NCBI GenBank assembly: GCA_964187785.1
Contig: OZ076409.1
Coordinates: 47,370,001 to 47,430,000 of the forward strand
Length of the DNA: 60,000 nucleotides
From: Amphiscolops sp. MND2022
Lineage: Eukaryota
Reading direction: 5' to 3'
Shown: positions 1-60,000 of the stretch, piece by piece
Numbering within the stretch: the stretch's first letter is position 1
How the letters are laid out: every line of letters starts with the position of its first letter
The notes under the pieces: model-generated
Told to the model about the DNA's origin: nothing
Database searches by the model: none
The model's input: only the letters and a program-made list of their open reading frames with translations
Position numbers and translations under genes: made by a program

Positions 1-606
1 AAATAATTCAAATTTTTCCGATTTCCCGTCGAACGTTGGGAGAGATGCCGTTAATGCTTTTGGCATAGGCAGCGTAGTGCTGTCGCCTTTTTCCGACGCA
101 AACAAAGTTCTCGCTACAATTGGACGTTCTTTTGACGCCGGTTGACTTTGAGACCGGGCTTTCGTTCTTTTTGGCTGGTTAGTGGAGTCGGTTAGAACTC
201 CTGTCACCATGTTACGACTGGTGTTCGGGTCGTTTTGTGTTGAATTTATCCTAACAAGTTTAGTAGGGGTGTAAAAACTTCTAGTGTCATTTTCTATTTC
301 TTCCTCGACATTTTCCCTAACGTTTCCCCTTGTTTCAGGTTTTAAGAGTTTCAACATTTCTCTCTGGGAGTCGATGAGGAGATTCTTAATTTCAGACGTT
401 ATTTCTTCCTTCAACGAGGCTCTCAAGCTTTCTAAGAAACTATTTTCCACCCTTGAAGATTTTGGTTCTGACGGGCCTGCGTCGTCAACATCCTGGTTTG
501 GAAGACAAGGGTTCCTTATTTCTACCGGTGAAATAAAACCTTCACTTACATTCTCATTGCTCTCCTGTTGGATGTTTCTTCTCTTTTGACTTCTTGTTGT
601 AGACAT
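1..606 (-). CDS. gag: Gag N-terminus of Gypsy element A (runs off the left edge)
   Basis: ATG at 606; MSTTRSQKRR...LKEEITSEIKNLL...NTSRNMVTGV resembles the start (MPSTRKQKA) and PBS-encoded MVTG of the element C Gag. Confidence 0.8.
   Translation of the reverse strand, partial: MSTTRSQKRRNIQQESNENVSEGFISPVEIRNPCLPNQDVDDAGPSEPKSSRVENSFLESLRASLKEEITSEIKNLLIDSQREMLKLLKPETRGNVRENVEEEIENDTRSFYTPTKLVRINSTQNDPNTSRNMVTGVLTDSTNQPKRTKARSQSQPASKERPIVARTLFASEKGDSTTLPMPKALTASLPTFDGKSEKFELF
198..209 (-). promoter_or_regulatory. Primer-binding site of element A
   Basis: TGGTGACAGGAG directly after the LTR end (...CGTAACA); identical 12-mer in element C. Confidence 0.8.
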
Positions 607-2535
607 GTTGAAGAAAAGATTTATCTTGAAGAATTGATTTTTCTTTTGAAGAAGTTTTCTAACAAAGTTAGGCAAAGATTTGGTGAAATTGAAAATTCAA
701 ACTGAATTACACAATTACAAAAGACTGAGTCCCTGAGTTAGCGAAAATCATTCTATATATACCCTCCTGGCATCATTTGATAACGATTAAAACCCTAATT
801 TCCTTCGAACAATTAGTCACTTCCTGTATTTTCGATGAAAAATCATTTTGTTCCCAATTTTACGTCGACATTTCGTCAATTTTTGAGACACGGCAATTCC
901 AATCTAGCATTAGTCATCAACCATGATCATATCATTTCAGCTCGGCGTCCTTTTGCTTTCCTCCCAAGCAGGAAGTAGATATTACTTCAGTCTGTCAAAC
1001 CGGAAATATTTCCCTGTTTTACTGACTTGGTTCGCGGGAAAAATGACGCTGAGATGACGCTGACGTGAACAACTAATACTCAATTTGGAAATCAACTCGA
1101 TGAATTGTGATGACTAATTTCAAATTAAGGTTATTTGAACGATGCTAAGAAAAGGCTTTGAAATAATTTGGGACGCAATCTTTTGGTTAAAATTAAATTT
1201 ATAGTCCTCAACAAACTAGATGCAAATGTATGCCCCAACTCTGGCTTGTCGCGGCGAGTGCGACAAGGTTACAAATTAAATTTAACAGAACAAAACTTTA
1301 AACATCAACTCTAAACTGCATTGTAAAATGAGCTTGCATTGGCATTAACAATCTCATTTGGAGGAATAACATTTAGTTTTAATAACATTAACAGGTACAA
1401 AACCTTTCGAGTATAAATATAAGGCAACGCAATGGCATCGTCTTGTAGAATGGATTGATGAATTTATGGTACAAAAGTTTATCCAACAACGGCTTCATGA
1501 CACAGATCACAGCAAATATATAAAAATACCTCAGGTAGTAAAATATCGACATTCGTTTAGTGTTAGGAAATAAACCATGACTTTTGTTCTATTAGAAGCG
1601 GAAAAATTCTCCTTTTAAGCTAGTCCCTAAGTGATTCTGATCTAGTCATAATTTACCCGACAAAATGCAGGTGTATCCTTGTATTTTTCCCATTTTAACC
1701 TAAAATGAGCGCATCGTTTACATTAAATCCGTTACAATCATCGCGCATCATGTTATTTTGGATGGATGAAAACAGTTATTTTGATGGATTTGCGACAACA
1801 TAACGACAAGTTTCTTAGCTAACTTGGCAGCTTGCCAAGTTTGACGAGTAGCTGACGCATATTCTAGAATGAATTTCTGACTAGCTACCAAGTAAGACGA
1901 AGTGCTGACGTCACAATTTGGAATGAAATTCTGGTTAGCTGCCTAGTTAGTGACGTCATAGCGACGAGTAATTTGGATTAATTCTAGTTAGTTAACTAGT
2001 CAACGACGTGTCAATGACGTCATTACAAATATTGAAAATTGCATGTACCACCAACATTTGTTTGTTCAGCAACGCGGTACCGTCCTATTCTGCATTGATT
2101 GCTGTTCAGAGTGCAATTAAGCTGCCTTTCTTAGAAAGGCGTAAATAATTCAGCGTGCCGTCTCAAAGTATTTCCTATTTTAGTTCTTATTGATGTTCTT
2201 TTCTGATAGACTGTTTTGGATATTTTCCATCTAGATCGGATTATGGCTTTTATTCTAAGGTGTATTCTTAATTAAGTTTTCAGGTGGCGAATGTTTTTAA
2301 TTTGACGAGACAAGAACGTCTTGCCGGAAATGTGCGAAATCATTTTTGCTCATTTTAATTTCTGTTTTCCATTTTCATTTTGTAGTTTGCGCAACGCTGA
2401 CGTATATTTTAGTCACAGTTTATTAAGTTTCAAATTTAACGAGTTACCATCTCGGGAATCTGAGGTTGCAGCCATGTCCTCGTCCTATTTTCATCCGACG
2501 ACAGCCACACGCCAGACCGGGAGCGGGCTGTGACA
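210..2535 (-). mobile_element. 5' LTR (~2.3 kb) of Gypsy element A
   Basis: Plus-strand ends TGTTACG...TGTGACA; PBS adjoins 210; the TGTCACAG start on the minus strand matches the LTR start of element C; partner LTR is outside the window. Confidence 0.65.
1850..2022. repeat. Degenerate ~55-bp tandem repeats with TGACGTCA (CRE-like) motifs in LTR A
   Basis: Three TGACGTCA copies and repeated GAAT(G)AA(A/T)TTCT..TTAG units. Confidence 0.55.
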
Positions 2536-2912
2536 CTCCTTGAAACGCGTCGCCTCAATTCGATCGCATTGGAATTGACGTGAACTTTCCAGCAAAAACT
2601 CGCATGAGCAACTCTTTATTAATGCCACTTTTGTGAGACTGAAAAACGTTTGTAGTCAACGGTCTAGAGAGTAAATTGACGTTTTTTGAAAATACCAAGA
2701 ATCGTTAGAGAGGGTTTCCTACACGAGTTAAGAGATTTTTTTTCACATTTGATCTGGAGAAAGCGCTGGAACATCTCAGAACATAAGTGTTTCATCAAAG
2801 AATCTACCTCCAATCCACCGACTTTAAATGTCAACTCACCATCACCCTAAGGTCATCTATACCTTGTGTGAACATAAATTAGTAGCCACGTCAGTAAGAA
2901 GCATGTGGTCAG

Positions 2913-4730
2913 TGTCTTAAGCACAAGTGTTCATAGGTCCGTCATTAGGACGATCACGGATTGGCTCACTTCTTGAGTTTCCTCTGGATTTCTCATTGCA
3001 GAACCTCTCGGAGTTCACCTCCGGTCTCTCTGACGGAACGTCCCATCAATCTTGTGTCAAACGACCTGATCCGGAATTAAGGGCAGTTTCAACCTGAGGC
3101 AACATTTGGTTACTGATTGGATCACTAATCGCCCTTTGGATCTGGGTGTTAAGACTACTCATCATTTCATCTAATTCTCTTGATAACCTCGAGTTCAACT
3201 CACTCGACAGTCTGTTGATCTCTGCACTAGAATTACCACTAGCCGAATTTTGGCCATAATCAGCATCAATACCAGTACCGACATTTCTTGAATCTAAGAA
3301 CCTGTTCTCATCAATGTTTTCACATTCATCGCCCAAGGTGCTTTCTGACCTTCCCGCATGGTTGCTGTTAAGGCTTTCGTCTCTTTCGTTTCTATTAAAA
3401 TGATTTTATCCAAGCCTGATGTCTAGATTTTCTACATCTGATAGAATCTCAATTCCTCAAGATTTCTAGCTTTCTTTTGCTTTCTTGTAGTAGGCATTTG
3501 AAGAGAACTCGAGATAAAACAGTGAATTGAACTTAGCTCGAAAACAATATTTTAAGGTTAAACTGAATAGTAAGCAGAATAAACAAATTGTGTCCTCCCA
3601 AGGAAAATAGCGGATAAATATATTCTCTCGGGAATGACATTCGTTCTCAATGTAAATAACAAGTTCCTTAAAAGGCACATGACAACATTCCTGGTGAGCA
3701 AATACCACACTTATCACCGTTGGGGTGTGACTGCTTCAGGAATGTGACCACATCATCTTCAAGTACACAAAATATGCGCTGCTGGTACGTGCCGCCACGT
3801 GAACGCTAAAGCACAGGACTGTGTACAATAAATACGATTACATGTAAAGTGCAACACGGAAGTAAGCCCAATTCGGCCAATTATTTTAATTTTGAATTTC
3901 CATTGGGGTATGGGCAAACTATTGAGAACAGCACGAAATAGACGTTCTGAATCATTTACGAGCCGTTCAATGCATTCAAAGGTTTAAGACAAGATTTACA
4001 TCAATAAAAAAAAGTATATTGCGTTTTACATGTTCGAGTCAAAATAGGCCAATGGCCTTACAAAAAACAATTGACATTAAAATTTGGTCAAATGGACCTA
4101 ACAGGCAATTATTCATCATAACTGCATACTAGCACTGATCAGAAAATTACCTATCATAAAAGGCACAGGTACGTAATTTTTGGTCAAGTACATGGGCGGT
4201 TGATATCCTACTTTCATTTTGAACAAAGTGGCCGGAATCGGCCGTTTGACTAAAGTATCAATTGTAAGTGGCAATATTACGGCAACTGGCTTTACTCGGC
4301 TATTATTGATAACTTGAAATAGAAAAAACTAATGCTGCAATATGATTGGCTAGGACGACGTGCTCAAGTGACGCTTTCGGATTAGCACTGTACATCACTT
4401 GAACACCTTGAGCACTTCCTATACTGCCTCACAGTTGCTTCTAATTTGTATTGCATTTAGCTCAGCAATTTTACATTGTACTAGCTCACATCATTCAATC
4501 GCCTGATTTGGATATTTCCAAATCGTATTGTTTTAACAGACTAAGAACAATTCCAATAATGCATAAAACATTGTATGGGTAAATAAAAATAGGAGAAAGA
4601 GCAAGCAAATATGGGTTTTCTAAAAGTTCGGTAGTTTGTATTTAAAAGGTAGGCAAAGTGCCTGGTATTATTTCTCGTCCGATTGCGGAAGTAGTCACGG
4701 TCGTACCATCACAGGCGGCAGCCTGCGACA
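2913..4730 (-). mobile_element. 3' LTR (~1.8 kb) of element B with a decayed Gag N-terminus (~2913-3497)
   Basis: TGTC...GACA ends; minus-strand start TGTCGCAGGCTGCCGCCTGTGA is nearly identical to element C; ILSDVENLDIRLG and SRELDEMMSSLNTQIQRAIS match element C Gag. Confidence 0.75.
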
Positions 4731-5417
4731 CTGCAGGTGCTACCAAAAGAAGAGAACCAGCATTCGGGCTTCCCTTCTAAGTCTAGTTATTTGTTCTGAC
4801 TCTCCTCTGGGCGTAGATCTTGACATGTACCAGTCCACCTTCTCCTTTTTGATCACGTCCACGGAACGGCCACAGACCATACATCCCGTGTAGCGTACCT
4901 CACTAATGTTTTGGTAGGGCCTTGTATTCTGAATGTGGTACGAAGCATGGAAACCATCTTTGACAGGCTGGACTAGTGGAGTGTCTTGACTTGGCCCCCT
5001 CTCGTGATCTGGTGGCGGCATCGGCGATTCTAGGACTGGCAAAATTGTGTTGCAACGCTCTGTCCATGTCCTTTCAGTCCTCTTCAGAGAGGCGTAACAC
5101 ATCTCGCGATCGAAATATTTGTAATCCAATTTCGGCTTCACGTCTGCGTGTATTTGAGATGTGCTCGGGCCCGCAACCATTTCGTCTTCTTTGGGGTCTT
5201 CAGTAGTCGTAATTCTACCGCCAATGAGCATGGGACTAGCGGTAACTTCTTTTTCTATGCGTGCTATCAGTTGCTCTGTATCGGTAGAACAATCTGTCTC
5301 CCAGTCCTCTGAGAGCTCATCTTCACTGCTTGATATATAAATTACGGAATTATCAGACTCATCTGAGTTAGACTCATCCAAGTCGAATAGCTTTCTTGAG
5401 AGATTTAATTTCTCCAT
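4642..5417 (-). pseudogene. Sense accessory ORF of element B, frameshifted near 4770, ending inside the LTR
   Basis: Shares P.L.GGR..T, SPM.PP....GPSQ, C.VCG.S, AGS.....VSQAAACDG and PG.LP with the ORF at 31001-31821. Confidence 0.8.
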
Positions 5418-8400
5418 TATAAATTTCTTGACGATTTTTGAAACTAATAAAGCAGCTGATTGGCAATGTGATTTGAGACAAAATGAATTTATCAAAATTA
5501 CAACTCGGGCCTATTTAGGATTTTTCCTGGAGTTTCAGTTTGGCGGTAGAAACTTCGGTTGATAGTCCTGATCTGTCGTAAATTTTTCCGAATGGAATTT
5601 TTCAGCGGTAACAAGTCTTGGAATTCTTGAATGTAACCCCCCCTCTCACCTTCTCAAGTGGATCGGAGAAGAGTCTTTGAGTTGTTTACAACAAATATCT
5701 CCATATCAAGTGGGTAATTAGCAGCGTGCTTGCGTGTTTTTAACGACATGCGCCGCTAGGTTTCTTCCAAAATAGCTTCAGTCAATCAAAGATGAGCTTC
5801 GATAAAATGAAAAATGAATAGTAAATTGGCGGAAATAATAAATCTAGATAATTCAAAATGGCGAAACTTTAACTAAAATAATAGGGGTAACGGAACAAAA
5901 CGACAAAACGAAATAAGGTAAACGGCCATAATCGGCTCCTAACTAAAAATGTTGTAAGTATTGAAGAAATCCCCTGTACATTTCGCTGGCAGACTTCATG
6001 TACATTTTAAATAGGTAAATAGCCATATAATAATAGCCTGGTAAAATCTTCAGCCACCATTTTTTCGATTGTTTTTCCAAATCAATACCCTTTACAATTT
6101 GCATCCGTTATATTTGTATTGTTCATCGTCTGGATTTTTTCAACCACTCCTATCTTCCTTTGCCTCCAAGCCTTGTTGTCAACCATATCCGTTTCTGGAT
6201 TCCCCAGTTTTTCTCCATTCTCAGCCCAACTCGGCCATTGTCTCAAACACCATCAAACTTTGATCAGCCAACTGAGGACTGTTTCCTGGAAGATTACCTT
6301 ACTGCAATAGAATGTCTTCTAACTCAGGTTGGTTCACGTTTCATATTTTGAACTAGTTTAACTTGATCAGAGCTAACCTTTATTCATGAGGCGCTTCCCT
6401 CTTCCATCTAAGAACGTGTGAAAACACGTCTTTCAAATTCAAAAGTCACTTCCGGAAGATTTCTAATGCGGCAAATGGATGCGTTTCGAGGAAGCTTAAC
6501 GCCAAGTTTTTTTTTCTTTTCGTTTAGAGAACCAAAGCTCCGAGGACGACGCAGCAACAAGTCCACTAGTAACCTCTCCACCTGTTTCCACGGACACGGC
6601 TATTCTGGATCCACAGAATGTTGCTGACCTTCTTAACTCTCCCCTGAGTGCTGACAGTGAACAGGACATTAGCGCTTATGCCGAAGCGAAAATTCAAAGT
6701 ATAGAGTCTGATGGGCTTTCTTCCACTGTGGGACTAATTGCCCAGGCTGCTGAAGCGGGATCAGAAGCCCAAGCCAAAGAAATGGCCAGTCAAGGACTTT
6801 CACCAGTAGTGATGCTGCGAACAAGTACCTCTATTCCAACGACAGACGAGTGGGCGGCAAGTTCCAGAATCTGGTTTACAAATTGTTGAGACTTCAGCAT
6901 CACAATTGCCAGAACTTCTACCCGCACCACGCCATAATCCAGTAGGGACACCTGCGTTGGCAGCCCAGACTGATGATGATAATGACTCATCTGTGTATGA
7001 AGTCCCTGCTCTGCCTAGTAACTACCCGAAAATACGTTTCCTCACCGATCTGAGTGAGACCGAAAAAACTGTTGAGGAGGCAAGCACCACTGGCCACCTT
7101 CAGTTATATGGCAACATTCCTAACACGTCAGGGTCAGGAACCGAGGCTGGGAAAGAACCAACTGCGCAAGTTGCTGGTCCCCCGCACCAGGGATACACAG
7201 CCACAACTTCTAGAGGGATAGAAGACAACCTCCCTGAGTTGCCTGGAAATCCAGGGCAATCCTTAAGACTTGTTTCGACGAGGCCCGAGCTTTCAAGCTG
7301 CCCCCAGGACATTCAACAGTGGCTTTTACTGAGCCACAAGTATACCACTTATTGCGGGTCTTCACAGACGAAACGCTCCGAATGTCTAACGATACCATGG
7401 AGAGAATGGTTCTTCATGCAGTGAGGGGCAAGGCTGCAACAGCTCCCTCCAGGACAGCACACTTCTACAAGAGCTAGGGCTTCCACCCCTTTTAGAAAAC
7501 TCTCCAGTGATTCCAGTGAAGTAGAAAGAGGAGGCGATTCGAATGCTGACACTGCACTGAAGACAGGACCCAAAGAAGACTCTCACTAGCACTCTAGTCC
7601 CGGGACCTCTGCCAGGCAAGTTGAGGAAAGTGCCCTAGAGACTGATCCTAGCAGCCAAGACATAACCCTTTCTGAAGTGAGAGAACAAGTGCTAGACACT
7701 ACATCCAAGAGACAGAGCATTTCCAAGAAACCAGGTCGGCCCAAGCGACAACAACAGCGTGGAGTTCCAATGCGTGACGAATTCTTGCGAAGATTGGATG
7801 GACAAGGATCTTTTATTTCTGGACCTGCAGACCCAATCCACAATCCACACATGGTTTGGTGTCATGTGTGTAAGGAGAATTTTTCGATTAAGACCAAGGG
7901 CCCCTTCGAATTTCTTCGGCATCACCGCAGTGAAAAACATCTGAGACGTGACCAGCGATGGAGGTACGAACACCTCAGGAGTCTTGACCCGGTTACTGGT
8001 AAGGTACAACACCGAGTTAGAGGCCGAAACGGGAAGCTACTGACAAAAATTGAGCTGGCAAAGGAATTACCAAAATTCATCCACGTTGAACTAGTAGATT
8101 TGGATGAGCGTTTCCCTTTCTACGACGACTTTGTCAGAGACCGAACAACTCCCCACATTACGCCTGAGTCACGAGCTCGAACCCAACTAAATATAGTCTC
8201 TGACTTCCTTCAGACTCAAGGAGACTTGTGCAAACTCCGAAACTTATGCGCACGGATCAGTTCCTTCACCGATCACCAGGCTGCTCTTTGTGATTTCGAC
8301 TGGGGTGAAGAACGATTGTCTGTAAGTATATCCCCAACTGAACCTTTCGTTCAAGTCATCTGATAAGATCATCAACACTTCGTTCTCATTTCAGGCCATA

Positions 8401-11157
8401 TTGCAGCACCTCTTCAATTGCGCGATGAGCGATATCGCTGAGCATGTTGCCTCGGAACAGTGTTTCGGACTTGAATGTGAGGACAAGGGGGCCAGCAGGT
8501 TCATATCCCTGCTCTTTTGGAAGAAGTCGGAACTGTGCCGAGTCCTGGTTTGTCGCAGTTGGTTGCCCTCCACTGAGTTAACTGGAGAGTTGATGTCCCT
8601 AGCTCGACTGCTGTCTGTGAATCTGACTAAAATTGATATAGTAGCCTGTTCCGGGTGTCCAGTCGACTTCGTGCACACGATCGATGAGATGCCAAGCTTT
8701 ACCCGTTCGGTCTAGAGCTGCTTTCGCTTCGAAAAACTAGACTTGCAGCGTTTGATGCACAAAACGAGCTACAGTGTCTTTGGGAACATTGACTTTTTCT
8801 CTGTACTGAGCGGCTTAGCGATTTCTCTAGAAAGATCGCTCACGGGAGTCTGGGTGCAAGGAAGCCCTGAACTCACTCGAGTAACTTAGCTTTACTTTAT
8901 TAGTAGTAGATAATACTCAGGGCAAGGTTAAGGTTAGTTCTCCTAATACATGCCGAACTCGGGACTTTCTCTTTTAGGCAGTAATCAGCTGCAGACTGGA
9001 TTTGCAGACTTTGCCGACACTGTGCAAAGAACTCATTGAAGAGTGGAAATCCTTGGTGGCATACTTGAATCTTCATGCCCCACAACAGCAGGGGCAAGGC
9101 GTACGGAGCAGGGTGAGTAAATGAATCTATCTGAACTTGATCCGCACCTGGGTTCTGGAGTTTTAGGATTTGAGTTGAAAATGCTTTAAGGTTCTAGGAA
9201 AATAACTTCGCGTTTTGTTCCTGGTACAGAGTTTCGATTGGTCACTTATTTGTGATGAGTTTTTCCTGGTCAAACTGGAAATCTTCTACTGGAAAATTTA
9301 GTCAATGACTGTTAGTATTCCACTAAGTGTTCCGGGTATCATTCCAGTTCCGGAGTGGGTCATCATTACAGAGGGGTAACCGGCAACGAAAATACAGATG
9401 GAAAGCGATGGACATGTATGAATGTATGGGCCAAAAATGCACTTTCGTTTCGCAGCCAAAACTGTTGCCTATTGATTTCCGAGGCAGCACAAGCTAGGTA
9501 TTGAGTTTTTTTGCAAGAGCGATGGCTTTACTTGCCCATGAATTATCGTTGATGATTGTAAATCGGGCAAGTAATTCCATCGCATTCGCAATGAAACTCA
9601 ATATTTAGATAGATCTGCCACTCGCTTCGGCCAATTCAATACATTGCTTTGACATGGAAGTGTCTCAATATTTATCTACACATGCAGAGTTTCAGTGTTC
9701 ATTTTTTGGTTCATCAAATTAATTCGGCAATATTTTTTGAACAAGCTTTATCAGTTCAATTTATATTTTCCCAGTTTTTTAGGGGAGAAATTTAAATTGG
9801 CAATGACGAAAATCTTCGTTCCGAAGCCAATCAATGCAGGATTATTACCTTGATGATATTTGGTTTACTATATTTTAATACTGTTTAATACTTATTTTTT
9901 CCTTTCTTTTGTATATAATGGCAATTATGATCGCGCAATTATGATAATGACAAATAATTTGATTTAATATGATGTGTATGTATATTATGATGTGTTAGTA
10001 TGTAGGTTTGATGTATTTTATTTTTTGGAAATTATTAATTGAATCAGTATCTTGTGAATCGTTTTTGTTTTGGGGCAAAAGAACAGTATAGTTGATATAT
10101 AATATGAGTTTAGGTTTTTTGACAACATAATGCCTTTAAACAATTGAGTCAAACAAAAAGTAATGAGGATTTTCTCATTAAATTGTTCAGAAAGACAAGC
10201 CCGAAGAAAGTTCTTATCATGCCATTTTAATCTTCTTGTAACCTCCTGATCTTCTTATGGTTGATATATAATATGTGTTTAAGAATATTCAATCATAACA
10301 AAAGAGCTGTTCAATATTTGTACAATTACTACAAAAAAACTTTATTCAATTGCTCACCTTGATTGATATAAGATATGTTTAAGTTTAGTGAATCAATAAC
10401 AAAAAAATTGTTTGATAGTTGTACAATTACTACAAAAACAACTTTATTAAACTATTTACCTTATCAGTCATCAAATCGAACAGTTTTGTCAGACAGAGTG
10501 TTGCTGGATACAAGGTAGAGTGATGAAAAATATGGAGGTTTGATAATCATTATTCAAATTTATTTCGGAGAAAAAAGTACCTGGGAATTGTTTAATAAAC
10601 TTCTAATATTCGGCAAATTCTTGTCTTTAGTTGAATAGGCATATCTCGGACATTTTTTGATATGTATTCAGATTTTATATCAAATTAAAAGGCCACACTT
10701 GGTGAGAAACGAATGGACAGATTATGTTCAACGAAGAGTTGAGTTCACTCATGCGTTTCCGAGATTTTCAGTTATGAACAACAAAACTCGCCCATGCATT
10801 CCCGAGTTTTTACCCAACATTTTTCAAGTTTTGGAAGGCCTTGCAGGTTGAGCAGGCCCAGCGGGTTGAGAAGAACGTCATCATGAAGACGGCTGGTACA
10901 GTGAAGGCAGACTTCGTCCGAGATGGGCAATCATACCAGCAGTTCTTAGTGAGTGAAGTCCTCAGGCGGGCTGGTTTGAGCTCCAAGCTTGTCAAGGGAT
11001 TGGCCGCCTTTATCCTATTGTAATGCTCAAGAGACCCACAGACGTTGCCGTGCGGCATTTTGACATGTTGTATAGCACCTTTCTCCTTAGGTCTTGGGTC
11101 ACCACTACCAATGAATCCGCCTGCCGAGATGAGTATTTGGGACTTGTCGACCATCTC

Positions 11158-11640
11158 GGTGGGGTATTTTTGGATCGAATTTTTGTGTGAGCGAAAAGCG
11201 ATATCGAAAATGGATCGAAGGATTTGAGATCGAATTTTTCCGGTTTTGCTAGGTTTTTGCTCCTGTAAAGTGTTTAAAAGCGTTTAAAATTATTTAGGTA
11301 GTTTTCCCCACCTAATATGGGATCATATACGGTGTATGCACGCTCGCCCTCACCGTCGCAAGGACCAGCTCCCACTACGATCGCTTCGCGATCTCCGTTC
11401 CCGCTAGGTCTTTGCTCCTGTTCGACCTCGCTTAGCAAGATGGGAACACAAGCGGCCCCAAGGGGCCGCGGGGCATTAGAGGAAATGGGGGGCATATCCG
11501 ACGGCCAAAAACATTGTTATTTGAAAACGCTAGGTATTTGAAAACATGGATTCGGTCTCAATTTCTTTGACCATTTTACTTCGATCTCAGTGACAGATTG
11601 CATATTCGCGCAAATTCATTCGATCCAAACGCCCACCGCC
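11158..11640. mobile_element. MITE, Mutator-type
   Basis: 9-bp TSD GACCATCTC (11149-11157, 11641-11649); imperfect TIRs containing TTTGGATCGAAT; removal restores ...LVDHL-HSSYP. Confidence 0.8.
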
Positions 11641-11900
11641 GACCATCTCCACTCCAGTTACCCTTCTTTGTTCGAGGTTACCAACAGTTCCAAAGATCTG
11701 ATCGATTTTCTCATCAACCTGGAGTTTATGCAGTCTCATCAGCATTTGTTGCATTTATTCAAGCTGTGTTGCCCATGTGCCACCTCCATTAGCCCTAGTA
11801 ATCCTGCAGTTACGATGAGGTCAATCAACACTTCGGGACATCACAGCAGATTCACTGATGTTATACTGCCATGTCAGAGTTACCTCTCGTCCGTCCCTGG

Positions 11901-12442
11901 GGAAATGGTCATTTCGCCTAATGCCATTTCGCCTAAAGTCATTTCGCCTAACGTGTTTGGTCACTTCGCCTAATTTTTTTAGGCGAAACGTCTTTTACTT
12001 TGGTCACTTCGCCTAATTTTTTTTCAGAAACGTGAAAAACACATGAAATTGGAAAACAAATAAATCGTTTAAGATCTAAAACTAAAAAGTGATATAAAAT
12101 AGAAAACGTGCCTCGGATATGTCCCATTCCTTCTAGTGCCCCGCGGCCCCTTGGGGCCGCTTATGTTCCATCTTGCTAAGCGAGGTCGAACAGGAGCAAA
12201 GACCTAGCGGGAACGGAGATCGCGAAGCGATCGTAGTGGGAGCTGGTCTTTGCGACGGTGAGGGCGAGTGTGCATACACCGCATATGCCCCACATTTTGA
12301 TATTTTCGCTTTCAGAAAGCCTTTTTCGAAACATGATTATTTAGACGTTATTCCCGTTTGGTCATTTCGCCTAATTTTTTTAGGCGAAATGACTCAACTA
12401 AATTTTTAGGCGAAATGGCATTAGGCGAAATGACCTGTATCC
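11901..12442. mobile_element. MITE, Mutator-type, with repeated CATTTCGCCTAA subterminal motifs
   Basis: 9-bp TSD CGTCCCTGG; TIR GGTCATTTCGCCTAATGCCATTTCGCCTAA at both ends. Confidence 0.9.
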
Positions 12443-14179
12443 CGTCCCTGGTTCCATTGCCTTTGTAGCAATGAAACTAATCTTAACAGCTTCTCTCCTG
12501 TCTACCTCTTTCGGTCAATCGGCCTTCTCTCCCACATAAGACCCTTGGACATACGTGGATGCTTTTGGAAGAGGTAAGATTTACAAGTCTCTCGTATCCG
12601 CCTATAGTTCCGCTGTATCCGAGTCACTGGATAGGGCCAGCATCCCACCTGGTCAAGATGTATCCACCATGGGCGACACTCCTGCTGTCCGAACTCCCAG
12701 TGAAAGGAAGCGGAGGAAAATGGAACGAGCTTCTTCAGGCTCAAGAGCTTCCTCAGTCGCTGATGAATCCTTTGCAGAACCCTTTAAAAACTAAGTGTAC
12801 ATTTGTATTTATGTACACAGTCTTTGAAAACTTTGATTAATTCTCTGCACTTTCTTGTATTTATTCTTATCATCAGCTGTTTTAATCATAGTATGCTAAA
12901 TGGCTATTTTGCTTTCGACTACCTCCGATTTATGTTCATAGTAACCACCAACTGTCGATTAAATTTCAGTTGGAAGATGAATAAAATTTTCTCCGGGTGC
13001 TATAGGGAATCGGTTTCTCTATGTTTTGTGCGCAAGAGTGCAAACTCGATAGATCGTGGTTACAATGCTGTGTCAAGGATTAGACGCCTTCTTGTGCAGT
13101 CGACTGGTAGCATCTGCGTTTGCGGAACTGCCTCATGGCTTAGCTCAAGTGAAATGAAATCAAAATTTGTAGCACCTCTTCAGCTTATTCAGGACAGTCC
13201 AAGAAGATTCTTGTTTGCCTCTTTGGCTTCCTTTGAATGCATGAACTGGTTTTATGATACTTTGATAATCGATCGATCTCTGCGACGAAACTCAAAATTT
13301 GCTTCAAGCCAGCTATCCAAATTGAAATTTATATTTATGAGTGCGAGTTATCCTTCGTTGCAGTTGGTGTTCAACATTGCTATTTACTACCTGGCGTCAA
13401 ACTTCCTGATCCAAATTTCTTCTGCTGATCAATGTTTCACTTTTCTTCTTCTGTATTTACAGACTCGAGCTATAGCCCGCGTTACTTCCACAGCTGTTCA
13501 TTGTTTGTTGAGAGCTAAGTGGAAGATGCTCCCTAAGACTCCCAAGTCAATTGGATTTTATCTTATAGCAGCACAGCAGCTAAAGGAAAACAGAAATACC
13601 AATCTTAGCATTGAACACAATGGATTTGTATTTTCCGTCAAAGGTGAAACCCTGTTCCAAATTATCATGGGGTTGGAATTTGTTGGATTTCTTTTTTCTG
13701 GTCACTTTCCTAAATACGCATTCGCTCATGAGGGAAACATTGCCGCCCTACTCACTGCTTGGAACCTGACACCCTTTTAAGGCTGACTGAAAAATGAAAA
13801 TTGTCTCCCCACTTGGACTTTTTTCAGAACTCAGGTTCTACACTCTTTGAAAGCGTAGAAATTGATGGCGTGCTGGCATTGCTTCTTTCATACTCAAAGA
13901 AGAGAATAGTTTGATCAAGCAAGTTATGTTTCCCGTCGAAGAAAGTTTGGGCGAATAATGCTCTTCAATTAGGAAAATTCTCAAACTTGGACTGACCGAA
14001 ATCAATAATTATTCTTTTGATGGATATTCTTAAATGTTGAAAGTGGTAATATTTAGTAGAATTAAGTACTTGTCGAACCAAACCTATTTCAGTTTCTTTT
14101 CCACATATTTGAACCAAAGCATTCAAAATATTCACGTAACCAATGGAGGTATCGTTGGGCAGTTTCAAAACGTCATCAT

Positions 14180-16860
14180 TATCATTGTCCACCTTGTCCC
14201 AGAGAAGGCGGGGCGCCCCTGAAATAGCAAGCGCCAGCCCTTTCTGTCGAGGGCATCCGAAGGTGACACGCCGCGTCTCCATGATTTCCTTAACGGTTGC
14301 ATCCCAGGTCTTACGGGGTCTGCATCTTGGACGACTTCCACTAACAACTAGTTTACTCGCTTCTTTCAACAAATGTTTGTCCGGCCGCCTCGCAACATGT
14401 CCGTACCAACGCAACAAATTTACATATGAGCATTCGTCAATCGTTATCTTCAGACTCAAACGAGTTAGCATCTCACATGCAGAAATTCTGTTAGACTGTG
14501 CCACTCTACACATCATACGTAGCATCCTCCTTTCAGTGCTAACAAGACGTGATATTGAGGTCGTTTTGACAGACCACACTTCAGAGGAATAAAGCAGGAC
14601 AGGTCCTTCGTTGCTTAAGTGAACGAGCCGGGAACGGCCCAAGTGGGCGCCATATCTAAGGCTCGAAAATAACAAAAGGACTTCTAAATGTCAAGTATTC
14701 TCTTCTACAGTACCCGCGTGAGGAAATTGAAAAAAATGATTTTTTTCAAACTTTTTTTTTGTCCACGATAAGTCGCATAGTGCCGAAAAATGTAAAAGGG
14801 GACCTCAAAAAAACCTAATTAACCTCTATCTCAATTGCCAGTAGAAGTAGTGTGGCATTTAGTGTTAGTTCAAGTCAGCTTATAAAGTTTATAAAATCTG
14901 TCACCTCGTTGGTCCTGAAAAAGTCACTACTATAGTAGTAGTAGTAGTAGTAATAGGGCTTCTGCGATTTCTCGCACGGGGAGTGACCCCTCCAAAGGCT
15001 TCACAAGACATTCCAGTTATCACGACAGTTATTTATTAAACAGTCGCATGCAACTCTCCAGCTACACGGATTTTGTTCGTCAAAAGATTTGAATTTATGC
15101 CAGGAGATTTTCAGTAGTTTGGCTTTCAGGGTTTGCTTGTCACAATTGATATCGATTTTCAACAAGTTGACTAGTCGGGTTGTTCTGTAGACAAAGGACT
15201 GCTGGATCACAGCTTTCTTTGGTCTGCTAATCTGAAACATAATTTCCCCACGAACAGAGTAGGACAGATCTGGAACTTTCAGCTGGCTTACATCGTAACC
15301 TCCTTGTATAATTTTAGATAACAGGAGAATGTCATTTATTTGAATGTACATAGTCAGGGGTAAGATACCAAGGGTTGTCAAAGAATTTTTATAATCCCAA
15401 TTTGAAGCGGTAATCCATTTCACCATTCGTTTTTGAGTTTTTTCCAGACAACTTGACACGTATTTCGATAATCCAATTCAAGAAGAAGCATATATCAAAG
15501 TGGGTACTATCATACTTTTGTAGAGTTCTAGTTTTGTTTTCATGGATAGATTCTACGAAAAGCGCCTACTAAAAACCACGGCGGCCAAGGAGCGCTCAAC
15601 GAAGTGTTCAGAAATATAACCAGGCCTTTTGAATGCTGTCGGAAATAGCTGTCTCACATTCTCTGTGATATCAATCTGGTCACCAAGATACGTAAACTTC
15701 TTCACTTTTTCCAGGTTTCCAAAATCCTATCAACATCTTGAGAGTTTGAGGCGTGGCGCACTTCCAGCAAACAAAACTGTTTTCAATCTTGCTCAGACTT
15801 CCATTTCTTCCAGTGCAGCGTTTATGGATCCATAAATTACAAGTAACACATTTGATGGAGTTGTTTCCAACGCGCGTGCCACAAACTCCACAGTGGTAGA
15901 TCATCGCTGTCTTTTGAAGTCTGTGGCATCGATATGGCTTTGGTTTTCGTTACACTCACTTTTAGTCCTTTTCTTTCCAAAGCGTTGTTCCACCTATTAT
16001 ACTTTTCCATAACTTCTTGAGCAGACTTACCGGCAAGGGCAATATCATCAGCTTAAAGCAACTCCTGAAGATCACCATGCCTTACTGAATTTGTGACATA
16101 CTGCATGACGGTGATAAAGAGCGGAAGGCTCCCTTCCACAACAACAGAGGTCTTGTGGTCGTCATAAGTTGTCATAGTTGCCTTTAATAATTGCTCTGGA
16201 ATTTTTTGATCCCTAATAATAATCTTCAATAATAGAATGCTTCAATAATGTTTCTCGACCTTCTGTCAAAAGCTTTTCCAGGTCGATAAATATCCAGTGT
16301 AGTTTCCTATTCTTGGCCATGAACTTTTCGCATAACTGACGCGTTACAAAAATGGCACCGGTTGTTCCCCTTCCAGGCATGAAACCAAATTGAGTTCGCT
16401 CGATCTCAACAAGCTCACGTCAACGAGTCTCAAGCAGCTTCTCCCAGACTTTAAACTAGTGTTCCAGCAACTTCATACCTCTGAAACTGTTGGGAGATAG
16501 AGGATCGTCCTTGTATAGAGCAATTAGAGAGTAGGTCATTTCATGTCAGGTATTTCATCAGTAGGTCGTTGGCCACTGGCTGTAAAATGCGGACTGCGTC
16601 TTTCCCCGCAGCTTTAAGCATATTTGCTGAAATACCAGAAGGTCCAGTGGTTTTACCACCTTTTATAGACTCGAGAGCATAAACTTCAACAGCACTGAAC
16701 TCCCGACAAGGACCGAGGGACAAGACAGGGATATCTTCTTCCACATAATCGTTTTCCACAATCATGATGTCTTCAAATTGTTTTTTCCACACTTGTATCC
16801 TAGCTTCAATACTCATATATTTCCTGAAAGTTCCTGATAAATGGCGTCCCATAAGGTTCC
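14180..16860 (-). mobile_element. Decayed RTE-clade LINE (RT with PHD-like insert), interrupted at ~14620-15575
   Basis: QFGFMPGRGTT and ELL*ADDIA RT motifs; CGVC...SIKCVTCNLWIHKRC; C-terminal LLYSSEVW, LRWYGHVARR, RPRCRPRKTW. Confidence 0.85.
14932..15545 (-). mobile_element. 5'-truncated CR1-like LINE 3' end with (CTA)n tail
   Basis: LYKSM..PTLIYAS, LEKTQKRMVKWI, LGILPL C-terminal motifs; (TAG)n run on the plus strand at ~14932-14951. Confidence 0.75.
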
Positions 16861-17696
16861 ATATTGTCCCCAATTTTGTTTAACATCTATATCCACGATA
16901 TCCCCGCTACAAAGTCCAATCAATATGGCTACGCTGATGATCTTGCGATGTCCTATGCCCACAAGAAATGGAAACGAATTGAAGAAGTAATGTCTGCAGA
17001 GTCAAAATCGAACCAAATCCCACCTACCTTGGTGTTGTTCTTGACCGTTCTCTTACATTTGGCCCACACCTGAAGCAGCTGGCAGCGAAATGTAATTCCC
17101 GAGTTGCCCTTCTCCGAAAATTAGCAGGGACAACCTGGGGTGCTACCGCTCACACATTGCGCCTATCCCCGCTGGCTGTAGTGTACAGCACTGCAGAATA
17201 CTGCTCAACTATTTGGGATCAGAGCACACACGTGAAAAAACTAGACACTAAGTTGAACTCTGCCATGAGAATTTCACTGGTTGCGTAAAATCAACGCCAA
17301 CAGAGTGCCTCCCAGTGCTAAGCGGTATCATGCCTCCCTCCCTGCGACGAACTGGCTGTCAAAAACCTAGCTAAGAAAATTATGAGGGATCCTACTCATA
17401 TCATGCACGAAATGCTAGGATACGAACATCGGTTGAGATTGCCATCACGACATCCCATCTACCACAACCTGCAGAGCGCTACAGATGATAGAAGCAAACC
17501 AATCGACAAATGGCGGCACATGAGGAGTGATTCCAACTTCAACCTCAAGCACTTTATTGAGATGCCGGTTGTTGATCTGGCCCTGCCATTGGAGGCCACC
17601 TGACCAGACGAGCTTGGTGCCACCTGAACAGGCTACGCACCGGCTTTGGCCGCTTTAGAACCTGCCTGGAGAAATGGGGCCTCATTGATGACCCTA

Positions 17697-18053
17697 CTCT
17701 GTTGTGCTTAATAAGAGGGGGGGTACCTACTACTGTCTCTGCCTGAAAATCAGGGACCCCCCCCTCTTATTATGACCCCCCCCTGGTAGCAAACACGAAA
17801 GAAAAAAAAGCTCACGCCCAGGTTCGAACCCTGGCAGAAAGAGCAAATACCCATTTGAGTTCTTATGCCTTAGCCACTCGGCCATCGTGAAAGATGCGTT
17901 TCAGTTTAATTTTTCTGCTTTAAAAATGTTTTCTAGAATTCAGGAGCTGTTTAGACCCCCCCTGTAATTTAGACCCCCCCTCTTACTGTCCGCCAGAAAT
18001 TTGCTAGACCCCCCCTCTGAATATGACCCCCCCTCTTATTAAGCACAACAGAG
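17697..18053. mobile_element. Tc1/mariner-type MITE
   Basis: TA TSD; perfect TIR CTCTGTTGTGCTTAATAAGAGGGGGGGT. Confidence 0.9.
17810..17891 (-). pseudogene. tRNA-derived (Leu/Ser-like) sequence inside the MITE
   Basis: A box TGGCCGAGTGG, B box GGTTCGAACC, TCACG/CGTGA acceptor stem, T8 run; anticodon arm does not pair. Confidence 0.6.
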
Positions 18054-19013
18054 TACTTGCATTTGCGGTGAAGCCCCCCCCCCCAAATAGCCGAGCATAT
18101 ACTGTCACAATGTAAAATTCTCAAACGCCCCTCTGGAAAAGAAGGAGTAGTGAGGCTCGACCCGTCGACAGTTCAATGGTTGGAAAACGAGTTGCTGGAC
18201 TTTTGAGATGACGACGCAGGAAGGGGGAATACTCATATGAAGTTTTGCATTGTTGCCGCGAATATAGTTCGAGTCATTGACATCCATTTGTTCTTTAACG
18301 CTGCTTTGCCATAGAGAATAGTCTTTGGCCATCAGCTTCACGACAACTCTTCTCGACTTCTCCACTAATGGTTTGTTTTGCATTTCGGCGTGCGACAACA
18401 TACGCTTGTCTGTTTACAGCGGTACGGTCAGATCTCCACTTCTTGAACGCAGCTTTATTCGCAGACATCAAGGTTGCAATCTTCTAATTTTTGTTGAGCT
18501 GAAGGGCGACGAACGGTCTCCCGGAAACTTGAATATTTCCGAAAACATCAGAAAAGAACTCTCACGAAAGATAAATGTACTTTATAGTATATAGTGTTCG
18601 ATGTTGAAGAAAAATTCTACTTAATGGCACTTGAAGTCATGTATTACTGTCTTCGATGAGACAAGAATTTGAATTTTTACGATCTAGGGAAAGTTTTTTT
18701 ATGCAATTCATTGGAAGAATCCTAATCAAAAATTTCCTATAGAGATTCAGTCTAGTGAACCAACTTTTCTTAATCCATCTGTGAGTTTTCGTGGCTCGAG
18801 AATTACAGAAATTGCATGTTATGTATAGTTGGTTCGTTTCACAAAATAGTTCATCTCTAATTTCTCGATTATATTTTTGGGAGAAAAGTAGAGAAAAATA
18901 TCATGTAAAAGCCTATGATGTGTATATTGAATCAAGCGAACCAGTTTTGTGAATCTTTGGTTTATTATCAAGTAAAAGTTTAATTGCCGGAGAAACTATT
19001 GCCTTTCAAATAG

Positions 19014-19310
19014 GGTACTCCTGACTGAGTGTGGTCCCTACAAAATTTATGCAGCCGGCCTGAAAACTCCTGACTAAGTGTGGTCCCTGGAAGAGGTTAA
19101 CATACTAGTTGTATGGCTCGGTCGCTTCGCTCCCTTTGCCAAGCAGCAACTGAGGCTATATGGCACGTCGCTTCACTTCGCTCCTGCATTTAGGGCACTA
19201 GGGGTATGTGAACATAGCTGACGACATAATAATAAAAATTCCGACAAACTATGCAGGGACCACACTTAGTAAGGAGAAATCGCTTGGGACCACACTTAGT
19301 CAGGAGTACC
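19014..19310. mobile_element. MITE with 8-bp TSD
   Basis: TSD TCAAATAG; TIR GGTACTCCTGACT(G/A)AGTGTGGTCCC, repeated internally. Confidence 0.9.
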
Positions 19311-19577
19311 TCAAATAGAATTATAAGTTGGGAGGAAGAAAATCTTTTTGCGTCAACGAACCTTTGGGTTAGTCATTAATTCCTGTGGCAAACAATCAGT
19401 TGTGAAAAAAGTTACATCAGTCGTATGCAACAACATTTTGCCTCTATTCAATTACTGTTCGAAGCTCACGTTGAGACTGCTTCTAATGACTGTTGATTGA
19501 CCCAATTCTATTTCTTTTGTTAGCTGTTTCTAAATTATCGCTCATTCAGTGTTTGGTGCCGCTAGTGCAATGTAATA

Positions 19578-20080
19578 CAGGGGTTTTGAAAAATTAATTT
19601 TCAAACAAAAAAATAAATTTCAATTAATTGTTAAATCAAAAATTAATACCAATATAATTGGCTTAAAACCAATTAATTGCAATTAATTGGTCAATTGTTC
19701 GGCATTGATATTTACTGAGTTTTTCACAGTATCGACAGTATGATCGTCCCAAAATCGGTGATTAACCTTTAAAAAGAGTTGCATTTCCAAGTTTTCGCGA
19801 AGCGATTATTCAAATTAATAGATTAACCAATCAGGTTGCAGATAGCTCTTTCACTCTGCATCACTGTTGTGTGTCGAGTGTGTGTCGTGTGTCACCAATA
19901 CGAGAGATTTTCAATATGGCACGCGACTTAGTCTTATTTTAGGTAGTCAAAAATTGGCCAATTATTGCAATTAATTGCTATTGAGTAAATCCGCTTTTTA
20001 ATTAATTGGGGCTTTCAAATCAATTATTTACTCAATTAATTGCAATTAATTTTTCATCAATTAATTTTTGAAAACCCCTG
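19578..20080. mobile_element. hAT-type MITE
   Basis: 8-bp TSD ATGTAATA; TIR CAGGGGTTTT(G/C)AAAAATTAATT; many CAATTAATTG subterminal palindromes. Confidence 0.9.
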
Positions 20081-20352
20081 ATGTAATATAGCCCAGTTAG
20101 TGTTTACTGTGAGGAGTGCTCATAGTATCTTGACAAACAGTTTAACCGTCATTTCATTGAAGCCTGATAGTCAGGTTACAGTTCCACTGTATGCACAAAT
20201 TGAATGAGAAACAGCCGAACAGCCCCTCACAGCAGATCGTAGTATATTGCATTTTCACGTTCTACGAAGTTTCCTTGGCCAGTTTCATTTGTTTTTCGGT
20301 TACTTTAGCAGTTAGTATTCCAAACATTTAATCAGAATTTCAGGTTTTGTGA

Positions 20353-23306
20353 ATGGCGTCGCTCAAGAAAGGAGCTAGCATTTGCTCTCCTTTTCTTGGT
20401 CTTTTTTTCTGCGTGTCTATTCTCATGACACCAATTGTGGAAAGTTCTTCTACAAATGATGATGTTGCGACTGATGACGTCACTGGAGAAACTGCTTCTG
20501 CGGAAGTGACAGATGGTAACTCTAACAACACCACAGCTGGCAACGACCCCTCCGCAAATGGCGGCTCACAAAATGAAACAAAAGGACCACATGGAGAGAA
20601 GCATCCTCATCATTCTGTCGAGGAGAAAGAGAAAGAACCAAACTACAGGAATCCGTTCAGCTACCTGCCAAAGCCTTTTGTATTCGCCATGATTTTCATT
20701 GGAGCATTTCTACTTATGATTTTCGTCTGTAAGTACCAAGTATAGAAGCTATTATTATGCAACCCCTCCAATCAGGTTTCATTTTTTTCATGGGGTGATT
20801 TTCCAGAACTAACAAATTCTTTGCTATTGGTTCATATTGATGATTTCTTTCATTGTAGCTCTGTATTAAAATAAGTATAGATGTAGTCTAGTTTCCAGTG
20901 TCATGAGAAAGTTTGTTGGAAAGTGTGTGAATATTTTAGTGGTATATTTTCAGATGAATGAGAGTTGTAGATCGATAATTAATGCCATATGTTGTTTCAG
21001 TGGGAGTTGTGACAGTGACGCGATCGTACGTGTGTCCCCGCTATGGCCGATTCGTGGACTCCCACCCCAGACTGAAGGAAGTGATGCCCAAGTGGCACTT
21101 GACCAGAGCCACCGGGTCTGGGCGCAAGAACAGACGACAAAGTGCCACCGAGAGTCACCTCGAATTGCCAAAGGTTTATAACCAAGCCCTCTCGCTTTTT
21201 AATTGCATCTTACTAACAAAATAGTACTTTTCTCTATTTTTTGAAGCATGCCTCAAATACTAAGTGTACCTCAAATCCTCTTTGGTTTTTCGCTATCTTG
21301 AAAGAGGTGGCCTAGAGAGGTCTTGATAGCCAATATAAATGCTTATTTTACGTTTTCGCATATTTATGCCGGTTTGTCCATATGTTCAGTGTAGCGTGAA
21401 TTTGCTTGCTTTTAATTTAAATTTGGCTCGAGTAAGAAGAAGCATACGTTTGTCTGCAAAAACAATGCAGAGTAGGTTGCTTTCAAATCATTTTCTCCAA
21501 TTTTGAGTGTGCTCCTACTCGGATTCCGAATTCCTGAAGATTTAAATCAGGCATTTTAACATCAGGATGTTTACACTGCCTGAGGTTATTTGTATTTTCA
21601 TAACGTTTTTGGATCACATTTGCAGCATCTGTACACTGATGCTAGTATTTCAAATTCATCTTTGCATTTTAGGTGGAAACGGAGGTGTGTGTTTGTTAAT
21701 TGATCACATGGTGATAGAATAAGCTACAGTGCTATCACTGTTTATCCGGACTAAAAACTTTGTGAGATAGACGTGACCGCCTAGAAAATATAGTTTTTCA
21801 AAAAGTCGAACGTTCATCGCGAAATCTTATAGAATTGAATGTCTCAGAGCTTAATAAATCTATATGCGCACGAAATGAGTAGCTTGATTGCTCGGTTCAT
21901 TTTCAAAGCCCGGACACAAAATTAATAGGGTAGTAGAGGTCTTCTGTTTTTCTACACGATTCGAACAAGTGATTTCTCTAACATTTCCTTATCACAGGAT
22001 GGCTACATGGATTTTACTTCAATGCCAGTAAGTTTGTATCATGGTTCATTATCTTATTGCTGAATCAAATCTGCTATAGTAGCAATTTTCCACTACCTTG
22101 TGGGTCCAAAAATTGTTGTGATGTCAGTATTGTAATCGCTTGTATGTCTGGTATCCCCCTTTCACCAACGATTTTGCTTTTCAAGTAATGGTATCCTGCA
22201 ATTAGGGCAACATGGGAAGTCCGCTTCGCTGATATTACGATGTGGCATTCGATCTGTTCTCTATAGTTTCCTCTACTCTCATATACACCGTTAACGTAAC
22301 TCTTCAGCTTTCAGCAACTGAGGTTCACCGCTTGAGCACTTAATAGCGTACATCTTGAAAATAGCGTTGATGCAGATTTCAAAAAAGTTTCACAAATCTC
22401 ACTGTTCCGAAAAATTGACTAAGAGTCAGTTTTACCATTGCCGTAAGTTAGCTGTATGGGAAAGAAATGTTCGGTTATGTCTTTCTAATTAAATATGGGG
22501 AAAAAGATATCAATACCCTATGTGATTTTTTTCTTCGGTTTGAAAAATGTCTCAGATCAAACAATCCAAAGTTTTTTGTTGAGTTCAGTTGATGAATTAT
22601 CATTGTTTCTTTGACGAATGTCATCATAGGACATATAGAACTTGAAGTAGAAAATTCGATTGTGTTGATCAAGTCTTCGTTGTAAAGTAGTTGGTCAAGT
22701 AGTACATATAGAACTTTGCTGATCAAAGTGAAAAAAGTGACGGTCATTTTTTATTGAATTTGTGTAGGATAAACTAGAGAACTTTCTGACATCCATAAAA
22801 TTTAAAGTCATAATTGTCTTCAAATTATTCTCAGAAGTGAAATCATGACTAATTCATGAAGTCACGTTGTCAAAACTTGAAATGCAGACATATATCTGTT
22901 CCAGCAAGATTCGCTGGATAACATAACTGCGGAGATGGATAACGAATCATTCCTGGCGAGTCTGGAGAATGTCAACTTTTCTGTCACTCCCCCCTCGACT
23001 CGGAGAAACAATTTCGGAGGCGGGCACTCTCGCTCGTCCCTGCATCCCATACACTCCCTGAGCAACAGTCCCTCTTCAACCTCGGATATCAACAACCTGT
23101 CCCCTCTGGGTGTATCCTCCCCGGGGATAGGGGGGTATGGAATGGGCACGAGGGGATCAACTCTGCCCAGCTCAATGATGGGACCTGTTCCAGGTGATGT
23201 CATTGGTCGCGACAGCAGGTATGTCTACCCCCAGCACTCGACCAACGACATCACCCCCTTTGCAGGTGTTAACTCAAACAGTGACCACGACAGTCTGTAT
23301 CTATGA
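20353..23306 (+). CDS. Host gene, uncharacterised single-pass type I membrane protein (~330 aa); exons 20353-20728, 21001-21173, (21673-21684), 21998-22027, 22905-23306
   Basis: GT-AG introns with compatible phases; signal peptide, S/T/N-rich ectodomain with NxS/T sites, TM helix, Ser/Gly/Pro-rich tail. Confidence 0.8.
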
Positions 23307-25850
23307 AACTTTTTTTTCTGAACTTTTTTCTCCTTGTTGAAAAAGGAAACATCATTTTTCGAAACTTTTTGCGATAAGATGATATCGGATAAAAAATGTA
23401 AATGTTCCAGATTTACGACGTCGAATCCGCAAATCAGTCTGGTGTTGTTATTTCATAGAACTTTTCCTGTGGACTTTTTGAATTTGGTTTTTCCATGCAA
23501 ACAAGTTATTGCTAGTGGTTTCTCCCGACTTCCACCACATTTGCTCTCAACGTTGTGTGTCACTACTTCGACAGTAGTTTATAGTTCATGTTTATAATTG
23601 ATGGTGTAATGTCACTTAATTTGCAATTACTTAACACTTGATGCATTCAAGCCATGCCAACCAGCCCCCAATCGATGTTACTTTACCAAATTCGTTCATG
23701 TTTATGATTAAAACTCCACAAAAGCCGATGCAAATTGGAGGGAAATCTATTTCTTGTTGCAATCTGACACTTTATTAAAGCAGTTACTGAATGAAGTAAC
23801 CTGTCACTTTTCTACTTGAACCCTTTTGAGAAACCTAGCAAATATCGGCTTATGGAAGTGTAATTTTATAAGTGTGAATCTTGCCTGTAGATTTTGCTTT
23901 TTGCTTTCAATTCTCAATTCAAATGCGCGCAATATGAAAAAGTGTCTCCATAGCCTATTTTATGTAGCTTAGAAATGTTGATTAAATACTGTTACTGCAG
24001 TTATATCGATCAATTTGTTTGTTATACTGCACTCTTATAACCTTCAGGCTGTAGAATTTGAAATCAATGTTCTCGAAGTTAATTCAATATGATTGTTTGT
24101 CTTACCTTGGAATTTGTGATAGGAAGATGATGATAGGCAATTTTTCAAATCAGTGAACTCATCCGGTTAACTCATCCGGATAATTTGGATATTCGTATGT
24201 GTCCGGAGACCCCCCTTTACGCGAAGAAACGTATTATCGGATAAATCGTAAGTATTGTTATTCGTGTTTCATTCAGTCCGTTGCTCTACGAATTTGGCAG
24301 GTTCAACTAATTGCAGTGGAAGTTCATGGCGTCAGTATTGATGTGATCAAAATATTCATGAATCCTACACGATACCCAAAAATCTGTTCTCATTTAAAGT
24401 ACCTTTCTGCAGTATTAGAAAGCAGCGAAAATGTTTTTCCCTGATCAATGAATTGTTCACAATATACAATACACGGAAAATATACGAAATTTAGAATACG
24501 TTGTTTACTAACATGCAATTCTGGAATACAACAATATTCGTCAAAAACTTGAGTGGTTCTATGCGGCTTGTGAGTAGGTTACACGATACACGATGTTATG
24601 TGAGTACTATCCGCGATACATTGCTCACGAAAATGTAACATTAGATTCAGACGAAAATCTCTTAGAGATCTCTTATTAACAACTGAAGAACCGCATAATC
24701 GATTTTGAGCTTATATGCGAAAAGTAAAGTTGGTCACTGATTCCAAAGTTGAAAATTTTCGCCCCTAAATGGCTTCTTTGATTAGTAAGTTTTTTTGAAA
24801 AATTGTATTGTTGCAAAGTTGTGGATAGAAACAAATTCGGCAAAGTCGAAAAGTCACTGAACATGCAGAGTCACTTTCAGTGACTTTCCCTGACAAACTA
24901 CGAATGGGACAGTCTAAACCCGAGTGATCAACTAGGCTCATGTTTATTTTGCTGGCAAAGTGATATTTTCAGTTTTATATACTTTTCAATTTAATTGTTA
25001 ATTACGTGAGGCACCACTGTACATCACATTGCATGATTATCATAATTCACAAAATGTCCCGAACGCAGCTCAACATCCGCAACCTGGTTTACTATTTCTT
25101 ACACCTGTGACTCTCGAACTTTCGTGGGTTGTTCATAGTGATAGGCGAATGAGGCAATATTTTGACAAAACATTCGGGAACTGTACGTTTCAAACAGTGG
25201 TGGTTTTCCGAAAATAGCAACCCTCAAAAATATAACTCGTTGAAAAATTGAAGTTAATTGCAACATGAATTATATTGGAACAGAATAATGATGATGACTG
25301 GACGAGTTAACTTCCATAGTTTGATGTGAAAGTCCAAAAAGCCGTAATGAAAGTCGGCTCAACGATCACCGGTTCAACAATTTGATTCTCTTCAACACAG
25401 AGTAGAATGCGGCGAAATTGTTCAACAACGAAATGCACTAAAATATTGCAAAGGGTGCCCCTTCAATTTTTCCATTTTTTGCAACAGAATGGATGTTAAA
25501 AAATCTTGAAGGGTCCTCTCCTACATTTTTCGGCACTCTGAGACTTCAAATTTCTCATCTTTCGTCTATAAATTTTCTCGATATATATCCACCAATAACT
25601 TTTTTTCAACACTATGTGAATATTTGCGTTACATCTGTTATTGCGTTACATCCGAACTATATCGCGTTTCACTAAAGCGGAATAAAAATGAGGCGGAGGT
25701 TCGAAAACAAGCGAACCCATTCGTCCCAGCACGAAACTTTTAGGTGTTTCGACATTTCTATGTGCGTTTTTCATTACACTTGCGATAAGCAAGTGTTATG
25801 GGAAAGTGCGGGTGCTTTTTTTCCGCGCGACAACTCGTTTCAGCCCGCAA

Positions 25851-25930
25851 GTCGCATAGTTCAGGCGCTAGTGGTAAGATGCTTGCTTTTCAACCCAGAG
25901 GGTTCGTGTTCGAACCCGGCTATTTTTTTC
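25851..25930 (+). repeat. tRNA-like (A/B box) segment inside a dispersed repeat
   Basis: CTAGTGGTAAG...GTTCGAACCC followed by T7; no proper cloverleaf. Confidence 0.45.
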
Positions 25931-26442
25931 ACAAATAATGCGAAGAAGTTCACTTTTTCGGCACTATGAGACTCCCCCTTTTTTCCGGCTTTGTGAGACT
26001 TTTTCGAAACTTTTTCAAAATCTCCGAAGGGTTCCCGTTCAATTTTTGCTAATTCAGCATGTAAAAAGTTCAACCAATCTCGACTAGGGACTACCCCCAG
26101 CACTTCTGAACAAATTAAAGCAGTTAATTCAATTGATTATTCAAAATAAAAAAAACGAGACTTCTGTTGAAAAGATTTTCTTGAAATTTTCACTCTGATA
26201 TGCGATATTTTGATTCCTCGAATGAACACTGTATTTTCAATGATTTTTTAAATTCTTAGTTGTTGCTCTGTTTGAATGTTTCTAAATTTGAATCGTAACA
26301 TCTCCAGACACGCAAAAAACCTCGAAAATTGTGAGCTGATGTTCTTTTCCTTATCGTTCGATGTCCAATAAAAGATTGTTTGTTTCATTTTCGGTAGTTT
26401 TTTGAAAATTTGAAAAGCCCGACTTTTTGCTTGCTCATTTTA

Positions 26443-26552
26443 ATTATTTCTGCGATAGCAGGAATATTATTGAAATCTGAAGATGTCTACTTTTTTTATT
26501 ATTTCTGCGATAGCAGGAATGTTATTAAAATCTCAAGATGTCTGCTTTTTTT
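26443..26552. repeat. Tandem duplication of ~55 bp
   Basis: ATTATTTCTGCGATAGCAGGAAT...AAGATGTCT.CTTTTTTT occurs twice. Confidence 0.7.
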
Positions 26553-29016
26553 TCAGTAAAATTTTCGCACGATTACTGAATAATTCAGATAATTTGTTCG
26601 GCAGTGACTATAAGCGTGAGAATTAAATTTCTCAAGCTGTCGACGACATTTCAATTCTCGTGCGATGGAGCAAGTGGTAATTATGCATTCGTACGCCGAG
26701 TTTTTTGAGATGAAGCGAACGAGTGTTAATTATTCGTCCGCCGAGAGCTTCGCCTGCATTCAAATGCGAATGCGAAACTTTGTCTACGCTTAGTAGTTAT
26801 ATTTTTTTAAGTCCGAGAAGAATTAAAAGCGGTGTAAACTTGGATTACCTACCAAATAACATAAAAGTAAATAACCTAAAAACAAAATCAGTTTCAAATA
26901 ACATGGAAAAGAAATTAGTTTCAAATAACAACAAAAATAAAACCGAATACCCGGTTAAACAATTGAACTCACGAAATTTTATTTGTATTTTTTATGCTTT
27001 TTCCAGTGAATCTTTTGAATTGTGAATAATTTTGACCACTAAAACTTTCTCGTAAACAATTTTATTTTTATTTTTAGTGAAACTCATTTCATTTTTATCT
27101 TGTTTGAAACTAATTTTGTTTTTGTTATTTGCTCTTATAATTTGCTCTTGGTATTCCAGATATGATTCTATTATTAGCGAAAGATTAAAGCAGAAATAAT
27201 AGTGTGCCCCGGAGGGGCCTATTTTGTTCACTTTGTTCTTTTTGCTTTCTTGAAATGGTTTTTAAAAGCCTAGTTTTAGGACAGCAATTTTGCGAAAAAT
27301 TGTTTTTCTTCACCACATTTTGCTACTCTCCAGCTTAACGATGCTAGAAGAAAGCTGGAGAGTGCTTTCCAATTGGCTAAGGGGATAACGGGAGTTTCTC
27401 TATCGGCGATGAAGCCTGGGAAGCAAGAGAACTTTGGTTCGAGTCCCATGCTTTAACGCTTTCAATTTTTCAACGCTTTGAAAGGCATAGAGAAGATCAA
27501 AATCAAACCTTTTGAACGCGCGGTAAAGGTTCCCGAGCAGTGAGGTTTGTTTTTTTTTGAGTCTTTAAGTGAACTTTTTAGTTCCTTATTGGGTCTGCTG
27601 AGAGTTTTCTCGTAAGTTTTTCTTGAGTATATGGAAACGAGGTATGGGTTTTTCGACTGTCTTCTGTTTGTTTCCATTTTATTTCGACAAGAGGTTCGCT
27701 GTTTTTTTTTCAAACTTTTCAATTTATAGCCTGAAAGGTCCCCCTTGAGTTTTATGTCCTTGCACATTTTTTTGAAAACTGTTTGTCACCATAGAGTTAC
27801 CGTAAGTTCACAACCATCCTGTGTCGAGCTGCTGTACTTTTCCGAATTGAACTATGATAAAACCTTTTCCGGATTATTATGCCGATGAAGAAAACGCTAT
27901 ATCCGACTTGTTGACGTTATTACCAATTTATTTTGCCTTGACAGGAGTGAACTACCGATCGAATTCTTTGTTTTCAAATTTTCGCTTGTTTCCAAATTCA
28001 TTTATATTTGAACTGGTTGGGTACAGAACCGTTAAAATGCTCTGGGGTGGCTTTTGGAAAAAAAGAAACTCTCCTAAGTTTTTCAAATTACAGAAATATT
28101 CAAAGGGGCCACCTGTGGCCTTCAATATTGCTTTTTATTGAAAAAATCTAATACCCAAATTAATAGCCAAATTTTTTCTCGAGGAAAGTCCCATAGTGCC
28201 GATAAACCCAAAGATGGAACCCTTCAGGCTTAAGAAACTCTTTTTGGGAGTTGAAATGGGAGACCAACCGCAGGGGCACCCGCTGGTGAAATGAACAAAT
28301 TTTCAAAAGTCGCAGTACCAAAACACTCAAACAGACACGTCAAGGGTTTGCAAACAAAGATATTTAGTCATACGCAGACTTCGAACCGGCGGTCGTCTGC
28401 TTGGGAAGAGCTGCTTGAATAAAAACTGTTGAAAAGTGGACCAAAGTGGTTGCATACTTACTGTGGTCTCACGAAAAAAAAACGTCACTAATAGTCGGAC
28501 ACATTGCGCTGACTAAAAAACGTAACTGTGATGGAAATTCTAAGATGCTCAAAGCATTAAGTTGGAAAGATACGAACATGTGATAACGGTCAACTTAAAC
28601 CGCAACTCCCCCCACCGAAACTACCCCCCCCCACACACACACACATACGTTATTTTCTTCGAAAACAGTATTGTATTAGCTCAGTTTGAAAACAGATACA
28701 GAAGGTGAACACTGGTCAGATCACGACACAACTACTTTTGCTCCGCTACAGTCCGTTGTTGAGCATCGCGTGTTGGATACTCGCGTGCAGAGAAAAATCA
28801 CTGACTTTTTCCGATTACCAGAAAACTCAACACAAGAAAACTCAACACAGAAAACTCAACGCAAGAAAACTCAACACACGAAAACTCAACACAGAAAAAT
28901 CAACACATTTTAAGCCTTCAATAATCGTGATATATATTATACATGTATATTCCTTGTTAGTACTGCTGATAATTTATGCATTTGACACAATTTTTCTAGA
29001 ATGTTTGTGTTTGCGT

Positions 29017-29391
29017 TTAGACTTTTTCTATCGCTTTGTTCCATGGCTTCTTGTTGTAAAGCGTCTTCTTCAAATGATCTGGAGCTGGCATTTTAGATAT
29101 TGTTTCATCTTGTAAATCCATCAAAAATTTTCCCATTATTTGACCAGGGAACTCATTTGGCATTGATTTGGCATATTCTTTCATTCTTGAATAGGAATGG
29201 TTGTGGATGTATTTTGATCTAAGCAAAATATCGCCTTTCGTCTGAATTGTTGCTGGGCATTTCTTTTTGAAGTATTCCTTACATCGCCAATCTTGCTTCT
29301 CAATTGAGGATCGATGCAAATTATAAATATAACCAAGTCTGATAGCAATTGGTTTGTTGCGTTGGCTATTGGAAAATTCAACTATATCCAT
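29017..29391 (-). CDS. FLYWCH zinc-finger N-terminus of a MULE transposase, truncated
   Basis: S.RNKP....GYIY...WRC......CPA...HNH pattern. Confidence 0.8.
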   Translation of the reverse strand: MDIVEFSNSQRNKPIAIRLGYIYNLHRSSIEKQDWRCKEYFKKKCPATIQTKGDILLRSKYIHNHSYSRMKEYAKSMPNEFPGQIMGKFLMDLQDETISKMPAPDHLKKTLYNKKPWNKAIEKV

Positions 29392-29462
29392 TGGAAATTA
29401 AAGTACAGGCATGTTGCTGAGCGTGTATTGTGCTGAGAAATGATGAATTTCATGTGTGTTTG

Positions 29463-31092
29463 TGTCGTGATTTTGTTCACTATTCACAGAGTCTACTGAA
29501 CTCTGTCTCGACGTTAGTCTATTGTTTTCCTGCATAAAACACTTTCTAGGGCGATTTTCCCATGATTTCTGAGCGTTTTCAACTTCGGAGTTCCATTGTA
29601 GCCCACTGGACCTTCGGTCTCCCGTGGTGAAATTAGTTGATTTTGAACTATCATGTAGCCCAATGGACCCTCGGTCCACCATGGTGTGATTTACTCTGTC
29701 CTGCATTTCCAGCGTATTTTGGATGGAAGGAAGTATTTTCTCAGTGATTGCGCTACTAATAGCGTCTTGTATTTGAATATTCAAGCTACTTTTGATCTCA
29801 TTTAGTTTCCTTGACATTTGATTAGAAATCTCTTCATTAATCATTCTAGTGGTCTCAATAGTAATTTCACTATTCTCCCTGTTATTTGTATTGAGTAAAG
29901 ACCTAAAGTCCTCCCCAATTACATTCGAACTTTGCTGTGGTCTATTGGACCCTGAGTCCAAATTTATTCCATTTTCACTAATATCATTTTCCTCATCGTC
30001 CCTGGAGTAGCTTCCAAGCATTATATCTACACTTTCCACGTCGGACATCATGTCCAATTGTCTAGAGCGTCGCTCTTTAGCCTTTTGCTTCCTAGTTGAA
30101 GGCATCGAAGAATCAATTTAATCAACAATGAATTGATTAAAAAGTTATTCAAACAGATTTCAACAAGTAAAAAGACGAAACAATTTATGAAAGAGTTGTG
30201 AACGTAGTGTCAGGTATCGCAAATTATTATTAAATCATCCTCGGGACTTGGCGTCCCGGCTATTTATATTTTCCACTGCATGACAAGCACAATTTATCTG
30301 GTCATTGTTCTAAATTTAGCCCCTAAGTGGGCTAAAAACAGCCTTGAAGGAGATGACATCACTATTACCACACTTTCAAGTAACTATAAATAGCAACAGT
30401 TCATATCAAAGCAAAAGGTGTGGGGGTTTCAAAGTTTTACCAGAGGGCCTTTCAGCATCAAAGAATATCTACATGTGCATCACAATATCATCATGATTGC
30501 ATGGAGGATATAATAAACAGCTAATCGCGTTAATAATACCAAGGCGGACTTAAAGTCCGCATAGCTACAGCACAGTGACGTCATAGTCATAGTATATGAA
30601 TAACACCATGGCGGACTCAAGGTCCGTTTGACTACAGTAATATTATACTGCCTTCTGATTGGCTATGAGTGGTATAGACAGCGCGTACAATCTAGCAAAG
30701 GAAACAAACATTTGAACTCGTTTCCTTTGCTACGTACAATTGCTAATTACCAATTTTACAGCGTTTGAATTTATTCAATTTGCCATTGCTTTTACATTGA
30801 TTAACTAACAGTCCTAGGTAATACAAACAATAAACAGATAAAAATTATACTCCAAAATATGGTTAATATCCGTATAAGAGTGAGTTCAAGCTTGAAACAT
30901 TTATTGTAGGCAAATCGACTGACGGTCCTCTATGGTGTAATTTGCATCTTCTTTGTCATACGTCGTATTGGTACTTCTTAAGTCACTCAGGCCTTCTTGA
31001 TTAGATTGGTAGTACTCCTGGGGGCGGATTTGACACGTTATTTCCCTCTGGGATTTGATACAGAATGCCGTCACAGGCGGCAGCCTGTGACA
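29463..31092 (-). repeat. 3' LTR of element C (1630 bp), including a truncated Gag copy (ORF 29398-30105)
   Basis: Direct repeat of 43444-45074; TGTC...GACA ends. Confidence 0.97.
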
Positions 31093-31821
31093 CTCCCCCT
31101 GGGATTAAAATTACACTACCTGCACTCATACCTGCTAAGAAAGCATTTCGTCGTCTAATACGTTGTGCGTAGGTTTCTCCAGGGATGTGGGTTTGTTCCA
31201 AGTATACAAGTGTGATCTCCTCTTGTATAGTTGCGAACGATTTGCCACACACTGTACAATGGCCCCGTTGGATGTAATTCGGCTCTCCACAAGACCCACC
31301 TGTGCTAATTGCCAGTCCAGTGATGTGTTGATTGGTGATCCACGAATCAACTTGTTCTGGCCCTTCAGCCCACTGGTCATTTCTAATATTCTGCGATGGC
31401 CCTTGATCAACCAATGGGGGTGACATCGGTGAATATGGTATTGGCTCCAATTGGCCATACGGTGATTCGGGTCATTTGCACGGTAAGATTGAGTAGGGCG
31501 GCTTCCAACAAGCCAGTCAACCAGGCTGTCTGACGGGTCGAATTTTGAGTCTAACGATCCCGACGGGCCACAAAAATATTGTATCTCGTCATCAGTGTGA
31601 GCGTCGTGATCAAAAGTCATTGCTCTACCTCCGGCTAATTGCGGTGGATAGACAGGGGTCTCCCTGTAACAGGCGATTACTTCTATATCGCTGTCCGCAT
31701 CCTGATCTTGTTCTATAGCCGTCACGGAAGCTGAGTCAATTTCCATATCCTCTTCTGAGGATTCGTAGAGTGCACTGACCAAGGGTCTGATAAATTCTTC
31801 AACGTCGAATTGTAGAGACAT
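31001..31821 (-). pseudogene. Sense accessory ORF of element C (~273 aa; one frameshift near 31455), ending inside U3
   Basis: Joining ORFs 31135-31920 and 31001-31450 gives a protein colinear with 4642-5417. Confidence 0.8.
31093..31100 (-). promoter_or_regulatory. Short polypurine tract
   Basis: AGGGGGAG directly before the 3' LTR TGTCACA. Confidence 0.7.
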
Positions 31822-32968
31822 TTCGCTATGGAATCGTGATAAGAAGATTTTCTTAGCAATGATTGCAATGTCAACTTGATTGTTGCTTGAAAAATGGGTA
31901 GAATGGCTTTTTCTGGCCAAGTGGACCTTGGGTCTTTCTTGATTTTGCGGGAAGCCTTTTCGCGGGAAATCATAGTAGATAGTTTCCCCCGAATTTTCCT
32001 AATTCTCCTTTTAAGTAAATCTATGATATTAGGTAAACTTTTATAAATAGGTTGTAACACCTCTTAATAGGTTTTTGAGGGTCACTCAGTTTATTTGTTC
32101 AGTAGCTAGTGAGTAGCTGATCATCAATGAAAGTGTTGACTAGTTATAATTGCTGGTAAACAATAACACCATCAAAGACCACCGGTCTGTGTGACTACAC
32201 TCAATGTTCTGACCAATGAGACAACAGCGATAAATAAATGAATGAAGCCTCCAAGAAAATAAGTAATGGTGACGGAATTGAATAATTGATGCTCTAATAG
32301 GTGAAATGAAGGGTTTAGATTGCGAAATGAAAACTAACTTCACGCATGTCACTGGCAGGTAACAAACATGAAATATTAGAATTGGATAATGATAGTAGTG
32401 ATTAATATTACGTATTTTCAGCATGAGCCACGACCTCCAGGCTAAATAATCTTTCTCAATCATGTATTCGTTTTAAGGTAGTTTAAAGTAAAGTCTCAAA
32501 GTCTGGAGTAAATCGGATAAATGGTGGCTAAATAATTATATAACAGTGTTTGTAGTACTGTTCGCTTCCTTCTTCTATCACATCAGCCACAGTTTCACTT
32601 TGCCTATTCGCGTCTCATTAAAAGACAATCTTGTGCTAATCAACTGGTCTTGCTCTTGCACCTGACTCTATTGGATTATCCACGATCGCCCTCCGGTCCA
32701 AACGGCCACAGTCTGAGGTAAACTCAATTGGAGTCCCAGGAGCCTAACTGTTGCAGAATTTAGCTGTAGATCCAGTTTTGACGACGTCAACACACGAATT
32801 CTGTCTTCCAAATGGAAATGACATCAGGTTGGTTCTTTTAATTTAAATCTTCAGCATAAACTTGATCAAGGTCTAGCTTTGATTTGTGACACTTCCTCCA
32901 TCGTGAAATGATTTCATATTAAATCATTGATTCTATCTTACTTCCGGAAGGTTTTCAAACGCGGCAAA

Positions 32969-35900
32969 ATGGATTCATATTCTGGAAGTGAACCGTGCAA
33001 ATTCATATCTTTCCATTTAGGTAAAGAGAACATCGGCCAACCCCAACAAACGTCTTGTGAGCCTGAACCAATAACTATTCCCGAACAATTGGCCAGTAAT
33101 GAAACCCTAGCAATCGAGTCACCCAGACTTAGCATAAGTCCAGCCACAGAAGTGGACCAAGAGGTCACGCAGCCACAACACTCTCCAGGACCTTCAATGA
33201 TCTCCCGACTTTTTGGCACCGACAGTAGTGGGTCAAACGAGAGTTGAGTTGCGACACGTACATTACTTGCAAGCTTAACCAGTTAGCTGAGAAGATTGCC
33301 TTGGAAACGTCCGAAGTTACTGGGTTTATTCAGAAAGAAAGCATCAGTGAAGCTATAGCACTCACTCCTAGCGTCCAACATTACGAGTATTTCCAACTTG
33401 ATAGGAGTTCTTGCCCCCAAGTCACCTTTCTGGATTCTCCAAAAGAAGCTGGAACCAGCGGTTGTCCGGAACCAGAAGCGTCAGCAGCAAAGAAGCCGAG
33501 AATGACACCGCCTCAGAATAGCTCGACTGGGACCGAAATGCCAGCTGATCCGCCTGCTGCCGTCACCGCTACTAGGGGGCAAACTGCCTCTGACAGTGAG
33601 GGCGAACAAATTGAATTTGAACCTCCTTTCGCCAATTATAGCAGTTCAGAGATTTGCCACCTTAGTGATCATGAGTCAGACCGATATGTCGGGTCAACAT
33701 TAGCTGAGGCGTTAAACCCGCCTGCTCAGTTTTCTCTGTTGGTTGCTAGCGATCAGTCTAGTGACGTTGCTACAGTCAAGACTCCCGAAGAGCCTAAAGT
33801 CCGCCCCTTAGGTGGAAGTAGCAGAGCCCTGATTAAAGAATACTTTGGCAATAATGAACCTGAAAGACTCCCACCAGGCCATCCCGTTATTGCCTTCACA
33901 GAGGGACAATTGGGCAGTGTCCTTAGAGTCGTTGCTGATGAAACTGCTCGGGCATCGTACGATATGCTTGAAAACTTATAGTACAGTGCTAGTCGCCTCT
34001 CTTTGTCAACTAAGGCAGGTGCTGACTCAGGCAAGGGCAGAATTTCTTCCAGACAATGATCTTCAGTCGACTCCTCACGTAGTCGGCGGGCTAGTTCAAT
34101 TACCGACAAAGGCAGCGACACCAGTGGGGTACTAAGGAGTGACGACAATTTTAGTAGCATCGGCTATTCATTTGAGCACTCTGAACCCGAGCACATAGCT
34201 GCTGCACCTCGGCCAACTCAGCCCTCCTCTAGCCGTAATGACCCTGGGTCCCCTATGGTCACTTTCAGTGCTGATAGTCCAGGAATTCAAACTCTGGCTG
34301 AGTTGAAGAAAGAGGCGGTACACGACCGACAGCAAAAGACCAGGAATGAGAAGGGACGCTACATAGCCTCTTCAAAAGGTACTCCCAGAGCTAAGCGGGG
34401 TGTGTCCAGATCCTGCAAGATAATGAAGGAAGCCTATTTTAAAGGCATGGAATGGACACGAACTTTCATCTCGGGACCAGTCGACCCCAAGTGGAACAAG
34501 TATAAATTTTATTGCCAGATTTGCAAGGCAAATTTATCTATCTACTCAAAAGGGGCCCGAGAAATTCTCAGACACCATTCGACAGAGAAACATCTACCCA
34601 AGGATCAACGTTGGAGATATGAATATCTTTACAAAGTTGACCCTGTAACCAAGGCGCGTTACCCTCAAGTCCGCGGGAAAGACGGCAAGTTTTTATCTCC
34701 TTACCAACTTGCTCTCGAGTTGCCCAAGTTTAAAGATGTCGAGCTGGTTGACATAGGTGAGAAGTTGCCCTTTTATGAAGAAGTTATGTCGGGAGCAGAC
34801 CATATGTCCTCCAGTTCAGAGAGCCGGGACGAATTCAGATTTCCGTATTGTGTCGATTTCTTCCCCGGTATGGCGACATTGAGTTACTTCGTCACTTCTG
34901 GCGAGACGTTGGCGTGATCGTAAATCACCAGTCCCTTTCACGGACTTCAACTGGACCAAGGAACGGCTCACCGTAAGTATGCACTTTGGCTACTCTAAGT
35001 GTCTTAACAGCCATTCATTTGATTTGTTTCAATCCTGTTCTCCTTTTGATTTGCTCGAGTAGACTTAAGGTCCGCCAGCCTACAACACAGTCCTTCATTG
35101 GCTGCTTTGTTTTACAGCTCATATTTCACCATATGTTCCTTGAGCTCGTAAAAGATATTGGCCACCACGTGGTTTCAACGGGAGAGTATGGGCTCGAATT
35201 CGCGAATGATGGGGCCTTTCTTCTTGTGTTCATCCGATTCTGGCATGAAGACCAACTTTGTCGAGTTTTCTTGAAGAGGACCGGAAGGACCCAAGGCCAG
35301 AACCCATCTGAGCTCACTCTCGTGGCGCACGTGATGGGTGCTCTCTCCACTGAACCACACATTGTCAGTGTTACCGGGAGCAAGGTCCAGACAGTACAAC
35401 AACTCGATTATAGTTGCTATAGCAACTACGCAGTCCAGAGTCCCCCTCGTTTTGAAGAGCTTCAGCTGAGGGCGTTAATGCACAAGAAGAGCTCTAGTGT
35501 GTTTGGCGAGATCGACTTCTTCGGCGTCCTACAATACTTGGTGGTCTCACTTGGGCCAAGCCTCGAACTGGACTGGGTACTGCTCTCACCTGAATTGTCC
35601 AAGGTAAGCATCATTTCCCTTGTCCTGCAATTCCTTAGTGGGGAGAGACGATGTATATACGCACACACACACATACATATACATTCACATCATTTTCTAG
35701 GCAATTCGGACGTGCCAGCTTGAGATGACTGGATTATCCCCATTGTGCCAAGAGTTACTCAAGCAATGGCCAAAGGTGACAGCCTACCTCAGCGAACACA
35801 CTGTTTCCCAACAAATGCAGGATGTGAGAAACCTTTTTACTAATTCCTTTTACTTTATTCTTGGTTATAAGTTGCTTTAAGAATTTCCCAATTCTGTGGT

Positions 35901-37242
35901 CCAATGGACGTTCGGTCTCGTGTGGCTTCTGATCTTGTAAACGTTGATTGCATCATGTTGGCCGCTACGAGTTCTTAATCATGATGATTTTCCTTTGTTT
36001 TATGGCGATTTCGTGTTATTTCAGTCCCAAGGTCTCGAATGGTCTCTGTTGTATGATCCTCTCTTCCCATCGCGACTAGAGGTCTTTCAGCGGTTGGTTC
36101 GGGACTACACTTCTAGTTTTACTCTAAATTTAAAGCAAAGGCGAGACAGAGGCTTCCATGTGTTCCGGGAACTCATCCAGTTCCTTTTCAAATTGGGCCG
36201 ACGCTGCATCCGACCAGCTAATTTACCCATTGAGAGTGATATGCTGAGCATTTTGTGTCTGCCGATACCAGACGTCAAGGCCTTGAGTATCAGCGGTTTC
36301 CTCTCAAGATCAAAATTAGAGACCAGACTCGAAACGGCTTGTAAAGTCCAAGCAGAGGCTGAGAAAGGAGAACGCAAGAATGAAGGATTGAAGCTGGAAG
36401 AGGTCGCCTCTGAAATCAAAGAAGAGTTCGGACGGAGTGCCCGTTCCTATGTTAGCTTCCTGTTTAAAGGGACACAGCGGCTCACTCGATTCACCTCCGA
36501 TATAGTCAAAGGTCTAGGATCTTTTGACCTCGCGATAATGCTGGTTGAGCCGCTGGAGAATGCAGCGTATTGCTTCAAGCAGCTCTTCACGAGTTTTCGA
36601 CTCCGCGCATTATTGCAGCCAGAGGAAGAAACAGTTTATACAGAAGAGTATATGTCTTTCCTGGACATACTTCGCCAATCTCACCCGGGCGTGCAACAGC
36701 CGAAGCTTTTGATTGCGGACACCATTGAATTTGTTTGTGGGCAAGATTCCTTCAAGTCCAGGCTGTACCTGCGTCGTATATTTCGGCTAAGTTGTTTGTG
36801 TCTGGATGAACCCCGCATGTCATTCCCTCTGGTGAAGTTTGGTTCTCATCGGACTGACGACCCTCTAAGTCCTATTTTCGATGTTATTGCGCCCATACAA
36901 TCGTATCTTGACAATGTGCCCCAAGGTCTGGATGTCCTCACTAGCGATTCTTCCATAACGCGGTTCGTAGGATTAGAGCAGTCTTTTGGTAATGCCGGGC
37001 TTAGTGATGTGTACAGCCCCTGGGATTCGATCGATCATTTTGGGAGAGTCCAAATTAGAGAAGCTCTAGGTACTAGCAGTTCCGGACAGACGACAACCTC
37101 CAGCGTTGATGGGACTGCTGAGGGCACTGGTTTGAAGCCTTTCGCTGTCCCAAAGTCTTACAAACGCCGCAGTCTTCTACTGACTGGGAAAGAACTGGCG
37201 GATTCCGCTTCACGTCTTGTCGCTAGATGCAGTAAGGATTAA
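32969..37242 (+). pseudogene. Antisense spliced gene for a BED-finger, hAT-transposase-like protein; exons ~32969-34972, 35118-35603, 35701-35823, 36025-37242
   Basis: FYCQIC...RHHSTEKH; three phase-0 GT-AG introns; a few stops and frameshifts (~33240, 33979, ~34058, ~34830-34940). Confidence 0.85.
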
Positions 37243-37406
37243 GTGTACCATATGTACAAATGTATGCTAGTCTTTGCTTCTCATGTATAAACTTTATCTT
37301 AATTTGCTTGTTTTATTGTTATTTTAGTCCAGTTTGTTGTTAGTTTCTTAGTCAAAATCAGTCTTTCAGTTGATATTGTTGGAATGGACAGAAATTTACT
37401 ATTTGT

Positions 37407-40400
37407 TTAGTATCTGTATTCATCAGTGAAGTTGGGGGTGGGGTTAGGACGAAGGTTATATTTCCCTCCCCTCGGGCTTTCATTTTCTACAATCATATCG
37501 TTTCCATCATCTAATACTTCGGGCACGATAGTATCGCTCCCGCCTGATGATTGTTGGTCATGAAGCCAGTCATTTGTGCTTTCTAAGGGTGTTTTTTCAA
37601 GCGGTACCGGAGTGTCACTTTGGTGTGGCCCGGTGGACCGAAGGTCCACGACGGTGAAAATTTCGCCTGACTGGCTGGTGTTGTCCACACAGCTATTTGG
37701 AGTGTCTGCGGTATCCAGACGCGGAGGATTTGCGGTTTCTGCAGTTGGATCGGGAAAGTCTCCAAAACTAGTTTCCCACGTGATGACGTATAGGTCATCT
37801 TGCGGAATGATAATTTCGTAGTCCGGTTGCAAGTTGCCTTCCGGTTTGTTGTCCTGTAGGGCAGTATTCGGTTCGTATTTGCGCAGTCTAATGCGGTGTA
37901 GGATTTGCGTTTTGTTGGAATTAAGTTTTCTAACTATGTAGTTTTCATTCGGTAAAACCTTTTCTACAATGTAGGCACCTGTCCATCGGTATTCGCGGAA
38001 TGGAATTTTCGATCCTTGGTGGTCGGCAATAGGTTGTAATATGAAACAATAGTCATTTTGTCGCAAAGGGGCCGCTTTGGCCTTTCGATCATAATATTCT
38101 TTGTATTTCAAATAGGATTGCATGATGTTTTTCTTTGTGGAGTCTAGTAATATTTGGGTGCGTCTTTGAAATTCATCTGCGAAGTCTGTAGTCGGAAGGA
38201 CCTTTGGGTTGGGGTTAAGGCCTAATTTGTGATCCAGTATATTGTATGGAATTCTCCCATGGAAAATTCTAGATGAGTCACATCCCAGGGAGGCGTGATA
38301 AGTTGTATTGTAATTCAATACGGCTAACGGCAAGTATTTGTGCCACTGTCGCCTATAGTCCCCTGAGGCCATCTTGAGATTCGTTTTGAGACTAGCGTGA
38401 GTACGCTCTAGTTTACCGATTGTTTGCGGATGTTTTGTAGTTGCTCATTTCAGTTGAATACCTAAAATTTGGGCAATTTCTGCTATCAATTTGGACGTAA
38501 AGGCAGTTCCTTTGTCTGTGATCAAAGTAGTAGGTAAGTAGGTGTGTTTAGTCATTATGTCAATAATGACCTTAGCTGTGTTCGTGGCCGACGCATCGGT
38601 CACTGGGTATGCAAAAAGGTATCTTGAAAAAACGTCCATTGCGGTTATGATGTTTTCGTAGCCACCACTTGGGGGTAGGTTCGGTAATAAATCTATTTGC
38701 AATGCGTCTTCTGGGCCTAAGTCCCATTCGGGCAAATTCAATAATTCTGGTGTTATGGATGAGTTTGGAATTCTCTTGTCTTTAATACAGATTCCGCATC
38801 CCTGAACCCATTTTTTGACGATTTTTGCGATGCCAGGGTAGTTATATTTTTAGCGGATATTTATGAGCATCTCGGATATTCCAGGGTGTTTATTTGCTTT
38901 TCCATGTAGAGATTGGAGTAGTTCTTGGACCAGGTGTTTTGGTAGGAGCACTTGATTGTATTTAACAGCTCCAGTTTCATCAAAATACTGTCTGGTAATG
39001 ATTTCATCCATGACGGACAGTCGGTCCATTTGGCGACAGTAATGTTGGTACCGCGTATCTTGGACTAGAATGGCTTCTGAATAGGCTTCCTTCAATATTT
39101 CGAGGCGCAATTGCTGTAGGATGACATCGTTGTTTTGCTCTACTGCTATAGAGTTCGTATATGAGAGTTTTTGGAGTGTAGAAAGTTTGTACTAATCGCT
39201 TTTGTGTGTATTAAATGAAATGTCTGGTAATTGATTCGCTGGATTATCCCTAGCGTCTTTTTTACGTTGTAAAATTTGTTCTTCTGTATCGTCGTCATCT
39301 TCTGTATAGAAGATTTGTTCCTCTTCCAAGACTACGGCCGATTGGACGTGTAGTTCAATCGGTGTCGTAGGGATATCTTCCCTAATTCGGAGGATTAATT
39401 TCTCTTTTGGCAAGATTTCTAGACGCGACAGATAGTCAGCTGCTGTGTTGTTTTTACCTGGGATATGCGCTATAGTGAAATTGAACTGAATAACATAATC
39501 GCAAGCATTCCATAGTGTTGGCGGAATAATTTTCATCTGAAAAAATTATGTGACGGACTTATTGTCCGTCAATATAATCACCGGTTTTGGGGTTCCCCAA
39601 AAGATATGTCCAAATTCCTTGAAAGCAAAGAAAATTGCTAAGAATTCTTTTGCGTAAATGGACATTTTCAATTGGGTAGGACTAAAGGTCTTGGATCCAT
39701 AGGCTACTGGTGCGAAAGCCTTCCTCGTGGAAGTGTATTTTTCGAGTGAATCATCCTCGATGAGAACTGCGTACCCCGCGGCTGAAAAGCTGGCATCTGT
39801 CATAAGAGCTATTTGCTTGTTCGGTAAGGGCTGTTTGAGTGCCAGTTCACAACATCGATCAAGAGCCTTGTTTATCTCGGTGAATTTTTCCAAGAGGTCC
39901 GGTGTTACCAGGACTTTTTCATCTTTAGTAAGTAGTTTGAAAAACGGTGTTAGTTTTTCTGATAATCTTGGGATGTAGTTTCGGTAATAGTTTAGAAATC
40001 CCAAGTAACGCTGTAGTGCTTTTTTGGACTTCGGAAATTTTGTATTTGCCAGGAAGTTTTGGACACGAGGTCTCTGCGGCTTCACTCCAGGAGGAGTGAT
40101 GGTGCGTCCCAGGAAATCGATTTCCGTTGCTCCAAAGTGACATTTGTGCATGGTAAGTTTCAGACCAGCTCTTTGAATGCATTGGAAAGTGGCCCTCAGA
40201 TTGTTGATGAATTGTTCGGCATCATTGGCAGCGATGCCAATGTCATCAACGTATTGGGCGAAGGTTCTGCTGGCGAAATTGAAAGCAAGCATTTCGATGG
40301 ACCGCTGGTCGGCCATCTGTAGGCAATGATATGCCTGCGAGCAGTCCATATTACAAAATAGCTTTTTCCCGGCCATGTGTTGGGCTGCATCTGTGAGAGT

Positions 40401-42323
40401 ACTCACCGGGTGATTGTTGTTCATATAATCATCTGAAATGAGGTTGTTGATTTTTCTTAAATCGACTAAAAGTCGTAGTTTTCCATTGGGTTTCTTTTGG
40501 GTAAAAATTGGGCTTGCATATTTAGAGAATGGGAGAGTTGTAATGATCCCATAACGGTGTAGTAGTGCCAGCTCCACAAGGATATCCTCTTTGAGATTGA
40601 TTGGGGTTGGCATACTCTGACTATAGGCTGGGGAGTCACCTTTCGGTGTTAATTTGACCTTGAAGTCCTAGTTCATGCCTATGTCAAATCGATGTCTAGC
40701 GAATATGTCGTGAAATTCGACAAGTAAGTCTTCTATGCGAGCTATTTCAGCTGGTTGCTGCATAGAGTCTGTCCAGTCAAAATTAGACAAGAATTGTCGT
40801 CTGGACTCAGTGTCATCTTGAGGGTTAAATTTCTCTAATTCCTGAAGGTTGATTAGTTCTGACAAAATCCTTTTCTGGATGGGTGTGTGATGCTGGGGAT
40901 CCCCAGGGTCTTCTGGTGTTGGGAACCAGTAATTCTCCTTGAAGTCCTCAGGTTTGGTGGATTTGATCAAGCTGCTTGCATAATGAGCAGCATTCTCAGG
41001 GTTAGCCTGTAGTAGGTGCCATGTGGTCACCGGGTCTATAGGTTTAACATATTTCATCTGTTCTGGTGTCAGGACAGTGAAAGTGGCTACTTGTGTGCCC
41101 CTTTTAAGAGTGTAGGGACTGTCAGTAAAATTGTTCAGGTGGACGGATACTTGACCATTGGTCAAGGTGACTAGAGCAGCACAAAAGGCTATATCGCCAT
41201 CATCAGTGATGTTGCTCGGTTGAAGGATCGCAGTAACTGTAGTGTCCTCGTACAGTTGTGACGCCATTAGGACCGGGTGTCGGTCATTAGGTGGGATGGT
41301 TACAACCTCTCTAATGCAAATGGGTTCCATGACGTTAGTATATTTGTGATCTGCGGTTTTTAATTGCATGGAAAAGAAAGGAAAATTCAAGACTCCTTGT
41401 CTCATGTCCAGGATAGTGTTGTTTCGTTGAAGGAACGAAAGGCCAATCAGAGGACTGGTGAGTTTTTCCATGACTATAAATATTTCGTGAAATTCTATGT
41501 CGCCAACTTCAAATTTAAGTTCGACAGTGCTCCTTGGTGTTTCCAGCTGCCCATTTGCAACCATGATTTGGAAGTTGGGTGCCGGGCCCTCTTTGACAAT
41601 AGACTGAGGGGCTAGTAATCGGATTTTACGTAGATCTGCTTCTGGGATTGCGCTAGATAGAGCTCCCGTGTCTACAAGGCCAGCTAAAATTAGTTCGCCG
41701 AAAACCATTGGAAAATAGAGCATTCGTCGTTTGTATTTGATGCCAAGACTGGTTGTCAGCGGTACATAGTCTGGTTCCCCTGTTCTGGTGACTAGGGTGT
41801 TCCCAAAGCGTGCTGTAACGGCTGTAGCCAGAGAGACCTGTGGTCCCACATGGTGAATTTCGTCGTCTGCAGCCGCGTGGGTCGTTTGATAAGTGAAATA
41901 TGTGCCACGTTGCCATGGATCTACTCGGGCCTTCATAAGGACCATATTCAGGGCTTGGTCAATTTCGAAAGAATCAAGTTCTATGTTGTGGCTTGGTTTA
42001 TTGAAATTACGGTAGAAGTATAGATGATGTGGATTGTAGCAATTAGAGTCCCAATAGGGGTCAAAACCATAATCAGGATCAAAGTAGTAGGGGTTATAGT
42101 CATCAATAAGGGATATAAGTCGTTTAGTAGTAGTATCGTTTTGTAGTCTGGTGGACATAAGGTCCAAAGTGGTTGGAGGAGTCTTCATCTGCTGCTGCCA
42201 GTCAGCTGATGATGTTTCTTTAAGGTATGTATAGTATTCAGTATAATATATGTTTGAAGGGTCAGATATTATGTATTGTCGGACACGGAGTTTTTCATTA
42301 AATTGGAGTCGTGGCAAATCTAG
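37407..42323 (-). pseudogene. pol: Pol polyprotein (protease, dUTPase-like region, RT, RNase H, integrase) with stops, frameshifts and an RT deletion
   Basis: LVDTGA; LRLLVDLRKIN, YVDD; TDAS, KEFLAI, TDNK; H-H-C-C, QIDL, TDKG, GKLERTH; WTGAY. Confidence 0.97.
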
Positions 42324-44086
42324 TTTTTTGGGTTCTTTAAGATTGATATAGTTTGTTTGTTGTTTGCGTTATTATGGCTGGTGGACGTATCGGTAGTGGT
42401 GGTGTCCTCCAGTTTAAGGTTTTTGGGCTTGAGGTGGGCTCCAGCGCCTTTCCAACATCGTTCGGCCGGGTGGTTCGTTTTGTCGCAAGTTGGACATTTT
42501 GGATATTCTTTCTTGGTATCCTGCCCGTCATTGCGTCGTTGTTCCTCCTTTCTTTTGAGTTTTCGGCAGTCGTCTTTGACATGTCCCGGTTTCTTGCAAT
42601 AGTTGCAGGTTATGTTGGGATCGATGCCAGAAGAAAGAAGGCCAGTTCCCGGTCGTGTTGCTGTAGGGGCAGTGGACATTGTTGGTACTAGAATGTCGTC
42701 CCCCTCCCCGAGTCCATTGAGCTCTAGCTCTCGTTCTAAATGGGTGACAATTTCCTCATAAGTAGCGTTTTCAAGTCTAGCCATGTTGACTGAACGTTTC
42801 AATTTCGGCGGCAATTTGGCATATAGGAGGCTGTCGATCATTGCCTGGGCATTCTCGCCAAACGCTTTTTCGGCTCCTTGGTTGAGTTCTTCAAGGAAGT
42901 CTGGCAATTTCATGGTATTTGGGTCAAACACCAATCTGTGCCATTTGTGTTTGGCGGTCGCCTGAGACTCTGGTTTGACATATTTCCGACGAAATACTGC
43001 CAGGATGTCCTCCAAGGTTTGCCTGTTTGCCGTATTTTTGTTACGGAAAGTTTGTAGGGCGTTTTTTCGTAACAATGAGTGAAAATGATTTACTTTCATT
43101 GTTTCAGTCATATCCGGCTGCATTTTAATCATTGTGTGAAAGAGATCTTCGAAAAGTTCAAATATCTCTGATTTTCCGTCAAACGTCAGTGTAGTCGTAC
43201 TGACTGGGCGTACCATCAGCGTTTGTGCGGATGGACGGTTATTCCTGCCGACTAGTACTTCTGGAAGTTGGTTGCTAGGGTCAGAAGGAATAGTAGGTGC
43301 TGTAGTCTCAGGGACTTGGGGGATTGTGTCCTGAGACTCGGGATTGGTTGAATTGTGGCGTTGCAGGGGTTCACGGGATTGCATGGGGCGTCCAGTGAGA
43401 AACTCAGGAACCATATGTGGGGTAGGGTTGGCTCCTGTCACCATGTCGTGATTTTGTTCACTATTCACAGAGTCTACTGAACTCTGTCTCGACGTTAGTC
43501 TATTGTTTTCCTGCATAAAACACTTTCTAGGGCAATTTTCCCATGATTTCTGAGCGTTTTCAACTTCGGAGTTCCATTGTAGCCCACTGGACCTTCGGTC
43601 TCCCGTGGTGAAATTAGTTGATTTTGAACTATCATGTAGCCCAATGGACCCTCGGTCCACCATGGTGTGATTTACTCTGTCCTGCATTTCCAGCGTATTT
43701 TGGATGGAAGGAAGTATTTTCTCAGTGATTGCGCTACTAATAGCGTCTTGTATTTGAATATTCAAGCCACTTTTGATCTCATTTAGTTTCCTTGATATTT
43801 GATTAGAAATCTCTTCTTTAATCATTCTAGTGGTCTCAATAGTAATTTCACTATTCTCCCTGCTATTTGTATTGAGTAAAAACCTAAAGTCCTCCCCAAT
43901 TACGTTCGAACTTTGCTGTGGTCTATTGGACCCTGAGTCCAAATTTATTCCATTTTCACTAATATCATTTTCCTCATCGTCCCTGGAGTAGCTTCCAAGC
44001 ATTATATCAACATTTTCCACGTCGGACATCGTGTCCAATTGTCTAGAGCGTCGCTCTTCAGCCTTTTGCTTCCTAGTTGAAGGCAT
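42320..44086 (-). CDS. gag: Gag (588 aa) with two zinc knuckles
   Basis: Intact ORF; FDGKSE capsid region, CNYCKKPGHVKDDC and CPTCDKTNHPAERC. Confidence 0.95.
   Translation of the reverse strand: MPSTRKQKAEERRSRQLDTMSDVENVDIMLGSYSRDDEENDISENGINLDSGSNRPQQSSNVIGEDFRFLLNTNSRENSEITIETTRMIKEEISNQISRKLNEIKSGLNIQIQDAISSAITEKILPSIQNTLEMQDRVNHTMVDRGSIGLHDSSKSTNFTTGDRRSSGLQWNSEVENAQKSWENCPRKCFMQENNRLTSRQSSVDSVNSEQNHDMVTGANPTPHMVPEFLTGRPMQSREPLQRHNSTNPESQDTIPQVPETTAPTIPSDPSNQLPEVLVGRNNRPSAQTLMVRPVSTTTLTFDGKSEIFELFEDLFHTMIKMQPDMTETMKVNHFHSLLRKNALQTFRNKNTANRQTLEDILAVFRRKYVKPESQATAKHKWHRLVFDPNTMKLPDFLEELNQGAEKAFGENAQAMIDSLLYAKLPPKLKRSVNMARLENATYEEIVTHLERELELNGLGEGDDILVPTMSTAPTATRPGTGLLSSGIDPNITCNYCKKPGHVKDDCRKLKRKEEQRRNDGQDTKKEYPKCPTCDKTNHPAERCWKGAGAHLKPKNLKLEDTTTTDTSTSHNNANNKQTISILKNPKN
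42323..42329 (-). promoter_or_regulatory. -1 ribosomal frameshift heptamer A AAA AAC at the gag-pol junction
   Basis: CCA AAA AAC TAG; a -1 slip reads AAA CTA GAT TTG CCA into the pol frame. Confidence 0.85.
43432..43443 (-). promoter_or_regulatory. Primer-binding site inside the gag ORF (possibly tRNA-Leu)
   Basis: TGGTGACAGGAG right after LTR end CACGACA; tRNA identity is inference. Confidence 0.85.
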
Positions 44087-45074
44087 CGAAGAATCAATTT
44101 AATCAACAGTGAATTGATTAAAAGAAGTTATTCAAACAGATTTCAACAAGTCGAAAAACGAAACAATTTATGAAAGAGTTGTGAACGTAGTGTCAGGTAT
44201 CGCAAATTATTATTAAATCATCCTCGGGACTTGGCGTCCCGGCTATTTATATTTTCCACTGCATGACAAGCACAATTTATCTGGTCATTGTTCTAAATTC
44301 AGCCCCTAAGTGGGCTAAAAACAGCCTTGAAGGAGATGACATCACTATTACCACACTTTCAAGTAACTATAAATAGCAACAGTTCATATCAAAGCAAAAG
44401 GTGTGGGGGTTTCAAAATTTTACCAGAGGGCTTTCAGCATCAAATAATATCTACATGTGCATCACAATATCATCATGATTGCATGGCGGATATAATAAAC
44501 AGCTAATCGCGTTAATAATACCAAAGCGGACTTAAAGTTCGCATAGCTACAGCACAGTGACGTCATAGTCATAGTATATGAATAACACCATGGCGGACTC
44601 AAGGTCCGTTTGACTACAGTAATAATTTACTGCCTTCTGATTGGCTATGAGTGGTATAGACAGCGCGTACAATCTAGCAAAGGAAACAAACATTTGAACT
44701 CGTTTCCTTTGCTACGTACAATTGCTAATTACCAATTTTACAGCGTTTGAATTTATTCAATTTGCCATTGCTATTACATTGATTAACTAACAGTCCTAGG
44801 TAATACAAACACTAAACAGATAAAAATTATACTCCAAAATATGGTTATTATCCGTATAAGAGTGAGTTCAAGCTTGAAACATTTATTGTAGGCAAATCGA
44901 CTGACAGTCCTCTATGGTGTAATTTGCATCTTCTTTGTCATACGTCGTATTGGTACTTCTTAAGTCACTCAGGCCTTCTTGATTAGATTGGTAGTACTCC
45001 TGGGGGCGGATTTGACACGTTATTTCCCTCTGGGATTTGATACAGAATGCCGTCACAGGCGGCAGCCTGTGACA
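43444..45074 (-). repeat. 5' LTR of element C (1631 bp)
   Basis: Direct repeat of 29463-31092; TATA-like ATATAAATA near 44243-44251, upstream of the gag ATG. Confidence 0.97.
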
Positions 45075-48000
45075 GTTTGAAATGAGTCGCAATTGTGAAT
45101 AAGTGTGAACGGAAATTATACGGATTTAACAATTAGTTAGATTTCAGAAACTAAACTCAATTGAGGTGTTAACTAATAATAATTAAATGTGTTGACATTT
45201 TGTGTTGCGTTTTCTGTGTTGAGTTTTCTGCTTTTCACTATGTGTTGAGTTTTCTGTGTTGAGTTTTCTTGTGTTGAGTTTTCTTGTGTTGACTTTTCCG
45301 TACCCCCTTTTTCCCCCTTAAACGAAAGTTTTAAACCGTCACGAATCGAAACTCAGTGCCTTTTTCGTATGGGCCTAATGTGATTCAATAAAACATATGT
45401 TGTTCTATTTTTTTACCGGTATTACTGTAAGTTTTTACGTTGAATTGTAAAATTCTTAAGCCTTGTTTTGAATGCTGACAAACGAGAATATATTAAAATT
45501 ATCTTTCTTAAGACTTGTGGCAAACGAGAGTAAGATGTGAGCCAATCTTGGTTAAGGTCACATCTCGCTTAACGTCATACTTTTAGCTTGTCCCCGAAAG
45601 TACTGTATTTCTCGGATTGAAACTCCTGAAAATATCAGCTGAGTTGAATGAATGTTGTAAACAGTGAAATTATTTTCCAGTAGATAACGAGCATGACAAC
45701 AATTCAAAAATTCAGCCTTATATTCGAGCATTTTTGATGTTCGAGCCAAGTAATTTCCGAAAATAATTTTTTGTGTTTCCGAAGAAACTTCAGTGTGCTT
45801 ATTGTAGTTTCTTTGTCTATCGAAAACCAGAATAAAACTAGTGATATCACTGATGAATACGTACGGACAAGAAACTGGAAAAAAAGGCTGACAACAATAA
45901 TTGAAAAAAACTTCGTTTTGTTTTTTTTTGTATCCTGGAACATAAAACGTTTATGCCAAAACAAGACCATTGGTGCAAAAATAGTTTCAACCAGAACGAA
46001 AACAGTTGGGCAATGACAATTTTGGGCCTAAACAACCCAAGAGTTCCAGGAAAATGATGTCCAGTCATTTGTGAAATTACTTTTCCAAAAAACGCTGACT
46101 TATCAGCCTCTCTAAGATAATTTCTTGGGAAAAATAACATCCTAACCATTTTTCTTGACAATCTTCAGATATGTAGCTTAAAACAAGAACTTATTCATTA
46201 AATTGACAAGTGATGTCTCATTTTATCTGACGAAGCTACGCCTACAGGGAAAAACTGTTTTAAGGTTCCTAGAAAGTGTAGTTTTCGTATGCAACTTTTT
46301 GTAGAACTTACGAGGCAGCACTGGTGTAACATTCCTAGAAAAACGAAAATCAACTTCTTGATTTTCTTTGTCAAAAGAAATTTCCGCGAAAAAAATTGTG
46401 TACTTACACCAAGACTAATCACAAGTGTCAAATCAGGTGACTGTGTCAAAAAAATCCAAAACCTCATTGAGGCAATAGTAGAAGTAGAAATAAATATAGC
46501 TATAGAAAGAACTCGACGTTTGAAAAATCCTTGCTCGAATTTCTGCACTGGTCCCAGAGTGCCAACAAAATAAATATGGCATCTTGGATACATCTTTTTA
46601 ACCCTGGGGTCGTTCTCAATCAAGAATTTGAAACGGTTCTGCAAAAACAAGTCATGAATTGAAGAAGAACTATTTTAAAAAGTGAAAAGACGTTGATAAT
46701 ACCAGTAGGTTCAAATTTGGAGCCTTTTGGCGTTTTTCGGTCTGTGTCGTCTCCAAAATTTTTTTGCCTCGAAAAAAAGCAAAAGGACGAAAAACATAAT
46801 GAGAGCTGACGATTTCTGATCAGAAGTTTTCGTCTTTCAATGTCGAACATCATGAAACTAGGAAAACTTCAACATCACCCTAAAGTGATGCAGATTAGAA
46901 CTGGACAATTTTTAACTGTTCTCCTTTAGAGCCATGTTTTGAAAAACATAAATGTACCTCTAGCTCACCTTTGTTTTGAAACTTTGTTTATACGAACCAA
47001 TTGTATTTTTACCAACCTACAAAACAGTGATTTCATGACTATGATCATGAGATAACATAGTTATAACAATTTATAACAAAAATTAGAAGACATGTCCAAT
47101 GGGACTCGGACCAGACACGGACCAATGGGACTCGAGCACCACCAGAAAAAATGAGGTACAAAAAGAAGAAACACAGAGACCAGAAACGAGAGAGGATAAA
47201 GTCACTGTGCTGAAACACTTTGTAAATTATATCAACCTGATCTCATCTCAAATGTATGCCATTTTATCTCTAGCCTAAATTCAACTACATCAACTTCTCT
47301 TCTGTTTTCCTGAAACTTTAGTAAGAGAAATAGAAGAACTCTCAATTCCAAGATATAAGAATCTCCGAGAGATTCAATTTTAGAATTCACCGTTGCATTG
47401 TCATCACATGGTTACAGGAGTGTGATCTGGAGATTGTGGCCCAATGGGTATTTTAAAAACTATTCAGTCATTGATGGCAGTATAAAGTAAGAACAGGTAA
47501 TGACGTAAGTAGACGGAAAAATTTAAAATAAGTCACCCGTCGAGCAGCGAGATTTTTTCGCCCCAAACTGTTCTAAAACGACATAAATTTGAGGCTCAAA
47601 AATAGCCAATACACTATGAATATGCAAAGAAAATCGAAAAAATGAGAGTTTTGATTCATCCTAGCCCATTTTCGAAGGAAACACCTAATTTATAAACACG
47701 CTAACTACCTAATTGTTTTGTAGTTGAACTTTGTGAATACCAGTACATAACAAACCAAATTACCAGTCAGTGCTTTTCTTCAGGAGAGAGCGACTATAGT
47801 CATGGCTTTTCGTCAGTATTTTTTTTCGAAACACCTGATCTGTCGAAAATAGCTATACCAAAAGATCTTCAATTTTTCAAGTAACTTCTCAGTGCCACTT
47901 GACGTAGTGGTTAACGTGGATTTCCCGCGGTCTTCGAAGCAGGGGTACGTGGGGTCGAGTCTTTCACTCCACCAAAAAAGTTATGTTTGAAAAGTGAGGG

Positions 48001-50801
48001 GACACCAACTTTTTTTCAGGCTTCTTTCCAAACATAAACTCCCTCTCTCGTTTTCAGCAGAAAAAACAGCATTTTGCAAACATAGCGAGCCACTTTTCGC
48101 TTTTTTGGTACTTTGCGACTCACCGAATTCGCAAAAAACTTTCGAAATATTACTTTGAAAGCAAATTTCGGGAAATCTTTTGCATATATCAGTTTTTTGA
48201 GGTGTTCTGTCTGTAAAAGAAATGATTCCTGAGTCCTGAGGGTGATCTCTTTGTCAATTTTTGATCCTGTGCAACTCAGTTTCTACGAAAAAAATCTCAG
48301 AAAATAGGTTTTCTATAATGCTGTTGGGGTTTCCGAGTCTCTGGCGTATTTTTTGGGGTAATCTTTGGTGCTAAGGTAATGGTAAAAGTTTACTACTAGC
48401 ATCCTTTGCAAGTTGAAAAAAAACGGAGAGCTAACTTGTTATATTATTGCATATATCGTCATCAGAAGTGTACAAATTTGGAAAATTTTCATATTATCGA
48501 CAATTTTGGTCACTTTGAGACACTTTTCCAACACGAATCTACAGATGCCTCCTCTAAAAAGCCTGGACACCGAGTTTAGTTGTTGAATGTTTACACCATT
48601 CTAATCCACGAAACAACACGAAAATTATACAAACAAAATGCAAGAAAACGTTAAGAACGTTGTTTTTTGGGTTATTGTCAAGTTTTCTTCCTGCGTGGGA
48701 AAATGAAAAAAAAACATATTCTTTTTGATGGCGTACTCCATACCAAGTGATTTCGCCTGGAGCTTTTTGAATAATAAATACTTTACAAAGGAGGTCGAAA
48801 AAAAGTCTTGCGTTTTCAAGTGCTGTTTTTTGAAAATTGTGTGACTAAAAGTGACTGATATCTTTTATATCACACTATCGATAGCTACACGTTTCAATCC
48901 TGAGCCCATGAATTTTCTGATTGAAATAAACTTTCGGAAAGGGTTCAAAATTGGTACTATGTTGTCGAAAAAGGAGAAAAATCGGAAATTTTGACACCAT
49001 TATTGTCAAACTTAAGGAAATTTATCTCACTTTGTCTCTCAAATTGCTTTTTGCCTACCGTATTGTTTCAACGTTCAGGTCAATGGAGGTTCTATTCTAC
49101 AAAAACTTTCGTGGTTTGATCAAAAACTGTGATTCATTTGTCAAAAACTTGCATGTTTGGATTTTGGGTCTTTGAGGCCAATTCAAACAAAAATAGCAGT
49201 TATATCTTTAGAAACGCCTGTTATAGACACCAGAATTATTCGTTTTTGGGTTTTCTAAAACATTATATGCAAGGAAGTTGCTCAAAATGTTACAAAAACA
49301 GCATGAAAATTTTTTAAAAAGAATGTTCAGTGTTTTTCGCTTACTTTGGGTCAATCTGAGAAACTTTCTTTCATTAAAACAAGTTTCTTTTCACAAAGCA
49401 TGCCGGGAGCAGTTATGTCATCAGGAGCTTCTTGATGCTTTTTATCGACCAGTTTTTTAAATTTCAAACGAGAAATCACTTGAAAAAATTGGTGAAACGT
49501 TTAACATTTTCGAACTTTTACGGTCAATTTTGGGCCGTTTTCCAATGAAAGTTTGCTAATACGTCCTGAAAATGCCTATTGGATTATGAGTTAGTCGTTT
49601 TGAACGTTTTCCAACATTCTAACTCCAAAAACTTTCAGAAATTTCACATGAGTTACAACGAAACAAAGATGATGGAAGAGTCGTTCTGGAATGTTTTTGA
49701 AGCAAAACGCTGCAAAGTTTTCTTCAAAAGTGAATCTCCATGGCTCGTTCGTCAGTTTTAAACGTTTTGGAACTTCAAATCCATAATATTTTTCGGAAAT
49801 TATCCAGAAATTGCACTGGAATCTACAAAAATTTGAAAATTTTTGAATTTTCGACATTCTCTGGGTCAATTTGAGGCATTTTTCTTCACAAACTGTATTT
49901 ATCTTTTGATAAAAGCCTACTGGACAACGAATTCTTGTCTTATTGAACATTTTCAACATTCTAAGTGACGAAGTTTTCCGAAAATTCTACAAAAATTCAC
50001 ACTAAAAATTATAGACTTTGATACTTTGGGCGTCATTTTTCAGAGAAATGCATTTATCTCTTCATTAAAGACTAGTGGACAAAAATTTTTGCCTTTTTGA
50101 ATGTTTTGAACATTCTATTCCAAGATGTCCATCGAAAAGTTGGCAAAATTGCATAAAAACGTTGAAAATTAGGGACGGATTTTGGACTTCTGTTAATGTT
50201 GGGGTCAATTGCCAAGAAAATCCAAAAGTCCTCAAATACATATCACACGAAGCTAAAGTGATGTGAGTTGAATTCTATGGGTGACACCCTTAAATTTGAA
50301 TATAAATTTGGAACCTGGCAAATTTTGTAAAAAAAAAATCCGTTCGAGTTAAATATTTTCCTTTCACATATAGAAAATGGGCGGAAAACATTAAATACAT
50401 AAAGTGTTTATCAATCACCTTCCATCTAATTGCATAATTAGTGAAATATATTTGTTTTCAGTTGATACCTCAATCTAGAACCTGGGGTTTATATTCAAAT
50501 AGGACTGATACAATTAATACCACAAAATGCGTGTTCTGGTCTCTCTTCAATGCCGTAAGCGATGATGTTGCGAAAATGGCTGCCAGTGAGGCTCTACCTA
50601 AACAGAATTCTTGTATTTCTGTGCAGATTAATCTGCATAAAGAATGGAGTTCTAGAGAACACGCCAACTTTGTTGCAAACAAATTGAATAATTTTTGAAG
50701 TCCCTTCTATAAAAAAATATCAAGACGTAAAAAACGGAAAGACCAGCTGAGATGCCTATGCAACTTCAGTTACGAAATATGGTTTGCTCAATCATGGTAG
50801 T

Positions 50802-53800
50802 CGTTACACGGTGTAATACCGATTCGGAATTATTCGGTTCAAGAGCTTTCAATCAAATTGATCCCAAATTCAGCAATAATGATTCGAATTTATGTTGATA
50901 CATATTTACATAGTTACAAGCAAAATGCATGTTAGATTAGACTTATACAGAATAGTTGATTGTTGGTTTTGCTATAATTATCAGTTGATAGTTGGAAGAC
51001 TACAAGAAATACGCTACCTTTTTATTAGCAAACCAAAATAGATAATGGCGCAGTCAGCATTTCATTTTATCTAATGACGATGTTATCTTGAAACCAAGAA
51101 GATGACAGAAGAAACAAAAGTTGAAGTACCAAATTTCGAAGCCACCGCCGACGGAAAGAAGATATACACACCGAAACAATGGCTCGAAAGAATTGGACAA
51201 GACACGAAGTAACAAACGAGAACAACCTAAGTCGGCGCCATGAAAATTTCGGGAAAAAATGAGAAATTTGAACAGTCTCACAGTGCAGAAAAAAGGGAGC
51301 AAGTCTCATAGTGTCGAATAAAAGGTTTGGAAGGGCTTTTTATCTCATCTAAGAGGTATTGGATGCGTTGAAAATGAAGCACTAAGTACATATAAGTACA
51401 TATGGTAATAGTGCATAATGCACAAAAAGTGGACCGATCGCGTTGAACTGACGAAAAAAACTAGCCACTGTAAGAGTCTGGTGTTTCTTCGAAAACGCTG
51501 ACTGAAAACACAAAATGAACATACGGGGAGTAAAAATGACACAAACCTGTTGGTACAGGAAACAAACTGAAGTACAACAACATTTCATATATTTTCATTT
51601 GGCCAAGAAGCATTAAGTCAAATGATACAGGCAGAGTTCAAAACTGAACCAGACAAATTAGCGATCAAAGATTTAAAACAGTTGTTTACCGAGCACTTCC
51701 CATCGAAAACAAATGTAAACAAGAACGGGAGTGAATTCTTCTGGACGATAGAAGCCGAGACGGACATCTCGCAACACTTCTGGTGGAGACTGATAGAGTT
51801 TGGTAGAGAGTGCAATTTCGAAAGAGTTACACCCGAAGAATTACTTATCTGGAAATTCATGACCGCAAATACATACAAAAACCTCCGGAATAAACTAATG
51901 AAACAGAAAAAGCCGAAATGAAGAAAACGATCGAAATGATAAAACAGAAAACTTACGAAAAGAAGAACAGCAAAAACACATTACCGGAAGCACTGATATC
52001 CAACTGCGAAAAAACATTAAGGTAGGTTCGGTTCAAAGAATAGACAATTTCACATTGAGGTCAAAGAATGAGTTCGGTAACAGTACACTGTGTAAATTCT
52101 GTAATGCACCGGATTGGAGCCCATCACACAAATGTACCGCTTTAGATCAAACATGCAATAGTTGCGGAAAAAACGTTGCAGATCAGAAAACAAGCGCGAA
52201 CGAAAGATGCGGATTGTACCCCACAACAAAAGCACAACGATTGCAGAAGAGACCGACCAATCATATTCGACCATTCATAGAATTGAAAGAATCAAAGAAT
52301 AATTGACAAAAAAAATACTTGAAAACAACAGGGAAAATTAAAAGAACGAAGAAAGATTTATCATAGATACCGGATCACCGACAATAATAAGGCCCAGGGA
52401 TATTGAAATATTTAAAGAAACCGAAATACAAAAGATCCAATATCGGCACCAAGATGTAAACAAGACTGTAGTAAAATTCCGGAGGAAACCAGAAGAAAAC
52501 GATTTTTTTAAAAAATGTAAAAACACATTTCCGAAAAAAAACGATGAATACCACTGCTCGGAATTGACTGGCTTAAGAAATTAAAATTAACAATCGAAAT
52601 ATCCGATTGAAGGAGAGCAGCCAATCAGAAAAGAGAAGAGTCAATCAGAAAAGAATTGAACGACAATTGCAAAACTTTCAACCAAACAGGCTGATTTTGG
52701 AAAAACTTCTGAACCAAACTTCGGTAAAAAAAACGAATGACCGATAAAAGCATCACTGATATCGCAAGAAGATTGTCTGAAGAAACAAGCCGACAATGTG
52801 TCTTTGCCATAACCGGAAGAAATTTCAGCGGATAAAACTGGTTCAAAAAAAGTTTCTACAGATAAACCGACATCCCTACAAAATTTAAGAAAAAATTGAT
52901 CGAACACTGGATTGTTGTACAACGGCATGGTTAGAGGATTTAATTGTAGTAACACCTGGCAACAAGAAAGAACACGAAAAGAAACTACCTGATTTGCTGC
53001 TAAAATTGGAAAAAGCCACGTATTGGGCAAGAGAAAAAATCTGAAATCTATTAAAATGATAAGAATTTGTTGGGACATGGAATCACGAGAACGGTAAAAC
53101 ACCGAACAGAGAAAAAAACCATTTTAGATTTGAAACACCAGGGAAGCCAAAAACAATTGAAGTATTTTTTCGGAGCGATACAATGTCTAGCGAAAGTCTT
53201 ATCACGACCATCGGATTGAACCAACAGTCTACGAGAACTGCTGAAGAAACATACAAAGTGGAAATGGAGAAAAGAACAAGACAGAGTGTTCGAACCCATA
53301 AAAAAGTGTCAACCACATAACCGGGCTTTGCACAAACAAAGATAGCATCGTAACAGTGAATGCAAGCAAAACCGGTCTCGGAATAACACTGCGGCAAATA
53401 CAATCGGGGGCAAAAACAATCGGATGGCAAAAAAACCGATGGCGTTCCGGAGTAGATTTTCAAATGATACCGAAAACACTAATTAATTGAAAAGTGAGAA
53501 ATATTGGCAGTACTCCGGGTTTTCAGAAAATTCCGATTTCATTTAGGTGAGAAAGAAGGAAGGTATTCCTGTATACCGGCCACCAAGCCTTAAAGCAGCT
53601 AATTAGAAGAAATAGATGCAATGAACAAAATAGCGGCAGACTCACTAGAGGGTTAGATCGGTTAGCACATGTTGATACTGCAAAACAACACATAGGCGTC
53701 AGCAGCCTAAAACTTACCGAATTCCTCAGTAAAACTCCAGTAGAGGGCGCGACAACCGAAAGCGTATACGATCAACAATACGTAGCATGCCTTCTCACAG

Positions 53801-55862
53801 AACAAATTTATTGAATTTGCAATACGGAATAATCTTTGAAAAAACACAACAATCACAAAGCAAGGAACAACGCAGAGACACACGAGAGCAAAATAACCAG
53901 CCAATCAGAAAACAGTACAACAATCGAGAAAAACCGAAGCTAGAACAAAGTAAAAGAAAAAACAAAATCAGTCCGAATAACTACTCACAAAAGTTACAAA
54001 AATCCAATTTACCAAAACCGAATTTCCAAAAACAAATGGATCGTGATTACTTTGAGTGGGGTGCAAATACCAAAAAATGGTATTATTTCGAAGAGAAAAA
54101 AACGCTCGGAAACACTAGGGTTGGTCGAAGGGAGAAGATTGGAAATAGCTAGACCAGACCAATGCGGAGAAGAAATGATCAAGGCGCACAAAAAGCATTC
54201 TGGGTCACGTCCAGATCGAATAAAAGGAGTAGAGAGGAACTAGCAGAGATAAACAGGGAAGTAAGTAATCACATGCGACATTGAAGAAAGAGAGAAAATG
54301 TTTGAACCAGGTCTAGCCTCCAGTAGGAAATTGAATTATCATCTACCAACTTATAATAGCGGAATCCTGAAAACATTTCCTGAACCGGGACCAGAAGTTC
54401 AAGTTGATTTTCCCGTGAAATGACACGTCAAAAAATTAACGAAGGAACTCAAAGACTTGTAGCGGTTGATAGATTTAGCAAATAGACGACTGTAAAATAT
54501 GCAAAACATCGGAAACAAACGAAGTCACAAGTTTCTATCGCAAGTTTTTGATTTGTACGGAATACCGGAGAAGGTCAGATTGGACAATGGCGAAGCATTT
54601 CTTTCCGCAGAGTACATCGAATTTTGCAAATCGAGTAATATTGAAATTGAATACTGCAAATCGAAAAAACATACAGGTACGGGAGCAGACGAACGCGCGA
54701 TGCAAGCTATGAAGAACCAAATTATAGCTATTTTTGAATATAACTTACGCATGACCGAATGTGTTAATATAGCGTTTACAGTACTTCGATTTTTAACACA
54801 GAGGGGATTGAATATAACACAATTTGAGTTACACCACGACAGGAAACCGGGAACCGAACTGAACAATTTTCTTAAAGACGGTATATCGTACCTTTCTTAT
54901 TGGTCCCAATTATCAGTTTCAGCCGACAAGAAGCCAAACGTTCCGATATACGTGCCCATAGACGAAAAAGGTTACGTACCTAACTATTTGGTGGTGACCA
55001 ATACTAAAGCCGAAGAAAAAGCGGAAATTTCGGTGAGTGAGTATCCCTTTAAATTTGTAGAAAAGAATTATAACAAAAGTTCGCTTGCAGGAAAATTTCT
55101 TGAGAAAATGCAAACGGCGGTAAGCTGAACGGAACATACCGTAACTACCGAAGACGGAAAATTGATTCACCGAAAACATATTTTGGTACAAGTAACACGT
55201 TGTATTTCAGAGCGAAAAGTAGAAAAAACGGGCCCCGCAAAGTGGTGATAAATTAACACCGAAGAATTGACACTGCGTCCGCGGTGTAGATGGATAATAA
55301 ATTCAGTGGAACGAAATCCTGAGGGATATACAGGATGGAAAATTGAAAAATATACAGAACCGGGGGTGAAAATCAGACACCGAGTCTGAAAAAGAGAAAG
55401 GAGAGATCGATGTGACTTTCGAATGAACAACCCTGACATATCTGAAAGAAATGGATGCAAACCAATCCCGAAGATAGATTGAACTTCATATCGACGTCGA
55501 AATTCAATCCTGTTAGCAAAAAATTTGAAAACTAATAACCGAAAATACTTTCACAAGAGGGTTAAATCGAAATCAAAAGTAGACAACCGAATAGATACGG
55601 TGGAAACCATACACAAAAATTTTGGACATAATAAATATAGTCGTTGAAAATCTGTTTCAGGATTCATTCGAAGACAAGGAAACTTACCGTGACCATCGAA
55701 CTTTGAAAGAGAGCAAAGCCCAATGCCAGGCTCATCAAACCTGTAGAGGAATGTTCCCAGGAAGGGGAATGTTATACGGTGTAAAACGGATTCCGAATTA
55801 TTCGATTCAGGAGCTGTCAATCAAACTGATCCAAAATTGAGCAATAATGATTCGAATTTATA
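50802..55862 (+). mobile_element. Heavily decayed Mag-like Gypsy element with short LTRs
   Basis: Repeat 50802-50890 matches 55770-55860; PBS TGGCGCAGTC at 51046; PPT GGAAGGGGAA; CKFC..H.C.ALDQTCNSCGK knuckles, FIIDTGS protease, integrase YGIPEKVRLDNG. Confidence 0.85.
54499..55128 (+). pseudogene. Integrase core remnant
   Basis: YGIPEKVRLDNGEAFLS.EY.EFC...H.GTG..ER. Confidence 0.85.
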
Positions 55863-55864
55863 GA

Positions 55865-56197
55865 CCGTTTCAAAAAACTCGCTCTTTTTGCCTTCAAAGG
55901 GTCCCACCTTCAAGGATGCAGCAAACTAAAGTGCCAAAAAGCACAAAGGGTCTCCCTTTTAAAGTATTTCGGCACTATGAGTTTGTTCAAAATTCTCATT
56001 TTTCGTTTTTTATTTGAAAATTTCAAAAAAAAATTAGAATCTATTTGTTTCTAAAGGGTACCCCCTTCGACTTTTTTGATATTTTGCAACAAACTGGATT
56101 TGAAAAAGTCTAAAGGGTCCCCCTTTTACAATTTTAAGAACTTTGCTCCTTTTGAGCCTCTGATATAGCGCCGACTTTAGACGTTCCAGTCTTGTTT
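55865..56197. repeat. Copy of a dispersed repeat family (related pieces ~14620-14935, 25440-26060, 27700-28520, 51215-51345)
   Basis: Shared AAGGGTCCCCCTT-like, GGCACT(A/G)TGAGAC-like and GCGCCGACTT motifs. Confidence 0.55.
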
Positions 56198-58797
56198 TCC
56201 TTAAATTGAAATTTTCAATCGCTGAAACATTCATAGAGCTCAAATTATTTTCTAACGTTTATACGATTGAAATTTTATCAAAAGTTTTTGAACCACTCAT
56301 ATCAAAGTCGCATTTCATGTATCTAATGTATGATGTTGACCATGGTTATAACACAAGACGAGAAGCCAAAGGACTTCTGCCATCCGCTTCACACCGAAGA
56401 GTGATAAAGGAAAATGCTTTAAAAATACTATGAATAAATGCTGCAATTGGTTGAAATCAGACGACCTGATATCTCATCAACTCACTCCAACCTCCGAGGG
56501 ACTGAGAAGGTCTCTTACTGAAAAATTACGTTTTTATACGTTTTTATGTTGTGGACAATGAAGACTTTTTTGAACTATTTTTCCAAAAACTGAGGTATGT
56601 GTCAGCATTGTAATTTTTTCGAATTGTTTTTCAAGACAAGAACCAGACGAAGTGAAAGGTTCACTTCCTGTCCTTTTCGGGTTATAAATTGGGTTGCTCA
56701 ATGTACAACAACCGTGTTTAATCTGACCTGGATAACGAAATTCTTTTTCTGAAAAAGAAGAAGGAGATGGGACTATCCGAAGTCACCGTCCCGCTTAAAA
56801 CCTGAAAGTTTCAAAGAAATACTCACCGTGGTTTCAAGAAAATTTCAAAGTGGCAAGAAATATCCAAAAGTTTGTTCTTTTTCTTCAAAAAGTGCCAAAT
56901 AAAAAAAGACATCTTTTTATTTGGCATTTTTAGAAACTAATTCTTTCATATGAAAATTCATATTTTGGTTAAAAAATAATTAGATCAACGCATCCTTGTC
57001 ATTAAAATTCCAGAAACTTTTTAGAACGACATTAGTTCGAGGAAAAGGCAAGAAAATTTTTCAATAGTTGTTTTTTTAATAGTTGTCAAAAATGTTGATT
57101 AATTTTTACCACTCTGCTGGACAGCTCTCAAGTTAATAGAATGCCAATCGTTTTCTTTGTCAAGCAAAATACTACATAGGACAGATCTTGACACTTTCAA
57201 ACCAGCGTAGCTAGCTTGTCACATTGAAGCCTTACTAAAAACAAATGAACGTAGTCTGTGATATTGCATCGTCTTTTTATCGACACATCCATCAATCAGT
57301 ATTTTCACGCTGAGTTCTGGTGTACGTGGTTACGCAAGAGGCTTTTGATTACGTCATGATCGATCGAATTCATGAAGAGAGACGGAGATGCGTCCTCTAA
57401 GGAATACATGTGTTGGCATTACGGAGTCTTTGGAATGATTAACCTAATTATTATGGAAGCACACATTCTGTGTACTTCTAAGCGATATTAAATTCTCAGA
57501 ATATTCAATTTATCACATTTACCCGTCAAGCGAGCAGCTGCTAAACTAGTTTAGCGAAAATAAAAATGAAAAATGGGTCGTTATTTGTGGTTATTTTCCC
57601 AATATTCTCAACTTGGGAATCGCCTCCTTCGGAACTGTTACACTTTGGACATGTTTTATACCGAGATTCTTACCACTTCAGAGCTTCTAATTACAAGGTA
57701 CTAATTACGTGATTTGTTACACGTACATGAACATTTAGGTTTGTAATAGTTTCAATAATATATCTACTCGGGGCCTTTTTTATAAACAAAGATTATCGTA
57801 TTTATCAAACACTTGTACTCTGTGTAAGATTCTGATCGGTCAAATATGCAATTCCCGGATGAAACCACGCATCGATTATTTATAATTTTTACAAATTACA
57901 AGTTGAATTCAATTAAACTTTTGTGTTAATTCCTTTCTTGCGGCCAGCGACCGTCTATTAATCCTCCACCGCCGCATTCCTGCACTTCACGGTTGAAGGG
58001 TCGGGGGAGGATACACAATTGCACAATTGTAGGACAGGCGATGAAAGAAAATTAAGGAACAAGATAAATTCAAATTGCATTTTGTGTAATTTATCCTCAT
58101 TATTTATCAGATTATTTATCTCCCTGCTATTTCTCTGTCCTTTCCATCTTAAAGTTGTTGAAAGAAATCCATCCAGCAGTTCAGGTATTCGTGTCCATCG
58201 ATCCAAGGCCACCAGTATACGACACGAGGGAAAATTGAGGGAAGAAGAAAAAGCGGGATTGGATTGATTGTTTTCATGTCGTGCGGCCGGTGTCGAGTGA
58301 CGAGCATCTAATTCTTTATTCCGTCGTGTCACTTCCCAGATCAGCGGCGAGAGTTGGAGCTGTTACTTTGTCACTCCGTTCTATCGACGCTGTGATAGGC
58401 TGCTTGGCTTTGTCAGCCTTCAAACTGTTTTTATTACTTCACTCTAAGTTCACACCCTACCACACAAGATTCACACTTTCCAGTTAACATTGATTGCGCC
58501 ACTCAAATCACCTGGTCGTCTACAGTACACCTTTTATCACATCTGGTAACTCATAATTGCTACCAATTTTATAATTATAACATGCTATCCCGGTTACTTT
58601 GCCCCTATTGTTATCTTTAATTATTTATTACACTTTTAGTTCGCAACTCCAAATTCAGTCTGTCAATCTACCGTTAAACCCAGCGAAATCTAACAGAGGG
58701 CTCAATATACCATCGATAATCGCTCAATCTTAGAACTTTTCCTGTCTCGGACGATTGAGTTTTAATATATCCCGGATATCCATAAATAATAAAAAAA

Positions 58798-59453
58798 ATG
58801 AAAACAATTCTGCTGTCAGTTATTGCTATTACACTTCAATTTATAAAGGTTAGTCTTCAGTGTTTATTAATTTGCAGAGAATCCATTTTCTGCGTATTCA
58901 ATCCAGTTATTCGTAATTTTTGCTGGTTTATCAGCTTTTGCGTTTTTTTTTCGCAATCGAGGGACTGCATTTTGTCATAAGTAGCAGCAATATAACATGC
59001 AAACAGCACCTGTTTTGGCTTTTTGTTTCAAGTGAGTAGTATACCTTTATTAATAAGAGTGGAGAAAGATGTCGGCGATTGTTTTTTATGAGCTCAATGT
59101 TTTGTTTTCCTGTCCAGGTACTCAGGAGTGAAATGATCGTTGAGCTGGAAGTGATGCAGTTTTCCAACCCCAATTCCAAACTCAAGTCTGGCAAGTGTTG
59201 CAGTGGACAGGAAGGATCCAGAGGCAGATGTCCCTTGATGTGCCAGACTTTTTTCACCGCCTGTCTCTACGGCCAGGAAGGAGATTCCTGCCAAGACATA
59301 CATTACGCTCTTCTTCAGTCTCAAATCATGGGAAATAGCACTTTTTCCTCCTCGTCTTCCTTCTCCCCCTTTTCCCGGGACAGGGAGCATTCTACCCCCA
59401 AAACTCCAACTTCCAAATTCATCCTCTCTGGAAAAACAACTCAGAACGTACAG
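58798..59453 (+). CDS. Delta/Serrate-family Notch ligand, first coding exons 58798-58848 and 59118-59453 (signal peptide plus MNNL domain); gene continues past the window
   Basis: ELEVMQFSNPNSKLKSGKCCSG...C...CQTFFTACL...C...IMGNSTF matches the MNNL consensus; phase-0 splice sites. Confidence 0.85.
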
Positions 59454-60000
59454 GTAATACACCTACTGACTTTTTTGCCGCTTTTTATGATCTATTTTTT
59501 AAGCGGCATACTTTGAAAGTAGATAATTGTACCCGGGACAAAAGTTGCGGGGATTAGCAATTTAAAGATGCAATTTGGATGTTAAAATGTTACTCATTCA
59601 CGTGAGTTGAGTGCTGGAATGTGATTGAATGAAAGGAAAAAAGAATAGAAATTTTTCCTCTCATATTCAATCCAATTCACTGGAGTCAATTTACCTGTAG
59701 GCTTTTCAAATATGTTTAGTCCATTTAGTCTCTTTTTCTGTCCCCCTCAAAATTGTCCTCTTAAAGAGCAATCAACTTTAAAAAGCACTCTTTCGAAAAG
59801 TCGCCTTTATTGCGCACAGTTCAAAATATAAATATCGATCGATATTTCCTGCCGAAAATCCTTCCTTAGATTCTGCGCCATGTAAAAGTGAATGAAACTT
59901 CAACTTTTAAAACTTTTTTGCCTCTAACTTTGTGGTATGAAATATGTAGTGCTGTGGCTATGTAGTGAGGAGTATTATGATCAAAGTGGATTTTTTCAAA

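What the first reader, a model, noticed from the sequence alone, without database searches (positions are those of the whole stretch)
6475..12794. Divergent homolog of the antisense gene has the same position and intron structure
Element B encodes a homolog (SGP.DP..N, DQRWRYE.L..DPVT, ELPKF..VELVD..E..PFY, VKGL..F, QSYL..VP) at the same place and orientation, with introns at identical codons: ERLS/ERLT and PELTR/PELSK, the latter 97 bp in both. DNA is far diverged while motifs and splice sites persist, which implies long-term selection on an element-borne gene rather than a one-off capture.
Basis: partly seen in the sequence, partly recalled or inferred. Interest (0 to 1): 0.82.

Follow-up and report, generated by a model that had tools for sequence, protein, structure and literature searches.

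The report
Retrotransposon's swappable spliced dead-transposase gene
An abundant animal LTR retrotransposon family carries, on its opposite strand, a conserved extra gene with up to four predicted introns that different copies swap as a cassette; it likely derives from a DNA-transposon enzyme that lost its cutting residues and would act as the element's own DNA-binding regulator.

Summary
Observation confirmed and extended. B (6475-12794) is a decayed copy of an antisense gene that sits between pol and the 3' LTR of a ~16-kb Ty3/gypsy family (element C, 29463-45074). The genome holds at least 1,255 copies of its first splice donor; 78 of 80 sampled copies have integrase antisense beside them, and 30 of 30 pol ends carry the gene. 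Four intron positions are shared across deeply diverged copies, three show exact losses in some lineages, and pN/pS is 0.06-0.21. The 97/97-bp match is chance (range 66-152). Gene and RT trees agree only at the deepest split; within clades the gene is exchanged as a ~4.8-kb cassette. Anatomy: disordered N-terminus, BED-like C2H2 finger, RNase H-like fold whose top Foldseek hits are Hermes (hAT) transposase (E 0.003; not significant by sequence), inferred catalytic Asp/Glu missing. Best reading: a catalytically dead DNA transposase co-opted as a trans-acting nuclear regulator. Function and expression untested. Antisense accessory ORFs are known from plant and fungal gypsy elements; this spliced, transposase-like, swappable animal version was not found in my searches.

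The parts
2866..4724 (-). 3' LTR of element B (left boundary approximate); carries a decayed gag N-terminal stretch at 3007-3450
   Evidence: end motif shared with full elements
4743..5417 (-). ORF3 of B: sense ORF, acidic N-terminus, CxxC, runs towards the 3' LTR; no Pfam match
6448..6458 (+). palindrome conserved upstream of the ATG in both clades (ETS-site-like, label recalled); likely promoter part
   Evidence: 9/10 B-type, 8/10 C-type elements
6475..8321 (+). B gene, first coding exon: low-complexity N-terminus, conserved island 7250-7441, basic patch, C2H2/BED-like finger (~7860-7940); frameshifts and stops
8322..8394 (+). intron A (phase 0, GT..AG)
8395..8880 (+). 486-nt exon, predicted RNase H-like fold; one stop in B
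8881..8977 (+). intron B (97 nt, phase 0)
8978..9112 (+). 135-nt exon
9113..9223 (+). intron C (acceptor damaged in B)
9224..9310 (+). short exon; intron D donor (phase 1) follows at 9311
9368..10859 (.). unrelated DNA replacing the end of intron D and the start of the last exon
10860..12794 (+). remnants of B's last exon (10860-11157, 11640-11900, ~12452-12794), split by two MITE-like insertions
11158..11639 (.). MITE-like insertion, ~10-bp direct repeat, terminal inverted repeat
11901..12441 (.). second MITE-like insertion, 8-10-bp direct repeat
29463..31092 (-). 3' LTR of element C (98.2% to 5' LTR; 5-bp target duplication flanks the element)
31004..31820 (-). ORF3 of C (frameshifted), reads into the 3' LTR
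32969..37242 (+). C antisense gene: exons 32969-34972, 35118-35603, 35701-35835, 36025-37242; introns A 34973-35117, B 35604-35700, C 35836-36024 (donor damaged); intron D absent; frameshifts and a stop in the first exon
37407..42368 (-). pol of C: protease, RT, RNase H, integrase (Ty3/gypsy order), broken by stops
42320..44080 (-). gag of C, starting ~200 codons inside the 5' LTR and reading through the PBS; CCHC knuckles
43432..43443 (-). primer-binding site, 12 nt, complementary to a tRNA-Leu(CAG) 3' end
43444..45074 (-). 5' LTR of element C

Best explanation
The finding is a decayed copy of a conserved antisense accessory gene, predicted to be spliced, of a large Ty3/gypsy family; the gene likely descends from a hAT-type DNA transposase that lost its catalytic residues and would work as a trans-acting nuclear DNA-binding factor that helps the element be transcribed or escape silencing. 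Shown: position between pol and ORF3/3' LTR, opposite strand, obligate linkage with pol, four conserved GT-AG intron positions, purifying selection, cassette exchange. Inferred steps: (1) a DNA transposon landed antisense in the 3' region, the only orientation in which introns survive the genomic RNA's passage through the spliceosome; (2) it is transcribed from an internal promoter in the ORF3-gene spacer and spliced to ~1,280 codons (sum of exons); (3) exact intron losses arose by RT switching onto the spliced antisense mRNA or its cDNA; (4) BED-like finger, basic patch and S/T/P/E/D-rich arm bind DNA and recruit host factors, the dead RNase H core acting as scaffold; (5) template switching in short conserved flanks reshuffles [LTR+ORF3], [gene] and [gag-pol], so the target must be shared across a clade rather than private to one LTR.
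For: Linkage: 78/80, 30/30. Introns: GT-AG in 71/77 (A; donor preselected), 62/76 (B), 58/76 plus 12 exact losses (C); D absent in 4/76; B lost exactly in one other copy; 0 intron-A-less copies against 1,255 with donor. Selection: pN/pS 0.062, 0.121, 0.207 over 9 pairs, N-terminus about 0.2-0.3 in 6 pairs. Finger ligands C, C, H, H kept in 15, 15, 15, 14 of 15 rows; sub-threshold zf-BED (best E 0.011) and Spin-doc finger (E 0.014) hits. 486-nt exon folds helix-b1-b2-b3-helix-b4 (pLDDT 69); Foldseek ranks Hermes 1, 2, 5, 6, 12 (E 2.7e-3); VIA aligns the leading helix plus sheet to Hermes (Z 6.0, rmsd 3.7, 103 aa), ISCth4 (Z 6.9, rmsd 3.3, 106 aa) and P transposase (Z 5.8, rmsd 3.1, 101 aa); ESM Atlas top hit for a distant homolog is DUF659 (0.76, lead only). 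No Asp at either inferred catalytic position in 50 rows; no ERxFS-like motif in 28 last exons. Precedent for catalytically dead transposases as regulators: bioRxiv 10.64898/2026.08.24.746577 (abstract, passages).
Against: No expression or splicing data. No sequence-level link to hAT: Pfam, hmmsearch and hhalign against this genome's own hAT transposases are at shuffle level. Fold scores are middling and glucokinase, Pelota and retroviral integrases score as high or higher by VIA (Z 7.0-7.5). Last exon model is poor (pLDDT 49). Catalytic positions are assigned by pattern and offset, not by residue-level superposition. Free exchange between different LTRs (L086/L132, L084/L137) argues against a VANC-like private protein-target pair. 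Nothing here separates activator from repressor or integration tether.
Confidence: 0.47

Rival explanations
1. Same dead-transposase gene, but it acts at integration: a tether or nuclear-import factor for the pre-integration complex, as chromodomains or retroviral accessory proteins do.
For: Always found with pol (30/30); 74 of 76 copies pair gene type with RT type at the B/C clade level; a gag-only relative with near-identical LTRs lacks both pol and the gene.
Against: Integrase is 95-100% identical across B-type copies while the gene falls to about 55-60%, odd for a fixed partner; target duplications are varied; antisense expression is uncoupled from Gag-Pol.
Confidence: 0.2
2. A self-restraint or immunity factor: diverged alleles repress related elements, or act as dominant-negative decoys for host silencing or for hAT transposases, and are kept by frequency-dependent selection.
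For: Many deeply diverged alleles with saturated synonymous sites coexist on near-identical backbones (70 of 300 B-B pairs); HBZ is an antisense regulator in HTLV-1 (passage in PMC11963269); the genome holds intact hATs.
Against: All measured pN/pS are below 1; allele depth can follow from recombination being blocked inside diverged DNA; no similarity to resident hATs.
Confidence: 0.17
3. The protein is not hAT-derived: it comes from a Mutator/IS256, P or other RNase H-fold protein or from a captured host gene.
For: VIA Z for ISCth4, integrases and sugar kinases equals or exceeds Hermes; hAT profiles fail; four introns are host-like.
Against: Order finger - leading helix - RNase H - helical region - (A/S)FDP ... 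L..L..L spacing fits hAT layout (layout recalled); Foldseek and Atlas both point to hAT; only 2 of 80 copies lacked neighbouring integrase and both are rearranged or truncated.
Confidence: 0.25
4. A passenger: a nested DNA transposon, or an ORF kept only for its antisense RNA.
For: Cassette-like boundaries; antisense RNA roles are known for micropia (PMC7264820).
Against: Strong codon-level constraint, fixed exon lengths, no Asp at the inferred catalytic sites; breakpoints lie in short conserved flanks and I saw no terminal inverted repeat there (by eye, one pair).
Confidence: 0.04

Closest known systems
Plant Retand/Tat, Grande (gene23), RIRE2 antisense additional ORFs (TRP28, PF04195)
   Same: Ty3/gypsy; antisense ORF between pol and 3' LTR, present in most copies; own internal promoter and nuclear protein shown for Grande; DNA binding predicted (PMC7264820 main text; PMC11963269 passages).
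   Different: Animal host; no TRP28 match; finger plus RNase H fold; four conserved intron positions with exact losses; cassette exchange. The review says aORFs lack similarity to other TEs and calls for a search for spliced antisense transcripts.
Boty/brtn of Botrytis cinerea
   Same: Antisense accessory gene in a gypsy element outside plants (PMC7264820; PMC4227169 passage).
   Different: Fungal chromovirus; homology not tested; primary paper not read.
hAT transposases (Hermes) and domesticated ZBED/Buster derivatives
   Same: BED-like finger, leading helix and RNase H sheet.
   Different: No Asp at inferred catalytic sites, no ERxFS, no TIRs seen, no Pfam or profile match; carried by a retrotransposon rather than the host.
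VANC (VANDAL) and TnpA (Spm) transposon-encoded regulators
   Same: Element-encoded trans factor; TnpA derives from a transposase (bioRxiv 10.64898/2026.08.24.746577, abstract and passages; VANC papers PMC5735166, PMC10398659 seen as listings only).
   Different: DNA transposons of plants; VANC pairs with private targets, whereas this gene moves between different LTRs; activity untested here.
HTLV-1 HBZ / HTLV-2 APH-2
   Same: Antisense nuclear regulator of an LTR element (PMC11963269 passage; splicing of HBZ recalled).
   Different: bZIP protein driven from the 3' LTR, overlapping sense genes; unrelated fold.

Membership tests
Ty3/gypsy LTR retrotransposon | LTR pair TG..CA with 4-6-bp target duplication | tested here: met
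   C: 98.2% LTRs, 5-bp duplication; 21 of 25 elements with an LTR pair show 5-bp duplications
Ty3/gypsy LTR retrotransposon | gag, then PR-RT-RH-IN order | tested here: met
Ty3/gypsy LTR retrotransposon | tRNA primer-binding site | tested here: met
   12-nt match to a tRNA-Leu(CAG) end
Ty3/gypsy LTR retrotransposon | polypurine tract before 3' LTR | tested here: inconclusive
   short purine run in C-type, none in B-type
hAT transposase (active) | N-terminal BED finger | tested here: inconclusive
   CxxC..H..H conserved; zf-BED best E 0.011, below cut-off
hAT transposase (active) | RNase H-like catalytic core | tested here: inconclusive
   fold predicted; Hermes top by Foldseek at E 2.7e-3, Z 6.0 by VIA, not above other RNase H folds
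hAT transposase (active) | DDE triad | tested here: not met
   0 of 50 Asp at either inferred site; no ERxFS in 28 last exons; positions inferred by pattern
hAT transposase (active) | C-terminal dimerisation domain PF05699 | tested here: inconclusive
   no Pfam hit in 12 and 34 rows; only a by-eye motif spacing; model too poor
hAT transposon | TIRs and 8-bp duplication around the gene | tested here: inconclusive
   none seen at the breakpoints of one pair; not searched systematically
Retand-type antisense aORF | [quoted passage not shown] | tested here: met
Retand-type antisense aORF | TRP28 (PF04195) domain, plant Tat clade | tested here: not met
   no PF04195 hit; host is an animal (Notch-ligand exon)
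VANC/TnpA-like anti-silencing factor | sequence-specific binding and activation of cognate copies | not testable with these tools
   no expression or chromatin data
VANC/TnpA-like anti-silencing factor | co-inheritance with private target repeats | tested here: not met
   gene moves between unlike LTRs and unlike genes share one LTR; clade-level motifs exist but are untested

The most novel reading that the evidence does not exclude
An animal retrotransposon domesticated a DNA transposase into its own spliced, antisense transcription or anti-silencing factor, and keeps a pool of ancient alleles of it that are traded between elements as a cassette in an arms race with host silencing: one transposon class domesticating another.
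Probability: 0.3. Interest if true: 0.87.

Novelty: new variant of a known kind. Interest (0 to 1): 0.72.

Why it matters
Antisense accessory ORFs of gypsy elements have no known origin or function (PMC7264820). Here one has a traceable fold, over a thousand copies, many natural alleles and recent intact copies, so origin and function become testable. It would show transposase domestication by another mobile element rather than by the host, a natural case of introns persisting and being lost exactly inside an RNA-replicating element, and phage-like modular exchange in a family that by count (1,255 x ~16 kb) may fill about 2% of the genome.

Tried and rejected
No RNA holder was listed for the gene, so no reads were laid. 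Complex prediction of the 486-nt exon with the last exon gave no answer (score 0.00, alignments unused). Last-exon model: pLDDT 49, no clear PDB match, no Atlas or PDB-sequence lead. Profile tests against resident hATs were at shuffle level. DUF4371 search of the genome rang nowhere, controls included; Spin-doc search gave one unrelated hAT. No relatives in JGI metagenome or IMG/VR scans. Protein searches returned only unnamed ENA ORFs among the rows listed (120 of 411; 6; none; 150 of 598); no annotated spliced protein was seen. Alignment A4 (mixed exon fragments) was misaligned and dropped. L151 looked intron-A-less but is a chimeric deletion. A possible mini-intron in the first 18 codons was considered; the codons vary synonymously but three are invariant, unresolved. 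Idea that the gene co-segregates with its LTR: rejected. Earlier findings: none. Literature searches listed no animal LTR element with a spliced transposase-derived antisense gene; two searches used guessed host groups and listed nothing on this family; subscription journals, Repbase and supplements were not seen, so a prior Repbase entry cannot be excluded.
Full report
OBSERVATION. The + strand of 6475-12794 holds pieces of a gene homologous to 32969-37242. tblastx aligns a 64-aa island, a 146-aa finger region (44.5%), the 486-nt exon, the 135-nt exon and last-exon pieces in order. Introns A and B fall at the same codons with GT..AG ends; the exon between them is 486 nt in both. DNA identity is at shuffle level while protein identity is about 40%. 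The shared 97-bp length is chance: 66-152 nt in 76 copies, 3.5% of pairs tie. Two further intron positions exist. B has a 3' LTR (~2866-4724) and a sense ORF3, but no pol between B and C; its last exon is partly deleted and split by two MITE-like insertions. Both window copies are broken.

THE ELEMENT. C is a complete Ty3/gypsy element on the minus strand: LTRs 98.2% identical, 5-bp duplication, gag, PR-RT-RH-IN, PBS matching a tRNA-Leu(CAG) end. Of 26 other copies examined with flanks, 25 gave an LTR pair, 15.2-16.5 kb apart end to end, many above 99% identical, 21 of 25 with 5-bp duplications. Layout: 5' LTR - gag - pol - [antisense gene] - spacer - ORF3 - 3' LTR. A Notch-ligand exon at 59040-59513 marks the host as an animal; I did not determine the species.

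ABUNDANCE AND LINKAGE. An exact degenerate motif for the first donor occurs 1,255 times, control 0; pol-end and LTR-PBS motifs occur 786 and 2,187 times (the last includes relatives). I fetched 80 of the first 100 listed donor sites on contig C1, leaving out B, C, one copy already held and 17 others (tandem neighbours or beyond budget). 78 of 80 have integrase and 76 of 80 RT antisense downstream. Conversely the first 30 pol ends all have the last exon antisense within 1.5 kb. A gag-only relative at the window's left edge, LTRs 99.7% identical, lacks pol and the gene, so the gene is not needed in cis.

SPLICING SIGNAL. In the 80 (3 unscorable): intron A GT-AG in 71 of 77 (donor preselected), B 62 of 76, C 58 of 76 plus 12 exact absences, D absent in 4 of 76. 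Intron B is exactly absent in one further copy, and D in the lineage of element C. No intron-A-less copy was found here, but P0261, from another source (best 28-37% to this genome among the 115 candidates scored), reads through that position and stops just past the intron-B position. Because these introns occur in both deep clades, absence is read as loss. Exact loss, including the phase-1 intron D without flanking microhomology, is indirect evidence of a spliced mRNA meeting RT (inference). Established logic: sense-strand introns would be removed from the genomic RNA before reverse transcription; antisense ones are not. No RNA run could be consulted.

SELECTION. On 9 sister pairs drawn from the 29 of 82 copies with all five domains unbroken: pN/pS 0.062 (finger exon), 0.121 (486-nt exon), 0.207 (last exon); N-terminal arm about 0.2-0.3 in 6 pairs. 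25 of 80 copies keep both the long first exon and the 486-nt exon open.

TREES. On 38 copies, gene and RT trees share the deep B/C split with full support; by best hit 74 of 76 copies pair gene type with RT type. Within clades they conflict: five AU tests reject (p 2e-4 to 4e-78; groups named after seeing the trees). L086 and L132 are 94-99% identical except for a ~4.8-kb block at 50-66% that is the gene with ~400 nt upstream; L084/L137 and L075/L079 show the reverse. Breakpoints lie in short conserved flanks. So [LTR+ORF3], [gene] and [gag-pol] reassort, as expected from template switching limited to conserved islands (inference). This counts against a private protein-LTR pairing.

WHAT THE PROTEIN IS. 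About 450-500 aa of S/T/P/E/D/Q/G-rich sequence with one conserved island and a basic patch; a CxxC-H-H finger with sub-threshold BED and Spin-doc hits; a 162-aa exon predicted as helix-b1-b2-b3-helix-b4-helix (pLDDT 69). Foldseek ranks Hermes chains 1, 2, 5, 6 and 12 (E 2.7e-3, none under 1e-3). VIA gives Hermes Z 5.3-6.0, ISCth4 6.9 and P transposase 5.7-5.8, all aligned from the leading helix, but glucokinase 7.5, Pelota 7.0 and integrases up to 7.0. Atlas features of P0261 point to DUF659 (0.76, lead). By pattern and offset, Hermes D180 and D248 (numbers recalled) map to positions 29 and 86, which hold E/A/V/I/Q and S/T/L/A, never D, in 50 rows; the last exon has (A/S)FDP and L..L..L motifs at hAT-like spacing but no ERxFS in 28 rows. 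Against: every sequence-profile test versus hATs failed and the last-exon model is poor. I put an RNase H-fold DDE-transposase origin at about 0.7 and hAT specifically at about 0.55.

MECHANISM. Most likely a nuclear, trans-acting DNA-binding regulator made from an internal promoter (a palindrome sits upstream of the ATG in 17 of 20 elements; ETS, YY1 and CCAAT labels are recalled). Catalytically dead transposases recurrently become regulators, and Spm TnpA arose from a transposase (bioRxiv 10.64898/2026.08.24.746577; abstract and passages). The finger is the most constrained part and exchange stays almost entirely within clades, which fits a clade-wide target. Rivals: integration tether, repressor or immunity factor, non-hAT origin, passenger.

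KNOWN SYSTEMS. [quoted passage not shown] Searches listed no spliced, transposase-like animal case. Homologs at 26-41% to loci held here occur among unnamed ENA ORFs, so the family is probably older than this genome; their context was not seen.

VERDICT. Real, element-borne, selected. New variant of a known kind; interest 0.72.

Noticed in passing
window 29463-30100 and 43444-44080: Both LTRs contain ~200 codons of the gag N-terminus; gag starts inside the 5' LTR and reads through the PBS, in all full copies seen.
   Followed up: partly
window 31004-31820 and 4743-5417 (-): ORF3: conserved ~260-275-aa sense ORF, acidic N-terminus, CxxC, ending ~30 codons inside the 3' LTR; no Pfam match; travels with the LTR, not with the antisense gene.
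   Followed up: partly
window 4725-4745; B-type elements: No purine-rich tract before the 3' LTR in B-type elements, although they are recently active.
   Followed up: no
window 1-2535 and L049:4557-10000: Non-autonomous relative: 2.3-kb LTRs 99.7% identical, same PBS, gag, pol stub, a different acidic ORF, no antisense gene.
   Followed up: partly
L087, L078, L141 and others: Copies that lost one intron often have a neighbouring intron about twice the usual length; two copies have long introns without loss.
   Followed up: no
G000:C12:14846033-14874965; C7:62496160-62525506: Copies repeated at ~14.5-kb spacing, suggesting tandem arrays sharing LTRs.
   Followed up: no
window 11158-11639 and 11901-12441: Two MITE-like insertions with 8-10-bp direct repeats, each holding one arm of a 188-bp inverted repeat.
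   Followed up: partly
G000:C8:35.59-35.64 Mb: Dense tandem array of tRNA-3'-end matches (964 genome-wide, one scored as tRNA-Leu(CAG)), the likely primer.
   Followed up: no
window 51571-55128 (+): A-rich decayed element with an integrase remnant at 54496-55125, between 91-bp direct repeats at 50803 and 55771.
   Followed up: no
window 59040-59513 (+): Exon of a Notch ligand (MNNL, E 4e-11), a host gene.
   Followed up: no
L206-L210: Several apparently intact hAT transposase ORFs (597-697 aa) in the same genome; none resembles the accessory gene by sequence.
   Followed up: yes

Follow-up and report, generated by a model that had tools for sequence, protein, structure and literature searches.

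A genuine, unnamed accessory gene family of Ty3/Gypsy-type retrotransposons whose reading frame runs into U3

The window analysed here, 60,000 nucleotides of contig OZ076409.1 from Amphiscolops sp. MND2022, holds a 15.6-kb LTR element on the minus strand (element A), as defined by its LTRs, TSD and pol order. The 3' LTR (29463..31092, minus strand) measures 1630 bp, has the form TG...CA, and has its boundary fixed by the 5' LTR (43444..45074, minus strand; 98.2% identity to the 3' LTR) and by the 5-bp TSD (45075-45079 and 29458-29462). None of the 30 differences between the two LTRs falls in the first 168 nt, which is not a significant deficit, about 1.7 being expected in 92 nt. A PBS-like 12-mer lies at 43432..43443 (minus strand), and no tRNA genes were found in the window. 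The gag gene (42320..44086, minus strand), with Retrotrans_gag and zinc-knuckle matches below cut-off, is followed by pol (37407..42368, minus strand), which encodes protease, RT, RNase H and integrase in that order in a single frame; this order of genes and domains identifies the element as Ty3/Gypsy-type, and its RT matches Ty3 and foamy RT structures. The five in-frame stops in pol mean that this copy is dead, and no env-like gene was found in element A. The gag ATG lies within the 5' LTR, at offset 989 of 1630, placing about 214 gag codons inside the LTR (43444-44086; 29463-30105).

Element B (partial; about 2913-9300) is related to A, and its 3' LTR (2913..4730, minus strand), a single LTR whose 5' counterpart lies outside the window, has a boundary inferred from the hairpin described below together with a downstream gag-like start and a CA end. 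Element C (1-2537, minus strand) has an LTR that starts TGTCACAGCC, a gag that crosses the LTR/PBS junction and the same 12-nt PBS as A. The LTR of A is coding at both ends, and those of B and C are laid out alike. Elsewhere in the window, 188-bp inverted repeats (92.6%) at 11314-12296 flank a fragment (11641-11964) that resembles the 3' portion of the antisense gene treated below. The regions 13965-15477 and 54496-55128 contain among them two ORF fragments that resemble C-termini of non-LTR retrotransposons but have no Pfam match, and part of an integrase core (rve, E 6e-5) from a further element on the plus strand. An MNNL exon of a Notch ligand (59040-59513, plus strand; E 4e-11) probably belongs to a host Delta/Jagged gene and speaks for an animal host.

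Element A carries two accessory genes, arranged head to head. The first (32969..37242, plus strand) is antisense to the element, encodes a BED-like zinc finger, is predicted to be spliced through a GT-AG intron at about 34973-35117, and is broken. Its counterpart in element B (6475..9286, plus strand) lies head to head in the same manner, with its predicted intron in the matching position (about 8322-8394). Since the genomic RNA is of opposite sense, an intron in this gene would be retained through retrotransposition. The antisense gene has 93 homologues of 500-808 aa and gave a weak, CGGBP1-like Atlas lead (0.75); one stretch of it presumably resembles hAT transposases. The spacer between the two genes spans 1147 bp in A (31822..32968) and 1057 bp in B.

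The second accessory gene runs in the sense direction, 5.6 kb behind pol and past the antisense gene. The sequence-only reading had described it as one open reading frame (31001..31821), but an intact ORF was rejected at this position, since two frames are joined there by a frameshift: the N-terminal acidic region and the GGR motif belong to frame a (31135-31821, minus strand; 228 aa), the CxxC pair and the junction peptide to frame b (31001-31471, minus strand). Four intact relatives align with frame a up to residue 127-128 and with frame b beyond, which places the frameshift, a short deletion adjoining the conserved Cys125, at 31441..31453 (minus strand). The 5' half (frame a, about codons 1-127; 31441..31821, minus strand) is acidic, predicted to be disordered and 88% identical to residues 1-127 of an intact homologue, P0126; it contains an SSEED stretch, DSDIEVI (31675-31695) and PQLAGGRAMT. 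The 3' half (frame b; 31001..31453, minus strand) contains YSPMSPP, the conserved His (31325-31327), the CxxC (31247-31258), two predicted helices, the junction peptide and PGVLPI-stop. All of the motifs noted earlier (acidic N-terminus, P.L.GGR..T and CxxC) are thus present, though split over two frames. The stop codon at 31001-31003 does lie 92 bp within the LTR, whose edge is at 31092, and the peptide IPGG-VSQAAACDG spans that boundary as had been described, but its designation as a PPT/LTR junction suits only A, with its 8 purines.

In element B the copy of this gene (4642..5417, minus strand) consists of a main ORF (4740-5417) broken near 4765-4775. It does contain VAPA|VSQAAACDG across the LTR start at 4730, as claimed for a homologue that behaves like A, but the junction peptide is out of frame with the main ORF. 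The frameshift had thus been overlooked in both window copies, and the earlier ORF reading holds for the family but not for these two members of it. The GGR motif, PQLAGGRAMT or PMLIGGRITT in the window copies, is lineage-restricted and occurs in 5 of the 16 representatives introduced below.

When the element B ORF was used as query, 180 homologues were found among 297 candidates; the matches listed stand for 1594 member sequences, and 58 of the best 120 of the 180 matches, which were those listed, are full-length. The N-terminal 120 residues of the element A product yielded 43 homologues among 68 candidates, 8 of them full-length. A profile of family copies, a check proposed with the original description and here built from 58 sequences, gave 520 matches at E<=0.001 among 1.84 billion 50%-identity representatives (best 150 of the 520 listed), so that homologues extend far beyond chance. 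Among the matches listed, 106 of 372 proteins pass a full-length filter (240-300 aa, CxxCG, and the junction motif 26-34 residues before the end), and they form 16 groups less than 60% identical or 13 groups less than 50% identical, with a median identity of 31%. The ORF is accordingly conserved in intact copies, with 106 full-length proteins in 13 lineages. The 16 representatives compared below are one set of the <60%-identity groups, drawn from the full-length proteins among the matches listed. Where a source was shown for a homologue it was ENA; the sole relative on a metagenome contig (L001, JGI) provides a third DNA copy of the gene, and no relatives were found in viral contigs or in prokaryote genomes. 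Young lineages mostly keep the frame open: 13 of the 15 listed members of a 93-member cluster are exactly 262 aa long, and 13 of 15 in an 18-member cluster are 279 aa, while in the cluster nearest to element A (22 members) only 3 of the 15 listed are 276 aa long.

Conservation across the 16 representatives is not confined to the LTR terminal nucleotides: 50 positions are conserved in at least 12 of the 16 lineages, and most of them lie elsewhere. From the N-terminus, the shared features are an SS-acidic stretch near residue 21, I-x-x-C-x-x-L-x-P followed by [ST]PxSPP (residues 122-139), His169, C192-x-x-C195-G, a two-helix region with Y210, E219, R228, A230 and G234, and finally the junction peptide followed by P-G-[TV]-L-P. 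C192, C195, G196, E219, A230 and G234 are found in 16/16 representatives, and C125, H169, P135, P138, Y210, P271 and P275 in 15/16. The motif [ST]Px[SW]P occurs in 15 of the 16 lineages. In the lineage of element A it reads YSPMSPP (P0126 residues 133-139; window 31410-31435, minus strand), which resembles the RNA polymerase II CTD heptad; only [ST]PxSP is retained in the others. Between A, B and L001, the codon for the terminal Leu differs in every copy, as does that for the terminal Pro, which argues that the tail past the hairpin is selected as protein. Protein-level conservation extends to CxxCG, one His, SPxSPP and the closing G[TV]LP.

The first LTR codons behave differently. Nucleotides 2-23 of the LTR (31070..31091, minus strand) form an inverted repeat with a 9-bp stem and a 4-nt loop, and their reverse complement translates to the same SQAAACD peptide. 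The hairpin folds in all three DNA copies (z -6.3 in element A, -4.6 and -5.1 in the others; 0 of 200 shuffles each), while at the LTR start of element C it did not rise above shuffles (z 0.16); Rfam gave no match in 29400-33200. In pairwise comparison of the three copies A, B and L001, the three pairs being non-independent, 20 of 24 conserved residues in the first 8 LTR codons use the same codon, against 50 of 118 elsewhere (Fisher p = 0.0003). Since the peptide is read from both strands and its codons are nearly frozen, the VSQAAACD motif, including its Cys (C253), is largely an imprint of the nucleotide hairpin. Likewise, all 184 proteins have V, L or M (N-T-G codons) and never I at the junction, as expected if T-G is fixed, and this rule could stem from the hairpin alone. 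The frame nevertheless continues past it: among the matches listed, 159 of 184 junction-spanning proteins end 28-31 codons beyond the junction, a fixed stop that bears out the earlier statement that the LTR terminus is also coding. Codons and predicted folding together indicate that the LTR start is dual-coding.

A peptide shaped by a hairpin, together with frameshifts in both window copies, would also suit a non-functional frame that merely arises from nucleotide constraints acting at the end of the LTR. We consider this very unlikely, given that residues are conserved along 250 codons while synonymous sites diverge, that length and stop are fixed, and that the frame stays open in most members of young clusters. 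The accessory gene is, on the contrary, almost certainly a genuine, selected protein-coding gene. Taken with the homologues, it represents a real accessory gene family without a name, in which the U3 overlap is conserved and of which the window copies are broken. No description of the protein family or of a translated U3-start hairpin was found in the literature; a repeat-library entry may exist, Repbase and Dfam lying outside the search.

The intact product has 260-280 residues and a negative net charge in 16/16 representatives (-3 to -28). Its description as belonging to no recognisable family held up in Pfam, PDB and fold searches. Pfam gave nothing above cut-off for either half, for element B or for 58 aligned members, the best recurrent sub-threshold match being zf-C2H2_12 (12 of the 58; E 0.015). 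A PDB sequence search returned a single match at E 0.42, a search of the ESM Atlas gave no usable match for this protein, and Foldseek with a low-confidence model found no match at E<=0.001 in PDB or BFVD. The best VIA fold-search result (Z 5.7) covers 42-60 helical residues in a common arrangement; these fold searches exclude no family. Two AlphaFold runs agree on disorder over most of the chain and on two helices right after the CxxC; the helices reach pLDDT of about 90-97, although overall pTM is low (0.24 and 0.37) and 225 of 276 residues fall under pLDDT 50 in the first run. The SPxSPP region was locally confident (73-89) in the second run. The models thus depict a product that is mostly disordered, with a small CxxC-two-helix module. 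The CxxC pair (C192, C195) could form a zinc site with C125 and H169 as candidate further ligands, but in the zinc check by structure prediction the linkers around these residues are low-confidence in both models.

A position in the sense orientation between pol and the 3' LTR is shared with env-like accessory ORFs (PMC7264820, PMC5408684), and would be compatible with an Env-like or Sag-like membrane protein. Such a product is most improbable here: a hydropathy scan found no transmembrane segment (maximum 19-residue value 0.74-1.61, with 15/16 below 1.6), the N-termini are acidic and the net charge is negative throughout. Nef carries an N-terminal Gly2 myristoylation site, and this site is present in 0/16 representatives. 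The analogy with Nef, Bel or Sag drawn in the sequence-only reading therefore applies to the layout of the U3 overlap and fails for Gly2 and the membrane segment, and the accessory gene is probably not a Nef, Sag or Env member.

Upstream of the hairpin, element A has a run of 8 purines at the PPT position (31093..31100, minus strand), read as Pro-Gly-Gly-Val codons. The run shortens to 5 nt in L001 and to 2 nt in B, where the same hairpin follows, compared with the polypurine tract lengths of 8-49 nt given in PMC7264820. The PPT label would thus not apply to the lineage of element B, in which Pro-Ala-Val codons place at least 3 C in the last seven bases before the LTR. These codons appear in 62 of 106 full-length proteins, all from 1 of 13 lineages, which is over-sampled because B was the query, and in these 62 proteins they would exclude a purine tract next to the LTR start as inferred. 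This lineage, with clusters of up to 136 members, would represent a recent amplification without a purine tract at that position. If true, a PPT-free lineage challenges the PPT requirement, and such elements escape PPT-based annotation tools. The LTR-start hairpin would probably serve plus-strand priming or integrase recognition, and probably compensate for a weak or missing tract.

The weak PPT suggests non-standard priming, and the protein could participate in it as a replication or integration helper whose CxxC-helix module binds element nucleic acid (e.g. the LTR-end palindrome), Gag or integrase and thereby assists priming, nuclear import or target choice. The module, with R227/R228, is the best conserved and best predicted part of the protein, and plant aORF products have been proposed as import aids (PMC7264820). 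Against this, the protein is strongly acidic overall, half of the chain is predicted to be disordered and rich in motifs, and two natural changes in the hairpin keep G-U pairs, which slightly favours a single-strand structure over a protein-bound double-stranded site. We therefore regard a helper role as rather unlikely.

With the gene 5.6 kb behind pol and an antisense gene in between, the sense frame would need its own RNA. Our preferred model is an internal promoter in the spacer, shared by the two accessory genes, and the short RNA would likely start in this 1.1-kb region and end in the 3' LTR. In the LTR of element A, AATAAA follows the stop at distances of 96 and 226 nt; it is absent from the LTR of element B. 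The best motif common to the A and B spacers (E 0.001) adjoins the antisense ATG, where ACTTCCGGAAG and GCGGCAA are conserved directly before the start codon in A (about 32940-32968) and B (6447-6474) as a candidate promoter element, presumably ETS-like. E2F-like sites are not enriched in the spacer (8 vs 5.8 expected). That the conserved spacer motifs adjoin the antisense ATG, and not that of the sense gene, speaks against the shared promoter. A precedent for the internal promoter is Grande gene23, which is driven by a promoter of its own and whose product is nuclear (PMC7264820). Splicing of the sense RNA from the 5' LTR, the usual route for ORF3s (PMC5408684), is the less favoured alternative.

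Among short motifs of the family, the strongest enrichment is that of four hydrophobic core residues with serines and acids behind them, as in VIYISSSEDE of B (5316-5345). A SIM-like core with an S/D/E flank occurs in 12 of 16 lineages, compared with means of 0.5 and 1.8 in shuffles (maximum 6/16), under a pattern that was set after the alignment had been viewed and whose strict rule demands V/I/L at three of the four core positions and a Ser/acid flank. It fits both the SIM definition in PMC12751080, a core with three of four V/I/L and a Ser/acid flank that is linked to CK2, and the CK2-boosted SIM (CIVI-Ser-x-Ser) of the HCMV transactivator IE2 (10.1101/655282). TE accessory proteins that act as host-contact or anti-silencing factors have precedent (PMC13547354). 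Tentatively, and at somewhat less than an even chance, we read the protein as a nuclear SUMO-linked regulator that favours element expression. The acidic product would act in the nucleus as an adaptor, its phospho-SIM-like motif would contact host transcription factors or chromatin that carry SUMO, and this engagement would raise expression of the element. Several observations weigh against this reading. The strict pattern is absent from element A's own lineage (frame a, P0126, P0170 and P0181), which has only a looser acid-then-IEVI motif. The pattern was chosen post hoc, SIMs are loose and acidic disordered stretches serve elsewhere too. A SUMO acceptor motif is found in only 5/16 lineages and a basic cluster in 6/16, and the case draws on models of low pTM, on three DNA copies and on a B boundary placed by inference.

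A protein whose N-terminus is disordered, motif-rich and diverges fast, which has a single CxxC pair and whose free C-terminus is hydrophobic and conserved, might instead be a cytoplasmic defence antagonist or degradation adaptor, Nef- or Vpx-like. By means of short motifs and a zinc clasp, it would bring a restriction factor or small-RNA factor of the host to turnover. The 3' position of the gene is also that of retroviral accessory genes (PMC12789967). The lack of Gly2 and of a membrane segment, and the fact that the top-enriched motif belongs to a type whose SUMO partners are mainly nuclear, make this a doubtful explanation as well, which we rate level with the helper role. Returning to the nuclear SUMO-linked regulator, it can be set in a broader and distinctly speculative picture, which we think improbable as a whole: an animal Gypsy radiation in which both LTR ends are coding, at least one recent lineage is PPT-free and primed by a translated U3-start hairpin, and a divergent retrovirus-like cassette, with a spliced antisense BED-finger gene, encodes a SUMO-reading anti-silencing factor.

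Accessory genes of LTR retrotransposons are common and almost none has a known job; the present family is deep and well aligned and offers testable motifs. It also brings a retrovirus-style overlap of gene and U3 to an env-less animal Gypsy element. As in HIV/SIV nef and MMTV sag (PMC12789967), the frame enters the 3' LTR, so that U3 and the priming region are dual-coding. In contrast to these genes, only 30 of about 275 codons overlap U3 here, the product has no Gly2, membrane segment or sequence match to them, and the host is a Gypsy element without env; MMTV Sag is a type II membrane protein coded entirely in U3, according to the same paper.

For the proposed function the closer likenesses are of another kind, both at the level of the working model and with no homology detected. 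Foamy-virus Bel1/Tas is a DNA-binding transactivator made from an internal promoter, and is comparable as an acidic, motif-rich regulator from an internal promoter, which is putative in our case. HCMV IE2 (10.1101/655282) likewise has a hydrophobic core with CK2-type serines and acids behind it. For the hairpin, the nearest parallel is provided by the Sireviruses, where a conserved stem-loop at the plus-strand priming site, a structure at the PPT/LTR junction, is proposed to guide RNase H (PMC2829016); by analogy, the hairpin may do so here. There the PPT lies in the loop and one arm lies upstream, whereas the present stem begins at nt 2 of U3, lies within U3 over its full length and encodes protein, and the PPT before it is short or missing.

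Extra ORFs behind pol are known from plants, fungi, rotifers and planarians, in a literature that includes PMC7264820, PMC9911081, PMC10085805, PMC5371799, PMC5408684, PMC3601003 and PMC6431247. The comparators among these Ty3/Gypsy aORFs are plant Grande gene23, RIRE2 and Retand, fungal Boty, the rotifer ORF3s and planarian Burro, which likewise have one or more extra ORFs conserved throughout the family, of sense and antisense types and without database match, in a long 3' internal region. In Pfam scans the accessory protein matches no described ORF3 type (Env, GDSL, DEDDy, BIR or SMC). What distinguishes the present family from these aORFs is that its sense gene extends past the PPT position into U3 and forms a head-to-head pair with a predicted spliced antisense gene.
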